This document shows positions 1 through 64,000 of a DNA stretch of 64,000 nucleotides, piece after piece (the first letter of the stretch is position 1; every line of letters starts with the position of its first letter). The notes under the pieces are model-generated. The model was not told where the DNA came from. It was given only the letters and a program-made list of their open reading frames with translations, and did not search any database. The DNA comes from Candidatus Aminicenantales bacterium (GTDB lineage Bacteria > Acidobacteriota > Aminicenantia > Aminicenantales > Saccharicenantaceae), in NCBI GenBank assembly GCA_049512315.1, contig JBEKXF010000015.1, positions 1 through 64,000 on the forward strand, given 5' to 3'. The position numbers and the translations under genes were made by a program.

Positions 1-1207
1 AGAATCGAACGGCAGTTTCCAGAAATCGCTGAATCTCCTGATCATTGTTAAAGAGCGAAACACTGACCCTAATTTCCGAACTCTCCTTCCGTAGGGTCAC
101 GCTAATCTTTTCCCGCTTCAGGATTTGTTCGACCGTCGCAGGATCTTTCTTGAAGAAGAAAGATACGATCGAAGATCGGTTTCCTGGAGGCGTGCTGACT
201 TCAAATCCCCTTTCGCTCAATCCCTTGTGGAGTTTCCCCGTAAGGGCGATGGTGTGCGCGCCGATTCTCTCCACGCCCACCCTGTGGAGGAAATCCAGGG
301 CGGCCTCGAGCTGGTATACGGCTTCGAAGGCGAGCGTTGAGTATTCGTATTTCTTGGCGGTCCTGTAAACCTCGAACCGATAGCCCGGCAGCCTCTTTTC
401 CACCTGAAAAGCTCCCCAACGATCCGGCGGAAAGGATTCAAGAAGGTTCTGACGAATGTAGAAAGGCGCCACTCCGAATCCCGCAAGGAGCCATTTATAT
501 GTCCCGCTGGCGAAAAAGTCGATATTTTCCTGATGAGGATTCACAGGAAAAGCGCCAATAGCTTGAATCGCGTCGGCATAAAGATAAGCGCTATTCGAGT
601 GCGCGAGTTCAGCCAGAGCCTTCATGTCGTGGCAGAATCCGTTTTTATGGGAAACCCACGATACGGACACAAGACGAGTGCGCTTGTCCACGAGCCGCTC
701 GATGGCTTCCGTCGATACCGTACCCTCGTTCTGTTTGGCGATTCGCAACTCGATGCCAACGGTTTCTTCCAAATGTCTGTAAAGGAGGAACGTTGTCGTG
801 TAAGCAAGTTCATCAATCACGATATTATCCCCGGGGCGCAGCCTGAGCGATTGTGCGATGATATTCTCGCCTTCGCTGGTCGAAAAAATGAAGCCGATTT
901 CTTCTTTGTCGACGCCCACGAGACGGGCAAACTTTTCCCGAGCCACGTCGGTCTTTGCCAGCATTTCGTCAAGAGAAAGGGGATGCCGAGACTTGGAGCC
1001 GATGAAGGCTTTAGCGGCTTCCTCTACCTCTATCGGGGAGGGGGCGATGTATGCAGAGTTAAGGAAGACTTCGTCTCGACAGATAGGAAACTGTTGTCTT
1101 ACTCCCAGGGGGTCGTCTCCATGACGTTCCTGCTCCGCGCCGGCACTGGCTCCCAACACCGCCCCAAGGGATGCCATTTTCAGGAAACTCCGTCGATCGA
1201 ATGCCAT
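1..1207 (-). CDS. Aminotransferase class V-fold PLP-dependent enzyme with Tat-like signal (3' end runs off the window)
   Basis: Absent from the ORF track because it has no stop in the window. Hand translation from ATG 1207: MAFDRRSFLK...FLNSAYIAP...STSEG...LYADAIQAIG...SGTYKWLLAGFG...IRVSVSLFNN. These are class V motifs (DAxQ, PLP lysine in xKW). GGAG RBS upstream. Confidence 0.9.
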   Translation of the reverse strand, partial: MAFDRRSFLKMASLGAVLGASAGAEQERHGDDPLGVRQQFPICRDEVFLNSAYIAPSPIEVEEAAKAFIGSKSRHPLSLDEMLAKTDVAREKFARLVGVDKEEIGFIFSTSEGENIIAQSLRLRPGDNIVIDELAYTTTFLLYRHLEETVGIELRIAKQNEGTVSTEAIERLVDKRTRLVSVSWVSHKNGFCHDMKALAELAHSNSAYLYADAIQAIGAFPVNPHQENIDFFASGTYKWLLAGFGVAPFYIRQNLLESFPPDRWGAFQVEKRLPGYRFEVYRTAKKYEYSTLAFEAVYQLEAALDFLHRVGVERIGAHTIALTGKLHKGLSERGFEVSTPPGNRSSIVSFFFKKDPATVEQILKREKISVTLRKESSEIRVSVSLFNNDQEIQRFLETAVRF

Positions 1208-1353
1208 GATGATCATCTCCTCAAGGGTTGACTCGGGACAGGACACTGGGGATTCGCCCCATCCCTGTTGCAATGTTGATATCCTCCAATCCCAGTCCTT
1301 GATTTGGACCGTGGAAGAAACCGCGTCACAAGAACTCAAGGCATCTGAAAATC

Positions 1354-1362
1354 ATTATAACA
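1354..1362 (-). promoter_or_regulatory. Extended -10 promoter (TGTTATAAT) for the class V PLP gene
   Basis: Perfect TGnTATAAT on the minus strand about 150 nt upstream of ATG 1207. Confidence 0.5.
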
Positions 1363-1790
1363 TGCCTCGGTCAGATGGAGAAAATATGCGCAGTGATATG
1401 CTCCCCGGATCTTAGCCCATCTGAAGGACAATTATTGCAAAAGTTCATTATACGAATGACCTGCCCCCCTTAACTCGGTCCAGGAATAACGAGAAAAACC
1501 TGGAAGAATAATCAAGCCCTTGTGCCTTTTATCAGTAGTGCGCATTTATTGAGCAGGTCATTCCCGACGTTGTCTTGAATGGAGGGCAAGGGGTCGTTCC
1601 CAACTGGTTCGGGAGCATGAAATCGGGGCGGTTCAGTCCATTAAGGCCGAGGCAGACCTGCCTGCCATGTCACACGGGTGTCACCAAAATTGCTTAAATC
1701 TGCCTAATTCTGATAAACGGTGCTAAAACGAAAAACGCGATTTTCCCCATATGGAAGCGATTTCCAGGGGAAACCCGATAAATTCCAGTT

Positions 1791-1832
1791 TGGATTCGAA
1801 GTCCACCGCTCTATCCCCTGAGCTACGGGCGC
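1791..1832 (-). tRNA. tRNA-Arg(UCG) 5' fragment (acceptor 5' strand, D-arm, anticodon arm; no T-arm or 3' strand)
   Basis: Minus strand GCGCCCG-TA-GCTC-AGGGGATA-GAGC-G-GTGGA-CT-TCG-AA-TCCA, then unrelated sequence. No GTTCGA T-loop or CGGGCGC acceptor 3' strand follows. Confidence 0.8.
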
Positions 1833-1920
1833 GGCTCGTCGGGATATTCTAGCATAAAGTTGACTCGCATTTTCTTTATTGATAATCTTGGTCCAACACT
1901 GCCCCAGGGGGGGGTCAGGC

Positions 1921-4455
1921 ATGGAGACAGGCCGCCCGTCAGGAACTCTGCGCCGTATCGCCAAGATCAGGCCCGGCGAGGGGAAGCTCGCCTTTCTGCT
2001 TTTCTCATACTTTTTCCTCATCACCGCCCCCAACACCATCATCAACGCCCTCCGGACGACTGATTTCCTGGTGAAAATGGGGGTCGCGTGGCTCCCGGTC
2101 GCCTATCTCTTCGCCGTTGTCGTAACCGGTCTGGTTGTCTTTCTTTATTCCAAAGTCCAGCTCAGAGCGTCCATACCGGCTTTGATCACCTCCAGCCTCG
2201 TGTTCTTCGCCGTCTCAGGGCTTTTCCTGCAATGGGTCCTTCAGACGTACTACGGGCGGCGGAGCGCATTTCTCGCGTATTTTTACTGGACCTGGGCGAG
2301 CATCCTGATCGTTGTCCTCATCACCGGCTTCTGGATGACGATTAACGAGATCTACAATCCCAGGGAAGCCAAGCGTCTGATCGGGTTCCTCAACAGCGGC
2401 GGAATCCTGGGCGGAGTCCTGGGCGGACTGCTGGTGGGATTCTTGTCTGAGACCGTTCTCGGTGTCTGGTTGATGCCCCTGGCCTGCGTCATGCTCTTCG
2501 GCTGCGTCCTAGTCGTCCGGGCCATTTTCAGGACGCAAGAGAAACGGTCACAGGCGGACGACCGGGAACCGGCCGGACACGGGTTCCCGGAAAGACAAAA
2601 AGTGGGCTTTTTGGACAGCTTCGGTGCGGTCCGGAAGGACAGGTTCCTTACCCTCATCGCCGTGATTGTGGCCATCGGGGTCATCGTCTCGACATGCATC
2701 GAATTCCAATTCCTCTCCGCCTCCTACCTGCACTTTTCAGCCAGGCCGAAAGCCCTGCAGGCCTTCTTTGGTTTTTTCGACCCCGCCCTGACCATTTTCG
2801 CCCTCTTCCTGAACTTCCTGATGGCGGGGTATTTTCTGAGGAAGCTGAACGCGGCCCATACCTTGCTTCTCACTCCGGCGGTGATTCTTGTCTGCTCTCT
2901 GGCGGTCCTTCTCACTCCTTTCGGTCTGCTTCCCGGAATTCTCATCAGGGGCGCCGATGAAAGCCTGGACTTCTCCGTGAGTCATCCGATCCGGGAAATA
3001 ATGTATATCCCCGTGCCTGCTCATCTGAGACACAAAGCCAAGGCCTTCATCGACATGTTCGTCAGCCAGTTCTCCAAGGTCGTCGGGGCTCTTGTGCTCC
3101 TCGCCTTCGCCCTTCTCCTGAATAAAAAAGTCGAGGGCCTCACTCCCGCTTTTGACCCGGCATTGGCCAGGTATCTGAGCTGGGTCATCATCGCCTTTCT
3201 CGTCCCATGGGCATGGTTCAGCCTCAAGATCGGGAAGGAGTACCTCGCGACCCTTCAAGGGAATATCAAACCGATCTGGGACCGGGCCGAGAAGGACCTG
3301 ACGGCCAAGGTCGACGTCGAATATGCCAAGCTCGTTTTCGATACCATCGACAGCCGGAACCGAAGCTCGGTTCTCTACGCGCTCCATCTCTATGACCTTT
3401 TGGCGCAGGACAAGCTCAGCCCGGACATCAAAAAAATCATCGAAGAAAAATCCGTGGAGGTCCGGACCGCAGCCCTCATGGACAGGTTCAAGGCCGAAGG
3501 GACGGCCCGGTTTCCGGAAATTCCCGACGACCTCCGGCCCGAGGACATCCTGGCCGAGATCCCCCTCATCCTATCCTCTGACGAATACCAGCAGGTGATG
3601 AAATCGTACCTGGACAAGGTGCTGGCGGAAAGCCCACCTTCAGAGATTCACAAGATGGAGCTGGCCAAGGCCATCGGCCTAATGGCTCCGGCTTCCCCTC
3701 TGGCCGACCCGCTCCCAGGGCTCATCGACGATCCTTCTCCTGAAGTCTCCTGTTTCGCCCTGAAGAGCGCGGCCAGGCTCAAGAGAGTCGGCGACATCCC
3801 GGCGATCATCCGGAAGCTGGGTAATTTCGTAACCCTGGAGGACGCCGTCGACGCCTTGCACAAATACGGCGACGCGGCGATCGGCCCGCTCGAAGAGAAC
3901 CTGCATGATGGCTCCAAAGAGATGGTTTTGAGAATGGCTGTGGTCGAAGTCCTGAGCCGGATCGGAACGCGGAAGGCCGTCCAGGCCCTGATGGAGGAGC
4001 TGGAACACGGGTCCGGCGGGCTGGACGAGGCGCTCATCGATGCCCTGGACCGCGTCCGCTCGGAAGATGCCGAGATCCCGTTATCGGTCTTGGCGCTAAA
4101 AAGGAAAACCTTCTCGTTCATCAAAAAATACTGCCAGACCTTTGTCGACATCCAGCGCCTGGGTCCCGGAGAGGAGAATGCGAAACTCCGGCATCAATTG
4201 GCGAGAAACCTGGAGATTTATTTCGCGGAAATCTTCAAGCTGCTGGGCTTGTATTATCCGCAGGAAGACATCCGCACGGCCTTCCAGAATATCGGTAAAG
4301 GCACGCGGAATTCAGTGGCCGACGCGATCGAATGGCTCGACAACGCCCTGAAAAAAGACGTGAAGGAGGCTCTCCTCCCGATCGTCGAAGACCTGGACCC
4401 TGCGGAAAAAATGGCCAGATTTCAGAAGATGCTTAAGGGTTTTCCCGACTTTTAG
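1921..4455 (+). CDS. Npt1/Npt2 (TLC/NTT) nucleotide-transporter-like MFS protein with C-terminal HEAT repeats
   Basis: About 12 TM helices; FW..INEIYNPREAKRLIG, REIMYIPVP and KAKAFID motifs; HEAT-like helical tail. Start taken at ATG 1921. Confidence 0.8.
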   Translation: METGRPSGTLRRIAKIRPGEGKLAFLLFSYFFLITAPNTIINALRTTDFLVKMGVAWLPVAYLFAVVVTGLVVFLYSKVQLRASIPALITSSLVFFAVSGLFLQWVLQTYYGRRSAFLAYFYWTWASILIVVLITGFWMTINEIYNPREAKRLIGFLNSGGILGGVLGGLLVGFLSETVLGVWLMPLACVMLFGCVLVVRAIFRTQEKRSQADDREPAGHGFPERQKVGFLDSFGAVRKDRFLTLIAVIVAIGVIVSTCIEFQFLSASYLHFSARPKALQAFFGFFDPALTIFALFLNFLMAGYFLRKLNAAHTLLLTPAVILVCSLAVLLTPFGLLPGILIRGADESLDFSVSHPIREIMYIPVPAHLRHKAKAFIDMFVSQFSKVVGALVLLAFALLLNKKVEGLTPAFDPALARYLSWVIIAFLVPWAWFSLKIGKEYLATLQGNIKPIWDRAEKDLTAKVDVEYAKLVFDTIDSRNRSSVLYALHLYDLLAQDKLSPDIKKIIEEKSVEVRTAALMDRFKAEGTARFPEIPDDLRPEDILAEIPLILSSDEYQQVMKSYLDKVLAESPPSEIHKMELAKAIGLMAPASPLADPLPGLIDDPSPEVSCFALKSAARLKRVGDIPAIIRKLGNFVTLEDAVDALHKYGDAAIGPLEENLHDGSKEMVLRMAVVEVLSRIGTRKAVQALMEELEHGSGGLDEALIDALDRVRSEDAEIPLSVLALKRKTFSFIKKYCQTFVDIQRLGPGEENAKLRHQLARNLEIYFAEIFKLLGLYYPQEDIRTAFQNIGKGTRNSVADAIEWLDNALKKDVKEALLPIVEDLDPAEKMARFQKMLKGFPDF

Positions 4456-4552
4456 CGAAGCCCCGTTTTATTTCCGGGTCGCCGTTTCCATCGCGGCCCT
4501 GACCCTCTCTTTCCTCATCGGGAGCCGGCAGAGGGGGCCGCTATGAGGCGGG

Positions 4553-5257
4553 CTAAGCCTTCGCCTGGTAACCTACAGTCTGGGCGAACAGGACGTGCTG
4601 TTCGGGTCGCAGCTTGAACTCGCCGGCCGTGTTCACCCTATCGCAGTTGTGGAACCAGGCCGCCAATCCCCGCGAAGCCGCGAACATATAGACGTTCTGG
4701 GCGATGAATCCGGTGTCAGTGTAATAATAGGATTTCTGGACCTCGGGGTCGCCGATGGACCGGTCCGGCTGTCCCTTCCCGACGACGTATTTCGAGAGGT
4801 CGACGACATAGAAGATGTTCACGGGCGCCTTCACCGCCGTTCCTCGGCCAGCCCTGGCCCGGAAATCGCCCGCCGCAACGGGAGCCAGGCGGTGGGGCAC
4901 CGCCTCATAGAGGTAAACGCCCTGCGGCAGGACGACGTAAAGGTCGATCTCCTGCGAATTGCTGGCCGACGGGGCTGTTCGACCCGGCTTTCCCATGAGC
5001 CCCGCGTCCGGCCGGTTCACGCCGAAGGCCGCCCAGAGAAGATCCGAGAGCGTCTGAAGCGGAAGCGGGTCCGGACTAATGTTCCGGGTCGTTTTTCTTT
5101 CCTTCAGGGCCGCCGGCACGGACTTCCCGCCGTCCTCATCGGGTTTTGGCAGGTCGATCGGCTGGAGCTCCCCGGCGCGTCCGAGATCCGGAAAACCCAG
5201 GACGGCCATCGCCGGAAGGGCCGCCGCCGCGCCTTTTACAAACGTCCTGCGTTTCAT
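4553..5257 (-). CDS. Nitroreductase-family (SagB/ThcOx-like) protein with Tat signal
   Basis: MKRRTFVK signal; LSDLLWAAFGVNR, RTAPSASNSQEIDLY and DTGFIAQNVY motifs. Confidence 0.85.
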   Translation of the reverse strand: MKRRTFVKGAAAALPAMAVLGFPDLGRAGELQPIDLPKPDEDGGKSVPAALKERKTTRNISPDPLPLQTLSDLLWAAFGVNRPDAGLMGKPGRTAPSASNSQEIDLYVVLPQGVYLYEAVPHRLAPVAAGDFRARAGRGTAVKAPVNIFYVVDLSKYVVGKGQPDRSIGDPEVQKSYYYTDTGFIAQNVYMFAASRGLAAWFHNCDRVNTAGEFKLRPEQHVLFAQTVGYQAKA

Positions 5258-5300
5258 TCTCCCCTCCTTTGGCCGTTTTAACGGAGCTTTGAAATGATCA

Positions 5301-8300
5301 TCATCCCGGCTGTTGAACTGTTGATGACTCCGCCGGAGTTTGTCCGCCCTTCCCCCTCCCCCACCGTTTCCTGAGATTGTCGAAGGTGACGTAAATGACC
5401 GGCGTCACGTAGAGCGTGACGAGCTGCGAGAACAGCAACCCGCCGACGACCGCCAGCCCGAGCGGGCGCCGCGATTCGGCCCCGGCGCCGAAACCGATGG
5501 CGATGGGCAGCGTCCCGAGCAGGGCGGCCATCGTGGTCATCATGATCGGCCGGAACCGGATGAGACAGGCCTCGAAGATGGCGTCCTCGGCCTTCTTGCC
5601 CTCCCCGCGTTCGGCGGCCAGAGCGAAATCAACCATCATGATGCCGTTCTTTTTGACCAACCCGACCAGCATGATGACGCCGACAAAGGCGTAGATGCTG
5701 AGCTCGGTCCGGAAGAGGAAGAGCGTTACCAGGGCTCCGAACCCGGCGAACGGCAGGGCGGAGAGGATGGTCAACGGATGCACGAAGCTCTCGTAGAGAA
5801 TTCCCAGGATCATGTAGATGACGACGATCGTCATCAGGAGGAGGAAGCCGAGCCCGCTCATCGAGGACTGGAAGGCCTGAGCCGCGCCCTGGAAGTTCGT
5901 GCTGACCGAGGTCGGCAGGCCCTCCCTGGCGAGGCGGGTGATCTCGGCCACGGCCGGGCCGAGCGAAACGCCCGGCTTGAGGTTGAAAGAGACAGTGACT
6001 GAGGGGATTTGACCCTGGTGGTTGACCGTCAGGGGGCCGACCGTCGGGACCAGGCGGGCCACGGAATCGAGGGGCACGAGCCTCCCCGCCGACGACTGGA
6101 TGTAGAGCTTGGAAAGCTCCGAGGGGTCGTTCTGGTACTGGGGTTCGAGCTCCATGATCACATAGTACTGGTTCGTGGCGGCGTAGATCGTCGAGACCTG
6201 GCGGGAGCCGTAGCTGTAATAGAGGGCATCCTCGATCTGGAAGGGCGTGACGCCCAGGGCCAGGGCCTTGTCCCGGTCGATCTCGACCGTGACCTCGGGA
6301 TTCTGGAGCTGCATGTCGCTTGTCACGTCCTGGAGGAGCGGCAGGGCGCGCATCCGGGATTCGAGCTGGGCCGCGGCGCTGTAGAGGGTATCGACCTCGG
6401 GACTCTGGAGGGTGAACTGGTAGAGGCTCTTTGTGAACCGCCCGCCGACCGTGATGGGCGGCGGATTCTGGAGGAAGGAATTGATGCCGGTGATCCCGAA
6501 AAGCTTCGGCCGAAGGCTCTCGACGACCGCGTCTGCCTTGAGCGGCCTCTGGCCGCGCGGCTTCAGGCGGATGAACATCCGGCCCGCATTGCTGGCCCCG
6601 ATGCCGCCGATGGACGAGGCAAAGGACTCGACATTGGGGTCGTCCTGGATGACCTTCGCCACGGCGGCCTGATGCTCCGTCATCGCCTGGAAGGAGATGC
6701 CTTGGGCGGCCTCTGTGACGCCCATGAGCAGACCCGAATCCTCGCTCGGGATGAAGCCCTTCGGGATCTTCATGAAGAGGATGACGGTCAGGATAAGAAT
6801 GACCGCGGAGAAGGCCAGCGTCGCGCGCCGGCGCCTCAACACCCAGGCCAGGGTGACCCGATAGAAGTTGAGCGCGGCCTGGATGGCTTTTTCGGCCGCG
6901 ATATACAGGGCCCCATGTTTTTCCTGGCCCGGCGCCCGGAGGATGCGGCTGGCCATGGCCGGAGTCAGAGTCAGGGAGACGAACCCGGAAAAAAGGACCG
7001 CGGCGGCGATGGTGATGGCGAACTCGTGGAACAGCCGGCCCAGGATCCCGCCCATGAAGAGGATCGGGATGAAGACCGCGGCCAGCGACAGGGTCATCGA
7101 CACGATCGTGAAGCCGATCTCCTTCGAACCCTTGAGCGTCGCCTCGAAGGCCGGCTCGCCCATCTCCTGGTGGCGGACGATATTCTCCAGCATGACGATG
7201 GCGTCGTCAACGAGGAAGCCGATCGACAGAGTGAGCGCCATCAGGGATAGGTTGTCGAGGCTGTAGCCGAGGAGCTGCATCACCGCGAACGTCCCGATGA
7301 TCGAGAACGGCAAGGCCAGGCTGGGGATGATCGTCGCCCGGACGCTCCTCAGGAAGAAGAAGATGACGAAGACGACGAGGATCAGGGCGATGATGAGCGC
7401 GGTCCTGACGTCGTTGACCGAGGCCTGGATGGACTCGGACCGGTCGAAGAGGACCTGGAAGTCGACGGATGCCGGGAGCTGGGAGCGGAAGAGGGGCAGG
7501 AGTTTCTTGACGGCACTGGTCACGGCGACCGTGTTCGTCCCCGGCTGGCGCTGGATCGCGAGCATGACCGCCCGCTCGTGCGACTTATCCTTATAAGCCC
7601 AGGCCGCGACCTTGTCGTTCTGGACGCTGTCGATGACCCGGCCCAAGTCCTTCAGCCGGATTGGAGATCCGTTCCGGTAGGTCACGACGAGCTCGCGATA
7701 TTCGGCGGCGTTGTTGAGCTGGCCGTTGGACTGGATCGTGAAGGCCCGGTTGGGGCCGTAGAGCGTCCCCGTCGGCAGGTTCACGTTTCCGGCCTGGACC
7801 GCCCTGCTGACCTGGTCGATCCCGATCCCGCGCGAGGCCAGGGCGTCGGGGTCGAGCTGGACCCGGACGGCGTAAGCCTGCGAGCCGTAGACGGCCACCT
7901 GGGCGACGCCGGGGACCATCGAGATCCGCTGGGCGATCATCGTCTCGGCGTACTCGTCGATCGTCGCAAGAGGCAGGGCCTCAGACTTGAGGAGCATGAA
8001 GAGAATCGGCGTGTTGGCCGGGTTGACCTTCTGGTAATAAGGCGGCATGGGCATGTTCTGGGGAAGATAGCGCGAGGCGAAGGTCATCATTTCCTGGACG
8101 TCCTGAGCCGCTGCGTCCAGATTGCGGCTCAGGACGAACTGGAGCGTGATCATGGTCAGGCCGAGCTGGTTGGTCGAGGTCATGGAGTCCAGGCCCTGGA
8201 TCGTCGAGAACTGCTTCTCGAGAGGTGTCGCGACCGTCGCGGCCATGGTCTCCGGGCTTGCTCCGGGCAGACCGGCGATGACCAGGATGGTCGGGAAATC

Positions 8301-8420
8301 GACGTTCGGGAGGTCGCTGACAGGGAGGAGCCGGTAGCCCAGGATCCCGAAGATGAGGAGCGCCGACATCAGCAGCGTCGTCATCACGGGACGGCGGACG
8401 AAGGTTTCCGAAAAATTCAT
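5301..8420 (-). CDS. RND efflux permease (MdtB/MdtC/AcrB family)
   Basis: 1039 aa; LPVSDLPNVDFP, GFLVDDAIVMLENI and RFRPIMMTT motifs. Confidence 0.95.
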   Translation of the reverse strand: MNFSETFVRRPVMTTLLMSALLIFGILGYRLLPVSDLPNVDFPTILVIAGLPGASPETMAATVATPLEKQFSTIQGLDSMTSTNQLGLTMITLQFVLSRNLDAAAQDVQEMMTFASRYLPQNMPMPPYYQKVNPANTPILFMLLKSEALPLATIDEYAETMIAQRISMVPGVAQVAVYGSQAYAVRVQLDPDALASRGIGIDQVSRAVQAGNVNLPTGTLYGPNRAFTIQSNGQLNNAAEYRELVVTYRNGSPIRLKDLGRVIDSVQNDKVAAWAYKDKSHERAVMLAIQRQPGTNTVAVTSAVKKLLPLFRSQLPASVDFQVLFDRSESIQASVNDVRTALIIALILVVFVIFFFLRSVRATIIPSLALPFSIIGTFAVMQLLGYSLDNLSLMALTLSIGFLVDDAIVMLENIVRHQEMGEPAFEATLKGSKEIGFTIVSMTLSLAAVFIPILFMGGILGRLFHEFAITIAAAVLFSGFVSLTLTPAMASRILRAPGQEKHGALYIAAEKAIQAALNFYRVTLAWVLRRRRATLAFSAVILILTVILFMKIPKGFIPSEDSGLLMGVTEAAQGISFQAMTEHQAAVAKVIQDDPNVESFASSIGGIGASNAGRMFIRLKPRGQRPLKADAVVESLRPKLFGITGINSFLQNPPPITVGGRFTKSLYQFTLQSPEVDTLYSAAAQLESRMRALPLLQDVTSDMQLQNPEVTVEIDRDKALALGVTPFQIEDALYYSYGSRQVSTIYAATNQYYVIMELEPQYQNDPSELSKLYIQSSAGRLVPLDSVARLVPTVGPLTVNHQGQIPSVTVSFNLKPGVSLGPAVAEITRLAREGLPTSVSTNFQGAAQAFQSSMSGLGFLLLMTIVVIYMILGILYESFVHPLTILSALPFAGFGALVTLFLFRTELSIYAFVGVIMLVGLVKKNGIMMVDFALAAERGEGKKAEDAIFEACLIRFRPIMMTTMAALLGTLPIAIGFGAGAESRRPLGLAVVGGLLFSQLVTLYVTPVIYVTFDNLRKRWGRGKGGQTPAESSTVQQPG

Positions 8421-8433
8421 GACGCCTTCCCTC

Positions 8434-9561
8434 CTAGCGGCCGGTCCTGATCTCGACCCGCGCCCCGGAAGCGAGGCGGAGCTGCCCGTCCGTCACCACG
8501 CGCTCCCCGGGCTTCAGGCCTTCGGCGATGATGGATTCCTCGCCGTAGGCTCGGCCGACCTTGACCGGCCTCATTTCGGCGGTCATGTCGTCCTTCACGA
8601 CGTAGACGTACTGGCCGGCCTGCCCGGTCTGGACGGCCTGGGACGGGACGACGACCGCGCCCTTTTCCATGGTCAGGGTCAGACGGACATTCAGGAACTG
8701 CCCCGGCCAGAGGGCCCCGTCCCGATTGTCGAAGGTCGCCTTGAGCGTGATCGTCCCCGTGGCTTGGTCGATGGCGTTGTCGACGAAAGTCAAGACTCCC
8801 GAGACGGGCTGCTGTCCGTTCGCGGCCGGGATGGCGACCGTCTTCAGCGGCTCCCTGGCATTGAACTCCTTGATCCGGGGCAGGTGCTGTTCAGGAACCG
8901 AGAACGTGACATAGATGGGTGTCGTCTGGTAGATCACGACGGCCGGGCCCGCGTCGTTGGCCTTGATGATGTTGCCCTGGTTGATCATAAGGCTCCCGGT
9001 CCGGCCGTCGATCGGCGACCTGACGGTCGAATAATCGAGCTGCAGGCGGGCATTGGCGACTCCGGCTTCGTCGGCTTTGATCGCGGCGTTGAGAACGTCC
9101 CGGTTGGCCACGAGTGCATCGTACTGCTGCTTGGTCACGTAGTCCTTCTGGACGAGGTCCGCGTAGCGGGCGACATCGGCCTGGGCGTTGCGGAGGAGAG
9201 CCCGGTCCTTCTCGAGCAGGGATTCGGCCTGTTTCAAGGCGATTTCGAAGGGCCGCGGATCGATCGTGAGCAGCCTGTCCCCTTTCCTGACCGGCTGGCC
9301 TTCCTTGAAATAAACGCCCGTGACCTCTCCCCCGACTTGGGCCTTCACGGAGACCGTCGATATGGCCTCGACCCGGCCGACGGAACCGATCTCGAGCGGT
9401 ATGTCTTTTTGGAGAACCTGGGCCACGGAGACGGGACTCCCGGAAAAGGCCCTTCCGGACGTTTTGCTCCCGGAGGACGAGCAGGCCCCGGCCCAAAGGA
9501 CCGCCACGACCGCCGCCGCCGTCGATGCCAATCTGATGAACTTGTCAAGGGGAGTCTTCAT
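8434..9561 (-). CDS. RND periplasmic adaptor (MdtA-like membrane fusion protein)
   Basis: Lipoyl/hairpin motifs (V.G.V..V.FKEGQ.V.KGD.L..IDPRPF, SPIDGRTG, IDQATGTI.LKA); lies between permease and TolC. Confidence 0.93.
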   Translation of the reverse strand: MKTPLDKFIRLASTAAAVVAVLWAGACSSSGSKTSGRAFSGSPVSVAQVLQKDIPLEIGSVGRVEAISTVSVKAQVGGEVTGVYFKEGQPVRKGDRLLTIDPRPFEIALKQAESLLEKDRALLRNAQADVARYADLVQKDYVTKQQYDALVANRDVLNAAIKADEAGVANARLQLDYSTVRSPIDGRTGSLMINQGNIIKANDAGPAVVIYQTTPIYVTFSVPEQHLPRIKEFNAREPLKTVAIPAANGQQPVSGVLTFVDNAIDQATGTITLKATFDNRDGALWPGQFLNVRLTLTMEKGAVVVPSQAVQTGQAGQYVYVVKDDMTAEMRPVKVGRAYGEESIIAEGLKPGERVVTDGQLRLASGARVEIRTGR

Positions 9562-11081
9562 GACCTGTGATCTCCTTTCTCGGGACTCGACGGGAGGCCG
9601 GGTTTGGCCGGCGCCGCGGGGGGTTCCAGGGCTCCGGTATCATGCGTGAACTGGACCAGGGCCAGGAACCAGTCGGACTTGGCCTGGACGAGCTGGACCC
9701 GGCCGTTTTCGAGGACGGTCTCGGCGGCCAGCAGGTCGAGGATGCTGCCGACGCCCTCCTTGTAGCGGCCGAAAGCGACATCATAGGAAGCTCCGGCGCT
9801 TTCGAGGAGGTCCCGGGCGGTCCGGATCTTTTGCTCCGACGTCTTGAGGCCGTAGTAGCTCGTCCAGACCTGGAGCTCGATTCCCCGGCCGAGCTCGGTC
9901 ATCTGGTCCCGGGCCGTTTCGGCCTGGGCCTTGGCCGCCAGGACCTGGTATTCCTGGAGGCCGAACAGAAAAGGCAGGTTGACCGAAACGGAGATCGCGT
10001 AGAAGGGGTTCGAGACCGGGTTGCCCTGGTAATAGATGCGGCCGATGTTGCCGCTCAGCGAGAAGGCGGGGAAAAACGTCGACCGGGCTTTCCGGATGCC
10101 GGCCTCGGCCTCGAGGACGAGCGCCCGGGAGGCCGCCATGTCGGGGCGCTTGGCCTCGGCGTCCTTGATGCAGAGATCCACCTGCTTGGCGACCGTGTCG
10201 AACGGGATACTCTCGGGAAGCCCTTCAAAAACCTCGAAGCCGGACGCAGCCGGGAGCCCCATCGAGCTGGCCAGGGCCCCGTGGAGCGTCTGGATGAGCC
10301 CGCGCGTCGTCACGATCTGGAGGTCGATCGTCGAGAGGGCGGTCTTGGCCTGGAGGACGTCCGCGATGGTCGCGACCCCGGCCTTGTGGCGAGCGTCCGC
10401 GGCATCGTAGTTGGCCTGGGCCCCCTTGCGGTTCGTTTCCTGGGCTTCGAGAAGGGCTTTGGCGGAAAGGTACTGATAATAGACGCTCTCGATCTGGAGG
10501 ATGACGTTTTGGAAGACGGCGTTCTGGGTCCAGTTGGCCGCTTCCAGGGCCCGTCGCGCCGACTGGACGTCGGCCTCACGTCCCCCGAAATCGTAAAGCA
10601 GGAGGTTCAAGCTGGCCGTGGGAGTCAATGTCGTCAGGTCGACGATGAACCGGCCGCCGAGGTAGGCCATCTTCTGCTTGACGGCAGGGAGAGTCGCGTT
10701 GATCTGGGGAAGGTATTCGCCCAAGGAAATGCTTACGGCCGCCGAGGCCGCGCGCGCGGCGTCCCAGGCCGCCCGCGTCTGAGGATTATTCGACAGGCCC
10801 ACGTCGACGATATCGCTCAGCGTCCAGGCCCTCCCGGCGGATTGAAGATCGCCGGGAATCTGAGGCGAAGGAAGGGGCGCCGGAGGCCTGACTTCCTTGG
10901 CCGGCGGCAACCAGGGATGCGAGGGCGAATCCGCGGTCCTCTTGGTGATGCCGTCCATCGTCGCGCACGCGACCAGCATCGCCAGGGCCAGGGCTGCGGT
11001 TGCCGGCCTCGCGAAGAGGCCGAAACGGAAATGCGGGCGGGACGTGATCGGCCGGGTCCTGAATTTAACTTCTGCGGGCAT
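9558..11081 (-). CDS. TolC-family outer membrane efflux lipoprotein
   Basis: Lipobox LVAC; OEP repeats; RYKEGVGSILDLL; GGGAGG RBS before ATG 11081; overlaps adaptor start. Confidence 0.9.
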   Translation of the reverse strand: MPAEVKFRTRPITSRPHFRFGLFARPATAALALAMLVACATMDGITKRTADSPSHPWLPPAKEVRPPAPLPSPQIPGDLQSAGRAWTLSDIVDVGLSNNPQTRAAWDAARAASAAVSISLGEYLPQINATLPAVKQKMAYLGGRFIVDLTTLTPTASLNLLLYDFGGREADVQSARRALEAANWTQNAVFQNVILQIESVYYQYLSAKALLEAQETNRKGAQANYDAADARHKAGVATIADVLQAKTALSTIDLQIVTTRGLIQTLHGALASSMGLPAASGFEVFEGLPESIPFDTVAKQVDLCIKDAEAKRPDMAASRALVLEAEAGIRKARSTFFPAFSLSGNIGRIYYQGNPVSNPFYAISVSVNLPFLFGLQEYQVLAAKAQAETARDQMTELGRGIELQVWTSYYGLKTSEQKIRTARDLLESAGASYDVAFGRYKEGVGSILDLLAAETVLENGRVQLVQAKSDWFLALVQFTHDTGALEPPAAPAKPGLPSSPEKGDHRS

Positions 11082-11243
11082 TCTGAACCTCCCAGTCAGA
11101 GGAGCCGAGCGGGACTTCGGCATCCCGTTTGTTCGTTGACCTCCTCCTCGGTCGCCGGATATGGATATCCATAATCGGTCCATTATCGCAGTTTAGCGGG
11201 GACAATTCAATTCCCCGATGACGGAAAACGCGGCCCGATGGCC

Positions 11244-13424
11244 CTATTTCTCGGCGACCTTGGCCAGGGCGGCCTTGACCCTTTCCTTCGTCATCGGGAG
11301 CTGATACAGCCGGGCGCCCGTCGCGTCGAACACGGCGTTGGCCAGGACCGCACCCATGTTGATGATGGCCGGCTCGCCGCCTCCCGAAGGCGGGAGCGCG
11401 TTGTTTTCGACGAGGACCGTTTCGATCCTCGGAAGCCACGAAAAGCGCGGGATCTCGTAGGTGTCGTAGTTGAGGTCCAAGACTTCGCCGGCCTTGAAGT
11501 GGACCTCCTCCGCCAGGGCGTATCCCAGCCCCATGGTGACGCAGCCCTCGATCTGGATGCTCGCGCCTTCGGGATTGACGCACTGGCCCATGTCCTGGGA
11601 ACAGACGACGCGCTTGACCCTGATCCCGCCGGTCTTCTTATCAACAACGACTTCGGCGACGGCCGCGACGTAGGTCCCGTTGTAGTCCGCGCAGGAGAGG
11701 CCGAGGCCGCGCCCGCTCGGCGCGGCCGCCGGCTTCCAGCCGGACCTGTCCGCGGCCGCCGTAATGACGCGCCTCATCCGCTCGTTGGCCAGATTCTTCA
11801 GCCGGAACTCGAGCGGGTCCATCTTCGCTCGCGCCGCCATGATGTCGATCTGGGATTCGCGGGCGAAAACGTTGGTGTTCGAGCCGGGCGCCCGCCAGGC
11901 CCCGACCGCGAACGGATGGGCGCTGGGCGCTCCTGCTCCTCCCCCGCCGCCCCAGTCCCCGGCCGAAACCGTCCGGTGGTGGGGGATGTCGTAGAAATGG
12001 GACGAGCTCCGCTCGCCAGCGAAATAGACGGCGTAGTCCCAGAGGACGATCTTCCCCGCCGCGTCCATCCCGGACTTGATCTTCACGACCGCGGCCGGCC
12101 GGAACGTGTCCCAGAAGAACTCGTCGGCCCGGCTCCAGGTGACCTGGACGGGCTTTCCCGTGAGCTTGGCCAGCTTGGCGGCCTGGACGATCTGCCGGTG
12201 GGCCGTTTTCCCCCCGAAGCCGCCGCCGACAAAGGGCGAGATGACATGGACGTTCCCGGGAGGCAGGCCCAGCGTCTGGGCAACCTCGTCCCGGACCCGG
12301 AAAGGCGCCTGGCTCGAGGGCCAGACCGTGACCTTGTCCCCTTCGATCTTGACCAAGGCGGTATGCGTCTCGATGGCCGAGTGAGCGACATAACTGTTCA
12401 GGTACGTCTCGTCGAAGACGGCGGCCGAGAGGGCCTCGCCTTGCTTGAGGTCCCCGCCCTCGGCGACGGCCTTGGGTTCCGAGGCGACGCCGAGCAGGTG
12501 CTCAAAGATATTCTTGTCATCGAGCTTCGAGTCGGAAGGTTCGTATTCCGCTTTGATCCCGGCCAGCGCCTTTTCGGCGACATCCGGGAATTCATGAAGG
12601 GCGGCGACGAGGTCGTCGTCATGGGCAACCGTAACTCCGGCGATCTTCCCGGCTTCGGAGGCGTCGAAAGTCTTGAGCTTGGCGCCGTGGGCGGGCGGCC
12701 GCAAGACCTTCGCGTAGAGCATGCCGGGCACCCGGATGTCGCCGGCGTACTTGGCCTTTCCCGTGACCTTCTCGCGGGCGTCGCGATGGAGGACGGGCTT
12801 GCCCATGACCGCCCATTCGGAAACGGGCTTCGGTGAAGGTTTCGGCGTGATGTGCCGTTCGATTTTCTTTCCGGCGGCGAGTTCGCCGTAGGTCACCTTA
12901 TTTTTGGCGTTCGTCCTCTCGAAGACAACCCCGTCCTTGACCGAGAGCTTGCCGGCTGGGACCTTGAGCTTTTCCGAGGCCAGCTCGAGGAGCACGGCCC
13001 TGGCTTCGGCCGCGGCGGCCCTCAAGGCCGGGCCGAAGAAGCGCGTCGTCATCGAGCCGAACGTCCCCATGTCATACGGACAAAGGTCCGTGTCGCCCAT
13101 GACCATGTCCACGGAGGCCAGCGGGACGTCCAGCTCATCGGCGACCATCTGGGGCAGCGAGGTGATCGCACCCTGGCCCATTTCGATCTTGCCGGTGAAG
13201 CTCGTCACCCGGCCGTCCGGGCTGATCAGGAGGTAAGCGTTGATATCTTCGGGATAGGTCGGCCCGCCGGCCCTCCGCTGGGCCCCTTCCTGAAGGAGGG
13301 ACGCTTCGCCGAGCGTGACGCAGACGAGGATCCCTCCGCCCGTGAGTTTGAGGAAGCGCCGCCGGCTCAGGGCGTGGCTCGGGACGTTCTCAACCGGATA
13401 TTCGTCGAGCTCATCTTTTTTCAT
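11244..13424 (-). CDS. Xanthine dehydrogenase family molybdopterin-binding subunit (IorB-like), Tat signal
   Basis: SRRRFLK; GKIEMGQG, GTFGSMTT, GGGFGGK, WRAPG and GGGEP motifs. Start taken at MKKDE (13424). Confidence 0.92.
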   Translation of the reverse strand: MKKDELDEYPVENVPSHALSRRRFLKLTGGGILVCVTLGEASLLQEGAQRRAGGPTYPEDINAYLLISPDGRVTSFTGKIEMGQGAITSLPQMVADELDVPLASVDMVMGDTDLCPYDMGTFGSMTTRFFGPALRAAAAEARAVLLELASEKLKVPAGKLSVKDGVVFERTNAKNKVTYGELAAGKKIERHITPKPSPKPVSEWAVMGKPVLHRDAREKVTGKAKYAGDIRVPGMLYAKVLRPPAHGAKLKTFDASEAGKIAGVTVAHDDDLVAALHEFPDVAEKALAGIKAEYEPSDSKLDDKNIFEHLLGVASEPKAVAEGGDLKQGEALSAAVFDETYLNSYVAHSAIETHTALVKIEGDKVTVWPSSQAPFRVRDEVAQTLGLPPGNVHVISPFVGGGFGGKTAHRQIVQAAKLAKLTGKPVQVTWSRADEFFWDTFRPAAVVKIKSGMDAAGKIVLWDYAVYFAGERSSSHFYDIPHHRTVSAGDWGGGGGAGAPSAHPFAVGAWRAPGSNTNVFARESQIDIMAARAKMDPLEFRLKNLANERMRRVITAAADRSGWKPAAAPSGRGLGLSCADYNGTYVAAVAEVVVDKKTGGIRVKRVVCSQDMGQCVNPEGASIQIEGCVTMGLGYALAEEVHFKAGEVLDLNYDTYEIPRFSWLPRIETVLVENNALPPSGGGEPAIINMGAVLANAVFDATGARLYQLPMTKERVKAALAKVAEK

Positions 13425-13902
13425 GGCTTCCGGCTCCTTCCATGGCGGCGGCCGCTTCCTGAACGGCCATGACGATGCGCTGGTGGGCGCCGCACCGGCA
13501 GAGGCTGCCCTCGAGAGCATCGAGGATGTCCTTTTCCGCCGGCCGCGGCTTCGACTGCAGCAGGGAGTAGGCCGTGAGGATTATGCCCGGCGTGCAGTAG
13601 CCGCACTGAAGGGCGTCGTGTTTCATGAAGGCTTCCTGCAAGGGATGAAGGCGGCCGTTTTTCTCCAGTCCCTCGATCGTCAGGACCTTCTTTCCTTCGA
13701 TAGTCTTGAGCGGCGTCTGGCAAGAGCGGACAGCCTCGCCGTCGACGACGACCGTGCAGGCCCCGCAGAAGCCCTCCCCGCAGCCGAATTTCGTCCCCGT
13801 GAGGCCGAGGTCCGTCCGGAGGACCCAGAGGAGCATCCTCTCCGGGTCGGCGGAAAGGCTCACGGGCTTGCCGTTCAGAGTGAATCGGATGGTTCGGTCC
13901 AT
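13411..13902 (-). CDS. (2Fe-2S)-binding small subunit (CoxS/IorA-like)
   Basis: GCGEGFCGAC, QCGYC and LCRC motifs; overlaps the Mo subunit start. Confidence 0.95.
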   Translation of the reverse strand: MDRTIRFTLNGKPVSLSADPERMLLWVLRTDLGLTGTKFGCGEGFCGACTVVVDGEAVRSCQTPLKTIEGKKVLTIEGLEKNGRLHPLQEAFMKHDALQCGYCTPGIILTAYSLLQSKPRPAEKDILDALEGSLCRCGAHQRIVMAVQEAAAAMEGAGSHEKR

Positions 13903-13950
13903 GGATCTCCTCTTCAGCTCAATGAGATGATGTCCTAAACCCTGAATAAA

Positions 13951-13979
13951 AAGTTATCACTATCCCGGCGGGATGTCAA
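13951..13979 (-). promoter_or_regulatory. Putative sigma70 promoter for the Mo-oxidoreductase operon
   Basis: TTGACA-N17-TAACTT with TG extension on the minus strand. Confidence 0.45.
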
Positions 13980-13993
13980 AGACCGTTGCGAAG

Positions 13994-15778
13994 TTAGGTT
14001 GCGGGGTGGAGGCGCCTGTGAAGCCAGACGCGCATGGCCTTCATCCGCTCGACCTGGTAAGCCGGGGCCCTCCGCCGGCAGGCCGCCCTCTCCGCGCTCC
14101 CTTCGGGCGCCCCCCACCTCGTCTCGATGCAGTCGTTCGGGTTGTAGCCCATTTCGAGGGCCTCTTGCCGCTCGAAAACATCTCCGAGTGTCAGCGCTTG
14201 CGGCTTGCCGTCCGACCGAATGTAGGTGATGGTGAGCTCCGCGGCCCACTTCTTCTCAAAAGCCAGCATCTCGTCTCTCACCGCCTCGGGCGCCTTTTTC
14301 TCCGGGATTCCGAATGCCTTCGGGTTCTTCGCCACCTTGTCCGGGAATTCAAGGATCGTATCGATGCCGATAAGCAGACGCAGGTCCCTGTTGGGCGTCG
14401 AGAAATCCTCCCATTGCCCCGTGGTCTGGAAAACGGCCGAGCCGCCTGCCGGCATCGGGATGACCGCCCCCGGATGGGTCTTCATATAGTTTTCGCCGAC
14501 GGCCACGGATTCGACCCTGACGATCAGCTGCTCATGGAAAGCCCGGAACATGTCCCGGAAAGCGCTCTCGGCATCGAGGGGGTCCGGGTTGATGAGCTTT
14601 TCCATGGCCGCGTAGAACGCCCCGGCGGACATCTTCTCCTGCTCCAGGGAGTAATTTCCGTAATCGGGGCCCCTCTTGATCTCCTCGTTCGTCAGAAGCC
14701 GAGGCCGCCCGCCCTCGAGGACAATCGGCCTGAAGGCCTTGAACCCGGGCTCGCCGACCACCTCCCGCGTGTTGAAGAGGAAATTCCCCTCCCAGAAGCG
14801 CTTGATGCCGATCGTGCCGTCGGGCTGGGCGTCGACCGCCAGGAGCAATCCCGGGCTCTTTCCCGTCTGCGGCACCCAGCGGACGATCGTCAGTGTATGC
14901 CCATAGGGGTCGGCGAACACGGCGCCCGGCCTTAAGTCTTTTCGCGCCAAAGGCAGGGGGTAATAGTCGGACTGGTCGCTCTTGAATTCCATCCGTCCGT
15001 TGCCGGCGTGGACGGTGTTCTTGACGACGGGGAGCATGCGGGCGAAGGCTTGCGCCGGGTTCCCTCCTCCGCCGCCCAGGGAATCGTTGGTCCACCAGCG
15101 TAGGCCCCGGGGCATCGCAGCCAGAGTCCCCCAACTGCACTCGTAGAAACCGAACGGCAGCCCCATTTTCCAGGCGAAATAGGCCCGGAGGTAAAACGGA
15201 TTGTCGGCGCAGTCCGGCGTCATCTCGACCCGGTTCCGTCCGCCCGGGTCGTCTTCGCCGAGCCCGAGGTGGTCGAAGAGGAGGTTCCTTTCCGGGTCGT
15301 CCACGGCCTCGTGAAGGGACGGCCACGAGGAGCGCTCGTCGGTGCCCAAGAACAGAGCTTCGAGCCAGGCCGAGTAGAGGTTTTCCTCTAGCCTCGTCCA
15401 GCCCCTCTCGTTATCCCAGACGCCCCGCGTCTTTTTCGTCCGGAGTTCAGAGGACGGGACGTCGAGCGCGGCGCTCCCGGCGTTGCGGCCGTCTTTCGTC
15501 ACCGCGACCGTGTAACGGCCCTGCGGACCGACCCGGAATTCCGCCGCCTGCCAGAACGGCGGCCCCCCTCCCCTTCTGGCTTTCAATTGAAGAAGAGGTC
15601 CGGCCGGCCCGATAACCGAAATCCGAAGCTCCCGGAAAGCCGTCTCGAAGGAGGCCAGGACTCGCAGCGTATCCCCTGGCTTCAGGGATTTCGGTGACAG
15701 GAGAAGGCCGGGAGGTTGAGGGATATCAGCGGCTGCCGCGCCCGCGCCGGTTCCCCATGCCGCCGCCGACAGGAGCAC
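13994..15778 (-). CDS. Exported hypothetical protein with possible papain-like Cys/His pair
   Basis: 594-aa ORF with genome-typical codon use; PDCADNPFYLRAYFAWK and PYGHTL motifs; start uncertain. Confidence 0.7.
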   Translation of the reverse strand: MLLSAAAWGTGAGAAAADIPQPPGLLLSPKSLKPGDTLRVLASFETAFRELRISVIGPAGPLLQLKARRGGGPPFWQAAEFRVGPQGRYTVAVTKDGRNAGSAALDVPSSELRTKKTRGVWDNERGWTRLEENLYSAWLEALFLGTDERSSWPSLHEAVDDPERNLLFDHLGLGEDDPGGRNRVEMTPDCADNPFYLRAYFAWKMGLPFGFYECSWGTLAAMPRGLRWWTNDSLGGGGGNPAQAFARMLPVVKNTVHAGNGRMEFKSDQSDYYPLPLARKDLRPGAVFADPYGHTLTIVRWVPQTGKSPGLLLAVDAQPDGTIGIKRFWEGNFLFNTREVVGEPGFKAFRPIVLEGGRPRLLTNEEIKRGPDYGNYSLEQEKMSAGAFYAAMEKLINPDPLDAESAFRDMFRAFHEQLIVRVESVAVGENYMKTHPGAVIPMPAGGSAVFQTTGQWEDFSTPNRDLRLLIGIDTILEFPDKVAKNPKAFGIPEKKAPEAVRDEMLAFEKKWAAELTITYIRSDGKPQALTLGDVFERQEALEMGYNPNDCIETRWGAPEGSAERAACRRRAPAYQVERMKAMRVWLHRRLHPAT

Positions 15779-15865
15779 GAAAAAGCAGGCCGATAGGGAG
15801 AGTGACGCCGCCCGGAACCGGAGGGACCTTATCGACGCCGGAGAATGGACCGTCGGTTTCCCGCC

Positions 15866-16336
15866 TTAGAAATAGTACCGGAAGCCGACGCCGCCGCCGA
15901 TGGCGCCCTGGGTTTTGGGCGTCAGGTCGAGCATCGGGGCGATCTCGACAAAGAGCTCGATCGGAACCCGCTGGAACTCGTAGGAGATGCCGATCGGAAC
16001 GCGGAAGCTCAGCCGGGCGTCGCCATTGTTATCCTTCGTCTTGAGGCGCGCGCCGAACCCGTAGTAGAGGGCCATCCGGCCCTGTTGGACGCGGAAGACG
16101 TCGAAGCTGTGAAAGAGGATGTCCCCGTGGATCTGGAAGGACGAACCGTCGGCGAACGACCAGGCCGCGGCCGCGTCGAAGGCAATCGTCCTCCCCGTCC
16201 AGTACTTTAAGCTCACCCCGGTGGGCTCGCCGAAGATGATCCCGATCCCGAGCGGGCCTCCTGTTCGGCCCGTCTGCGCCTGCGATATTCCGGCGACGGC
16301 CGCGAGCAGAATGATGATCAGTGCGGTTTTTTTCAT
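15866..16336 (-). CDS. Small outer-membrane beta-barrel protein (DUF3996/BAPKO_0422-like)
   Basis: Signal peptide; LGIGIIFGEPTGVSLK; amphipathic strands; C-terminal RYYF. Confidence 0.75.
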   Translation of the reverse strand: MKKTALIIILLAAVAGISQAQTGRTGGPLGIGIIFGEPTGVSLKYWTGRTIAFDAAAAWSFADGSSFQIHGDILFHSFDVFRVQQGRMALYYGFGARLKTKDNNGDARLSFRVPIGISYEFQRVPIELFVEIAPMLDLTPKTQGAIGGGVGFRYYF

Positions 16337-16462
16337 ATCGATGACTCCTTTACGAATATTCAGATGGTCAGGTCGGCGTTCATGACGTTAGTAGAAAAAT
16401 ACCAGAAAATGGGGAAAAACTCAAGCCCACCCCAGGTCTCCAATTACGTTAATTACGGTGGC

Positions 16463-16537
16463 AATTACGGTGACACACAACTAAATACACTAAATAGGCG
16501 ATTGTCCTATTTCGGTAATTAGTTGTGTGTCACCAAA
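16463..16537. repeat. GGTGACAC-type palindromic intergenic repeat, copy A
   Basis: 16-bp inverted repeat GGTGACACACAACTAA (16469-16484) / TTAGTTGTGTGTCACC (16519-16534); near-identical to the copy at 22619-22694. Confidence 0.9.
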
Positions 16538-16562
16538 ATACTGGTACAATAGTCGTCCAAAC

Positions 16563-17825
16563 ATGACGCTTTTCGACCGCTTCAGGACCCACGCCCGCCG
16601 CCGGGAAGCTTTCGCTTTTCTCCGTTACATCGGCCCCGGGCTCCTTGTCACCGTGGGGTTCATCGACCCGGGCAACTGGGCCGCGAACATCGCGGCGGGC
16701 GCTCTCCACGGCTACGCCCTCCTATGGGTGATCACTCTCGGGACCCTCATGCTCGTCCTCCTCCAGCACAACGTGGCCCACCTGGGGATTGCCACCGGGC
16801 TTTGCCTGTCGGAGGCGACGACCCGGTACGTCCGTCCCGTCCCGGCCCGGCTCATCCTCGGGAGCGCCGTCCTGGCCTCAGTCTCCACGGCCCTGGCCGA
16901 GGTCCTGGGCGCGGCCATCGGCCTCCGCATGCTCTTCCCCCGCCTCCCCCTCCAGGCCGGGGCCGTCCTGGTCACGGCGTTCGTCCTGGTCATGCTTTTC
17001 ACCAATTCCTACCCGAAGCTCGAGAAGTGGATCATCGCCTTCGTCTCGCTCATCGGACTGGCGTTTCTCTACGAGCTCGTTCTCGTCCACGTCCCCTGGG
17101 GAAAGGTGGCCGTCTCCTGGGTCCGTCCGGAATTCCCGCCCGGCTCCATGCTCATCATCATGAGCGTCCTCGGGGCCGTGGTCATGCCGCACAACCTGTT
17201 CCTCCACTCGGAGATCATCCAGAGCCGGCAGTGGAACCTCAAGGACGAAAAGGTCATCCGGCGGCAGCTCAAGTTCGAGTTCACCGACACGCTCTTTTCC
17301 ATGGGCGTCGGCTGGGCCATCAACAGCGCCATGGTCATCATCGTGGCCGCGACCTTCTTCGGGAAGACGGCGGTCACGGAGATCGAGCAGGCCCACGACA
17401 TGCTCGGGCCCCTCCTCGGCGGGACCGCGGCCCTGGTCTTCGCCGTCGCCCTGATCCTCGCGGGCCTCTCCTCCTCGATGACGGCGGGCATGGCCGGGAG
17501 CACCGTCTTCGCCGCCATCTTCGGCGAGACCTACGACATCAAGGACTTCCACTCGACGATCGGCGCCGGCCTGACCCTGGTTGCGGCGACGGTCGGGGTC
17601 TTCCTCATCGGCGACCCCTTCAAGGCCCTCCTCCTGTCCCAGATGCTCCTCAGCATCCAGCTCCCGATCACGATCATCACCCAGATCCGCCTGACATCGT
17701 CCTCCGCCGTCATGGGGAAATACGCGAACCCTCCCCTTCTCAGGGTCGTCCTCTGGGTGGTGGCGGCGGTCGTCATCGCCCTGAACCTGATGCTTTTCCG
17801 GAGCCTTATTCTTTCTCTAATCTGA
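16563..17825 (+). CDS. mntH: Nramp-family divalent metal (Mn2+) transporter
   Basis: GFIDPGNW and VMPHNLFLHS signature motifs; about 11 TM helices; TGGTACAAT extended -10 just upstream. Confidence 0.9.
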   Translation: MTLFDRFRTHARRREAFAFLRYIGPGLLVTVGFIDPGNWAANIAAGALHGYALLWVITLGTLMLVLLQHNVAHLGIATGLCLSEATTRYVRPVPARLILGSAVLASVSTALAEVLGAAIGLRMLFPRLPLQAGAVLVTAFVLVMLFTNSYPKLEKWIIAFVSLIGLAFLYELVLVHVPWGKVAVSWVRPEFPPGSMLIIMSVLGAVVMPHNLFLHSEIIQSRQWNLKDEKVIRRQLKFEFTDTLFSMGVGWAINSAMVIIVAATFFGKTAVTEIEQAHDMLGPLLGGTAALVFAVALILAGLSSSMTAGMAGSTVFAAIFGETYDIKDFHSTIGAGLTLVAATVGVFLIGDPFKALLLSQMLLSIQLPITIITQIRLTSSSAVMGKYANPPLLRVVLWVVAAVVIALNLMLFRSLILSLI

Positions 17826-17846
17826 CGTTCCGGGCCCGAATCCGGC

Positions 17847-17875
17847 TTGACTGGGCCAGGTTCCCGCGGTAATAT
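17847..17875 (+). promoter_or_regulatory. Putative sigma70 promoter for the radical SAM gene pair
   Basis: TTGACT-N17-TAATAT. Confidence 0.5.
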
Positions 17876-17932
17876 TTGAAGGGGGTTAAAGGGAAATCCG
17901 TCAACCATTCCATTCCATGTGGGGGGTGCGGC

Positions 17933-19495
17933 ATGGAAAACCACGGCGTCAGCGCAAATCGAAGTCAGGAGAATCAGAGCGCAGTCCCGGCCAGGGAGCC
18001 GAAGGTCCGGGATGTCCGGAAGGCCTTTCTCTCCGCCGGGCTGAGGGCCACCGCCTGGGCGGCCCCGGGGCTGGCCAGGCTCGGGTTCGTCCGAAATGCC
18101 CTGGTCCGGTCAATGGAGAACAATCTCCGCCGGTCGAGCCTCCGCACGGCCGAAAGGGGCACGAGGCCGGCCCGAATCATCGAGGACAGGATGGAGATAA
18201 GCCTGGCCATCTTCAAGACCATCGAGAGGGCCCTAGCCGGGAACAGGCTCAGCAAGGCCTCGATCCGGGGGGTCATCAAGAACCTGGCCCACGACGTCAT
18301 CCTCAAAAAGGGAGAACCAACGGCCCGGGCCGCGTTCATCGAAGCCCATGGGGTCCGGCCGCCGGAGATCCTCCTCATCAGCCCGACGAAGTTCTGCAAC
18401 CTCAACTGCAAAGGGTGCTACGCGGATTCGACGGCCGTCAACGAGAAGCTGAGCTGGCCCGTCCTGGACCGCCTCGTCAACGAGGTCCGGACCCTCTGGG
18501 GCGGCAGGTTCGTCGTCTTCAGCGGGGGCGAGCCGCTGGCCTACAGGGACGACGGGCACGGCGTCATGGACCTCGCGGAGAGCCACCCCGATGTCTTCTT
18601 CATGATGTATACGAACGGGACGCTCATCGACGAAGGAACCGCCCGCCGCATGGCCGGGATGGGCAACCTCATGCCGGCCATCTCCATCGAGGGCCTGAAA
18701 GAGAGGACGGACGCCCGCCGCGGGGACGGGGTCTTCGACCGGATCGTCGCGGCCATGGAACGCCTCCGCCGGGAGAAGGTCCTCTTCGGCCTGTCCATCA
18801 CCGCAACGAGGGAGAACGCCGAGGAGATCCTCTCGGACCGGGTCATCGACTTCTACTTCCATGAGATGGGCGCCCACTTCGCCTGGGTGTTCCAATACAT
18901 GCCCATCGGGAGGGCCATCACCCTGGACCTCCTGCCCACGCCCGAGCAGCGTCTCTGGATGTGGAAGCGCTCGTGGGAGCTCATCCGGGAACGGCGGCTC
19001 TACATCTCCGACTTCTGGAACGGCGGGACGGCGGCCCAGGGCTGCATCGCCGCCGGACGGGCCGGCGGTTACATGGCCGTCTGCTGGAACGGGGACGTCG
19101 TCCCCTGTGTCTTCATGCCTTATTCCCCGGTCAACGTCAACGCGGCCTACGCCGACGGAAAGACGCTCAACGACGTCTGGGACGACCCGTTCTTCCGCAA
19201 GGTCCGGGAGTGGCAGATCGCCTACGGCTACGACAAAAAATACGAAGATAGCAAGAAGATCAGGAATTGGATGATGCCCTGTCCCATCCGCGACCACTAC
19301 GAAGAGTTCCACCCCATGCTCTTGAAGTACCGACCCAAACCCCTTGACGAGAACGCCGGCGCGGCCATGGACGATCCGGATTACCGCAGGGGGATAATCG
19401 AGTACAACCGGGCCGTGGCCGACCTTCTTGACCCGATATGGCAAAGAGAGTATATGAACCCGGACCACAAGATTTCTCCCAAGGAGCCGGGATGA
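17933..19495 (+). CDS. Radical SAM protein with SPASM/twitch-like C-terminal domain
   Basis: CNLNCKGC, SGGEP and YTNGTL motifs; GCIAAG...GDVVPCVF...PCP. Confidence 0.9.
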   Translation: MENHGVSANRSQENQSAVPAREPKVRDVRKAFLSAGLRATAWAAPGLARLGFVRNALVRSMENNLRRSSLRTAERGTRPARIIEDRMEISLAIFKTIERALAGNRLSKASIRGVIKNLAHDVILKKGEPTARAAFIEAHGVRPPEILLISPTKFCNLNCKGCYADSTAVNEKLSWPVLDRLVNEVRTLWGGRFVVFSGGEPLAYRDDGHGVMDLAESHPDVFFMMYTNGTLIDEGTARRMAGMGNLMPAISIEGLKERTDARRGDGVFDRIVAAMERLRREKVLFGLSITATRENAEEILSDRVIDFYFHEMGAHFAWVFQYMPIGRAITLDLLPTPEQRLWMWKRSWELIRERRLYISDFWNGGTAAQGCIAAGRAGGYMAVCWNGDVVPCVFMPYSPVNVNAAYADGKTLNDVWDDPFFRKVREWQIAYGYDKKYEDSKKIRNWMMPCPIRDHYEEFHPMLLKYRPKPLDENAGAAMDDPDYRRGIIEYNRAVADLLDPIWQREYMNPDHKISPKEPG

Positions 19496-20373
19496 AGCTA
19501 TCGACGAGCTGGGGGCGGGACCGGGACGCGCGCCCGCGGCCGGGCGTGGCGGGGCTCGCCCTCGCCGCGACCCTCGTCCTTCAAGCTGCGTCTCCGGCAC
19601 TCCAGCAGGCGCCGCGGGCCGCTCCGCCGGCGGTCCAGGCCGTCAAGGAGCAGACCGGCAGCTACGGCATCAGCGCCCATCTCTTCATCATCGGGAATCT
19701 GGGCGAGGCCGGGTCCATGACGATCGAGTCGGCCCTCCGGCCGGACGGCAGGCGGCTGGAGAAGTTGCTGCGCATGTCGGGCGCCTCGAACGAGGCCCAG
19801 ATCAGGAGGAACAGGGATTTTCGCGGCGATTTCAGCCTGCTCAAGGTCTTTCCCCTCAGGCCCGATGGGTCCGTCGATAAAGAGGCCGTCGCGGAGTGGC
19901 GGGGCTTCGAAAGCTCCTCGTCAGGGTTCCTGAAACTCAACAAGAAATACCAGGCGGAAAAGATCGCGTTCTTCCGGGACCACGCCGTCTCGGCCCGGGA
20001 GAACGGGACGGAAAAGCGGGTCGAAGGCAGCTACGGCTCCATCCTCTCGCCGCTCGAATACATGACGGACCATGACCTCAAGGTCGGCCAGGTCTTCGAA
20101 ACGCCCTTCCTCCTAAACGGCATCCCGCGCGTCTTCCGGTGCGAGGTCACCGACCTCGACACTCTCTCCGAATACCGGACCCGGGCCTATCGCGTCGATA
20201 TCTGGGCCGTCGAAAAGACGACGGGCGCCGACAAGGCGCCCAAGGACGTCTGGAGGAAGAAGGGCAATGTCCGCGTCTGGTTCTGCAAGGACGGGCCTTA
20301 CCGGAACGAGATGCTGCGGATGAAGATCAAGTTCCGCTGGTATCTCTGGCTCTATTTCGACCTCAAAAGGTAA
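19492..20373 (+). CDS. Exported hypothetical protein (DUF3108-like beta-rich fold, tentative)
   Basis: ATGA overlap with the radical SAM stop; signal-like N-terminus; ends in beta strands (NVRVWF, RMKIKF, LYFDLK). Confidence 0.6.
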   Translation: MKLSTSWGRDRDARPRPGVAGLALAATLVLQAASPALQQAPRAAPPAVQAVKEQTGSYGISAHLFIIGNLGEAGSMTIESALRPDGRRLEKLLRMSGASNEAQIRRNRDFRGDFSLLKVFPLRPDGSVDKEAVAEWRGFESSSSGFLKLNKKYQAEKIAFFRDHAVSARENGTEKRVEGSYGSILSPLEYMTDHDLKVGQVFETPFLLNGIPRVFRCEVTDLDTLSEYRTRAYRVDIWAVEKTTGADKAPKDVWRKKGNVRVWFCKDGPYRNEMLRMKIKFRWYLWLYFDLKR

Positions 20374-20410
20374 AAAAAGGGACAGCCCCGTCCGGAAGGG
20401 ATTGTCCCCC
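20372..20410 (-). terminator. Intrinsic terminator between convergent genes (T-tract on the nrdJ strand)
   Basis: GGGACAG...TTGTCCC hairpin preceded by an A7 run on the plus strand. Confidence 0.55.
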
Positions 20411-20454
20411 TTGTTCTCTTTCACTATTTCGTATCGGCGGCGGGCTTCAACCTT

Positions 20455-22539
20455 TTAAGCGCACTTGCTCCAGCCGCAGTTCGTGCAGACCGGACACTTC
20501 TCGTCGGGGAGCAGGGCCCCGCAGATCTTGCAACGGACCGTGTAGAAGTCCTTGGCGTTTTGCCGGACCTCGCCGAAGTGCTTCTCCAGGACCTTGGCGA
20601 TCGCGTCCGGGATGGACTGGATGAGCCCGCCCTCGGTGAAGATGGGCTCGGAGCCGCCGATCCCCTTCAGCTGCTGGATGACCTCCTCGGCCTCGACCCC
20701 GCTCCGGAGGGCGAGCGAGATGAGCCGGCCCAGGGCCTCGGCGTCGGCCATGGTCGAGTAGCCGCTCTTGCCGATCGAGGCGAACACTTCGAACGGCTTC
20801 TGGTTCTGGAAGGAGATGGTCACGTAGAGGTTCCCGAAGCCCGTCTTGATCTTGTCGGTAATGGACGGCAGCGAGGTCGGCCGGCCCTGCGGGTGCACGA
20901 TCTCGGTCCCGTTCTTGTAGAGAACCTGGCTTTCCCGGCAGCCGTCGCGGTAGATCGTGATGCCCTTGGTCCCCAGGTCCCAGGCCAGCCGGAAGGCCTT
21001 CTCGACGTCCTCGACCGCCGCCTCGTGGGGGAAGTTGATGGTCTTGGAGACGGAGTTGTCGACATGCTTCTGGAAGGCCGCCTGCATCCGGACGTGCCAC
21101 GCGGGTGAGACCTCATGGGCCGTCACGAAATATTCGGGTAGCGGCTTGTCCGGGTTCTTGGCCTTCCATTCGCCGTAGATCGGGTGGACGTCCTTGAGCT
21201 CGGAATCGAGGATCTTCGACACCACCTCGAAGGCGAAGACCGGCTCGATCGACGACGAGCAGCCGGCGATGCGGGAGATCGTCCCCGTGGGCGCGATGGT
21301 GAAGACCGTCGCGTTCCTCATCTTCGAGCCCTTGTAGACCGACCGGCCGATATTCGGGAAGCTCCCCCGCTCCCCGGCCAGCTCGCGCGACGCGGCCACG
21401 GCCTCCTTGCGCAGGAAAGCGGCGACTTTCTCGGCTAGGGTCAGGGCCTTCGGCGTGTCGTATTTGACCTTCATCAGGAGGAGGAGGTCGGCCCAACCCA
21501 TGACGCCGAGCCCGATCCGGCGGTTGCCGCGCGTCATCTGCTCGATCTGGGGCAGCGGGTAGCGGTTGACCTCGATGACGTTGTCGAGGAAGCGGACGCC
21601 GAGCCGGATCGTCCGGGCGAACCTCTCCCAATCGAACAGGCCCTTCTTGCGGGGGTCGTAGAAGTTGACGAGGTTGACGGACCCGAGGTTGCAGGACTCG
21701 TAGTCGTGAAGGGGCTGTTCGCCGCAGGGGTTCGTGGCATGGATGGGGCCGAGGCCCGCCGTCGGGTTGCCCCGGTTGACGCGGTCGATGAAGATCAGGC
21801 CGGGATCGCCCACGGCCCAGGCGGACTCGACGATGAGCTGAAAGACCTTCCGGGCGTCCTTCTGCCCCGCGGACTTTCCCGTGTGCGGGTCGACGAGGTC
21901 GTAGGGGCGGCCCGCCTTGACGGCGTCCATGAAGTCGTCCGTGGCGGCGACCGAGATATTGAAGTTCATGACGCTCTTGCCGTCGAGCTTCATCTGGACG
22001 AACTCCTCGATGTCGGGGTGGTCGACCCGGAGGATGCCCATGTTGGCGCCGCGCCGGGTCCCCCCCTGCTTGACGGCCTCGGTCGCGGCGTCGATGACGC
22101 GGAGGAACGACACCGGGCCGGAGGCGACGCCCTGGGTCTTGCGGACGAAGCTCCCCCGGGGCCGGAGCCGGCTGAAATCGAAGCCCGTGCCGCCGCCCTC
22201 CTTGTGGACGAGGGCCGCGTTCTTGACGGTCTCGAAGATCGAGTCGAGCGAATCCTCGATGGGCAGGACGAAGCAGGCGCTCAGGCACATGCCCCGGCCG
22301 GCGCCAGTCAGGGTCGGGCTGTTCGGCAGGAAGTCGCGGCCGGCCATGATCCGGAGGAACTCCTCGGCGTATTTTTTCCGGTCGGCTCTGGACTTTTCGG
22401 CCGAGGCGATGTGGACGGCGACGCGCCGGAAAAGGTCGGCGGGGGTCTTGTCGATGAGCTCGCCCTTCTCGTTCTTGAGGAAGTAGCGGGCCTTGAGGAT
22501 CTTCAGGGCGTTTTCCGAGAATCCGGCGGTTTCGGTCAT
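20455..22539 (-). CDS. nrdJ: Class II (adenosylcobalamin-dependent) ribonucleoside-diphosphate reductase with TSCPD domain and C-terminal Zn ribbon
   Basis: PNSPTL, LSACFV, GGGTG, RRGANMG, TNPCGEQ, SCNLGS, IAPTGTIS and YRDG motifs; C-terminal CxxC...CxxCxxC. Confidence 0.93.
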   Translation of the reverse strand: MTETAGFSENALKILKARYFLKNEKGELIDKTPADLFRRVAVHIASAEKSRADRKKYAEEFLRIMAGRDFLPNSPTLTGAGRGMCLSACFVLPIEDSLDSIFETVKNAALVHKEGGGTGFDFSRLRPRGSFVRKTQGVASGPVSFLRVIDAATEAVKQGGTRRGANMGILRVDHPDIEEFVQMKLDGKSVMNFNISVAATDDFMDAVKAGRPYDLVDPHTGKSAGQKDARKVFQLIVESAWAVGDPGLIFIDRVNRGNPTAGLGPIHATNPCGEQPLHDYESCNLGSVNLVNFYDPRKKGLFDWERFARTIRLGVRFLDNVIEVNRYPLPQIEQMTRGNRRIGLGVMGWADLLLLMKVKYDTPKALTLAEKVAAFLRKEAVAASRELAGERGSFPNIGRSVYKGSKMRNATVFTIAPTGTISRIAGCSSSIEPVFAFEVVSKILDSELKDVHPIYGEWKAKNPDKPLPEYFVTAHEVSPAWHVRMQAAFQKHVDNSVSKTINFPHEAAVEDVEKAFRLAWDLGTKGITIYRDGCRESQVLYKNGTEIVHPQGRPTSLPSITDKIKTGFGNLYVTISFQNQKPFEVFASIGKSGYSTMADAEALGRLISLALRSGVEAEEVIQQLKGIGGSEPIFTEGGLIQSIPDAIAKVLEKHFGEVRQNAKDFYTVRCKICGALLPDEKCPVCTNCGWSKCA

Positions 22540-22577
22540 TGTGTCCTCTCTGTTGGATCGATCAAGTGGGGGATAAA

Positions 22578-22606
22578 ATTATAATCCCGCGGCGGCGTTT
22601 TTTCAA
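22578..22606 (-). promoter_or_regulatory. sigma70 promoter of nrdJ
   Basis: TTGAAA-N17-TATAAT on the minus strand, about 40 nt upstream of the ATG. Confidence 0.6.
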
Positions 22607-22618
22607 GAATTGAAGGTT

Positions 22619-22694
22619 AATTACGGTGACACACAACTAAATACACTAAATAGGGGTTCGGGGTTATTTCGGTAATGAGTTGTGTGTCACCAAA
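22619..22694. repeat. GGTGACAC-type palindromic intergenic repeat, copy B
   Basis: 36 nt identical to the left arm of copy A and 29/30 nt identical in the right arm; only the loop differs. Confidence 0.9.
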
Positions 22695-22839
22695 TTAAAA
22701 ATTAACGCGCGCGGCGCCGAGCGAGAGTCTTGACGACGGCGGGCCGCAGGCGGAAGATGGATGCGGCAATGAATATCGTCGCTGGCCCGCATCCAATCTC
22801 GCCTCGGGCGAGTTTAAAGGAGAGGAAGGGAGAAAAGCC

Positions 22840-23700
22840 GTGCGAAAAACCACCTACGCTCTTTTTGCCGTCGTCCTGGCCCTGGGGCTTGCCGCCTGCG
22901 GCGGCGGTATGATCACCTACGTGACCGACAGCCGGCCCGTCGAACGCGAGATCGCTGTCGACGGCAAGTCCGATGATTGGGTCGGGGCCCTGAGCGCCAT
23001 CAGCGAGGCGAAGGCGGAAGAGGGATTCCTCAACGACCAGGGCGTCCTCTACATCTGCCTGATCACGGAGGACGAGTCTCTCCGCCATCAGATCGCGCGG
23101 GGGGGCCTGACGGTCTGGTTTGACCCCAAGGGCGGGGACCAGAAGGTCCTGGGCATCAAATATCCCCTGGGGATGCCCCGCCGGGAGCGCCCGTCGGCGG
23201 AGAAAGAGGAAGGCGGCCAGCCCGCCCAAGAACCTGCCGAAGCCGATACGTCCAGTCTCGAGATCCTGAGGCCGGGGGGCGGCGCGCCGCAGAAGCTGGC
23301 CATCTCCGATGCCAAAGGTCTCGAAATCGCCTCGTCCTCAGGCGGGGAGCTTTTCGTCTATGAGCTGAAGATCCCGCTCCAATCGACGGCCGAGAATCCC
23401 ATCGCCCTCGGGGCGGCGCCCGGGACGAAGGTCGGAGTGGGGTTTGAAGTGCCTAAAAGCGAGGGAGGGCGCGGGTCCGGCCGGCCTCCGGGCGGCATGG
23501 GCGGACGCGGAGGAGGCATGGGCGGAGGGATGGGCGGTGGCGGCGGAATGTTCGGCGGCGGCGGTCGAGGACACAGGGGAGGAGGCATGGGCGACCGCGG
23601 GATGGAACAATCGGCTGGGCCCAAAGGCCTGAAGGTCTGGACGTACGTCAAATTGTCCGCGGGCAAGAGCCTGGCACCTGCGAGACCCGTCATTAATTGA
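22840..23700 (+). CDS. Lipoprotein with Gly-rich low-complexity segment
   Basis: Lipobox LAAC; VDGKSDDW motif; GGMGG repeats. Confidence 0.75.
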   Translation: MRKTTYALFAVVLALGLAACGGGMITYVTDSRPVEREIAVDGKSDDWVGALSAISEAKAEEGFLNDQGVLYICLITEDESLRHQIARGGLTVWFDPKGGDQKVLGIKYPLGMPRRERPSAEKEEGGQPAQEPAEADTSSLEILRPGGGAPQKLAISDAKGLEIASSSGGELFVYELKIPLQSTAENPIALGAAPGTKVGVGFEVPKSEGGRGSGRPPGGMGGRGGGMGGGMGGGGGMFGGGGRGHRGGGMGDRGMEQSAGPKGLKVWTYVKLSAGKSLAPARPVIN

Positions 23701-23825
23701 CCGGGCTCTTCGCGGGGCGAGCTTCTCTCGCATCCCTAGGCCCGGCCGCGTCTGATCTGGTACAATAGCCACTCATGCCCCGCGACAGGAACAGCCGCGC
23801 GGGCCAAGGTCAAGGAGCAGGAACG

Positions 23826-24356
23826 ATGACAGAACCCGTAACCCCCGCAAAGCTGGATGAACCCGGCATCGACCCCGAAGCCTGGGTGGCGCCCGGCGCT
23901 GTCGTCGTCGGGAAAATCACCGTCCGCCGCGGGGCCAGCGTCTGGTACGGCTGCGTCCTCCGGTCGGACATCGCGGGGACGGAGATCGTCGTGGGCGAAG
24001 ATTCCAACGTCCAGGATGGCACGGTCATCCACGTGGACGAGAACATGTCCTGCCGGATCGGGGCCCGGGTGTCGGTCGGCCACCGGGCCGTGCTCCATGG
24101 GGCGACGATCGAGGACGATTGCCTGATCGGCATGGGCGCGGTCGTCCTCTCCGGCGCGAAAATCGGCAAGGGCTCCGTAATCGCCGCCGGGGCCGTGGTC
24201 CTGGAGGGGGTCGAGATCCCTGCGGGAGTCGTCGCGGCGGGCATCCCGGCCAAGGTCAGGCGCGAGGTCACGGCCGCCGACCGGGCCCGGATGGAGAACG
24301 GCTGGAAGGTCTACACCCGGCTCCGCGAGCTCTACCGGCTATCAGGATCGAAATGA
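23826..24356 (+). CDS. Gamma carbonic anhydrase family protein (YrdA/PaaY-like)
   Basis: SVWYGCVLRSD, NVQDGTVIH and VGHRAVLHG Zn-ligand motifs; hexapeptide repeats. Confidence 0.92.
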   Translation: MTEPVTPAKLDEPGIDPEAWVAPGAVVVGKITVRRGASVWYGCVLRSDIAGTEIVVGEDSNVQDGTVIHVDENMSCRIGARVSVGHRAVLHGATIEDDCLIGMGAVVLSGAKIGKGSVIAAGAVVLEGVEIPAGVVAAGIPAKVRREVTAADRARMENGWKVYTRLRELYRLSGSK

Positions 24357-25027
24357 GTCCAAAGTCTCCGGTGTACGGAGCGGTGATCTTCGATCTCGAC
24401 GGGACGCTCCTCGACACGATCGACGACATCGCTGTCGCCATGAACCGCGTCCTCGAGAGCCGGGGTCTCGGGTCCTACGCGATCGAGGCCTACAAGACGC
24501 TCGTCGGGGACGGGGCCGAGGAGTTGGTCCGCCGAGTCCTCTCCTCTCGCCCTCTCGCGGACGAGGAGATCGCCGGCATCCTCCGGGACTACCGCCGCGA
24601 ATATGACCTCTGCTGGAGGGCCCACAGCCGGCCGTACCCGGGAGTCCCCGAGCTCCTCGAAGAGCTGGCCCGCAAGGGTATCAAAACGGCCGTCCTCTCG
24701 AACAAATCCCATCCGTTCACGAAGACAATGACGAGTGAGCTTTTGGCTCCTCACCGGTTCGACGTCGTCCGCGGGGCGATGCCCGGGGTCCCGCTCAAGC
24801 CGGACCCGCGGCCGGCCCTGATGATCGCCTCGGAGATGGGCCTCCCTCCCGCCTCGGTCGTCTTCCTGGGCGACACGAACGTGGACATGCTGACGGCCGT
24901 GGCCGCCGGGATGCTCCCGGTCGGGGCGCTGTGGGGGTTCCGGAGCGCGGCCGAGCTCGAGGCGAATGGCGCCGCGGCCCTCGTCGCCTCCCCTCTCGAC
25001 CTCCTCGGCTATTTCCCCGCCGGCTGA
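24353..25027 (+). CDS. HAD-family hydrolase (phosphoglycolate phosphatase-like)
   Basis: FDLDGTLLDT, LSNK, KPDP and GDTNVD motifs; ATGA overlap with the previous gene. Confidence 0.92.
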   Translation: MSPKSPVYGAVIFDLDGTLLDTIDDIAVAMNRVLESRGLGSYAIEAYKTLVGDGAEELVRRVLSSRPLADEEIAGILRDYRREYDLCWRAHSRPYPGVPELLEELARKGIKTAVLSNKSHPFTKTMTSELLAPHRFDVVRGAMPGVPLKPDPRPALMIASEMGLPPASVVFLGDTNVDMLTAVAAGMLPVGALWGFRSAAELEANGAAALVASPLDLLGYFPAG

Positions 25028-25252
25028 TCCTCTTCATACTCCTCCCGGCCGGCCATCCGCCTTCCACGCCGGTCAAATAAGCCTTCCCGTCCCCCCCTCA
25101 CCCCCTCCGCCCCGAGGGTGCTTTTCGGGGTGACAAGGGGTGAATCAAAATCACCCTCCGTTTCACCCGGACGGGCTATTGGCCCCGTGCCGGCCGGGCC
25201 TATTATGGGGGCTGAGAACCAATGCGCAGGACCATGAATCCGAGGGATAGCC

Positions 25253-25630
25253 GTGATGACTGACAAGCGCAAAGAGCGGAGGATCCGGGAGGAGAACCGG
25301 GTCATCATCGAGGTCCCCGGCAAGTGGGGCCCGGAGGGCGGGCCCGAGATCAACGCCTTGACCCAGGACATCTCCCTGGGCGGCGCCAGGATCCTGATGA
25401 TGGACGAGTTCTTCCCCGTCGGCTCCTTCCTCAAGATGACCCTGTACCTTTCGAGGTCCAGGCAGATTGTCAAGGTCCACGCCAAGGTCCGCTGGGCCCG
25501 GACGATCGAGAACAGTTTCTACGAGATGGGCGTTGAATTCGAGCACGGCATCCCGGCCAGCGTCATGGCCCTCATCAACCATCTTTACAGGAAGGAGCAA
25601 AATGTCCCTGCCACGATCCAGGCCAAGTAG
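25253..25630 (+). CDS. PilZ domain-containing protein
   Basis: RKERR (RxxxR) and DISLGG (DxSxxG) c-di-GMP-binding motifs. Confidence 0.88.
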   Translation: MMTDKRKERRIREENRVIIEVPGKWGPEGGPEINALTQDISLGGARILMMDEFFPVGSFLKMTLYLSRSRQIVKVHAKVRWARTIENSFYEMGVEFEHGIPASVMALINHLYRKEQNVPATIQAK

Positions 25631-25847
25631 ACGGCCGGCGCGTCCGGAGGTTCGCCGGGGCGGTCAGCCCGCCTCATCGCTCGGGATGAGAGGGCGGGCC
25701 GAAATATCCTTTGGCCAATCGTCCGGAAAGGTGATTGTCATGGCGGGGGGCGCATGTCACACTGCCCGCGGAAGATACGGATATGGTCCGATCGAAAGAA
25801 AACGAACGAAAGGCCTGGCCCCCGGGGCCAAGGCATAGGAGGGTCCC

Positions 25848-27095
25848 ATGTTAGAGCAATTCGAAACCCAAAAAGAGCTGGCCTCGGTCTTCGACGGCAT
25901 CGAGGGCCAACTGGATAAGTCCCTGGCGACCCAGAAGGACGCCATCGAGAAAAGCCTGGTCGAGACGCTCAACCGGGAAAAAGAGGAAGCCCAGAAGAAG
26001 GTCGAGGCCGTGGAGCAGGAATTCGCGGATGGCAAGCGTATCCTCGAGAAGCATAAGGCCGCCCTGGCCGAGCTCAAGGCGGCCAAGGAGCAGATCCAGA
26101 GCCAGATCAAGGGGCACCTGGACCGGGCCCTGAGCTGCCGGCAGATGATGGAGAAGATGTCGAGCCAGGCCTATGAGGAGTTCGAGAAGATCACCCATCT
26201 TGGGATGGAGCTCGATGGGATCCGGCACCGGGCCGAGGAAGAGACCGACCGCCTCCAGAAGCACCTCGACGAGAAATACGGCATCAAGGCCCAGTTCCAA
26301 GCGGCGTTCGAGCCCGGCGAGACGGCGGCCGACCTGAGGCAGGAGATGCTGAAGATGAAGAAGGTCCGGGACCTCCTCGAGGCCGGGAAGGAGCCCGCGA
26401 CATCCGTGACATCGGAGACGCCCGGCGTAGAAACCCAGCCGGAGCCCCAGGCCGACGCCCGGGCTGCCGAGACTTCGGCGCTGGCCGATTTCTATGCCCA
26501 GGAGCCGTCGACCCCGGACGTCGAGACGTCAGCCGCAGAAGCGGAACCAGCGCCCGAAGAGCCCGGGGATTTCGAGCAGGAGGAACTTCGGATGCTCCTC
26601 GACCGTCTCGCGCAGTACCGCCGGACGGAGCCCGTCTATAACGGGACGGAGTTCGCCTATTTCCTGAAGGGTAAGAAGATGGTCCTCGACAGCGAATCGT
26701 TCGTCGGCACGGTGACCAGGATCTCGGACATCGCCAAGGGGCTTCACCTCAACCTCGGCCAGAAAGAGATGTCCAAGGACCTGTTCCTCATCAAGCAGGA
26801 GATCCTCAACCAGCAGGAGATCCTCCGGAAGGCCTTCCTCCGGGTCGTCCGGTTCTGCGAGAAAGAGGACGGGGCGGTCCCCCAGTACATCGCCGACGTG
26901 ATCAACGTCCGCATCCTCAAGGACATCCTGGAACGGCTGACCTTCGGCAATTGGAGCAATCCCGCCGATTTCAGCTCCTTTGCGGAGCACGTGAACAACC
27001 TGAAGGCCGCCTTCAATACGAAAGTCGCCCCCGCCCGGGATTACCTCAACTCCGTCCTCGAGCAGCTCGAAGGCGGGCCGGACATCCTGAACTGA
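25848..27095 (+). CDS. Hypothetical coiled-coil protein
   Basis: 415 aa; AGGAGG RBS; heptad-rich N-terminal half and acidic Pro/Glu linker. Confidence 0.75.
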   Translation: MLEQFETQKELASVFDGIEGQLDKSLATQKDAIEKSLVETLNREKEEAQKKVEAVEQEFADGKRILEKHKAALAELKAAKEQIQSQIKGHLDRALSCRQMMEKMSSQAYEEFEKITHLGMELDGIRHRAEEETDRLQKHLDEKYGIKAQFQAAFEPGETAADLRQEMLKMKKVRDLLEAGKEPATSVTSETPGVETQPEPQADARAAETSALADFYAQEPSTPDVETSAAEAEPAPEEPGDFEQEELRMLLDRLAQYRRTEPVYNGTEFAYFLKGKKMVLDSESFVGTVTRISDIAKGLHLNLGQKEMSKDLFLIKQEILNQQEILRKAFLRVVRFCEKEDGAVPQYIADVINVRILKDILERLTFGNWSNPADFSSFAEHVNNLKAAFNTKVAPARDYLNSVLEQLEGGPDILN

Positions 27096-27105
27096 CGGGA
27101 ACCGG

Positions 27106-28335
27106 TCAGATAATCTCGAGCTTGTCCTTTTCCGGGAGCTTCGGGAACGGCGCGTGAGGCTCCTGCTGGTACCAGAAAGCGACCGAAGCGATATCGTCCT
27201 GGAGCGGCAGGTACCGCCCCCCCGACATCCAGCCCAGGGCCTGGATCGTGACCTTTAGATCGTCGTCGAACCGGACCGGGTCCATGATGTGCCAGCGGTA
27301 GAGGCCGAAGCGCTGCTGGACCTGGTAGTGCCCGTCGCCGCGGATGACCTGGGCGAGGCCGGTGTACGGCGTCGTGAATTCGTGGTACTGAACGGAGCCG
27401 TCGGGCGCCTTGGCGTCGAAGTCGTACGAGCCGCAGAAATAATCCTCCGTCCCCGTACCGCAGATCGTCGGGAAGCCTGTGTCTCCGTCGATGAAGAACT
27501 TGATCTCACCCTCGCCCCACCAGCCGTTGTTATTAACCCCCCAGGCCAGGTAGGTCCCGACGTAATGGCCCCAGCCCTTAACTCCGTCGAGGATGGTGTA
27601 GACGCTCTTGGCGGGGAGCGGATTGACGCGACGGAACTGGGCGTGGAAGTATGCGGCGTCGGCGGGGACCTCGGTCTCCGTGTAGTTGATCTGGTAATAG
27701 ATGGTAAAGTCAATGTCGGCGATATTCTCGAGCGTGATCCTGAAGCCTTTGCGGAAGGGCATCTCCCAGTAGCAGTTGAAGGCGCTTCCGGGATTGACGC
27801 AGACCGGGAGCGAGGAGATCTGGGCGTACTGACCCCAGCCGCAGGCGAAGAAGTCGCCGAGCGGGCATTCGACCGAGGGCGTCGTTTCGCCGTCCCAGTA
27901 GAAGCGGATAATAGCGAAGCGCAGGGTGCCGGCGGGCGTGCACCAGATCTGCTGGATTGCGCCCTGGCCCTTGACGTCGGCCATGACGAAGGTCTGCTTG
28001 GGCTTGATCGTGACGAAGGGCGAGACCTTCCAGCCCTGGCCGAGGTCCCGGGCCGCGTTCTTGGCCGGGCCATCGACGGACATGCCCGCCTTGCCCTTCT
28101 CGCCGGTGAAGTTCTCCGGGCTGATGGACCGCGTCTTGGCGTGGGAGAGGCGGGAAAGACTGCCTAGGCTCATGGAGAGCCCCTTGAAGGCCTTCTCGTC
28201 CTGCGGCCCGGCGGCGGACGGCGAGGTGACGGCGAAAACGAAGATGCCCAGGGCCAGGAGCCCGCAAGCGGTTTTCAACCAGCGAAAGGACGGCCTCTCG
28301 GAGCACCTTTGATCGTGGCACGTATTTTTCGTCAT
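27106..28335 (-). CDS. DUF2961 / glycoside hydrolase family 172 protein
   Basis: SISPENFTGEKG, PSVECPLGDFF, WWGEGEIKFF, GTGTEDYF and YRWHIMDP motifs; AGGAGG RBS before ATG 28335. Confidence 0.9.
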   Translation of the reverse strand: MTKNTCHDQRCSERPSFRWLKTACGLLALGIFVFAVTSPSAAGPQDEKAFKGLSMSLGSLSRLSHAKTRSISPENFTGEKGKAGMSVDGPAKNAARDLGQGWKVSPFVTIKPKQTFVMADVKGQGAIQQIWCTPAGTLRFAIIRFYWDGETTPSVECPLGDFFACGWGQYAQISSLPVCVNPGSAFNCYWEMPFRKGFRITLENIADIDFTIYYQINYTETEVPADAAYFHAQFRRVNPLPAKSVYTILDGVKGWGHYVGTYLAWGVNNNGWWGEGEIKFFIDGDTGFPTICGTGTEDYFCGSYDFDAKAPDGSVQYHEFTTPYTGLAQVIRGDGHYQVQQRFGLYRWHIMDPVRFDDDLKVTIQALGWMSGGRYLPLQDDIASVAFWYQQEPHAPFPKLPEKDKLEII

Positions 28336-28446
28336 GCACTCCTCCTTTGGCGGATTTTTTGACGGCATCGGCCCGATACCCTGATCGCCCCCCATTCTAA
28401 TCCATCTGAATTTGGGGACACAATGCTCATTTCCGAATTCGTTAAG

Positions 28447-28694
28447 TTTGGGGTCGGACCTCAGTAACCAATTGATAATAATTAATATAATCATTTTTGT
28501 AAGCCCTTTTTTAGCCCTAAGTCTTCATTTTCAGGCCCGAAAACAACGACTTAAGAGCCCGTCAATGCACAACTAGGAAAATTACCTTAAGTCCGCGTTT
28601 ACGGGGGCAAAAAGGGCAATTTAAGGCCGAAAAAAGGCTGCGAAAATGAGTCAAATGATTTTTTTTCTTGCAGTTACTGAGGCCCGACCCCAAA
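28447..28694. mobile_element. 248-bp non-autonomous (MITE-like) derivative of the Y1-transposase element
   Basis: 22-bp terminal IR with 21/22 match; two 40-bp subterminal palindromes (28516-28555, 28586-28625) matching those around the transposase at 35.7-36.7 kb; only 30 bp between them. Confidence 0.88.
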
Positions 28695-28773
28695 TTCCAG
28701 TCCGTCCCCTTTGGGAGGACAGTCCCTATCTGCCCCACCCGACGCGTCGCCAACAAAAAACTAAAATCGCGTC

Positions 28774-28841
28774 TTGACAACCTCTCTTTTCGGCTCTATG
28801 TTATAAACAATGATATTGGTCATATGACCAATATCATTGTT
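28774..28841 (+). promoter_or_regulatory. sigma70 promoter followed by a 36-bp perfect palindromic operator
   Basis: TTGACA (28774-28779)-N17-TATGTT (28797-28802); palindrome AACAATGATATTGGTCAT|ATGACCAATATCATTGTT (28806-28841). Confidence 0.8.
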
Positions 28842-28898
28842 CGTTCAGCTTATGGCTGTTGCGGCCGCGTTTCCCGAACCCGGCCGCCGGAGGCACCG

Positions 28899-29255
28899 AT
28901 GCTGGAGCCACTCCTGGAATCCGAAATCAAAGAAAAGGCTCTCCTTTATCTTTAAACTCATGGCGAATCCTACCCCCGGGAGATCGCCCGCTCTCTGGGC
29001 CTCTATATCCATGCCGTTCAATACCAGCTATTGAAGCTGGAAAATGGCGGTGTTCTCTACAGCAAGCTCAGGGGAAAAATCAGGCTTTTCGGGTTCAACC
29101 CGCGGTATCCCTTCAAGAAGGAGCTGGAAGCGCTACTGGAAAAAGCCCTGTCCTTTATCCCTGAGGAAGAAATGGACAGGACTTTTCGACCTCGATTAAG
29201 GCCGCGCCGTAGCGGAAAACCGCCGCTCCGGTCCAATCCATCGATGAGGCCATGA
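28899..29255 (+). pseudogene. Winged-helix (ArsR-like) regulator/antitoxin with premature TAA at codon 19
   Basis: GGAGG RBS; MLEPLLESEIKEKALLYL*THGESYPREIARSLG...QLLKLENGGVLYSKLRGKIRLFGFNPRYPF...RPRRSGKP reads as one frame with a single nonsense codon at 28953-28955. Confidence 0.8.
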
Positions 29256-29330
29256 TCACCAAGGGAATCTCACTCCGGGACCTGGCCGCATTCTTGTCCG
29301 ATCATGAGCGGCGAAACGGCATCGAGGAGG
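29252..29330 (+). pseudogene. 5' remnant of a translationally coupled partner gene (possible nucleotidyltransferase-type toxin)
   Basis: ATGA overlap with the wHTH stop; MITKGISLRDLAAFLSDHERRNGIE, then no longer looks coding. Confidence 0.45.
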
Positions 29331-29414
29331 AACTATTTTTCCGTTTCAATTGTATTATTGGTGAAGCCGCCGGGCCTCAAAACAGGGTCGGGCGGGGCTC
29401 GCCAGGAGGAAACG

Positions 29415-32400
29415 ATGGAACAGAATGAAAAAAATCATCGGCCGCTGACCATAATCTCAGCCCTTGTCTTTGTGCTATGCCTCGCGGCCGCGGCGCTTCT
29501 CGGGGCCCTTTCCGGATCTTCACCAGGCTTCTGCCCTCCTCCCGCCCTGTCCGCGCCCTCGCCGCTGCCTCCACATTCATCCCCGTCCGTATCAACTCTT
29601 CTGGCCGCGAATCAAGCCGCGATAACCGAGCCGCATTGGCTCTCTCCCGCTCCGCTCCTTCCGCCGGGCGCATCCGATTCTCGACAACCCGCGGCCTCCC
29701 AGGCCGCCGACGAGCCGGGCCGCAAGCGCGTCGAGCGGCTCATCAACGAGCAGAAATTCGAGGAAGCGGCCAAAGAGGCCGCGCGCCTCCGCGGCGAGGC
29801 CAGGCGGGCCGGAGACGAGACGCTCTGGACCTGGGCCTTGATCAAGGAAGTCCAGCTCCGCTCCGGCCTCCACGGTTATGAGACGGCCGTCCGCTTCCTC
29901 AAAGAGGAGCCCTGGCCGCAGTCGCCCGTCAACCGCGACATGCTGGACCTCTTCTTCGCCCAATCCCTCGTGACCTATTACGATGCCTATTCCTGGGACA
30001 TCAACAAGCGCGAGCGCGTCGAGGCCGCGGGCCCCATCGACCTCAAGTCCTGGACGAGGGACCAGATCTACGCGGAAGCCTGGTCCGCCCTGATGCGCGT
30101 CTGGAAGGACCGGGAGCGCCTGGCTGACCGTCGGGCCAGGGAATTTCCCGATTTCTGGACTCCCGGCGACTTCCCGGCCGGCATCCGCGACACCCTCCGC
30201 GACTCGGTCGTCTATCTCATCGCCCGGCTCCTCGCCGACACGAGCTTCTGGAACCCCCGCCAGACGAACGAAACCTATCTCCTCGACCTCGACAAGCTCC
30301 TGATGGCCCCATTCGACGCCAAGTCCGCCGCGGTGGTCCTCGAATCGCCGGCCGCGCACCCGCTCGAAAAAGCGGCCGCCCTCCTCGGCGAGCACGAGAG
30401 CTGGTGCCGCCGGTCCGCCGACCGTCCCGAGGCCGCCCTCGAGGCCCGCCTAGTCCGCATCGAAGCCCTTCACAACGCCTTTTCCCAGGACGACGACCGG
30501 GCCCTCATCCTCAAGCGCCTCGGCGAATTCCTTCCGGCTTTCCGCAAGCACGCCTGGTGGGCCATCGGGCAGGCCGTGCTCGCCGAATTCGCGCGCGCCG
30601 AGAACGCACCCGACAGCCTCGTCCGGGCCCGCGCCCTCGCCCTCCAGGGCACCGAGGCCTATCCCGGGTCGCCCGGCGGCCTCCGCTGCCTCTCTCTCGT
30701 CAAGAGCGTCGAGGGGCCTGAATACTCCATGGAGGCGATGGCGACCGACGCGCCCGGCCGCCGGTCCGTCCGCTTCACCCACCGGAACCTGGGCCGCGTC
30801 TATCTTCGGGCTTACCCGGTGGATATCGCCGACCGCATCAGGACGTCCAAGGACTACAACATCTTCCCCGCCTGGCAGGAAGTCCAAGGCATCCTTGAAA
30901 GCGCCAAGCCGGCCGCGGCCTGGAAGGTCGAACTGCCCGCGACCCCCGACTTCCGGGACCACCGGACCTACGCCGAGCTCCCGGCCGATCTCGCCCCCGG
31001 GGTCTATCTCGTGGCCGCCTCGGCCCGCCAGGATTTCGCCCGTAATGAAAACCGGGTCCTGGCCCTGAACGCCGCCGTCGGCGACCTCGTCCTCCTCAAG
31101 CGCGGCGTCTCCGCGGGCGGCGAGGAGGCCATCGTCCTTTCGGGCGGGACGGGCCGGCCCGTCGCCGGAATCGCGGTGGACCTTTATGCCTACGACTGGC
31201 GGCAGGGACACGCGCTTGTCGAGTCGCAGGTCACGGACGCCCGGGGCCGCGTCGTCTTCGCCGGCCGTGAGCGCACCGGCCCGCATTTCCTCCTCGCGAA
31301 GAAAGGCCACGACATCGCCTTCGACCCGGCCTACCTCTACCTTTACAGGAAGCCGGTCCCCGCCGAAACGAGCCATTCCCTCATCTACACCGACCGGAGC
31401 ATCTATCGCCCCGGCCAGAAGCTCTACTGGAAGATCCTGGCCTACCGGGGCCGCCAGGACCTGGGCCAGCTCCGGCCGGCCGCGAACGCCACGGCCTCGA
31501 TCTGGCTCGAGGACATCAACGGCCAGCGCGTGGCCGAAGCGACCGCCGCGACGAACGACTTCGGGACGGCGAGCGGCGAGTTCGTCCTCCCCGCCGCGGG
31601 GCGCCCCCTCGGGGCCTGGCGCCTCCGGAGCTCGCCGGAAGGGTATGCCGGAGTGCGCGTCGAGGAATACAAGAGGCCGACCTTCGAAGTGACCGTCAAG
31701 GACCCGGACAAGCCGCTGCGTCTCAACCGTCCCGCGGCGCTCAAGACCGAGGCCCGCTATTACTTCGGCCTTCCGGTCGCGTCGGGCACGGCCGTCTGGC
31801 AGGTCCGGCGCGAGCCGGTCTATCCGCGCTGGTGGTGGGAAACAGAAAGCGGCCGCTCGCAGATCATCGCCGGCGGCCGGGGCCAGGTCGCGGATGACGG
31901 GACCGTCGACGTGTCCTTCACCCCGAGCGCCGATGAACGGAAGGGCCGCTCCGAGCCGGGCCTCAGCTATCGCTACACCCTCTCGGTCGACGTCACCGAC
32001 GAGGGCGGCGAGACGCGTTCGGCGAAGCGGGCCTTCCGGCTGGGCTTCGTCGGTGTCGAGGCTTCGATCCGGGAGGAGAATAGGTTCGAGAGCGCGGACG
32101 CGGCGAGCGTCTTCTCGGTCACGCGGACCGATCTCAACGGGACGCCGAGGCCGGGCGCAGGGACATGGCGTGCCGTCCGGCTCGTCCAGCCGGAGGCGAC
32201 CCTTCTCCCCGCCGACCAGCCGATGCCGGAGCCGCCGGCAGGGGCAGGCGATCCCGTCGCTTTCCGGACACCGGGCGATCGCCTGAGGCCGCGCTGGGAT
32301 TATGCACTTTCGTACAACGAGGTCCTCCGTCTCTGGAAGGAGGGAACGGAAGCGGCGGCGGGCAAGGCCGAACACGACGCGAACGGCCAGGCGACGGTGA

Positions 32401-35400
32401 GCATTCCGCGGCTCGAACCCGGGGCTTATCGCCTGCTCTATGAGACCAAGGACGAATTCGGCGGGATCTGCCGCGAGAGCCTGGATTTCCTGGTCGTAGG
32501 GAAAAAGGCTTCGGCGCGCCTGCCGGTCCTGGTCAGCGCGGAGCAGTCCGTGGTCCCGGTCGGGAAAACCGCCCGGATCCTATTCCACAGCGGCTTCGCA
32601 GACCAGCCCCTGCTCCTCGAAACCTTCAAGGGCGGCGAGCTCTGGGAGCGCCGCTGGCTCGAGGCCGGGAAGGACGGCGGCATCCTCGAGATCCCGGTCA
32701 CCGAAGACCTCCGGGGAGGATTCGGGGCGCGCCTGACGGCCCTCAGGGACCACCAATTCATGACGGACGAAGCCAGCGTCTTTGTCCCCTGGGACAATAA
32801 GGAGCTCGACCTCACGTTTTCGACCTTCCGCGACAAGCTCGCCCCGGCCGGACGGGAAACGTGGCGGGTGACGGTCAAGACGCCGGGCGGAAAGCCCGCG
32901 GTCCAGGGCGCCGCCGAGCTTCTGGCTTACATGTACGACCGGAGCCTGGACCTTTTCGCGCCTCACCACCCGCCCAGCCTGTTGAACCTCTACCCGAACA
33001 GGGCGGGAACGGCGGCCTGGGATCCCGCCCTGGGCATGGCGCCGCAGGCGTACTCGGAGGATTCCGACTGGACCCATATCCCGGCGTTCCCAGCGTTCCG
33101 GCCGGCCGAACTCCTCGCGCTCAGCGGCTATGGGATCGGCGGGCCGGGTGGCCGCGTTCTGGGCGGTGTCGTCGGCGGAGTTCTCGGAGGAGTTAAGGCC
33201 GACAGGACTGTGACCGCCGCCGCGCCGATAGTCGACGTGAAGAAAACGGCCAGGGTGACGACATTAGCCGAGGAGGAGGCTCCGGCCAAGGAGAAGGCCG
33301 GCAAACCGGGCCAGGAACCGACGGCTGCAGGGCAGGAAGAGGCCGCGCCCTTGCGGTCGAATTTCTCGGAGACGGCCTTCTGGCAGCCCCATCTCCTCAC
33401 GGGCGCGGACGGGACGGCGGCCGTGGAGTTCACCGTGCCCGATTCCGTCACCGGGTGGCGGGTCTTTGTCCACGGGGTAACGCGGGACCTTATGGGCGGG
33501 ACGCTCGAGAAAGAGGCCCGGACCGTCAAGGAGCTCATGGTCCGGCCTTACCTGCCGCGCTTCTTCAGGGAGGGCGACCGGGCCGAGCTCAGGGTGATGG
33601 TCAATAATGCCGGGGAAAAGGAGATGGCGGGCGAGGTCGCGCTCGAGGTCTTCGACCCGGCCACGAATGAGAACCTGGCCCCGGCCTTCGGACTGCCCGC
33701 GAGCGTTCCGGCCCAGGTGTTCAAGGTCAAGGCGGGGGGCGGAGTAGCGGTCACATTCTCGCTCGCGGCCCCGGCGCGGGTGGGGACCGTGGCCTTCAAG
33801 GTCACGGCCAGGGCGGGGGCATTCGGGGACGGCGAACTCAGGCCGTTGCCTGTCCTGCCCGGGCGGATGCATCTCGTCCAGTCGCGGTTCGCGACGCTCA
33901 AGGAAGGCGGGACGCGCGAATTGAAGTTCGCCGACTTGGCGAAGACGGACGACCCCACGCGGATCAACGAGCAGCTCGTGGTCACGGTGGACGCCCAGCT
34001 TTTCTACGGGCTCCTGGACGCCCTCCCCTACCTCGTCAACTACCCCTATGAGTGCACGGAGCAGACGCTCAACCGGTTCATGTCCACGGGCATCCTGACG
34101 AGCCTTTACGACAAGTACCCGGCGGTCGCGCGCATGGCCCAGGCCCTGAGCAAGCGGGACACGGTTTACGAAACGTTCGACGCCGCCGACCCGAACCGGA
34201 AGATGGGGCTCGAGGAGACGCCGTGGCTGGCGGAGGCGCGGGGCGGCCAGGACGCGGGGTACGGGGTGGAGAAAGTGCTCGACCCGCGGGTGGCCAAGGC
34301 CCAGAGAGAGGCGTCGCTGGCCAAGCTGCTCAAGGCGCAGACTGCGATCGGGGCGTTCCCGTGGTGGCCGGGCGGGCCGCCGTCGCCCTACATGACTCTC
34401 TATATCGTCCACGGGTTCTCGAAGGCGATCGAGTTCGGGGTGGGCGTTCTGAAAGAGCCGGTCGTGCGGGCGTTCGGCTACTTGCACCGCCACTACATCG
34501 ACGAGATCGTGTCGATGCTCATGGCTCACGACACGGGCTGGGAGTTCGTCACGTTCATGAATTACACCATCAGCAATTTCCCGGACGCGACATGGACGGG
34601 CGGCGTGTTCACGGAGGCCGAGCGGAAGCTGATGCTCGACTTCTCGTTCAAGCACTGGAAAGAACACTCGCCGTACCTCAAGGGGTACCTGGCCCTGACG
34701 CTCAAGCGGGCGGGGCGGGTGAGGGACGCGGCGCTCGTCTGGGACAGCGTGATGGACAGCGCCAAGACGACGGTGGACGAGGGGACGAGCTGGGCGCCGG
34801 AGGACCGTGGCTGGCTCTGGTATAACGACACGATCGAGACGCACGCGTTCGCGCTGCGGACCCTGATGGAGCTCATGCCGGCTGACGCGCGGAGCGAGGG
34901 GCTCGTCCAGTGGCTCTTCCTCAACAAGAAGCTCAACCACTGGAAGTCGACGCGGGCGACGGCCGAGGTCATCTACTCGGTGGCCTACTTCCTGAAGCAG
35001 ACGGGGGCGCTCGGAGTGAGGGAGGCGGTGACGGTCGAGGCCTGCGGCACGCGCACGGAATTCACGTTCGAGCCGGACAAGTACACTGGAAAGAAAAATC
35101 AGGTAGTCGTCCCCGGGGATAGGCTGGCCGTGGCGCGGGGAGGCGCGGCGGTGCCGGCGGCGGCTTCGGCGGCTGCGGCGGGGGCCTCAGCGGCTGTGAC
35201 GGCCCCGTGCGCGACGGTCCGGGTCAGTAAGGAAGGGAAAGGGATGGCCTTCGCCAGCGCGACCTGGCATTTCAGCACGGAGAAGATGCCGGAGAAGGGC
35301 GAGGGGGATTTATTCGCGGTCGAGAGGAGCTATTTTAAGCGGGAAAAGAAGGGCGACGAGGTCGTGTTAAAGCCTCTGGCCGAGGGCGCGGCGCTCGCGG

Positions 35401-35756
35401 TCGGCGACGAGATCGAGGTGCAGCTCGCAATCCGGGCGAGGCACCCGGCCGAGTACGTGCATCTGAGGGACCCGCGGCCGTCGGGTTGCGAACCGGTGAC
35501 GCTCACGTCGGGGTACAAGTGGGACCTGGGGCTCGCGAGGTACGAGGATATCAGGGACAGCGGCATGAATTTCTTCATGGAGTGGCTGCCCCAGGGCGAG
35601 TACACGCTCAAGCACCGGATGCGCTGCGCCATGGCGGGGACGTTCAAGGCCGCCCCGGCGACGCTGCAGAGCATGTACGCGCCGGAATTCGCGGCCTACT
35701 CCTCCGGCTCGCTGCTGACCATCAGGATTAAGATGGGGTCGGACCATATTAACTAA
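29415..35756 (+). CDS. Bacterial alpha-2-macroglobulin family protein
   Basis: YTDRSIYRPGQ, VEEYKRPTFEV, LRSNFSETAFW, thioester motif YPYECTEQ, QSMYAPEF; AGGAGG RBS before ATG 29415. Confidence 0.95.
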   Translation: MEQNEKNHRPLTIISALVFVLCLAAAALLGALSGSSPGFCPPPALSAPSPLPPHSSPSVSTLLAANQAAITEPHWLSPAPLLPPGASDSRQPAASQAADEPGRKRVERLINEQKFEEAAKEAARLRGEARRAGDETLWTWALIKEVQLRSGLHGYETAVRFLKEEPWPQSPVNRDMLDLFFAQSLVTYYDAYSWDINKRERVEAAGPIDLKSWTRDQIYAEAWSALMRVWKDRERLADRRAREFPDFWTPGDFPAGIRDTLRDSVVYLIARLLADTSFWNPRQTNETYLLDLDKLLMAPFDAKSAAVVLESPAAHPLEKAAALLGEHESWCRRSADRPEAALEARLVRIEALHNAFSQDDDRALILKRLGEFLPAFRKHAWWAIGQAVLAEFARAENAPDSLVRARALALQGTEAYPGSPGGLRCLSLVKSVEGPEYSMEAMATDAPGRRSVRFTHRNLGRVYLRAYPVDIADRIRTSKDYNIFPAWQEVQGILESAKPAAAWKVELPATPDFRDHRTYAELPADLAPGVYLVAASARQDFARNENRVLALNAAVGDLVLLKRGVSAGGEEAIVLSGGTGRPVAGIAVDLYAYDWRQGHALVESQVTDARGRVVFAGRERTGPHFLLAKKGHDIAFDPAYLYLYRKPVPAETSHSLIYTDRSIYRPGQKLYWKILAYRGRQDLGQLRPAANATASIWLEDINGQRVAEATAATNDFGTASGEFVLPAAGRPLGAWRLRSSPEGYAGVRVEEYKRPTFEVTVKDPDKPLRLNRPAALKTEARYYFGLPVASGTAVWQVRREPVYPRWWWETESGRSQIIAGGRGQVADDGTVDVSFTPSADERKGRSEPGLSYRYTLSVDVTDEGGETRSAKRAFRLGFVGVEASIREENRFESADAASVFSVTRTDLNGTPRPGAGTWRAVRLVQPEATLLPADQPMPEPPAGAGDPVAFRTPGDRLRPRWDYALSYNEVLRLWKEGTEAAAGKAEHDANGQATVSIPRLEPGAYRLLYETKDEFGGICRESLDFLVVGKKASARLPVLVSAEQSVVPVGKTARILFHSGFADQPLLLETFKGGELWERRWLEAGKDGGILEIPVTEDLRGGFGARLTALRDHQFMTDEASVFVPWDNKELDLTFSTFRDKLAPAGRETWRVTVKTPGGKPAVQGAAELLAYMYDRSLDLFAPHHPPSLLNLYPNRAGTAAWDPALGMAPQAYSEDSDWTHIPAFPAFRPAELLALSGYGIGGPGGRVLGGVVGGVLGGVKADRTVTAAAPIVDVKKTARVTTLAEEEAPAKEKAGKPGQEPTAAGQEEAAPLRSNFSETAFWQPHLLTGADGTAAVEFTVPDSVTGWRVFVHGVTRDLMGGTLEKEARTVKELMVRPYLPRFFREGDRAELRVMVNNAGEKEMAGEVALEVFDPATNENLAPAFGLPASVPAQVFKVKAGGGVAVTFSLAAPARVGTVAFKVTARAGAFGDGELRPLPVLPGRMHLVQSRFATLKEGGTRELKFADLAKTDDPTRINEQLVVTVDAQLFYGLLDALPYLVNYPYECTEQTLNRFMSTGILTSLYDKYPAVARMAQALSKRDTVYETFDAADPNRKMGLEETPWLAEARGGQDAGYGVEKVLDPRVAKAQREASLAKLLKAQTAIGAFPWWPGGPPSPYMTLYIVHGFSKAIEFGVGVLKEPVVRAFGYLHRHYIDEIVSMLMAHDTGWEFVTFMNYTISNFPDATWTGGVFTEAERKLMLDFSFKHWKEHSPYLKGYLALTLKRAGRVRDAALVWDSVMDSAKTTVDEGTSWAPEDRGWLWYNDTIETHAFALRTLMELMPADARSEGLVQWLFLNKKLNHWKSTRATAEVIYSVAYFLKQTGALGVREAVTVEACGTRTEFTFEPDKYTGKKNQVVVPGDRLAVARGGAAVPAAASAAAAGASAAVTAPCATVRVSKEGKGMAFASATWHFSTEKMPEKGEGDLFAVERSYFKREKKGDEVVLKPLAEGAALAVGDEIEVQLAIRARHPAEYVHLRDPRPSGCEPVTLTSGYKWDLGLARYEDIRDSGMNFFMEWLPQGEYTLKHRMRCAMAGTFKAAPATLQSMYAPEFAAYSSGSLLTIRIKMGSDHIN

Positions 35757-36745
35757 TTGATATTTCAATAGTTATACCAGATATCGGGCCTCATTTTTGC
35801 CTTAAGTCTTCGTTTTCGGGCCTCAAAACAAAGACTTAAGAAAAGCCAAGAGCCAATGAGTTCTTTGGCTGCCTCTCGACGTCCATTCATTAGGACAAAC
35901 AGAGAGGACGATGGCACGGGCAAACCGCTATTACCAGCCTGGACTCATCTGGCACATAACTCACCGATGCCATAAAAGGGAGTTTCTCCTGAAGTTCATC
36001 AAGGACAAGCAAATGTGGTCCCGGTGGGTACTCGCTTCAAAAAGGCAATTCGGGCTCTGCATCCTGAATTATGTAATCACATCTAACCATATTCATTTGC
36101 TCATTCTCGATAGGAATCAAAACGCAGATCAGACTATCTCAAGGTCGCTTCAGTTGGCAGCCGGCCGGGTCGCGCAGGAGTATAACAAAAGGAAGAAACG
36201 CAGCGGGGCTTTCTGGGAGGATCGCTACCACGCTACGGCCATAGAGACAGGCGATCATTTTATCAATTGCCTCACCTATATCGACCTGAATATGGTCAGG
36301 GCGAAAGTCGTAGGCCATCCCGGCGATTGGCCGTTCGGAGGCTATTATGAGCTTCAGCAGTCCCGGGAACGCTTCAGGAACCAGCTCGTGGACTGGCGCA
36401 CCCTCTCGCTCCTTCTTGGGATCAAGAGCTTGGAGAGCTTGCGAGACGCGCGAGCCGAGTGGGTCGAAAAGAAATGCCTAGCTGGGAAGCTCGAGCGCGA
36501 CGCCAAATGGACGGAGAACGTGGCCGTCGGGAGCCGAGAATATACGGAGAAAATAATGGAAAAGTTAGGAAGAAAGATGAAAAGGGAGGAAGAACAAGGA
36601 GGGGGCACGATATATCCTCTTCGCGGAGGGGGACCTGCTTAAGTCCGTATTTTGGGGGGTCAGAAACACGGATTTAAGCTCTAAAAGAGCCCGAAAAATT
36701 CATGTATATTATTTATAATAATATATTTAAATTGGTCCGACCCCA
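35734..36745 (+). mobile_element. Terminal-inverted-repeat-flanked HUH/Y1 transposase element
   Basis: 13-bp perfect IR TGGGGTCGGACCA (35734-35746 / 36733-36745); subterminal palindromes at 35801-35840 and 36638-36678; single Y1 gene, no tnpB, no target duplication seen; AT-richer than the flanks. Confidence 0.88.
35911..36642 (+). CDS. Y1 HUH transposase (IS200/RAYT-like superfamily)
   Basis: MAR..R...G..WHITHR, HUH motif SNHIHLL, GAFWEDRY, catalytic Tyr in YIDLNMVRA, DWPFGGY. Confidence 0.92.
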   Translation: MARANRYYQPGLIWHITHRCHKREFLLKFIKDKQMWSRWVLASKRQFGLCILNYVITSNHIHLLILDRNQNADQTISRSLQLAAGRVAQEYNKRKKRSGAFWEDRYHATAIETGDHFINCLTYIDLNMVRAKVVGHPGDWPFGGYYELQQSRERFRNQLVDWRTLSLLLGIKSLESLRDARAEWVEKKCLAGKLERDAKWTENVAVGSREYTEKIMEKLGRKMKREEEQGGGTIYPLRGGGPA

Positions 36746-39081
36746 ATTTTAAGGATTTCTTCCAATTTCGCGGTCGAGCCGAACTGCTGCTTCCAGCGCT
36801 GCTCGAGCTGGGGCATGAAGGCGGGGTCCGCGGCCCGGATTTTTTTCAGCCTCCCCCCAGCATAATCCTTCTCTGCATCGTCGAGCCCGTCCCACGCCGT
36901 CAGGTAGAAGTAAAGGATATTGAGGTTGAGAAACTCGTCAACCGGGTTGAGCTCGAGCGCCTGCCGGAAATAGAGCTTCGCCTTGTCCGCATATGTCATC
37001 AGCGGATAGTTATAGAGGAGATAGGTCATTCCCATCTCGTAATGAGCTGCGGAGTCGCAGGGGTTCTCCGCGATGACCGCCGCGTAGGCCGCGACCGCCC
37101 GGTCGCAGTACATGTCCCGTCTCTCGGCGTTTCCCGCCTCATTCTCCACCCGGGCCATGTCCAAGTAGAGCTGTCCCAGCGTTTTTCCTATCTCCGGGTT
37201 GCCCGCTTCCCCCGTCGCTCTTTTCAATAATCCCTCGAGCTCGGGAAAGGCGCTCTGCACGCTCCGGGCCCGCGACCGCGCGTCGCGATAGAGGCCGAGA
37301 TAATGGAAGCCGAGGAAGTCCCGCGTCGCGACAACCAGGAGGGCGAATGTCGCGATGCCCATGACGGCCGTTTTCCATGCTCTCGCTCCGCTCGTCCAGC
37401 CCGCACTTGTAATCGCGCGTCCGCCGCTGCCTCCCCCCGTCGACTCTCCCCTCTTGTCCCCTCGTCCCCCTTCGTCCACCGCCTCTCTTTTAACCGCGTT
37501 TCCTCCCACGCTTGAACTGACTGCCGAGCTTGCATTTGCGCCGCTCCCTTCTCTTTCCTTTCTCTTCGTGACGACGTTTGTGGCCAAGGCGCATAGCCCC
37601 ACGAAATAGACGGCATTGGCCGGGATCTGGAGGTTGAAGTCCGTGAACCCGTGGATAAGGATCGCCAGGATCCCCAGGATCGCGCCCAGCCCGACGCCCT
37701 TGGCGAAGTTCGCCCTCCTCTTCCTCCACCTCCCGGCCAAGACCACGAAGAGCCAGATCCCGGCCACGATCAGGCAGCCGCCCGCGACAACCCCGTTCTC
37801 GGCCGTGGCCTCCAGGTAGTCGTTGTGGGCGTAGGAAAGCTGGTACCCGTCGTCGATCTTCTTGTACATCGGGTAGACGTCGAGGTAGGTCCCCTTCCCC
37901 GCCCCCGTCAGCGGGAAGTCATGGATCATCTCCATGGTGTTCCGCATGACGACCAACCGCCCCTCCCGGCTGAAGTCGGTCTCCGTGAACCGCTCGATGA
38001 CCGGACCGATCCCGAGCCACAGAGCCACGGCCAGCACGGCCGCGACGACGAGTCTCAGGATGCCGCGGGCCCGCTTCCGCTCGTCCGCCCGGTCCCAGAG
38101 CTCCCGCCAGCTCCCGAGCGCCCCGGCGGCCAGGAGGACGGTCACCAGGAAAATCATGATGCCCGACCGTGACTTCGAAAAAACGAGGGCGATCCCGATG
38201 AAAACGCTGCCGAGCCCGACGAGGAGCGACCACTGCAGGCTCTCCTGGCTGAACCAGAGGAATCTTTGGCGCCACCCGAGCCCCTTATCCATCAGGAAAT
38301 ACCGCGCCCGGGCCAGGAGATGGCCCAGGCTCAGCGGGAAAGCCATCTCCATGAAGCCGGCGAAATGGTTGCGGTTGATGTAGGTCCCCGTCACCGAGCC
38401 GATGTAATACTTTTTCTGGTAATCGAAGATCCTCTCCGACCAGCTGAAGGTCTCGGCCATCCCGTAGATAGCTTGGAAAAACGCCGACCCGATCATGACG
38501 AGGACGAAGATCTCGAGGCGGCGGCGTCCCCTGGCTGTCCGCAGGACGAGGAACCCGAAGATCCCGTAGCAGACCATAAGGATGAGCTTCCCGGCCGAAA
38601 GCCCCGGCGCCAGCGACAGCGTCCACCAGGCGCGCCCGTCCCATCCGGCCAACCCGTCGCGGGCCATCTCCTGGAAAATCGCGGCCGCGCGGGGCGAAAG
38701 GATTTTCACGGCCACGGGCGGCAAGGGCAGGATCTGGATGACGGAGGCGACAAGGAAGACGGCGAGCAGCACTTTCACGGCCCGCGGGATGGCCTCCGAA
38801 GCGCCGCCGATTTCGGGGCCGGCTCCGTTCCAATCCTCCTCCCCCCTCGCCCTGAATCCGCTTTCGGGCGGGCCGGAGAACCGGGTTTTCCCGGAAAATC
38901 CTTCGCTTATCCCGGGCGCCCCACGCCGCCGGGCCAAGAGCTCGCCGCCCACGTAGATGAGGAAAAGCGCGAGCGTCGCGGCCTCGAAGACGAAGATCGC
39001 CCACTCCTGGACCGACCCGATGGGAAGGGGGACGAAAACGAGGACCGCGCACAGTCCCCAGAAAACGATCGATTTATGCAC
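36727..39081 (-). CDS. O-antigen ligase / Wzy_C family membrane protein with C-terminal TPR-like domain
   Basis: GTYINRNHFAG, SKSRSG, PLTGAGKGTY and AHNDYLE motifs; helical TPR-like tail. Confidence 0.9.
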   Translation of the reverse strand: MHKSIVFWGLCAVLVFVPLPIGSVQEWAIFVFEAATLALFLIYVGGELLARRRGAPGISEGFSGKTRFSGPPESGFRARGEEDWNGAGPEIGGASEAIPRAVKVLLAVFLVASVIQILPLPPVAVKILSPRAAAIFQEMARDGLAGWDGRAWWTLSLAPGLSAGKLILMVCYGIFGFLVLRTARGRRRLEIFVLVMIGSAFFQAIYGMAETFSWSERIFDYQKKYYIGSVTGTYINRNHFAGFMEMAFPLSLGHLLARARYFLMDKGLGWRQRFLWFSQESLQWSLLVGLGSVFIGIALVFSKSRSGIMIFLVTVLLAAGALGSWRELWDRADERKRARGILRLVVAAVLAVALWLGIGPVIERFTETDFSREGRLVVMRNTMEMIHDFPLTGAGKGTYLDVYPMYKKIDDGYQLSYAHNDYLEATAENGVVAGGCLIVAGIWLFVVLAGRWRKRRANFAKGVGLGAILGILAILIHGFTDFNLQIPANAVYFVGLCALATNVVTKRKEREGSGANASSAVSSSVGGNAVKREAVDEGGRGDKRGESTGGGSGGRAITSAGWTSGARAWKTAVMGIATFALLVVATRDFLGFHYLGLYRDARSRARSVQSAFPELEGLLKRATGEAGNPEIGKTLGQLYLDMARVENEAGNAERRDMYCDRAVAAYAAVIAENPCDSAAHYEMGMTYLLYNYPLMTYADKAKLYFRQALELNPVDEFLNLNILYFYLTAWDGLDDAEKDYAGGRLKKIRAADPAFMPQLEQRWKQQFGSTAKLEEILKIGVGPI

Positions 39082-39094
39082 CGCGCTCCATCAT

Positions 39095-39130
39095 AAAAAA
39101 AAGCAGGAGGAATGTCTATCCCCCCTGCTT
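39095..39130 (-). terminator. Intrinsic terminator directly upstream of the O-antigen-ligase-like gene
   Basis: Minus strand AAGCAGGGGG...CCTCCTGCTT stem running into a T8 tract. Confidence 0.75.
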
Positions 39131-39240
39131 GGAATTGCGGTTTGCCCCTCTTCGGGCAACATCCGCCTTCAGACAGGATGCGTGACTACCGCGCGCTTAT
39201 CTTTGGCCTCGAAGCCTTTTGAGGCTTTCTCTGAATCCCT

Positions 39241-39762
39241 TTACCTGATCGGCGACTCTTCCTTATTCTTCGACAACACCAGGAACAGCACCGCGCCCGC
39301 GACGATCACCAGGATGACGATGCCGGCCGGAGACGTGAAGAAGCTTTTCTTTTTCGCGTCGACTCCCGTGGTCTGGCCGCCTTCCTGCAAGGCAACCGAC
39401 AGCTTGGCCATTTCGTTCCCCTTGAGGACCAGGGCATAATCGAAGTTGAAATCGTGTTTGGCCGCCGTGACGCCGAGGATGTAGCGGCCCTCCTCGATCC
39501 CCGTGATCCTGTACATGCCGTTGGCGTCGGTCGGCATGCTCTCATACTCCATCGCCTTCTCAAGGTTTCGAAGCTTGACCGTGGCGTTCGGGACGGGCGT
39601 CTTCATGTCCTTGTCATAAATGAAGCCGACCAGGGATCCGCCGGCCGCCGGCAGGGCCGCCTTGGCCTGGGCGAATTCTGCGACCGGCGTCACCAAGAGA
39701 ACGAACGCCGCCAGAACGCAGCTAACCAAAATGCGAGACCGAAAGACACTGTTGATGATCAT
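39241..39762 (-). CDS. Exported carboxypeptidase-regulatory-like (prealbumin-fold) domain protein with C-terminal TM anchor, paralog 1
   Basis: Signal peptide; GSLVGFIYD..TPVPNATVKL..TDANGMYRITGIEEGRY; tail FFTSPAGI-TM-KNKEESPIR. Confidence 0.8.
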   Translation of the reverse strand: MIINSVFRSRILVSCVLAAFVLLVTPVAEFAQAKAALPAAGGSLVGFIYDKDMKTPVPNATVKLRNLEKAMEYESMPTDANGMYRITGIEEGRYILGVTAAKHDFNFDYALVLKGNEMAKLSVALQEGGQTTGVDAKKKSFFTSPAGIVILVIVAGAVLFLVLSKNKEESPIR

Positions 39763-39853
39763 GCTTAACCTCCCCTGATCTCAAGAAAATAATAATCGCA
39801 ATTCCGATTCCTGTCCAGCGATTATTTATTCCCTCTTGAGATATCATCTTTCG

Positions 39854-39959
39854 CGTAAGTCCCGCTTTTGGGCCACGGAAATAAAGACTTAAGGCGGGAA
39901 AAGCGGGGCGCAGATAGCCTAATTGTATTATTTTGTTTCAGTTATCGTGGTCCGACCCC
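39854..39959. mobile_element. Solo end module of the Y1 element family
   Basis: 40-bp palindrome CGTAAGTC...GACTTAAG (39854-39893) and GGTCCGACCCC ending at 39959, with the same 66-nt offset as the other four ends. Confidence 0.82.
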
Positions 39960-39969
39960 GAAATAGACC

Positions 39970-40497
39970 TCACCTGACCGGCGAAGCCTCCTCTTTTTTC
40001 TTCGTCAGCTCGTAAACCCCGAACCCTGCGCCGCCGACCGCAAAGATGATCACGGCGATCCCCGCGGGTGTGCCGAAGAATTTTTTCGACGTGCTCGAAC
40101 CCAGCCCCTTTCCTTCCAGGACCCCAGCCCCTTTCATGGACAGGCTGAGCTTGGCCCTCTCGCCCGCCTTGATATAAACCCCGTAGTTCAGGTTGAAATC
40201 GCCCAGGTCAGATTTGATACTTAACGTGTACCAGCCCTCGTCAATGCCCGTGATCGCGTACATCCCTGCCTGGTCCGTCGTGCTCGAGAGCTCTTTTTGG
40301 GTATTGAGGTTCCGGATCTTGACCGTGGCGCCGGCAACCGGGGTCCTCATATCGGAACCGTACACGAAGCCCGTGATCGCCCCTCCCTTGAGCGGCGCCT
40401 GGGAGGCGAATTCATTGACCGGTGTCATCAGCATGATAAACGCCGCCATCACCCAGACCACCATCACCTTTGACCGAAAAATGCTAAAATTTAGCAT
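39970..40497 (-). CDS. Exported carboxypeptidase-regulatory-like domain protein with C-terminal TM anchor, paralog 2
   Basis: AGGAGG RBS before ATG 40497; colinear with paralog 1; tail FFGTPAGI-TM-KKKEEASPVR. Confidence 0.8.
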   Translation of the reverse strand: MLNFSIFRSKVMVVWVMAAFIMLMTPVNEFASQAPLKGGAITGFVYGSDMRTPVAGATVKIRNLNTQKELSSTTDQAGMYAITGIDEGWYTLSIKSDLGDFNLNYGVYIKAGERAKLSLSMKGAGVLEGKGLGSSTSKKFFGTPAGIAVIIFAVGGAGFGVYELTKKKEEASPVR

Positions 40498-40532
40498 AAT
40501 TTTGGCCTCCTTTTTAACAATAATAACGCATT

Positions 40533-41336
40533 TCACCTTATTTTTACAAGGAATTGTTTTCTTGGCATGGGCCGGCGCTCTGCCCAGGTCTTCCGCCTCA
40601 GGGGGTTCTCGGGCTCCCCCCAGTCAGGCAGGGCCCTGTTCTCGAGGATCGCCCGCGGGATTTCGGTGACCATGGCCACGGCCTTCGCCTCTCCCACGAT
40701 CTTCCGCGCTGCCTCGACCGCCCCGCTCAGCACGGGCGGCCTCATCAGCGACGAATGGGCGTCGCTCGCGATGATATGGACCAGGTTGTGTTCCATGAAG
40801 AGCCCGGCCGCGCTCCGCGTCTCGCGGCCGAACTCGCCCGTGAGGCTCATGGCCGTGACCTGCGCGATGCAGCCCATCGACACGAGTTCGTATAGCACCT
40901 CCGGCCGCTCCATGAACCCTCTGTTCCGCTCGGGGTGGCTGATGATGGGCACGAAGCCCTTGGCCATGAGGCTGTAGATCAGGTTCCCTATGCCGGGCGG
41001 CACAGTGTCGCTCGGCAACTCGATGAAAACATAATTCGTGTCGTCGAGCGTGAACCCGTATTTTTCGATCGATGCGACGACCTCGGGATGGACGAAGACC
41101 TCGGCCCCCCAGTGAAAATCGATCGGCACCCCATCCATGCCTTCGACGAACTCGGCCATCCTCTGCCTGAGGACGTTCAGGTTATCGCCATAGCGGCTCA
41201 GCCGGAAGACATGCGGCGTCAGCGCGATCACCGTGATGCCGTCCTTCTCGGCGATCCGGCACATCTCGCGGGCCTGGGGGCGGTCGTCCGGGCCGTCGTC
41301 CCAGTCCCAGAGCAGGTGCGTATGAAGGTCGATCAC
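40533..41336 (-). CDS. CpsB/CapC-family PHP tyrosine phosphatase
   Basis: MIDLHTH, DDGP, TPH, HPERN and ASDAH motifs. Confidence 0.92.
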   Translation of the reverse strand: MIDLHTHLLWDWDDGPDDRPQAREMCRIAEKDGITVIALTPHVFRLSRYGDNLNVLRQRMAEFVEGMDGVPIDFHWGAEVFVHPEVVASIEKYGFTLDDTNYVFIELPSDTVPPGIGNLIYSLMAKGFVPIISHPERNRGFMERPEVLYELVSMGCIAQVTAMSLTGEFGRETRSAAGLFMEHNLVHIIASDAHSSLMRPPVLSGAVEAARKIVGEAKAVAMVTEIPRAILENRALPDWGEPENPLRRKTWAERRPMPRKQFLVKIR

Positions 41337-41370
41337 GGCGTGGTCCTCTTTAATTTAGTCGGCCGAGTAT

Positions 41371-41395
41371 GGGGTCAATACGTAGGTTTGACCCC
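41371..41395. repeat. Short GGGGTC-capped palindrome
   Basis: GGGGTCAA-N9-TTGACCCC between wzc and the phosphatase gene. Confidence 0.55.
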
Positions 41396-41404
41396 GTCCT
41401 GCAT

Positions 41405-43783
41405 CTAGGCGTGCCGCTCGTAGCTCTGGTAATAATCCCTGTAAGCGTAGCCCTGGTGGTCCATGTTGACGTTGTTGATGATGACCCCGAGGGTCCTCAC
41501 CTTGAGCAGGTCGAGCTTCTCCCGCGCCTTTCTCAGCGCCTCCCGCGACGTCTTGTCCCCGTGGATGACCAAAATCATCCCGTCCACCCGCGCCCCCAGG
41601 ATCAGCGCGTCCGAGATCTCGAGCATGGGCGGCATGTCGAACAGGATGTAGTCGCACTTGTCGCGCAGCAGCTCGATAAAAGCCGCCATCTTTTCCGAGC
41701 CCAGAAGCTCGGCCGGATTCGGCGGCACCGGCCCCGCGTTGATCAGGCACAGGTTCGGGACGGCCGTCGTCTTGACGACCTTCCGGAGCTCGATCGAATC
41801 CGTCAGGTAGCTCGTCAGCCCGAACGTGTTCTTGACGTTGAAGACACGGTGCTGCCTCGGCTTCCTCAAGTCCGCGTCCACGATGAGCACGGTCTTCCCC
41901 GACTGGGCCAGGGTGACGCCCAGGTTGGCCACGGAAACCGTCTTCCCTTCCCCGGGAACGGCGCTCGTCACGATAATGGTCTTCATCGGCTGGTCGGCGC
42001 TCGAAAGCAGCAGGGCCGTTCGGATCGAGCGGTAGCTCTCGGCCAGCCGCGAGTTCGGGAAATGGTGCGGGACGAGCTCGATCATCCGGGGATGGATCGG
42101 CGCGGCCTTGGGCGCCGCGGCCGGCGCTACCTGCGCCTCCGCTTGCTGCGTTCCCGCGTCCGCCGCCACCTGGATCACTTCTTCCGTCTTCTCCTCGGGC
42201 TTTCTTTCTTTCTTCCGCCGGGAGTAAAGATACCCCTTCTCGGTTCCGCCCACCGAGAACCTCGGCACCACGCCGAGCGTCGGCAATCCCGCGTACCGCT
42301 CCACGTCCTCGCTCGTCTTGATGCTGTTGTCCAGGAAATCAAACAAGAAGGCGAGCCCGACTCCTCCGCCAAGTCCTAGCAGAAGCGCCAGGGCCAGGTT
42401 CCGCGCTTTCCGCGGGCTCGACGGCCGCACAGGCACCCTCGCTCTGTCCACGACCCTCATGTTCGACGTCCGCAGCCCCTTGAGCCGCGCCTCGACCCCC
42501 GTCTCGCTCTCCCGCCTGAGCAGCGAATCCAACAAAGTCTTCTTGTTCTGGACCTCGATCTTGAGTCCGTTGTAGAGCACCGCGCTCGAATTCATGTTGA
42601 AGGCCGCGTTCTTCTGCTCGTTGAACGCCCCCTCGAGCGATCCCTCCCTTTTCAGAGCCGTCTGGTAATCGGAATATGCCCCTTTGACCAGGTTCTGCGT
42701 CTCGTCCTCGAGCGACTTCCGGGCCGCTTCCATCTCGACTTTGGCCCTCTGCAGCTCCGGGTAATCCGGCTGGAAGCGCTCCTCCATCTTCTGGTATTCC
42801 CGCTTGAGCTTGACGTAGTCCTCCCTCAGCCGCTGGATAAGCAAATTGTTGATCGCCTCCGGCACGAAATCCGCCGTGACGTTCTTGAGCTCGTTGTACG
42901 TCGCCTCTTTCTTATACCGGTCGATCTGGGCCTCGGTCAGGGCCTTGTTGAGCTCACCCAGCCGGTCGATGATCGTCGTCTCCTTATCGCCCAAGGCCAC
43001 GATATTCGCCTTGGCCTCGAGGTCCTGGAGCTCGCGCGATTTCTGCTCGATGTCCGTCTGGAGCGTCTTGATCTGCTCGCCCAGGAACTCCGTGGCCTGC
43101 TCCGTGGCCGCGTACTTCATGTTGATATTGAGGTCGATGAAGGCGCTGGCCAGCTCGTTGACGCACTCGGCCGCAAGCTTAGGGTCCCGCGCATCGAAGC
43201 TCACCTCGACCAGGCGAGTCAGCCGGACCGGCTTCACCTGGAGCCTCCGCGTAAAGCCGTCGATGAGGTTCTCCCGGAAGACGTGGTCATTGGGGTCCGG
43301 GAGCTTTTTCCGCTTGTCGGGCTTGCCGACAAATTCCTCGTTCGCGTAAAGCTTGAGCCGCGAGATGACGTCGTCGGCCAGGGTCCTTCCGCTCAGCAGC
43401 CGGTACTGCGTCTGGTAGAAATCGTCCCGCATCGTCTCGATCTGAAAGACCTGGTCGAACGAGAGGATATTTGGCTCTTTCTCGATGAGGAGCGTCCCTT
43501 TTGCCGTGTACACGGGCCTCTGGACGAAGGTCCAGAAGGCGGTCAGGACGAAGACGACCGCCGCGACCGACAGGACCGTCCCCTTCCGCCGCCGGATCTT
43601 CTCCCAGTAGTCCTTAAGGTTGATCTCCTGCTGGGGCCCGAGCTCGTATTCGGCGACCGGGATCTCATGCCGGAGCATGCCGCCCCGGTGGGAATCGTAC
43701 CGCTCAACGCCGTTCCGGCCCGCCTCGGGCCTTTGGCCTTCGTATCTCTGCATCCCGTCCCTATCTTCCCTGTTGTCGTCCAT
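41405..43783 (-). CDS. wzc: Polysaccharide co-polymerase / tyrosine autokinase
   Basis: Wzz-like periplasmic domain; ESYRSIRT, Walker A PGEGKT, DADLRKP, DMPP; Tyr-rich tail. Start taken at MDDN. Confidence 0.93.
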   Translation of the reverse strand: MDDNREDRDGMQRYEGQRPEAGRNGVERYDSHRGGMLRHEIPVAEYELGPQQEINLKDYWEKIRRRKGTVLSVAAVVFVLTAFWTFVQRPVYTAKGTLLIEKEPNILSFDQVFQIETMRDDFYQTQYRLLSGRTLADDVISRLKLYANEEFVGKPDKRKKLPDPNDHVFRENLIDGFTRRLQVKPVRLTRLVEVSFDARDPKLAAECVNELASAFIDLNINMKYAATEQATEFLGEQIKTLQTDIEQKSRELQDLEAKANIVALGDKETTIIDRLGELNKALTEAQIDRYKKEATYNELKNVTADFVPEAINNLLIQRLREDYVKLKREYQKMEERFQPDYPELQRAKVEMEAARKSLEDETQNLVKGAYSDYQTALKREGSLEGAFNEQKNAAFNMNSSAVLYNGLKIEVQNKKTLLDSLLRRESETGVEARLKGLRTSNMRVVDRARVPVRPSSPRKARNLALALLLGLGGGVGLAFLFDFLDNSIKTSEDVERYAGLPTLGVVPRFSVGGTEKGYLYSRRKKERKPEEKTEEVIQVAADAGTQQAEAQVAPAAAPKAAPIHPRMIELVPHHFPNSRLAESYRSIRTALLLSSADQPMKTIIVTSAVPGEGKTVSVANLGVTLAQSGKTVLIVDADLRKPRQHRVFNVKNTFGLTSYLTDSIELRKVVKTTAVPNLCLINAGPVPPNPAELLGSEKMAAFIELLRDKCDYILFDMPPMLEISDALILGARVDGMILVIHGDKTSREALRKAREKLDLLKVRTLGVIINNVNMDHQGYAYRDYYQSYERHA

Positions 43784-43805
43784 GTTGAACCTCATTATCG
43801 AAATC

Positions 43806-43845
43806 GGTGACATGCTCCGAATTTCTTAATTCGGTACGTGTCACC
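43806..43845. repeat. GGTGAC-capped palindrome (short relative of copies A and B)
   Basis: GGTGACATG-CTCCGAATT-TCTT-AATTCGGTA-CGTGTCACC between wza and wzc. Confidence 0.65.
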
Positions 43846-43862
43846 AGATTTCGGATATCATT

Positions 43863-44756
43863 TTACGGCGTCCAGAACGATTCCGGCACGAACACGACAT
43901 CGCCTTCCAGGAGGGGGAAGTCCTTCTTTTTCCCGCTGATGATGTCTTTCAAGTTGATCCTGAACTTCTGCTCCCTGCCTCCGGGGCCTTTCCGGGTGAT
44001 CGTGACGGCGCTCGGCTTGGCCCCTTCGGCCAGCCCGCCGGCTTGGGCGATCGCGCTGAGCAGGGTCACCTTTTCCGAAATCCTAAACTTTAGGTCGCCG
44101 GGCTTCGTCACCCGCCCGAAGACGAAAACCCTGATTTCCTTGTCCACGGGGACGTTGATGACATCGTTCGGCTCGATCGGAATGTTGAGCTTCTGGTTCC
44201 CGTTGACCATGAGGTCCTTGAGGTCGATGGGGATCGTGGACGTGGCCCCGTTGCCCCCGTCCCTCAGGACAAAGATATCGTCCGTGGCTTTGTCGGTCAG
44301 GCCCCCGGCCTGGGAGATTATCTGGAGCAGGTTTTTCCGCCCGACGAGCTCGTAGTTCCCCGGCTTCTCGACGGCGCCGATCACGGCCACCTGCTGATTC
44401 TTATATTCCTTGATGAACACAGTCACCTGGGGATTCTTGACATATTTCGCCTGGAGAAGAGTCGTTAGCTTCTGGACGACGCCGCTCTGGGTCAGACCCT
44501 CGATCTCGATCCGGCCGAGGAGCGGCAGGGTGACGGACCCGTCCTCCGAAACCCGGACGACCTGGTTGAGCTGCTCGACTTCGAAGACCTTGATCTCGAG
44601 GAGGTCCCCCGGACCGATTCGATAGGCCTTGACGAAAACGTCTTTGGCTTCCTGGTCCTGAGACGTTTGCCGCGATGGCTGTTGCGGCGCCGTTAGCGCC
44701 GTGGCGTAAGCGGTGTTCACAAGAATCAACATGAAGACAAGCAGAATTTTTCTCAT
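43863..44756 (-). CDS. wza: Polysaccharide export protein (Poly_export + SLBB domains)
   Basis: YRIGPGDLLEI, V..DGSVTLPLLG, GAVEKPG and AGGL SLBB motifs; lacks the C-terminal OM helix. Confidence 0.88.
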   Translation of the reverse strand: MRKILLVFMLILVNTAYATALTAPQQPSRQTSQDQEAKDVFVKAYRIGPGDLLEIKVFEVEQLNQVVRVSEDGSVTLPLLGRIEIEGLTQSGVVQKLTTLLQAKYVKNPQVTVFIKEYKNQQVAVIGAVEKPGNYELVGRKNLLQIISQAGGLTDKATDDIFVLRDGGNGATSTIPIDLKDLMVNGNQKLNIPIEPNDVINVPVDKEIRVFVFGRVTKPGDLKFRISEKVTLLSAIAQAGGLAEGAKPSAVTITRKGPGGREQKFRINLKDIISGKKKDFPLLEGDVVFVPESFWTP

Positions 44757-44772
44757 CTCAACCTTCCCTTAT

Positions 44773-46035
44773 TTAAAAATCATACGTCAAATTCAGCCCG
44801 TAAAAATACCGTTTATTGTTCTCCGAGACAAGGTTCGAAATCCGGGCCCAGCGGCTGCCGATGACGCCAAGCGCGACCTTCTTTTTGATCCGGAAATAGA
44901 TCCCCGCCGAGTGGACGCGGTAATCGTCCAACCGTTTGACATTCGTGCCGCCGCCGATCGGCTGGACTTCAGGATACCTGTTCCGTCCGAGCGAATAGTC
45001 GTAGTCGAGACGCACGAACTTCAGCATGTAGAACGACGCTCCGGGGCCGATCGTATTTTCGAGATAGTAGGCGTTGCTGTACCAGAGAGAGAAGTCCACA
45101 TCTCTCTTATAGGAGGCCCTGACCACGAACGGCCTGGCCAGCCGCACGGAAACCTGCGCGTCCCCCACAAGTCCTCGGTAATCCGTCTCCTCCGGATTCT
45201 TGATGTCGAATATCTTATAGCCGACGCGCACCTTCCCCCGGATCCTCCCCGTAGGCGAAAACTCGAACCCCCCATAAGCCGCCCGGCTCTGGGAGTCCTT
45301 GAGCGCCGCTGTATCGGCGAAAGCGAATTTATACACGCCGTACTCGAGGTCCAGGAAAAACTTCGTCCGGGACGTGACCTGGTAATAGGCCGAAAGGTCG
45401 AAATACTGTTCTTTCCGGTTCAGCTGCTCCCGGACATTGAAGATGTCGAAGACCAGGCTCTCATAATCATACTTGGCTTCCCGATAGCTCAGCGAAAGCG
45501 ACGTCCGACGCGAAGTCTGCACGAGGAACGAGCCGCCCAGACCGTCCTCCTTGCGCCTTGGCCGGATGTCGATCTCAGTGTTCCAATGCTCGCGGGCGTC
45601 GGAATAATTAATATCGAAGGACAGGAAAACACTCTTCAAGTTGAGCGCGGCGCTCCCAGTTAAATAGTAGTTCCAAGTCCTCTCCTGCTTGGTTTTGAAA
45701 TAATGGACATACTGGGGCGAGGCGGTTCCGGAAAGGATGAGTTTCTGGTAAATGGGAAGATAAACGGTGACCGCCGGGCCCGCCGTCAATGTGTAATCCT
45801 TTATGGGATTCCCCGAATAATAAATATTGGAATCGACGCCGGCGTTCGACAGCACGAGGGCCGGCTGAATGCGGAAAGGCCCGAAACGCCAGGCCGCCTT
45901 GCGCCAGAGGGCCTCGAGCTCTTTGCCTTTCCAGGTTTCGGCGAAAGATGGACATACGCCAGCTATGAGTAAGGCCATGGCCGCGATCGGGATTCGCCGC
46001 CCAAACATGCGCTTTACCAAACGAATCCTATTCAT
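44773..46035 (-). CDS. Outer-membrane beta-barrel protein associated with EPS export
   Basis: Signal peptide, DSNIY motif, amphipathic strands, C-terminal LTYDF; adjacent to short Wza; start uncertain. Confidence 0.75.
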   Translation of the reverse strand: MNRIRLVKRMFGRRIPIAAMALLIAGVCPSFAETWKGKELEALWRKAAWRFGPFRIQPALVLSNAGVDSNIYYSGNPIKDYTLTAGPAVTVYLPIYQKLILSGTASPQYVHYFKTKQERTWNYYLTGSAALNLKSVFLSFDINYSDAREHWNTEIDIRPRRKEDGLGGSFLVQTSRRTSLSLSYREAKYDYESLVFDIFNVREQLNRKEQYFDLSAYYQVTSRTKFFLDLEYGVYKFAFADTAALKDSQSRAAYGGFEFSPTGRIRGKVRVGYKIFDIKNPEETDYRGLVGDAQVSVRLARPFVVRASYKRDVDFSLWYSNAYYLENTIGPGASFYMLKFVRLDYDYSLGRNRYPEVQPIGGGTNVKRLDDYRVHSAGIYFRIKKKVALGVIGSRWARISNLVSENNKRYFYGLNLTYDF

Positions 46036-46101
46036 TCGGGTTTCACACGGCTTCAGCGCCGGGACCAAACGCTTTCGGCTTATTCATCAGCACGATATCC
46101 G

Positions 46102-46794
46102 CTATTTGCTCAGGATCGATTCAGCTTTTTGGGCGTCTTCGAGGAACATTTGCACGGTCTCTTTGGAATACGGATGGACGATCATTCCTTTAATGAGCTC
46201 CGGGACCACGGTCACGATGTGCCCGCCCGCTTCCAGCCATTCGATGACGTTCAACACTTCGCGCGTCGAGCCGACGATGATTTTCGTCTTGAGACCCTGG
46301 GTGTCGATGACACGCCTGGCCTTTCTTATTTCTTCGATGCAATTGTAACCCATGTTGTTGACGCGCCCCCCGAAGAGCGAGACGTACGTCGCCCCGGCCA
46401 ACGCTCCAAGGAGACACTGCTGGGCGCTCATCATAGCCGTCATATTCACCCGGATATCATAATCTTTTTCCAATTGATGTGCGACCTCGAAATTCTCCAT
46501 TTCCCCATTTGGGCCATGAACGGTTATTTTGACATTGATATTCTTGGCCCACTGGGCCAATTCCCGGCCTTGGTCAATCATCAGCTTGGGGTCGTTCGTG
46601 GTCACCTCGACCGAAAGTGGATAAGGCTTGATCAATTCGGCGATCTCGATCGACCTTTTTCTTATCGCTTCCCTTCCTCCGGTGACTCCGGATTTCAGGA
46701 GGATCGTGGGATTCGTGGTTACGCCGCGGATAATCCCCATGCGCATGAATTTTTCGACATCTTCTATTTTCCCAGTATCAAGAAATATCGCCAT
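46102..46794 (-). CDS. Transaldolase (MipB/TalC subfamily)
   Basis: IFLDT, GVTTNPT, SVEV (Glu), Schiff-base Lys in NINVKI, YVSLFGGR (Phe): transaldolase-type rather than FSA-type residues. Confidence 0.88.
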   Translation of the reverse strand: MAIFLDTGKIEDVEKFMRMGIIRGVTTNPTILLKSGVTGGREAIRKRSIEIAELIKPYPLSVEVTTNDPKLMIDQGRELAQWAKNINVKITVHGPNGEMENFEVAHQLEKDYDIRVNMTAMMSAQQCLLGALAGATYVSLFGGRVNNMGYNCIEEIRKARRVIDTQGLKTKIIVGSTREVLNVIEWLEAGGHIVTVVPELIKGMIVHPYSKETVQMFLEDAQKAESILSK

Positions 46795-47401
46795 TCTTCT
46801 CTCCCTTCGCGACGGATTCCCACTTCATTTCGTTTTGTTTCAATTCCGGATGACTCACCAGGAGATGCCAAATAACCGCTTGAAAAGCTTCGGTATGGGG
46901 CGTAATGGTCTCCGTATCGACGGGGGGTATAACAACGCACGCGTCCGCATGGAGCGCCGTGTGGCCCCCGTTTCGGCCGACAATTCCCAAAACTTTTGCT
47001 TTCCTCTCTTTGGCATATTGTACAGCCCGGACTATATTGGGGCTCACGTTCTTGGCGACGTCCCCTCCCCCCACCGAAAAAACGAAAATAGCATCCCCGG
47101 CGCTAAGCCTACTCTGGCGCAGCCAATTCACAAAAACGGTTTCCCATCCGTCATCATTGGTCCGGGCGGAGAGCTCGGAGACGTTGTCCACCGGAGTATA
47201 TGCTTCGAATCCGCAGATCTTTCGAAAATCATTGACGGCATGAGAGGCGTTCGCAGCGCTCCCCCCCACTCCAAGAAAGAAGATTCGCCCATGATCCTTC
47301 TTTATCTCTTTTAGGACATCGATCATTCGGCAGACCTGGGACCGATCGACTTTATCGATAATCCGGGAAGCCGTCTGGAGGTATCTTTCAACATATTCCA
47401 T
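46778..47401 (-). CDS. gmhA: SIS-domain sugar-phosphate isomerase (GmhA-like)
   Basis: GVGGSAANASHAVND, SARTNDDG and PHTEAFQ motifs. Confidence 0.8.
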   Translation of the reverse strand: MEYVERYLQTASRIIDKVDRSQVCRMIDVLKEIKKDHGRIFFLGVGGSAANASHAVNDFRKICGFEAYTPVDNVSELSARTNDDGWETVFVNWLRQSRLSAGDAIFVFSVGGGDVAKNVSPNIVRAVQYAKERKAKVLGIVGRNGGHTALHADACVVIPPVDTETITPHTEAFQAVIWHLLVSHPELKQNEMKWESVAKGEKNGDIS

Positions 47402-48590
47402 GATTCTTCCCTCCCAACGGGTTCAACCCATAGTTCTTTGGAGAAGGCCGGTCCTTCACGAAATCCTCAAGGTAACGACGCGCGGTTTCCGTTATCGAAA
47501 ACTCTTTCGGGTCATAAAATCTGCTATCCACAAATCGGTGGAGATCTTGAATGGATCGGAATGTGCTCAAAGGGGATGGAATTGCCGAAAACCCTCTCTC
47601 TTTTTTCTGGATGTGTAGAAAGGTCGGCTCTTTGACCCTGCCGGCTAATAGTCGGACCGCTTTTTCCCCCAGAATCTCGGCAGCCTTCTTATCCACAGAA
47701 ATTGGCGCCCCGCTTCGATAAAGATAGGAAGGATTAATGGCATTGATGTTCCTCGTGTCAAACCGGCCTTGGATATCCTTTTTCAACTTTGCTGCGACCG
47801 CGGCAGCGGCCCCGCCGAACCTTGGGTGGTCAAAACCCTCCAGATCGTCCTTCCCTGCATGGATGTATGAATCATCGTCCCACTTGGCGCCTTCCGCGAC
47901 CACGACAATGACGTGCCTTTGTTTCTTGTATCTATCGATAATTTTTTCGAGCAAAATATCATACGAGACCGGGAATTCGGGAATGACAATGAAATCGGGA
48001 CGCCCCATGCCCGAGGCAAGGGCAAGCCAACCGGCGTGCATTCCCATGGATTCGACGATCATGATACGCTCATGAGAATAGGCGGTCGTCCGAAGGCCCT
48101 CTCGATAGCTAACAAAAGAGGCGATTTTGTCGGCCGCCGTTGGGAAACCTAGGGTGAAATAATTGAAAACTTTCTTTGTCTCAATATCGCCCTCGCGGTT
48201 GATCCGCCCAACATCGTTATCTATTGTTTTCGAGATCATGACCTGGGGGAACGCCTTCAATAGGAAGCAATTAGATAGGGTATCCTCTCCGCCAATGACG
48301 ATCAATCCATCAAGCGCCTCACGTTCAAGATTGGCTAGTGCCCGTGAAATTCCATTCTCCGCCCGGGAAATATTGACACGAGAGGATCTCAAGATCGTCC
48401 CGCCGATAAGGGGGTCTATTTTCACCTTATTGAGCTCGACAAAGTTAGATTCCAGAACGCCATTCCATCCATCAAGGAAGCCGACAATATTGATCTTCTC
48501 ATCCTCCGCGGCCCTTTTTGCGGCCGCGATCACAGCGTTGAGCGGGGGAACGTCGCCTCCCCCCGTCAGGATCCCAATGCATTTCTTCAT
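47388..48590 (-). CDS. PfkA-family phosphofructokinase, probably PPi-dependent
   Basis: TGGGDVP.LNA, GGTILRSSR, GGEDT, SKTIDND and MG.HAGWL motifs; Asp and Lys at the two donor-specificity positions. Confidence 0.85.
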   Translation of the reverse strand: MKKCIGILTGGGDVPPLNAVIAAAKRAAEDEKINIVGFLDGWNGVLESNFVELNKVKIDPLIGGTILRSSRVNISRAENGISRALANLEREALDGLIVIGGEDTLSNCFLLKAFPQVMISKTIDNDVGRINREGDIETKKVFNYFTLGFPTAADKIASFVSYREGLRTTAYSHERIMIVESMGMHAGWLALASGMGRPDFIVIPEFPVSYDILLEKIIDRYKKQRHVIVVVAEGAKWDDDSYIHAGKDDLEGFDHPRFGGAAAAVAAKLKKDIQGRFDTRNINAINPSYLYRSGAPISVDKKAAEILGEKAVRLLAGRVKEPTFLHIQKKERGFSAIPSPLSTFRSIQDLHRFVDSRFYDPKEFSITETARRYLEDFVKDRPSPKNYGLNPLGGKNHGIC

Positions 48591-49621
48591 GTTTCTGATT
48601 CGATCAGGACTGGCTTATTTTCTTTATCTGAACGATAGACAGCTTCTATCATCCTGTTGGCCATAAGTCCATCGTATCCAGATCCTAACGGCTCCCTCCC
48701 CTCTTCAACCGCCGAAAGGAATTCTCTCCACTCCTCCTGCCAGGAGATATCAGGACCCGGATATTCGATGACCTTTTCTTCGGGAGGGCCGCCGGCATAT
48801 CCCTTTGCGCCTATTTTTCTGGTGCCGATAATAAGTCTCTCCTGGCCGTAGCTCCCGCCCAAGCCATCAACAATCAAATATCCTTTCTCTCCAAAGATTT
48901 CGAAAAGGAATTTGTTTTTCCATTGGCTCCAGCTCGTGTGCATCATGGCCAGCTTACCCGCTTTTGTCCGGAACAGGGCAAAAGCATTATCTTCAACGCC
49001 CATGTTCCAAGCATAGGTTGCCGTTCTCCCGTAAGCCTCCTCGAACTCACCCATGAACCAACGGAATAGATCCATCACGTGGACGCCCTGATCCAGCAGT
49101 TCCCCACCTCCGCAAATCTCTCGGTTTGCCCGCCATTCTTTTTCGTAACCGGGTCTGCCCCCGTGGCCATAAACACACCGAATGTAATAGATCTGGCCCA
49201 CCGCTCCTTCCGAGGCAAGCCTTTTCGCCTCCCAAATTGCGGAGTGATGTCTATGGTTGAATCCAGTTTTGAGGATTTTTCCTGTCTCCTGCGCGGCAAA
49301 AAAGATATCTGCGGCTTCACCAGCAGTCCGGCCCAAGGGTTTTTCGCATAGGACATGCCGTCCTTTCCGCAGGGCAAACACCGCGATATCCTTCAAAAAA
49401 CAATTCGGCGTGGCAATAATGATGGCATCGACGGCGCTTTCCCGGAGGAGTTTGCGCCAATCATCGTACGCACTAGCCCCATGACGGGCAGCCAGCGAAA
49501 GAGCTTTTTCAGGCTCTACATCACAGACACTTGAAAGCGTACATTTTTCGGGAAAGGCCTTTAGCGAATCTGCCCTTTTCCCGCCGATAAGCCCCGCGCC
49601 GATAATCCCAACCTTAATCAT
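48587..49621 (-). CDS. Gfo/Idh/MocA family oxidoreductase
   Basis: GAGLIG, CEKP, GFNHR and GGGELLDQGVH motifs. Confidence 0.92.
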   Translation of the reverse strand: MIKVGIIGAGLIGGKRADSLKAFPEKCTLSSVCDVEPEKALSLAARHGASAYDDWRKLLRESAVDAIIIATPNCFLKDIAVFALRKGRHVLCEKPLGRTAGEAADIFFAAQETGKILKTGFNHRHHSAIWEAKRLASEGAVGQIYYIRCVYGHGGRPGYEKEWRANREICGGGELLDQGVHVMDLFRWFMGEFEEAYGRTATYAWNMGVEDNAFALFRTKAGKLAMMHTSWSQWKNKFLFEIFGEKGYLIVDGLGGSYGQERLIIGTRKIGAKGYAGGPPEEKVIEYPGPDISWQEEWREFLSAVEEGREPLGSGYDGLMANRMIEAVYRSDKENKPVLIESET

Positions 49622-50466
49622 TTTCCTGTCTTTACGAAATTCCTGCCATCGATCCGTCTGAGCGTATATAGGTCCCTATCTAATTGCGTTGGAACACTAT
49701 TCATCCATTCTTTCCAGGGATCCCACACGGCACTGATATTCCGGCCCGTGAGCCAATTCGAGGATTCCGAGGCTAGATAAGAAACGAGCTGGGCCACGTT
49801 CTCGGGATCGTCAAACCCGGAGCTCATCCTTTTTTGCAGTTGGATGAACTCTTCGCCCGCCTTCTTATAGCCCGCACTCAGCGTCTCTTCAATCATTCGC
49901 GTCCTGATAACGCCTGGAGAGACAGCGTTGACTTGAATGTTATACTCCCCTAACTCCTCGGCCAGCGTCTCCGTAAGCCTGACGACAGCCGCCTTTGATG
50001 CTCCATAAGCGGAAAAATAAGGCCTCGGCGCATTCGCGCCCCCCCCTGCAAAATTGATGATTTTGCCCGCCTTTTCGGCCTTGAATGCGGGCACAAACGT
50101 TTTACAGCAGATGACTGTGCCGATCAGATTGACATTAACGGTCCGGATCCATTCGGCGGTATCGTTTTCCGCTAACTCCCCTATCGGACCCTGAATCCCC
50201 GCCGCATTGATCAGCACGTTAACGCGTCCATACAGGTTCAAGAGCTTATCTTTTAGGGATAAAACCATGTTGGGGTTCGCGATATCGAGCGCGAAACCGG
50301 CGATATTGCCAAGAGTCCCCAGATCCCGTACAACTGTGTTTACGGAGGTCTCCGAGAGAGACACTATCGCCAGTGAAGCCCCTTCCCGAAGCAGTTTTCC
50401 CGCGATGACCCTGCCGATTCCGCCGCCTCCGCCGGTCAGGACAACAACCTTGTTTGCCAAGAGCAT
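49618..50466 (-). CDS. SDR family oxidoreductase
   Basis: TGGGGGIG, NAAG and YGASK motifs. Confidence 0.92.
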   Translation of the reverse strand: MLLANKVVVLTGGGGGIGRVIAGKLLREGASLAIVSLSETSVNTVVRDLGTLGNIAGFALDIANPNMVLSLKDKLLNLYGRVNVLINAAGIQGPIGELAENDTAEWIRTVNVNLIGTVICCKTFVPAFKAEKAGKIINFAGGGANAPRPYFSAYGASKAAVVRLTETLAEELGEYNIQVNAVSPGVIRTRMIEETLSAGYKKAGEEFIQLQKRMSSGFDDPENVAQLVSYLASESSNWLTGRNISAVWDPWKEWMNSVPTQLDRDLYTLRRIDGRNFVKTGK

Positions 50467-50469
50467 GTC

Positions 50470-51471
50470 CTACTTAACTCCATTGACGAAATTCGCCAAG
50501 ACTTTCGTCCCTTCAAGGTCGAATCGGTAGCGCATCTCCCGAAGCTCCATCGTCTTCATGGCCCTGCGAAAGTCCGAATGGTCCTTTTCCACATAGAACA
50601 AGAAAAAGCCTCCGCCGCCCGCCCCTATAAGCTTGCCGCCCAAGGCCCCATTCGCTTTAGCATTTTTATAGATTTCATCAAACCAGGGACTCGATATTTT
50701 ATCGGAAATACGCTTCTTGTACTTCCAGTGTTCATCGAAGAGCAGCCCCACGTCAGTCAGGTTTCCGGTCTCGACTGCCTCAAGTATCTTATAACCGAGG
50801 TCCCTAATATAATGGAGGCTTTCGACAACGGTGCCGTTATTTTGAACCACCCTCTGACTTTGTTCGGCCAAGATCGTATCCGCACTTCGGGACTTTTGGG
50901 TATAAAACATCATGAGATTCCGGTTCAGGTCGTCCAGGCAAAATTCGGGGAGTTGCGGCGACCTTACCTCGACTTTCCCTTGCGTACTGATCTCCAGGAC
51001 TCGAAGGCCCCCGAAGGACGCCATATATTGGTCCTGCTTGCCGATCGGTTTTCTAAGACGATTAATCTCCAGATCACAGGCCTGCTCCGCTAATTCCTTG
51101 AGCGAAATATATTCCCTTTTCATGCTGTGCAGGGCATTGAGGAGGCCGACCGCATAGCAGCTCGACGAGCCCAAACCCGTGCCAGCTGGGACATCCGCCA
51201 TGGAAGAGATTTCCAGCGAATCTTCGATGCCCATCATGCGCATGGCCTCCTTGGCTATGTCATGTTTCAATTCTTCCCTGTTGCTGACCGTTTCGGACAC
51301 GGAATATTTAACGCGCACGAGATTGTCCACGATCGGGCGATTGATATTGATAAACATGTACTTGTTAATGCCCGCGGCAAAAATGAATCCCCCGTATTTT
51401 TCATAATAGGAAGGAAGATCCGTCCCTCCGCCGCCGAGGGTAAATCGGAACGGAGTTCTTGTGATGATCAT
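50470..51471 (-). CDS. hddA: GHMP kinase, heptose-7-phosphate 1-kinase-like
   Basis: TPFRFTLGGGGTD, PAGTGLGSS, GKQDQY and GAGGGG motifs. Confidence 0.85.
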   Translation of the reverse strand: MIITRTPFRFTLGGGGTDLPSYYEKYGGFIFAAGINKYMFININRPIVDNLVRVKYSVSETVSNREELKHDIAKEAMRMMGIEDSLEISSMADVPAGTGLGSSSCYAVGLLNALHSMKREYISLKELAEQACDLEINRLRKPIGKQDQYMASFGGLRVLEISTQGKVEVRSPQLPEFCLDDLNRNLMMFYTQKSRSADTILAEQSQRVVQNNGTVVESLHYIRDLGYKILEAVETGNLTDVGLLFDEHWKYKKRISDKISSPWFDEIYKNAKANGALGGKLIGAGGGGFFLFYVEKDHSDFRRAMKTMELREMRYRFDLEGTKVLANFVNGVK

Positions 51472-51514
51472 GGCAATCCCTCCATCATCTCCCCGCGCTA
51501 TTAACAGATAAGCG

Positions 51515-52216
51515 CTATGACTCCAGGACCCTGTTGAGAAGGTCGTAATGGTCGATAGCTAGGACTTTGATCCCCAATTTATAAGCAAATAACTGCTCCC
51601 CGCGTTCAAGAAGACGAGGGAATATATCAAAAGAAAAATCGGAGAATCCGCTAGGCAGGTGCTCGAAAATCCTCGGATTGAACCAAAACACGCCGGCGTT
51701 GACCCAGTGGCTGAAGACTTCTTCGGGCTTCGGCTTTTCAACAAACTGGAGAATCCGGTCTCCTTCGCCGATCTCCACGATTCCGCTTCCCGAGACATCC
51801 TCCAGCTCGAACACGGCGATTGTTCCTAGTCCGTCGCGGGCCTTCGAAATCCTGGCGAACTCTTTGTAGTCGATATCAAGGATATTGTCTCCGTAAACGA
51901 CCAGAAAAGGGGCTCCGGCCAAGGATGGCTCTAAGTTTTTCACGGCCCCAGCCGTTCCAAGAATCTCGGGTTCCAATGAATATTGAATCTTGACTCCCCA
52001 TTTCGAGCCATCTGAAAAATATGCTCGGATGACATCAGGAAGATAATGAAGGTTGATGATGATATCCCGGATTCCGTGCTTTGCCAGGCCCTCAATATGA
52101 TATTGGAGAACCGGCTTCCCATTTATGGGAACCATGACCTTTGGCACCCGGTCGGTCAAGGGCCGCAATCGCGTCCCCTTGCCCGCTGCAAGGAGGACAG
52201 CCTTTAGTGCCATCAT
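51515..52216 (-). CDS. NDP-sugar pyrophosphorylase (HddC-like nucleotidyltransferase)
   Basis: LAAGKGTRLRP..PK, LGTAGA, VYGDN and EKP motifs. Confidence 0.9.
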   Translation of the reverse strand: MMALKAVLLAAGKGTRLRPLTDRVPKVMVPINGKPVLQYHIEGLAKHGIRDIIINLHYLPDVIRAYFSDGSKWGVKIQYSLEPEILGTAGAVKNLEPSLAGAPFLVVYGDNILDIDYKEFARISKARDGLGTIAVFELEDVSGSGIVEIGEGDRILQFVEKPKPEEVFSHWVNAGVFWFNPRIFEHLPSGFSDFSFDIFPRLLERGEQLFAYKLGIKVLAIDHYDLLNRVLES

Positions 52217-53163
52217 ACCCTGCCCAATTTAATCTCATTTTCAATATATCGAATCGATTCCCTAAGGCCGTCTCTAAGCGATGTTTTGGGAATCCATCCT
52301 AATTTTGTTGCTTCAGAGATGTCTGCAAGAGTCTCTTGAGCCTCGCCTGTGAGGTTGGGCTTGAAGACCGGCTCGGGTCTTTTCCCCAATAATTCACAGA
52401 TAACATCGAAGATTTCCCTAACTGAATAGTTCACGCCGGAGCCGAGATTGAAAGTTTTATTGCTGGTCTTCTCATCGTTCAAACATTGAATGTGAAAATC
52501 GTTGACATCGTCGATGTATACGAAATCTCTTCTTTTTTCGCCTGTGCCATAGATTATCGGGCGCTCCCCTTTCAAGAGCTTAATAATGAACGCGCTCATG
52601 ACCGGCGGAACTGTCCGTCGATAATCCTGGACGGGTCCATAGACGCAGAAATACCGAAGCGCCGTGAATTCGATATCGTGGTATCTGCGATAAGCGTCTG
52701 CAAAAAGCCTGGCGGCAGCCTTGCTTGTTGCATAGAAGCTTTGGGGTTTGACTTCCGTTTCCGGCGTGGGAAAAACGGACGATCCCTCATAGAGGGCGGA
52801 TGATTCTGCATAAATAATTTTTTTGACTCCTGCCAACCTGGCCGAGTCAATAACGTTCACAGTTCCGGTCACATTGATATCGGCAGTTTCTGCCGGGTCT
52901 TGCTGACAATCCGAAATGCAGTTCTTGGCGGCAAAATGAAAAACGACATCGACTCCCTTAAATAACTCACGCAACGCATGGCTGCGGATATCGACTTGAA
53001 AAAACCTCGCCCCTTCAGGGACATTCTCTCTCAATCCATAACTGAGGTAATCAACGCCTTCAACCTCATAAAGAGTCCTCCCTGGCTGCCCGTTCTCCTT
53101 GAGAAGGCGCCTAGCGAGATTACTCCCGATAAAGCCGGCGATACCAGTGATCATAATTTTCAT
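52213..53163 (-). CDS. NAD-dependent epimerase/dehydratase
   Basis: TGIAGFIGS, YATSK, RYFCVYGP and RDFVYIDD motifs. Confidence 0.92.
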   Translation of the reverse strand: MKIMITGIAGFIGSNLARRLLKENGQPGRTLYEVEGVDYLSYGLRENVPEGARFFQVDIRSHALRELFKGVDVVFHFAAKNCISDCQQDPAETADINVTGTVNVIDSARLAGVKKIIYAESSALYEGSSVFPTPETEVKPQSFYATSKAAARLFADAYRRYHDIEFTALRYFCVYGPVQDYRRTVPPVMSAFIIKLLKGERPIIYGTGEKRRDFVYIDDVNDFHIQCLNDEKTSNKTFNLGSGVNYSVREIFDVICELLGKRPEPVFKPNLTGEAQETLADISEATKLGWIPKTSLRDGLRESIRYIENEIKLGRV

Positions 53164-53164
53164 A

Positions 53165-54586
53165 TCATGCCCCCGTTCCTCTCAGAACGGCCGGTATTGT
53201 CCTCAGCAAAATCTTCAAGTCAAGACCTAATGACCAGTTTTCGATGTAAGCCAAGTCCAACCTAACCCATTCATTAAAATCCTTGATTTGATTGCGCCCG
53301 CTGACCTGCCAAAGGCAGGTTATGCCTGGTTTAATGCTCAGCTTCTTGCGGTGCCAATTTTCATATCGGGCGAGCTCGTGGGGTCCCGCGGGCCTCGGAC
53401 CGACCATGCTCATGTCTCCTTTGAAAACGCTCCAGAGCTGGGGAAGCTCATCAAGGCTGAATTTCCGAAGGATTCTTCCAATCCGATTAATTCTGGGATC
53501 GTCTTTGATTTTGAAGACGGGGCCGGTCATCTCATTTCTTTCCATAAGGTCCTTTTTTTGTTCGTCGGCATTCGGGATCATCGTCCTGAACTTCCAGCTT
53601 ATAAACGGCTTTTTATTTAATCCAACGACATTCCATCGATAGAATATCGGTCCCTTTGATGTGACCTTTATTAGGGCGCTGATAATAAGGAATAGTGGGC
53701 TGAGCAGTATCAAAAGAATTCCAGATAAGAACAGGTCGCTGGCTCTCTTGGCATAAAGAGCCATCTCGTCGTCCGGCACACTTATGAAGCTTATGATGTT
53801 GATTCCGTAAAAATCATCAACCCGGATTTTTTTGGCGATTCCACTCAAAAAATCTGAATAAAGCCTAACCTGTACTCCCTCGCGACCACAGGATTCAAGG
53901 GTCTCCTTCACTTTCTCAATGTTGCCGTCCGAACTGCAAATTACTATCTCGTCAATGATATTTTCGTGAAGAATTGTCTCAATCTGACTGACGTTGCCCA
54001 GAACCTTCTTATTATATTTTGTTTCAGGGGCGTCCTTCGCATCCGTCCTTACAAAGCCAATAATATTGATTCCGGGGCCGAAGTTCCCTTTGACGATCTC
54101 AATAAATCGTTCTGCTTCTTTCCCTGTTCCAATAATCAAGATGCTTCTTCGGTTTATCCCCTTTTTTCTTAGCATTCTGGCTGCGTAAAAAAGAATAATC
54201 TTTTCAATGGAAAGACATCCGATATTAATTCCCCCGAAAACAGCCACGAAAGTTCGGGGAAGGTGGCCGAACCGCAAAAGGAAATTGGCCAACATCAGGG
54301 CGATGATTCCATAAATCGCTGTTTTGATGACGATCTTCATTTCCCTTTTCAGGGAAGTAAGTCGCTGGTACGAATAGGCCTGTTGAAGGGAAAGCAGAAT
54401 CACCCAGACAATTGATAAACCCAAAACAAGCCAATAAGTATATCGGGATATGGTAATGGGATGCGGGATTCCCGTTTTCAGCCTGAATAGATCCCACACA
54501 AGATATGCCAAAATCGCGCTGCCAACTGTCGTCAGGCCATCTGCGATTTGCAAGAGTCTCTTATGGGAAGGTGGGCGCCAGAGCAT
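53165..54586 (-). CDS. Priming undecaprenyl-phosphate sugar phosphotransferase (WcaJ/CpsE family)
   Basis: N-terminal TM helices plus KRASD, KFRTM, DDPR, SLDELPQL, VGPRP and KPGITCLWQV. Confidence 0.93.
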   Translation of the reverse strand: MLWRPPSHKRLLQIADGLTTVGSAILAYLVWDLFRLKTGIPHPITISRYTYWLVLGLSIVWVILLSLQQAYSYQRLTSLKREMKIVIKTAIYGIIALMLANFLLRFGHLPRTFVAVFGGINIGCLSIEKIILFYAARMLRKKGINRRSILIIGTGKEAERFIEIVKGNFGPGINIIGFVRTDAKDAPETKYNKKVLGNVSQIETILHENIIDEIVICSSDGNIEKVKETLESCGREGVQVRLYSDFLSGIAKKIRVDDFYGINIISFISVPDDEMALYAKRASDLFLSGILLILLSPLFLIISALIKVTSKGPIFYRWNVVGLNKKPFISWKFRTMIPNADEQKKDLMERNEMTGPVFKIKDDPRINRIGRILRKFSLDELPQLWSVFKGDMSMVGPRPAGPHELARYENWHRKKLSIKPGITCLWQVSGRNQIKDFNEWVRLDLAYIENWSLGLDLKILLRTIPAVLRGTGA

Positions 54587-54615
54587 TCAATTCCCCGTAT
54601 TTAAAAAATAACTTC

Positions 54616-55803
54616 CTAGCTTCGATTTCTTAGTATTCTCAAATAGTGTTGTTCCAGGACGGATACTATCGTTTTCCAGGATAATTCCCCCTCAGCCAGA
54701 AATCTAGCATTGACGGACATAGTTTTTTGTAATGTGGGGTCGTGCAAAAGGCTAAGGCAACTATCGGCAAACTCAACAGGATTATCCGCGCATAGCTTAC
54801 CTATATTGTATTTAGAAAATATCGGCTCTAACACTTTTATCTTTGTGGAAACTATCGGTCTGCCCACCGATAGATAATCATTTATCTTAGAGGGCCATAC
54901 ATTATCGGTCCAACGCTCTTTGCGCAACGGCAATAGTAAAAGGTCACATCCAGAAAGATAATTATTGATTTCCTTATAGGAAAGCCACCCAGTCTCCTGA
55001 ATCTCATTACTGTATGCGTAAGGTACATATGGCCGCCAATTAAGTTTGGTATTTCCAATCAAGATGAGACGACATGGCCGATTCATTCTCGATGCAATTC
55101 TGCGGAAGCTTTGGAACAACAACTCCGCATTTTCTGGTCTTAATACCCCGAGATATCCTAGGGCTATAGTTTCCTCAGAAAGTCCTGGCAAAGAGCGGCG
55201 AGCCTCATCTCTTGGCATCGGCCGCATCCTTTCGGGGTCGCAGCCATGCAGCAGGACTCCGATCTTTTCTTTAGGGATTCCCAGTGACCTCGCTCTTTCG
55301 GCCAAAGGTTCTCCCATAGCGATACAATAATCTGCCTTAGGATAAATATTATTTTCGAAGAATGTCTCAATCGGAGCTGTTAATTTGCCCATTATATGAC
55401 CCCTCCCCTGCCCCTTGCCCCCCCTTCCAAACCAGTCGGCCCAGGTGAAAAATAAGGGTCTATGACCTGTCTTACTCAGCAGCAATCCGGGTAATGAAAC
55501 TACTGGTCTAGATTCATATCCATGGACAATATCAAAATCATTTCCAATAAATCTAGCAACCCTCAACAAAGAATCCCAGATATCCCACCCCGATCTAGCC
55601 CTACCCCATAAAAGGTCAGGAAATTCTACGATTTTGACACCTTCAGAAATTGATTCACTAATTCTAAATCGACTTTTCCGTGATATACACGCTAGCGTTA
55701 CGTGATGTCCTTTCTTAGCGAGGTATCTTCCTTGATGATAGGCAGTAAAAAATATGCCCCCTCCCGACCAAGCGATTGTATGCGTCAAGTACAATAATCT
55801 CAT
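54616..55803 (-). CDS. Glycosyltransferase family 4
   Basis: GT-B fold; WPSKINDYLSVGRPIV motif. Confidence 0.85.
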   Translation of the reverse strand: MRLLYLTHTIAWSGGGIFFTAYHQGRYLAKKGHHVTLACISRKSRFRISESISEGVKIVEFPDLLWGRARSGWDIWDSLLRVARFIGNDFDIVHGYESRPVVSLPGLLLSKTGHRPLFFTWADWFGRGGKGQGRGHIMGKLTAPIETFFENNIYPKADYCIAMGEPLAERARSLGIPKEKIGVLLHGCDPERMRPMPRDEARRSLPGLSEETIALGYLGVLRPENAELLFQSFRRIASRMNRPCRLILIGNTKLNWRPYVPYAYSNEIQETGWLSYKEINNYLSGCDLLLLPLRKERWTDNVWPSKINDYLSVGRPIVSTKIKVLEPIFSKYNIGKLCADNPVEFADSCLSLLHDPTLQKTMSVNARFLAEGELSWKTIVSVLEQHYLRILRNRS

Positions 55804-55812
55804 TCTTTTGAA

Positions 55813-56271
55813 CTACCAATTCTCAATCTTATGTGCGTTGATATTCCTCTTAAGTATTTCCGCGGGGAATCCAGCGGCTACACAATTAGACGGAATATTC
55901 CTTGACACAACTGAATTCGCTCCAATCACACAATTGTCGCCGATTGTGACTGGCCCTAATATTTTCGCTCCTGGTCCAATATAAACATCACTTCCGATGA
56001 TGGGTACCCTAGGCAAATACCCTCTGCCGCCGATCGTTACTTGATGACAAATCAGCACATTATTTCCTATTTTGACATCCTGGTGGATAACTACCCCGTT
56101 TCCTCCGTGAGCCAATCGGCAATTCTTTCCTATTCTTGTCTTGTAAGGCACAACGGCTTTAAATATAAAAAACAGAGTATGTTGAATTATAGCCGGGAAC
56201 GCCGGAATCTTGCGCTTATAAAGCCAATTTGCTAAATAATACAAACTTATTGGATTCATAATGTTCGCCAA
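55813..56271 (-). CDS. CysE/WcaB-like hexapeptide O-acetyltransferase
   Basis: H.G.GVVIH, HQVTIGG, IGPGAKILGP and IGANSVV motifs. Confidence 0.88.
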   Translation of the reverse strand: MANIMNPISLYYLANWLYKRKIPAFPAIIQHTLFFIFKAVVPYKTRIGKNCRLAHGGNGVVIHQDVKIGNNVLICHQVTIGGRGYLPRVPIIGSDVYIGPGAKILGPVTIGDNCVIGANSVVSRNIPSNCVAAGFPAEILKRNINAHKIENW

Positions 56272-56273
56272 AT

Positions 56274-57188
56274 TTATTTCGTATAAACAACTTTTGCTCT
56301 TACGGTCTCAAGATCATTTATTGAATAGTTAACGTATTTTAAAGAAATTTTTTCAGGGACAGAATTCGAATCGACATCCACAACACAGTCCAATACTTGA
56401 AAACCATTCTTCTCAAATATCTCCAGATAATCACTTATCTGCAAACGATTAATGAACTGGACTGTCTTTCCAAACATCATTCCCCATGCTTTTTCGGAAT
56501 ATCTCAGATAATTTTTTTTCGGCATTCTCGGAGCATAATGAGCGATATGATCGTCCAGGCCAATTTGATGAATAAATAACCCTCCAGGTCTTAGCAACCT
56601 ATACATGATCGGTGAATTCTCGTCCAACTGATCCTTAGAGATATGTTCCAGAACATCCATACTAAATATCACATCATATTCATTCTCTCCGAAGCCCAGA
56701 AAACTCCCCGTTGGCGACACGACATATTTCATGTTTAGCTTATCGTAAAGGGTCTGAAAGTTCGGAACGGTCGATATCACATCCTTTATTTTTTCTATTC
56801 GAAGTTTATTCCAAGCTGCTTCGCCACTGATATCTCTTATTAAGCCATCGGCTAATTTGCCCATTCGCTTTTTTACAGCCGCCAGGTTTCTGTTATCCTG
56901 GATATCAAAAAGCACAATCTCATTATCAAAGAAGTATCTAAGGAATAATGAATAGAAATGAGTCCAACCTGTTCCTAATTCAAGCAATTTACCGGTCGAT
57001 TTCTCTTTTGTTCTTATTAAATTACAAAGCCAAAGGCCTTGCGCTATATCTGTTGTAGTGAGGGCCGAATGTTTATTGTAGAAGAATATATTCCCTAATC
57101 TCCTATAAGCTCTTTTTGTTAGCTTATTCAAGCTGAACAATTTAAGAACTATCGCGGCGCCGAAATATTGGAGATTTGGAACTAACAC
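56274..57188 (-). CDS. Class I SAM-dependent methyltransferase
   Basis: LELGTG, DVIFSMDVLEH and LRPGG motifs. Confidence 0.8.
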   Translation of the reverse strand: MLVPNLQYFGAAIVLKLFSLNKLTKRAYRRLGNIFFYNKHSALTTTDIAQGLWLCNLIRTKEKSTGKLLELGTGWTHFYSLFLRYFFDNEIVLFDIQDNRNLAAVKKRMGKLADGLIRDISGEAAWNKLRIEKIKDVISTVPNFQTLYDKLNMKYVVSPTGSFLGFGENEYDVIFSMDVLEHISKDQLDENSPIMYRLLRPGGLFIHQIGLDDHIAHYAPRMPKKNYLRYSEKAWGMMFGKTVQFINRLQISDYLEIFEKNGFQVLDCVVDVDSNSVPEKISLKYVNYSINDLETVRAKVVYTK

Positions 57189-57242
57189 GTTAAGCGAGAA
57201 TGTAATTAGTTATTTCGCTAAAGGTCTGCGAAATCAATAAAT

Positions 57243-58403
57243 TCAACTGGCTAAAGTTTTCATCAATTGTATGGTTTCTGAAATATTACGTTCCCAGGTA
57301 AATTGTTTGCACCAAGACTTGCCCTTATCCTTCAGTTCCTTTTTTAGCTTCTTGTTTGAAAGTACCTGGAACATAGATTCTGCCATGAGCGGAATGTCGT
57401 GGGGGTTCACTACAAGGGACCCACCTCCTGATATTTCTGGGACAGCTGTCCGATCCGATACGATCACAGGGACTCCACACGCCATGGCTTCCAAGGGCGG
57501 AATTCCAAACGTTTCTAGTTCAGATGGGTAGACGGCCAAGTCAGCGGCAGCATAAAACAATCTCAAATCCCAATGGTGAACGTAATCAAAGAAATGAATA
57601 TAACGAGTTAATTGCATTTCAATTGCTTTATTTTCAATCTGCCTCCGATATCCTTTGATATCGTTCCCAATCAGGACCAAATGATAAGGAAGACCTCTCT
57701 CCCTTAATTTACTAAATGCGTTCAATAATAGGCTATGATTTTTGTATGGGCGGAAACTGGAGACATAGATTATGAACGGATAATCAATAGAGAAACGACT
57801 TTTAAACCCCTTAATTACCTGCGGGTCTAGCCAATTCATGTTGAAGAAATCATTATCAAGTGCTTCATAAATAACATGTACGCGTTCGGCGTTAATCCCG
57901 AAGCACTCAACGATTTTTGCTTTCGTATATAAACTATTGGCTATTATTAGTTCTGCCCTACGAGCTTTCCTTCGGCCCATCCATTTACGATAACTCGCTT
58001 TCCAAAATCCGATTTCCTCAGGTACGTCAATATATTGGAGGTCGACGATTTTAAAAACTTCCTTAATGTTCGGAATGCCAAATATCGGTTCAGGATTCAT
58101 AGAAAAGTGGACGTCTAGTCTCATTTTGTGACAGAGGTAGGGAAGTATTATGTTTTGGACGGGTATTCGAAACAATCTCATTGTAGCAGGAACTCTGATC
58201 TGCTTTAGAATAATCCGAGGTGCTGTCTCAGGCGTAACGAATTTCGTATAATATTCGTGTTGTAGAGGAGAAACAAAAACTATAATATTGAGCGAATTAT
58301 CGATGCGAGGTACGATTTGAATCATTTTTCGAATTGCCCCGACGGCTCCGCTTTTCCCAGGGTTGGCGGGAAATGCGTCGATGCCAATCTTTAGTTCGCT
58401 CAT
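57243..58403 (-). CDS. Glycosyltransferase family 4
   Basis: PYKN and ETFGIPPLEAMACGVPV (EX7E) motifs. Confidence 0.92.
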   Translation of the reverse strand: MSELKIGIDAFPANPGKSGAVGAIRKMIQIVPRIDNSLNIIVFVSPLQHEYYTKFVTPETAPRIILKQIRVPATMRLFRIPVQNIILPYLCHKMRLDVHFSMNPEPIFGIPNIKEVFKIVDLQYIDVPEEIGFWKASYRKWMGRRKARRAELIIANSLYTKAKIVECFGINAERVHVIYEALDNDFFNMNWLDPQVIKGFKSRFSIDYPFIIYVSSFRPYKNHSLLLNAFSKLRERGLPYHLVLIGNDIKGYRRQIENKAIEMQLTRYIHFFDYVHHWDLRLFYAAADLAVYPSELETFGIPPLEAMACGVPVIVSDRTAVPEISGGGSLVVNPHDIPLMAESMFQVLSNKKLKKELKDKGKSWCKQFTWERNISETIQLMKTLAS

Positions 58404-58404
58404 A

Positions 58405-59184
58405 TTATAAAAATGAGCGGACCACCCTTCTCAAGGCAATTAAAATATAATACTCAATTTGGCTTAACCCACTTTTTATTGAGTGACCGAATTTTTTAGG
58501 AAAGTGCTTTTTTTGAAGGATATAGGACTCGGATCTAAATCCAGATTTTTGCGTGATCCCTTTGCTTGATTCATGGTAACGGAACTTGCAAATAAGAAAA
58601 GGAACACTCTTAATATTAAAGCCGCTGTTCAGTGCCTTGCTGAAAAAGTCAAAATCCATGCAATAATGCAACTGCATATCCAAAGGACCGCATTGATTCC
58701 AAACACGTCTTCTCCAAAAAGCCGTGGGTTGGCAAATATTAATTCCCACCTTAAAGAATTCTTTTATGAACGGATAATAGAATCCCTTTCTGATCACCCT
58801 TCCCTTTTGGTTAATATCATAATGAAACCCATAAATAACATCGGCAAAAGGCATAGCCATAAAATATCTAGCAACTGCAAACAAAGCGCCGGCATTATAA
58901 ACGTCATCTGAATTTAGCCACGCCAATATTTCTCCGGATGACTTCGCGAATCCCTTATTGATAGCTTCGCTTTGTCCCCGGTCCTTTTCAGATACCCAAT
59001 AGGAGATGCTCTTTTCGTATTTTTTTATAACATCTATGGAACTATCCGTAGATTGGCCATCGATAATAATGTATTCCAAATTAGGGTAATCCTGATTGAT
59101 GACGCTTCTAATGGTCTCTTCAAGAAATAACCCCTGGTTATAACTTGGAGTCACGACAGAAATCTTGGGCCATTGAGGGATCAT
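58405..59184 (-). CDS. Glycosyltransferase family 2
   Basis: ISVVTPSYNQ, IDGQSTD, GQSEAINKG and WLNSDD motifs. Confidence 0.93.
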   Translation of the reverse strand: MIPQWPKISVVTPSYNQGLFLEETIRSVINQDYPNLEYIIIDGQSTDSSIDVIKKYEKSISYWVSEKDRGQSEAINKGFAKSSGEILAWLNSDDVYNAGALFAVARYFMAMPFADVIYGFHYDINQKGRVIRKGFYYPFIKEFFKVGINICQPTAFWRRRVWNQCGPLDMQLHYCMDFDFFSKALNSGFNIKSVPFLICKFRYHESSKGITQKSGFRSESYILQKKHFPKKFGHSIKSGLSQIEYYILIALRRVVRSFL

Positions 59185-59191
59185 TAATGCC

Positions 59192-59926
59192 TTAATTTAT
59201 CTTTTTAACAAAGATACATTCGATTTGATACATTCGGCCCCTTTTAACGTCAGTAAAACCGGGAAAAATCCCAAATAGATCATACCCAAGATTTTTAACA
59301 AAGGGCAGCATCTGGCCAAAATCTCTTTGGCCATCGTACATAGGTATTATGGACATCTCGATTTGCATTACGAAGATCTTATCCAAGATATCCGCAGCCC
59401 CTTCTAATACCTTATCTTCATATCCCTGGCTATCGATCTTTAAGAACGCAGGACGACCCTCTTCTTTGATAATTTTTCTGCCAACCTCATCTAACCTGTA
59501 CATCTGGACTTCTTCAGAGCCTATATATATCGAGTTCGGCTCTGCATTTATGTGCTCCTGGAGGATAGGAAGGATTGAACTACTTACGCTATTTTTAGAA
59601 ATGTTAATCGTTGTAATCTTATTAGCCTCGCCGATAGCACAGCGTTCCGCCAAGCTCCATTTTTTTACTCCACGAGTTTTTTCTCTTAATAATCTATAAG
59701 GACCAGATAAAGGTTCAAAAGAAACTATTTTCCCTTTGTAGCCATGTTCAATCAACCCGATCGCATACTGCCCAACGTTGGCCCCTACATCGAATACGAG
59801 GCCGATTCCATATTCATCCAATAAGAGCTTCACCATTTGAAACGGTGAACTTCCCGGAGTGAATTGAACGACATCGTAGCCGAATCTTCGAAGAAGAGAT
59901 TTAATGGTTTTCTTGAATGGATTCAA
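59192..59926 (-). CDS. FkbM family methyltransferase
   Basis: DVGANVGQY, SFEP and LKIDSQGYE motifs. Confidence 0.9.
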   Translation of the reverse strand: MNPFKKTIKSLLRRFGYDVVQFTPGSSPFQMVKLLLDEYGIGLVFDVGANVGQYAIGLIEHGYKGKIVSFEPLSGPYRLLREKTRGVKKWSLAERCAIGEANKITTINISKNSVSSSILPILQEHINAEPNSIYIGSEEVQMYRLDEVGRKIIKEEGRPAFLKIDSQGYEDKVLEGAADILDKIFVMQIEMSIIPMYDGQRDFGQMLPFVKNLGYDLFGIFPGFTDVKRGRMYQIECIFVKKIN

Positions 59927-59950
59927 CGTTTTCCTAGAGAAGGTCTCAAT

Positions 59951-61129
59951 TCAATTCATGCTAGAACAAATGGACTGATAGAGCCTTAAGTGTTGCGCGG
60001 CCACGACATCTGGATGAAATGCTCTTTTTGCGTATTCCGCTGCCTTTATTCCGATTTTCTTTCTCAGGCCATCTTCCTTTAAAAGCCATATCGCTTTTTC
60101 TGCTAAGTCTTTTGAATTCCCGACTTCAAACAACACTCCAGTTTCCCCATCCACGATGTTCTCTTTAATTCCACCCGTTCGTGATCCAAGGACGGGCAAG
60201 CCCATGGCCATTCCTTCAACTACGGTACAGCCAAATGGCTCATAAATAGACGGGGTCACGACTAGGTCGGTATTCCGAAGCTCTTGAATGATCTGGTCCC
60301 ACTCCATCCATCCTAGGAAAGCGACATTATTTGCAACGCCCAAATACCTTGATCTATTTACAATCTTAGACATTGATAATTCTGTAGTATTTCCAATAAC
60401 CTTCAATACGACTTCATGGATTTTTTCCCTGATCAAGGGGAGAGCATCCATTAGGATTTCAAGGCCCTTTTCTCTTCTTAATTGGCCGAAGAATGCTATC
60501 GTTAATCGCCCATCCGTTTTCGAATCGTAATCAACTTTGCTATGGTTAAAAAAGTCGCTATGAACGCAATTGGGAATGCGGTGAATCTTTGCTGTTGTTA
60601 GGGGGCTAATGATTTCCCCGATATAGCGGCTATCCACCGTAATATGGGAAGCATTCTTAATAGTATACTTTTCAAAATGCCTAAAAATAGCCATCGTCGA
60701 CAAACTAGGCTGTCCAGTAATTTTCATTAACATCGGCAAATAATTATGAATTCCAGCAATAGATCGGTAATTCGAAGTTATTGCATAATATGGATCTCCA
60801 GTCTCAGCGTGATGACCGTGGACTATGTCGGGCTTTATTTTTTTTAATTCTCTATGGACGAGCATTTTTGGATATTGAAGGAATGTAAAGCTGGTAAGTT
60901 TCGGAGGAATCCCGACAAAATGAATATTGATATTTCCATCGCGGACTAGCTTCGTCCCCCGGATATGCCGTGTCATGGATATCTGGTGAACATCTACTCC
61001 AGGGATCTTCGATAACCCAAGGCTCAGATTTATCGTGCCGGTCGCACGCGTATAATCCTCAACACGGATTCCGAGTTTTTCTTGTATTTGAGGAGTTAAG
61101 ATATATGGGCAAATAACAGCGATTATCAT
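59951..61129 (-). CDS. Glycosyltransferase family 4
   Basis: REKG and EPFGCTVVEGMAMGLPV motifs. Confidence 0.92.
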   Translation of the reverse strand: MIIAVICPYILTPQIQEKLGIRVEDYTRATGTINLSLGLSKIPGVDVHQISMTRHIRGTKLVRDGNINIHFVGIPPKLTSFTFLQYPKMLVHRELKKIKPDIVHGHHAETGDPYYAITSNYRSIAGIHNYLPMLMKITGQPSLSTMAIFRHFEKYTIKNASHITVDSRYIGEIISPLTTAKIHRIPNCVHSDFFNHSKVDYDSKTDGRLTIAFFGQLRREKGLEILMDALPLIREKIHEVVLKVIGNTTELSMSKIVNRSRYLGVANNVAFLGWMEWDQIIQELRNTDLVVTPSIYEPFGCTVVEGMAMGLPVLGSRTGGIKENIVDGETGVLFEVGNSKDLAEKAIWLLKEDGLRKKIGIKAAEYAKRAFHPDVVAAQHLRLYQSICSSMN

Positions 61130-61136
61130 AGCGATG

Positions 61137-62522
61137 CTATACTGACAAAGACATTGTTATTCGTGGTCGCTCGGCAATTAAGTTTATCGCTAAAAACATA
61201 AATATTTGAAGATAGAAGAGTGTGAAGTTTATAGTGCTTGTCAACCCTGAGAAAAGCAAAACAATCAAGGGAACGACATTAAGCAGTAGCCTAGCATTAT
61301 TTCTATATTTTTTTATCATTTTAAATAGAATTTGCATATTCGCAAGAACAAAAAGGATTACTGCGAATATCCCGTTTTCTACTAATATGTTTAGATAAAT
61401 ATTGTGGGCAGCTGTAAAATACCACCCGGAAATCTTATAGAGGTATTCTCCGAAACCACGAGCGCCTACGCCAAAAATAATATTTGATATATCAGATTTT
61501 AAAATTGGAGCCCAAATACCTTCCACACGACTTAGAATTGTAGAATTGCCATAGGGATAAAATATATCAATCACCATATTTTTCCATGGAGTTAATAAGA
61601 TAAGAGCACCGAACGAAACCGCAAGTATGCTTGCAAGAACATACTTTCTTCTAGCAACCTGATAGATTAATAATGCTATAGCAAGGCTAAATACTGATGC
61701 CCTTGCAGAAAAGCGGGTCATCATATATCCGCTGATAACCACCGCTATGCTCCATAGCACGATTCGTATAATACGGTTTTCCTGCATTATCTTAGTAATG
61801 AGAATAGGGAATAGGACAGCAATCCATACAGATAAATCGACGGCTGATAGAATCCCGGGGCTTAGTCGACTTATCCCTATGCCTCCTACATCGATTATTG
61901 CGCTGGGCTGCGTCACATATATCATGATCGAATAAGCTACCAGTGCGGCCAATACAAGCAAGAGTGAATTTTGAATTATATAAATATCTTCCCGTCTAAA
62001 ATAAAGAACTGCGACTGCATAGAATAAAATAATTGCCGCGATTTTTATTAATTCTTTAAATGATGCTATCTTTTCTGAATGAAAAACAACCGTTTCCAAT
62101 AAACATACAAAAATAAAAGCCAGAAAGACCAACAATCCGGGTGTCTTCACGATAGTTTTAATAAAAGAAATCTTCTTTATATTATAGAAAATTAAAAAAA
62201 TGCTTCCTGCCACGAAAGCGAAACTGATCATGCCCTCATATGTCACTGACCATGTTCCCGGATCCAATATGCTTGTTTCCGTCTTCTCGACGAGTATTGT
62301 TCCCGCCGATATCAATAAATAAAATATTATCAATCCCAGTGGTGGGCGCCATAGGAGGATCAAAAGAAAGGTTGCCGAAAACCCAGCCAACATAAGAATG
62401 CCGTAATCGCCGAAGTACGGCAAAATAAACAGAAAAACTACTAATATTAAAACAAACTGGCGAACAAAATTATTGTTATGTACTTGCACAGGAATAATTG
62501 TCCGTTGCCTAGAGCTATTCAA
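61137..62522 (-). CDS. Wzy-like polymerase / O-antigen ligase family membrane protein
   Basis: Polytopic membrane protein; SAR, IFGVG and AHNIYL..L.E.G motifs; probable TTG start overlapping the flippase stop. Confidence 0.8.
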   Translation of the reverse strand: MNSSRQRTIIPVQVHNNNFVRQFVLILVVFLFILPYFGDYGILMLAGFSATFLLILLWRPPLGLIIFYLLISAGTILVEKTETSILDPGTWSVTYEGMISFAFVAGSIFLIFYNIKKISFIKTIVKTPGLLVFLAFIFVCLLETVVFHSEKIASFKELIKIAAIILFYAVAVLYFRREDIYIIQNSLLLVLAALVAYSIMIYVTQPSAIIDVGGIGISRLSPGILSAVDLSVWIAVLFPILITKIMQENRIIRIVLWSIAVVISGYMMTRFSARASVFSLAIALLIYQVARRKYVLASILAVSFGALILLTPWKNMVIDIFYPYGNSTILSRVEGIWAPILKSDISNIIFGVGARGFGEYLYKISGWYFTAAHNIYLNILVENGIFAVILFVLANMQILFKMIKKYRNNARLLLNVVPLIVLLFSGLTSTINFTLFYLQIFMFLAINLIAERPRITMSLSV

Positions 62523-64000
62523 GGGCCTTCTGAAGCTTTCCGAATAATCTACTTTTTGTATTCGCCGCGATATTCGCAAGTAATGTTTTTTCTTCCTGTG
62601 TCCATTTTTCGAGTAGAAAAGTCGCGATGAAATAGACAACGATGCCAAGTAGGATACTCAAACCGAGTTTAATCAGTAACAGGGCATGCCTTAACACTAA
62701 AGATAAAAACATGATTGTTGCCCCTGTAATGAACATTATTAATAATCTTTTAGCATAGTCCCTTATCGAACCTGGCTTAACCTTTAATAGCCAAACTACT
62801 TCGCCGAGAACAATTGATTGAATAATCACGTATGTAACGGCGACAGATATTGCAGCTCCAATCATCCCCCATAGCGATGTCATATATATGGACAAACCAA
62901 GATTTAGGGTCAACATTAGAATTCCGTTTATAATCAATAATTTTCTTTTGTCGTACATAAGAAGTATAGTTCCTGAAGCTCCAAAGATAGTTTGATATAA
63001 CTGAGCAAATGCGAATATTTTTAGCGCATAACTTCCAATAGCAAAATCTGGTCCGAATATCCTTAGCATATCTTCACTCAGGCAAAATATGATAACAAAC
63101 CCGATTCCGCTTATTAGCCCTATCCATTTTGCAGATATCGAAAATACTTTATCAACACCATCCTTGTTTTTTTGTCGAATGAATTTCGCAATTGATACTG
63201 CAAATAATTCTCCAAACACAATCAATGGGATGAGTATCACAGAGCCAAGGATTCGCACGATTGCATAAACGCCTGCTTCACGTGAAGAAGACATATATCC
63301 GACCACCCACAGGTCGAGCTCTCTTGATGCCGTTGTCAGAAACGGGACAATGGTTAGCGGAGCTGAATAGCGTAATAAATCTCCCATTTCGATGCCGTGC
63401 TCTTCCTCAACAGGCACTGGCAATCTTTCATTTAACTTCTTAAGTTCTTTAGTTAGAATTATGGCTAAGGCACATGAAGAAAGGATAAGTCCTGCGATTG
63501 TCCCAAGGAGCAACGCAATTATATGATTAAAAAAGAAAAGAAAGACGATAGTGATGACTAGACGAGATATGTTCCTTATTATTTGGTCAAATATTGTGAT
63601 TTTATAATTTTTCTGAATTACGGTGAAACTCGACTGGAGGATCGGAATTAGACTTATCAAAGGAAAAACCAATATGAGGTCATCAAAAACATTGATGCTT
63701 CCTACGCTTCTAACTAAAAGGGGATAAGCAATTTTCCTCAAGATAATAAAATAGGAAAATACTATCGAGGTTGATATAACCAGGACCGAAATACAGCTGA
63801 GCTTTATCAAGCGCGAGACATTATTCGCATCGTTGGCGCCAAGATAATATCCTCCTTTTCGAAGGACGGTCAGATTCAATCCAAGCCCGGGAAGAATCTG
63901 GCTTATCATCATAATACTTAGGCCTACTCCTATTGCGCCAATTGCACTCGCCCCCACTGTACGCGCAAGAACAATGCTTGTTAAGAACGAAATGGCGTAG
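62515..64000 (-). CDS. wzx: Wzx flippase (5' end beyond the window)
   Basis: 12 or more TM helices; D..VVG...EAGVY.. and WGMIGAAIS motifs; frame open to the window edge. Confidence 0.85.
   Translation of the reverse strand, partial: YAISFLTSIVLARTVGASAIGAIGVGLSIMMISQILPGLGLNLTVLRKGGYYLGANDANNVSRLIKLSCISVLVISTSIVFSYFIILRKIAYPLLVRSVGSINVFDDLILVFPLISLIPILQSSFTVIQKNYKITIFDQIIRNISRLVITIVFLFFFNHIIALLLGTIAGLILSSCALAIILTKELKKLNERLPVPVEEEHGIEMGDLLRYSAPLTIVPFLTTASRELDLWVVGYMSSSREAGVYAIVRILGSVILIPLIVFGELFAVSIAKFIRQKNKDGVDKVFSISAKWIGLISGIGFVIIFCLSEDMLRIFGPDFAIGSYALKIFAFAQLYQTIFGASGTILLMYDKRKLLIINGILMLTLNLGLSIYMTSLWGMIGAAISVAVTYVIIQSIVLGEVVWLLKVKPGSIRDYAKRLLIMFITGATIMFLSLVLRHALLLIKLGLSILLGIVVYFIATFLLEKWTQEEKTLLANIAANTKSRLFGKLQKALE

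Follow-up and report, generated by a model that had tools for sequence, protein, structure and literature searches.

The locus described here lies in a 64-kb window (the whole stretch of DNA analysed, 64,000 nucleotides) that belongs to a genome of 3.55 Mb, hereafter designated as G000, the other G-numbers denoting its relatives. A full element of 1,010 bp (35735-36744) encloses a Y1/HUH transposase gene (35911..36642, plus strand), whose 243-aa product carries the motifs NHIH, WEDRY and YIDLNM and a Pfam Y1_Tnp match (E 3.5e-8). Its left end (35735..35840, plus strand) comprises an 11-nt terminal word, an IHF-consensus site (35750..35762, minus strand, end positions 16-28, with 0 mismatches to the reversed WATCARnnnnTTR), phased tracts, and a 40-bp dyad (35801-35840). 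The right end (36638..36744, minus strand) has a 41-bp dyad (36638-36678), and the stop codon of the Y1 gene falls within this palindrome. Elsewhere in the window, a miniature element of 242 bp (28450..28691, no strand assigned) consists of two inverted ends and a 30-bp centre, without gene and without target duplication; the IHF-consensus site of its left end (28465..28477, minus strand) has 0 mismatches, and its dyads, of 40 bp each, occupy 28516..28555 and 28586..28625. The fifth end is a single one (39854..39959, minus strand; dyad 39854-39893) that lies 10 nt past a stop codon, and a search for a partner end found none.

A preliminary description of this DNA had placed the outer G of the terminus 66 nt from the near arm of the palindrome, and this distance is correct for all five pairs (28450/28516, 28691/28625, 35735/35801, 36744/36678, and 39959/39893). 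Re-reading likewise bore out the absence of target duplication and the flanks reported for the window termini, and the five spacers have indeed diverged at constant length (36-62% identical). The terminal word said to be shared is exact at four of the five ends, but the end at 28691 reads GGGGTCGGGCC; similarly, the palindromes of 40-41 bp have 8-bp arms with 0-2 mismatches, but their interior is symmetric only in part.

The ends of the full element reach into the neighbouring genes, the macroglobulin ORF extending 22 nt into the left end and the O-antigen-ligase ORF 18 nt into the right end; in relatives without an end there, both genes stop earlier or differently. The Y1 gene adjoins the 3' end of the macroglobulin gene at this same locus in four genomes of the genus (G000, G003, G005, and G008) and is absent from the macroglobulin site in G006 and G007. 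Two ends that stand apart in G005 were probably joined, as a mosaic, in the right end (36638..36744). As for the other copies, the site of the miniature is empty in G006 and G007 and holds a decayed copy in G005, while that of the single end has a truncated end in G007 and none in G003 or G005.

The 66-nt spacing proved far more general than the five window ends when the genome and its relatives were scanned. Throughout the 3.55-Mb genome, 23 of 35 GGGGTCGGRCC words have an arm at offset 66 (0.07 expected), each of the 19 strict palindromes is accompanied by a terminus at precisely 66, and an HMM scan detected 25 ends. The standard end pattern was found in 41 of 87 family genomes (reversed-pattern control, 0-2 per genome), leaving 46 without it in a patchy distribution, and a looser pattern in 17 of 301 phylum genomes; counts across these genomes are not independent, given their kinship.

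The Y1 protein resembles RAYT proteins, with an NCBIfam RAYT score of 72.7 bits, just below the cut-off of 80, against an IS200 score of 19 for a cut-off of 55, and the fold nearest to its model (pLDDT 83.7) is that of E. coli TnpAREP (4ER8). Among the 95 homologues aligned of 120 listed, H60, H62, Y123 and N127 are invariant, the tyrosine motif is Y---NM with M128 in at least 90%, and the tail consensus is WPFxGY; most homologues are 254-265 aa long, against 243 aa here. Y1_Tnp is the only Pfam domain in all 95, which counts against the reading favoured below, and neither a C-terminal DNA-binding domain nor a Pfam HTH domain was found in any of them. The C-terminal part is helical in the predicted structure, and an atlas search with it was uninformative. 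The gene is single copy, with one genome match at E<=1e-40, and occurs in 23 of 87 family genomes, once in each except G021, whose two genes differ in terminus type. No relatives were found in viral contigs, those on plasmids are distant (25-33% identity), and a scan of named genomes yielded one useful locus. A quick tree, of the sort called for by the preliminary description, separates the clade from NP-type references (plasmid proteins chosen by motif); its deep branches are long and unreliable, those of IS200 and E. coli RayT being too long for placement.

Gene and ends form one family. Nearly all of 25 homologue loci are flanked by ends, and in metagenomes, which hold at least 597 homologue loci, an end accompanies 68 of the best 80; both sides and orientations are represented in 50 of these 80, many of which lie on short contigs. 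This supports the earlier proposal of a family tied to Y1 in which complete, miniature and single forms coexist. In the loci read, the ends enclose the Y1 gene alone, and the right end lies at a near-fixed distance from the coding end, which it often overlaps. When the HMM was built without the terminal word, GTCGGRCC still fell in register, and at a Desulfobacterales locus with 45% identity the 66-nt offset is kept, so that the same module flanks the gene across phyla. Genes with a GTGCCTTGGCT terminus form one clade (SH-aLRT 98, quick tree) with its own dispersed end families; judging from this match between terminus types and protein clades, the terminal word is exchangeable (GGGGTCGGACC type against GTGCCTTGGCT type) on the same scaffold. 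Among 16 genomes with at least five ends, 10 carry the Y1 gene; a match is missing in the other six, several of them fragmented, and this also counts against the reading favoured below. Conversely, of the 46 genomes that lack the standard pattern, eight have the gene, and in each of these eight variant ends lie next to it.

The palindrome itself is less constant than had been supposed. The CTTAAGTC..GACTTAAG form was not clade-invariant, its inner arm being lineage-specific: of 125 metagenomic ends (best 80 of at least 597 loci), 15 retain an inner arm with at most 2 mismatches and 82 a TAAG/TAGG remnant, and in a sister genus palindrome scores are weak in 75 of 135 ends. Pairing across the dyad amounts to 13.20 pairs, against 13.12+-0.15 for randomly re-paired halves (p=0.29, n=84), and, since there is no such covariation, the palindrome is not a selected hairpin. 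On this partner-shuffle test the hairpin reading was rejected. Folding energies agree, with a mean of -5.6 for native halves against -5.2+-0.3 for mismatched halves; the five window copies fold at -2.1 to -8.9 kcal/mol. Rfam gave no match over the ends in seven loci at E<=1, and a promoter/terminator scan of the full element stayed at chance level.

The spacer had been regarded as a measured length with free sequence, a view that gave way to one of a fixed IHF-consensus site and phased tracts. The consensus WATCARnnnnTTR (10.1101/382655, seen in part) occurs at a fixed end position with at most 1 mismatch in 14 of 27, 45 of 69 and 112 of 135 ends (171 of 231 in sum, four further ends of another genus being left out of the scoring), where shuffled sequences gave 0.6, 1.3 and 1.9, respectively (about 4 in all). 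In metagenomic ends (best 80 of at least 597 loci), it occurs at up to 2 mismatches in 106 of 125, against 13.6. The site is either reversed at positions 16-28 or forward at 28-40, and thus has its centre near 28 either way. Two of the five window ends have a perfect consensus; the other three have at least 2 mismatches, which counts against the favoured reading. In its favour, two HU/IHF-family genes of the genome obtain their highest scores with IHF models; against it, both scores stay below the NCBIfam cut-offs. Along the end, A/T and G/C tracts alternate with a GC period of 10.7-10.9 bp. Of the 263 ends scored (102 of 365 were too weak and were dropped), 239 have the centre of a TTTT-N8-AAAA core at 85-88 and 21 have it at 96-99; none has it at 90-94, and 3 have it at other positions. 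The spacing is therefore quantised and not, as had been described, invariant, 21 of the 263 having the core one whole turn (+10/11 bp) further in and none between; these 21 ends are a natural counterpart of the 5-versus-10-nt spacer change proposed earlier. From the sequence, the IHF consensus, the phased tracts and the whole-turn shifts would be sensible on double-stranded DNA only.

Several marks of activity surround the termini. Of 363 termini, 35 adjoin a strict tandem duplication, the controls being 0.37 for shuffled and 0.73 for native intergenic sequence and 2 for the inside of the end, with orthologous repeats excluded by a filter; the terminus region acts as a breakpoint, in agreement with the earlier interpretation. 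The duplicated unit of 7-22 nt mostly starts 6-12 nt outside the first G (range -3 to -13) and ends at -1 to +13, and, with neither its start nor its end fixed, it defines no single nick site. The outer G, previously taken for the cut point, is probably not one: GGG comes first in 84 of 125 Y1-locus ends (best 80 of at least 597 loci), and the duplications start 6-12 nt outside. Lineage-specific letters reach 3-5 nt beyond the outer G, and it is probably there, 3-5 nt beyond GGGG, that the element truly ends. A heuristic ORF test counted 45 of 233 ends that an ORF enters and that supply its stop codon, and 21 of 233 that stand 1 nt behind a stop codon. A reversed -35 word within 14 nt accompanies 21 of 233 ends, against 2.8. 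No orientation bias of ends relative to genes was found in 111 ends, and this rules out their being attC-like sites always placed 3' of genes.

The 235 ends include 56 miniatures of 172-278 bp. Target-site duplication is rejected, as the direct repeats flanking these 56 measure 0-3 nt in every case, and those of 2-3 nt occur because the letters AWT stand outside each end. In the loci fetched from G031 there are 19 miniatures, nine of which are exactly 224 bp long, gapless and a median 81% identical at unrelated sites, which indicates that the miniature is the unit that spread. Searches for empty sites, another earlier suggestion, were partly successful: empty orthologous sites between species exist, but no clean insertion junction was found among 12 G031 sites compared, most intergenic regions being too diverged or rearranged, and at the clearest one (L274) 15-19 target letters are replaced. 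At strain level, among the joints listed in contigs from 4 of 9 listed runs, none skips exactly the miniature or the full element. In a related organism, one contig of low depth connects 35724 with 36773 through 34 different letters, and the joint between 28478 and 35799 represents a further end copy.

As to known systems, the TIRYT precedent named in the preliminary description is real (Di Nocera 2013, PMC3733652), and the system is not without precedent. The element is a TIRtron variant: the kind, a Y1 gene with inverted ends, is already known, and its end architecture was not found described in the literature searched, although Figure 9 and supplements S4/S5 of Di Nocera may list members of the clade. 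In the accessible part of their paper, Di Nocera, De Gregorio and Rocco (2013) name Y1 genes with inverted ends TIRtrons and report dispersed TIR families and a terminal GGGGWSAS, a majority feature that is not obligatory (PMC3733652). Here, too, a RAYT-like Y1 gene lies within inverted repeats unrelated to GTAG REPs, with a GGGG-type terminal word and repeats elsewhere as singles, dimers and groups. In contrast to the published word, ours is GGGGTCGG, with G for A at position 7 (7 of 8 positions match), and some relatives have GGGGTCAG or another word; the phased end of about 106 bp, the IHF site, the fixed spacing and a mechanism are not described in the portion of PMC3733652 available to us. 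According to the available sections of two further papers, 20 of 26 TIRYTs belong to TnpAY1 subclass 2.1 (Quentin et al. 2018, PMC6006769), which is RAYT Group 1 (Bertels et al. 2017, PMC5581495). The protein agrees with what these sections give for that group in length (close to the 238-aa median), NHxH and WE motifs, lack of REPs and low copy number. It differs in having Y---NM instead of the class-2 signature Y---NP, in missing the SS tail motif and any HTH-like Pfam match, and in standing apart from NP-type references in the quick tree. Since the element fits the TIRtron definition but fails two motifs of subclass 2.1, it is filed as a TIRtron variant without subclass.

Other comparisons concern behaviour. 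With REPIN-RAYT and REPtron-BIME systems, as portrayed in the parts seen of 10.1101/2021.07.10.451892, PMC3333891 and PMC8266576, the element shares a single-copy resident Y1 gene and diverged, persistent, extragenic two-ended miniatures; unlike them, it has no GTAG tag, no covarying hairpin, and units of 106 nt instead of 20-40 nt. In BIME-1, an IHF site lies between two REPs (PMC3333891, part seen), whereas here an IHF-consensus site lies inside each end. The element thus works like REPIN-RAYT (Groups 2/3) yet is not a member, the GTAG tag being missing from the end consensus. It shares the HUH/Y1 fold and the absence of target duplication with IS200/IS605 (IS608, ISDra2) and differs in its inverted ends, its single copy, and the lack of a subterminal hairpin under pairing selection. 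Tn3-family ends begin with GGGG, have a TAAG inner edge and are flanked by a 5-bp target duplication; membership in that family is rejected by the direct repeats of 0-3 nt around all 56 miniatures. A working analogy, for an element known from sequence alone, is the CRISPR leader folded by IHF for Cas1-2/3, in which, by the available part of 10.1101/2023.05.26.542337, an IHF site and inverted motifs fold about 100-150 bp and bring the enzyme to the strand-transfer site; enzyme and chemistry are unrelated, and there is no CRISPR array here.

The reading we favour, and consider somewhat probable, is that a single-copy, vertically kept Y1 protein binds the end in double-stranded form, bent by IHF, nicks it close to the terminus, and disperses miniatures of 210-260 bp slowly, in a REPIN-like manner. 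One Y1 gene per lineage locus would serve dispersed ends of about 106 bp, in miniatures, as singles and around the gene itself. The end would be recognised as double-stranded DNA, with IHF or a host IHF-like protein imposing a U-turn at the site near position 28 and phased A/T tracts adding curvature. Y1, bound at about 60-95, may thereby be brought next to the terminal word and the adjoining outer flank; by geometry and not by data, a U-turn at 28 would put positions of about 62-68 (the near arm) opposite -6 to -12. There Y1 would nick, loosely positioned. From the position of the nick and the strand state at cleavage that we infer, three outcomes could follow: a nick with short 3'-OH extension and phosphotyrosine rejoining would produce tandem duplications, a nick followed by repair would remove flanking DNA as far as stop codons and -35 boxes, and nicks at both ends would allow rare movement of miniatures without target duplication. 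Nick, 3'-OH extension and phosphotyrosine rejoining have been proposed for BIME amplification by Ton-Hoang et al. (PMC3333891, part seen). A bolder version, which we hold to be rather unlikely, is that of an HUH/Y1 enzyme whose substrate is the double-stranded end folded by IHF, much as in a DDE transpososome or the Cas1 leader complex, and not a single-strand hairpin; besides copying miniatures, the enzyme would exchange gene blocks between direct ends beside its own gene as a slow integron-like array and use the 11-mer as a swappable specificity word on a fixed scaffold.

The host might instead maintain the ends, former TIRtron termini persisting as IHF-bound curved sites like BIME-1/RIB or topoisomerase sites, with the host reading the phasing and Y1 reading only the terminal word as a single strand. 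Copies that persist at orthologous sites across species while diverging would suit such a role, as would ends that stay in genomes with no detected Y1 gene (e.g., G006 and G009), a terminal word that follows the protein clade over a constant inner module, and the IHF site that, in the accessible part of PMC3333891, is frequent in the BIME-1 linker. We nonetheless judge this unlikely, given that the same module flanks the gene across phyla, including the Desulfobacterales locus at 45% identity, that the right end keeps a near-fixed distance from the coding end and often overlaps it, and that the distribution is patchy, the standard pattern being missing from 46 of 87 family genomes. Differences in end-bounded blocks near the gene raise another possibility, that of an integron-like cassette system in which Y1 recombines directly repeated ends so that gene blocks are gained and lost beside it. 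Blocks with same-orientation ends indeed differ among G045, G044, G031 and G057 and between G000 and G005, and two right ends combine the outer part of one end with the inner part of another. However, G044 and G045 are otherwise collinear in gene order, the ends have no orientation bias to genes and are spread genome-wide, and recombination of similar repeats by the host accounts equally well for the two crossovers, one of them weakly resolved; we hold a cassette system to be distinctly unlikely.

Nearest to the model of the preliminary description is classical peel-and-paste, in which Y1 would bind the 40-bp palindrome as a single-strand hairpin, as in IS608 and REPs, with the cutting distance set by guide pairing. 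The catalytic core and the fold are as in TnpAREP/IS200, some copies do fold (the five in the window at the energies given above), and TnpAREP can cut far from its binding site (PMC3333891, part seen). Against this stand the missing covariation and the near-equal folding energies of native and mismatched halves, the loss of the inner arm in many lineages, whole-turn shifts and an IHF site that would have no role on single strands, and, by inspection, the lack of any guide-like word that is altered with the swapped terminus; we consider such a mechanism very unlikely. That another enzyme, such as a Tn3-type DDE transposase, moves the ends with Y1 as a passenger is highly improbable: GGGG start and TAAG inner edge do resemble Tn3-family ends, but the direct repeats around the 56 miniatures are never 5 nt, the ends enclose the Y1 gene alone in the loci read, and the terminus type tracks the Y1 clade.

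In the accessible parts of the cited papers, single strands are the substrate of the characterised Y1 enzymes, and no band shift of double-stranded DNA was obtained with E. coli TnpAREP (PMC3333891), which counts against the reading we favour. The double-strand, IHF-type signature, as read from the ends, contradicts the needs of these enzymes and, if true, such a reading would overturn the rule that Y1 transposases require single-strand hairpins. Subclass 2.1 is the second-largest Y1 group, present in 14.9% of strains (PMC6006769, part seen), and the seen parts of the cited papers define neither its substrate nor its mechanism. The clade adjoining it offers a precise, testable substrate of 106 bp, in which the position of the IHF site is known, spacing variants of a whole turn occur naturally, swappable terminal words match protein clades, and a nick zone is predicted.

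The tempo of the system is slow. No pair of ends in G000 is more than 76% identical, 9 of its 25 ends are common to other species, and of 86 ends of relatives 54 could be mapped to G000, 18 of which have an end there. A single-copy gene with diverged, persistent ends is the pattern of REPIN-RAYT, unlike that of an active IS. Ends gather near the Y1 gene: in G000, 3 lie within 10 kb, compared with 0.13, and in G045 the count within 15 kb is 14 of 39, compared with 0.34. The blocks that same-orientation ends delimit in this neighbourhood vary among G045, G044, G031 and G057, and G000 differs from G005 by a block of 4.3 kb plus one end. The crossover of the two mosaic right ends, one of which is weakly resolved, lies inside the end rather than at the terminus (flank 93% versus 37%; positions 87-107, 67% versus 90%), a point against the favoured reading. 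Both Y1-driven exchange and ordinary recombination fit the block differences and the mosaics. Separately, an IS seems to insert at the dyad centre of ends. As ends alter the 3' ends of genes, bound variable blocks and apparently receive this IS at their dyad centre, they shape these genomes.

In the genome that carries the window, the main family, a TIRtron variant with a single-copy Y1 gene and dispersed ends, is accompanied by at least three further TIR families with NP-type Y1 genes (Y---NP motif). Three of these, GGTGACACAC, GGGGTCAAATC and GGGGACACAAT, gave 59, 15 and 14 matches in this genome, respectively. Such families or genes lie at 16469-16534, 22625-22691 and 28414 in the window, and elsewhere in the genome at C18:60719, C6:22269 and C15:68330-69010 (contig:position). 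Copies of these other families often adjoin termini of the main family, and an IS200-type element (C44:9030-9473) adjoins the inner edge of the main-family end at C44:8900.

An IS-like element, with GAAGTGCAAC as its subterminal sequence, was also observed at the centre of the 40-bp dyad of the main family, where it splits two gene-less minis; both its ends were seen across four contig ends (C5:~170, C21:~120, C23:~120 and C24:~54565). This element may be IS110/IS1111-like; the genome contains three PF02371 matches, to which any link would be tentative.

Within the window, a small regulator-like gene (28899-29255, + strand) has an in-frame stop at codon 19, which is a sense codon in the related genomes G006 and G007. 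A close relative in sequencing run X5, deeply covered (about 90x), spans window positions 22000-28115 and has almost no coverage of 29161-41500, a comparison based on contigs, which cannot prove absence. This coverage suggests that the region from ~28200 to 41500 is possibly a variable island.

Among related genomes, the Y1 proteins at L037, L038 and L040 (G025, G054 and G032) are 308-311 aa long where complete, with an additional segment C-terminal to the HUH strand. These genomes have +10/11 ends, in which the core lies one helical turn further in, and their ends display a different motif at positions 60-69. In some lineages, DnaA-box-like words occupy a fixed place in the ends, at positions 47-58 (L485-L491 in G151 and G311; L452-L459 in G046), and were found in 3/6, 3/3 and 6/34 ends by lineage, small and uncontrolled numbers. 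On the Desulfobacterales contig encoding a Y1 homologue (L017), group II intron fragments lie at either end (1-84 and 2901-2976).
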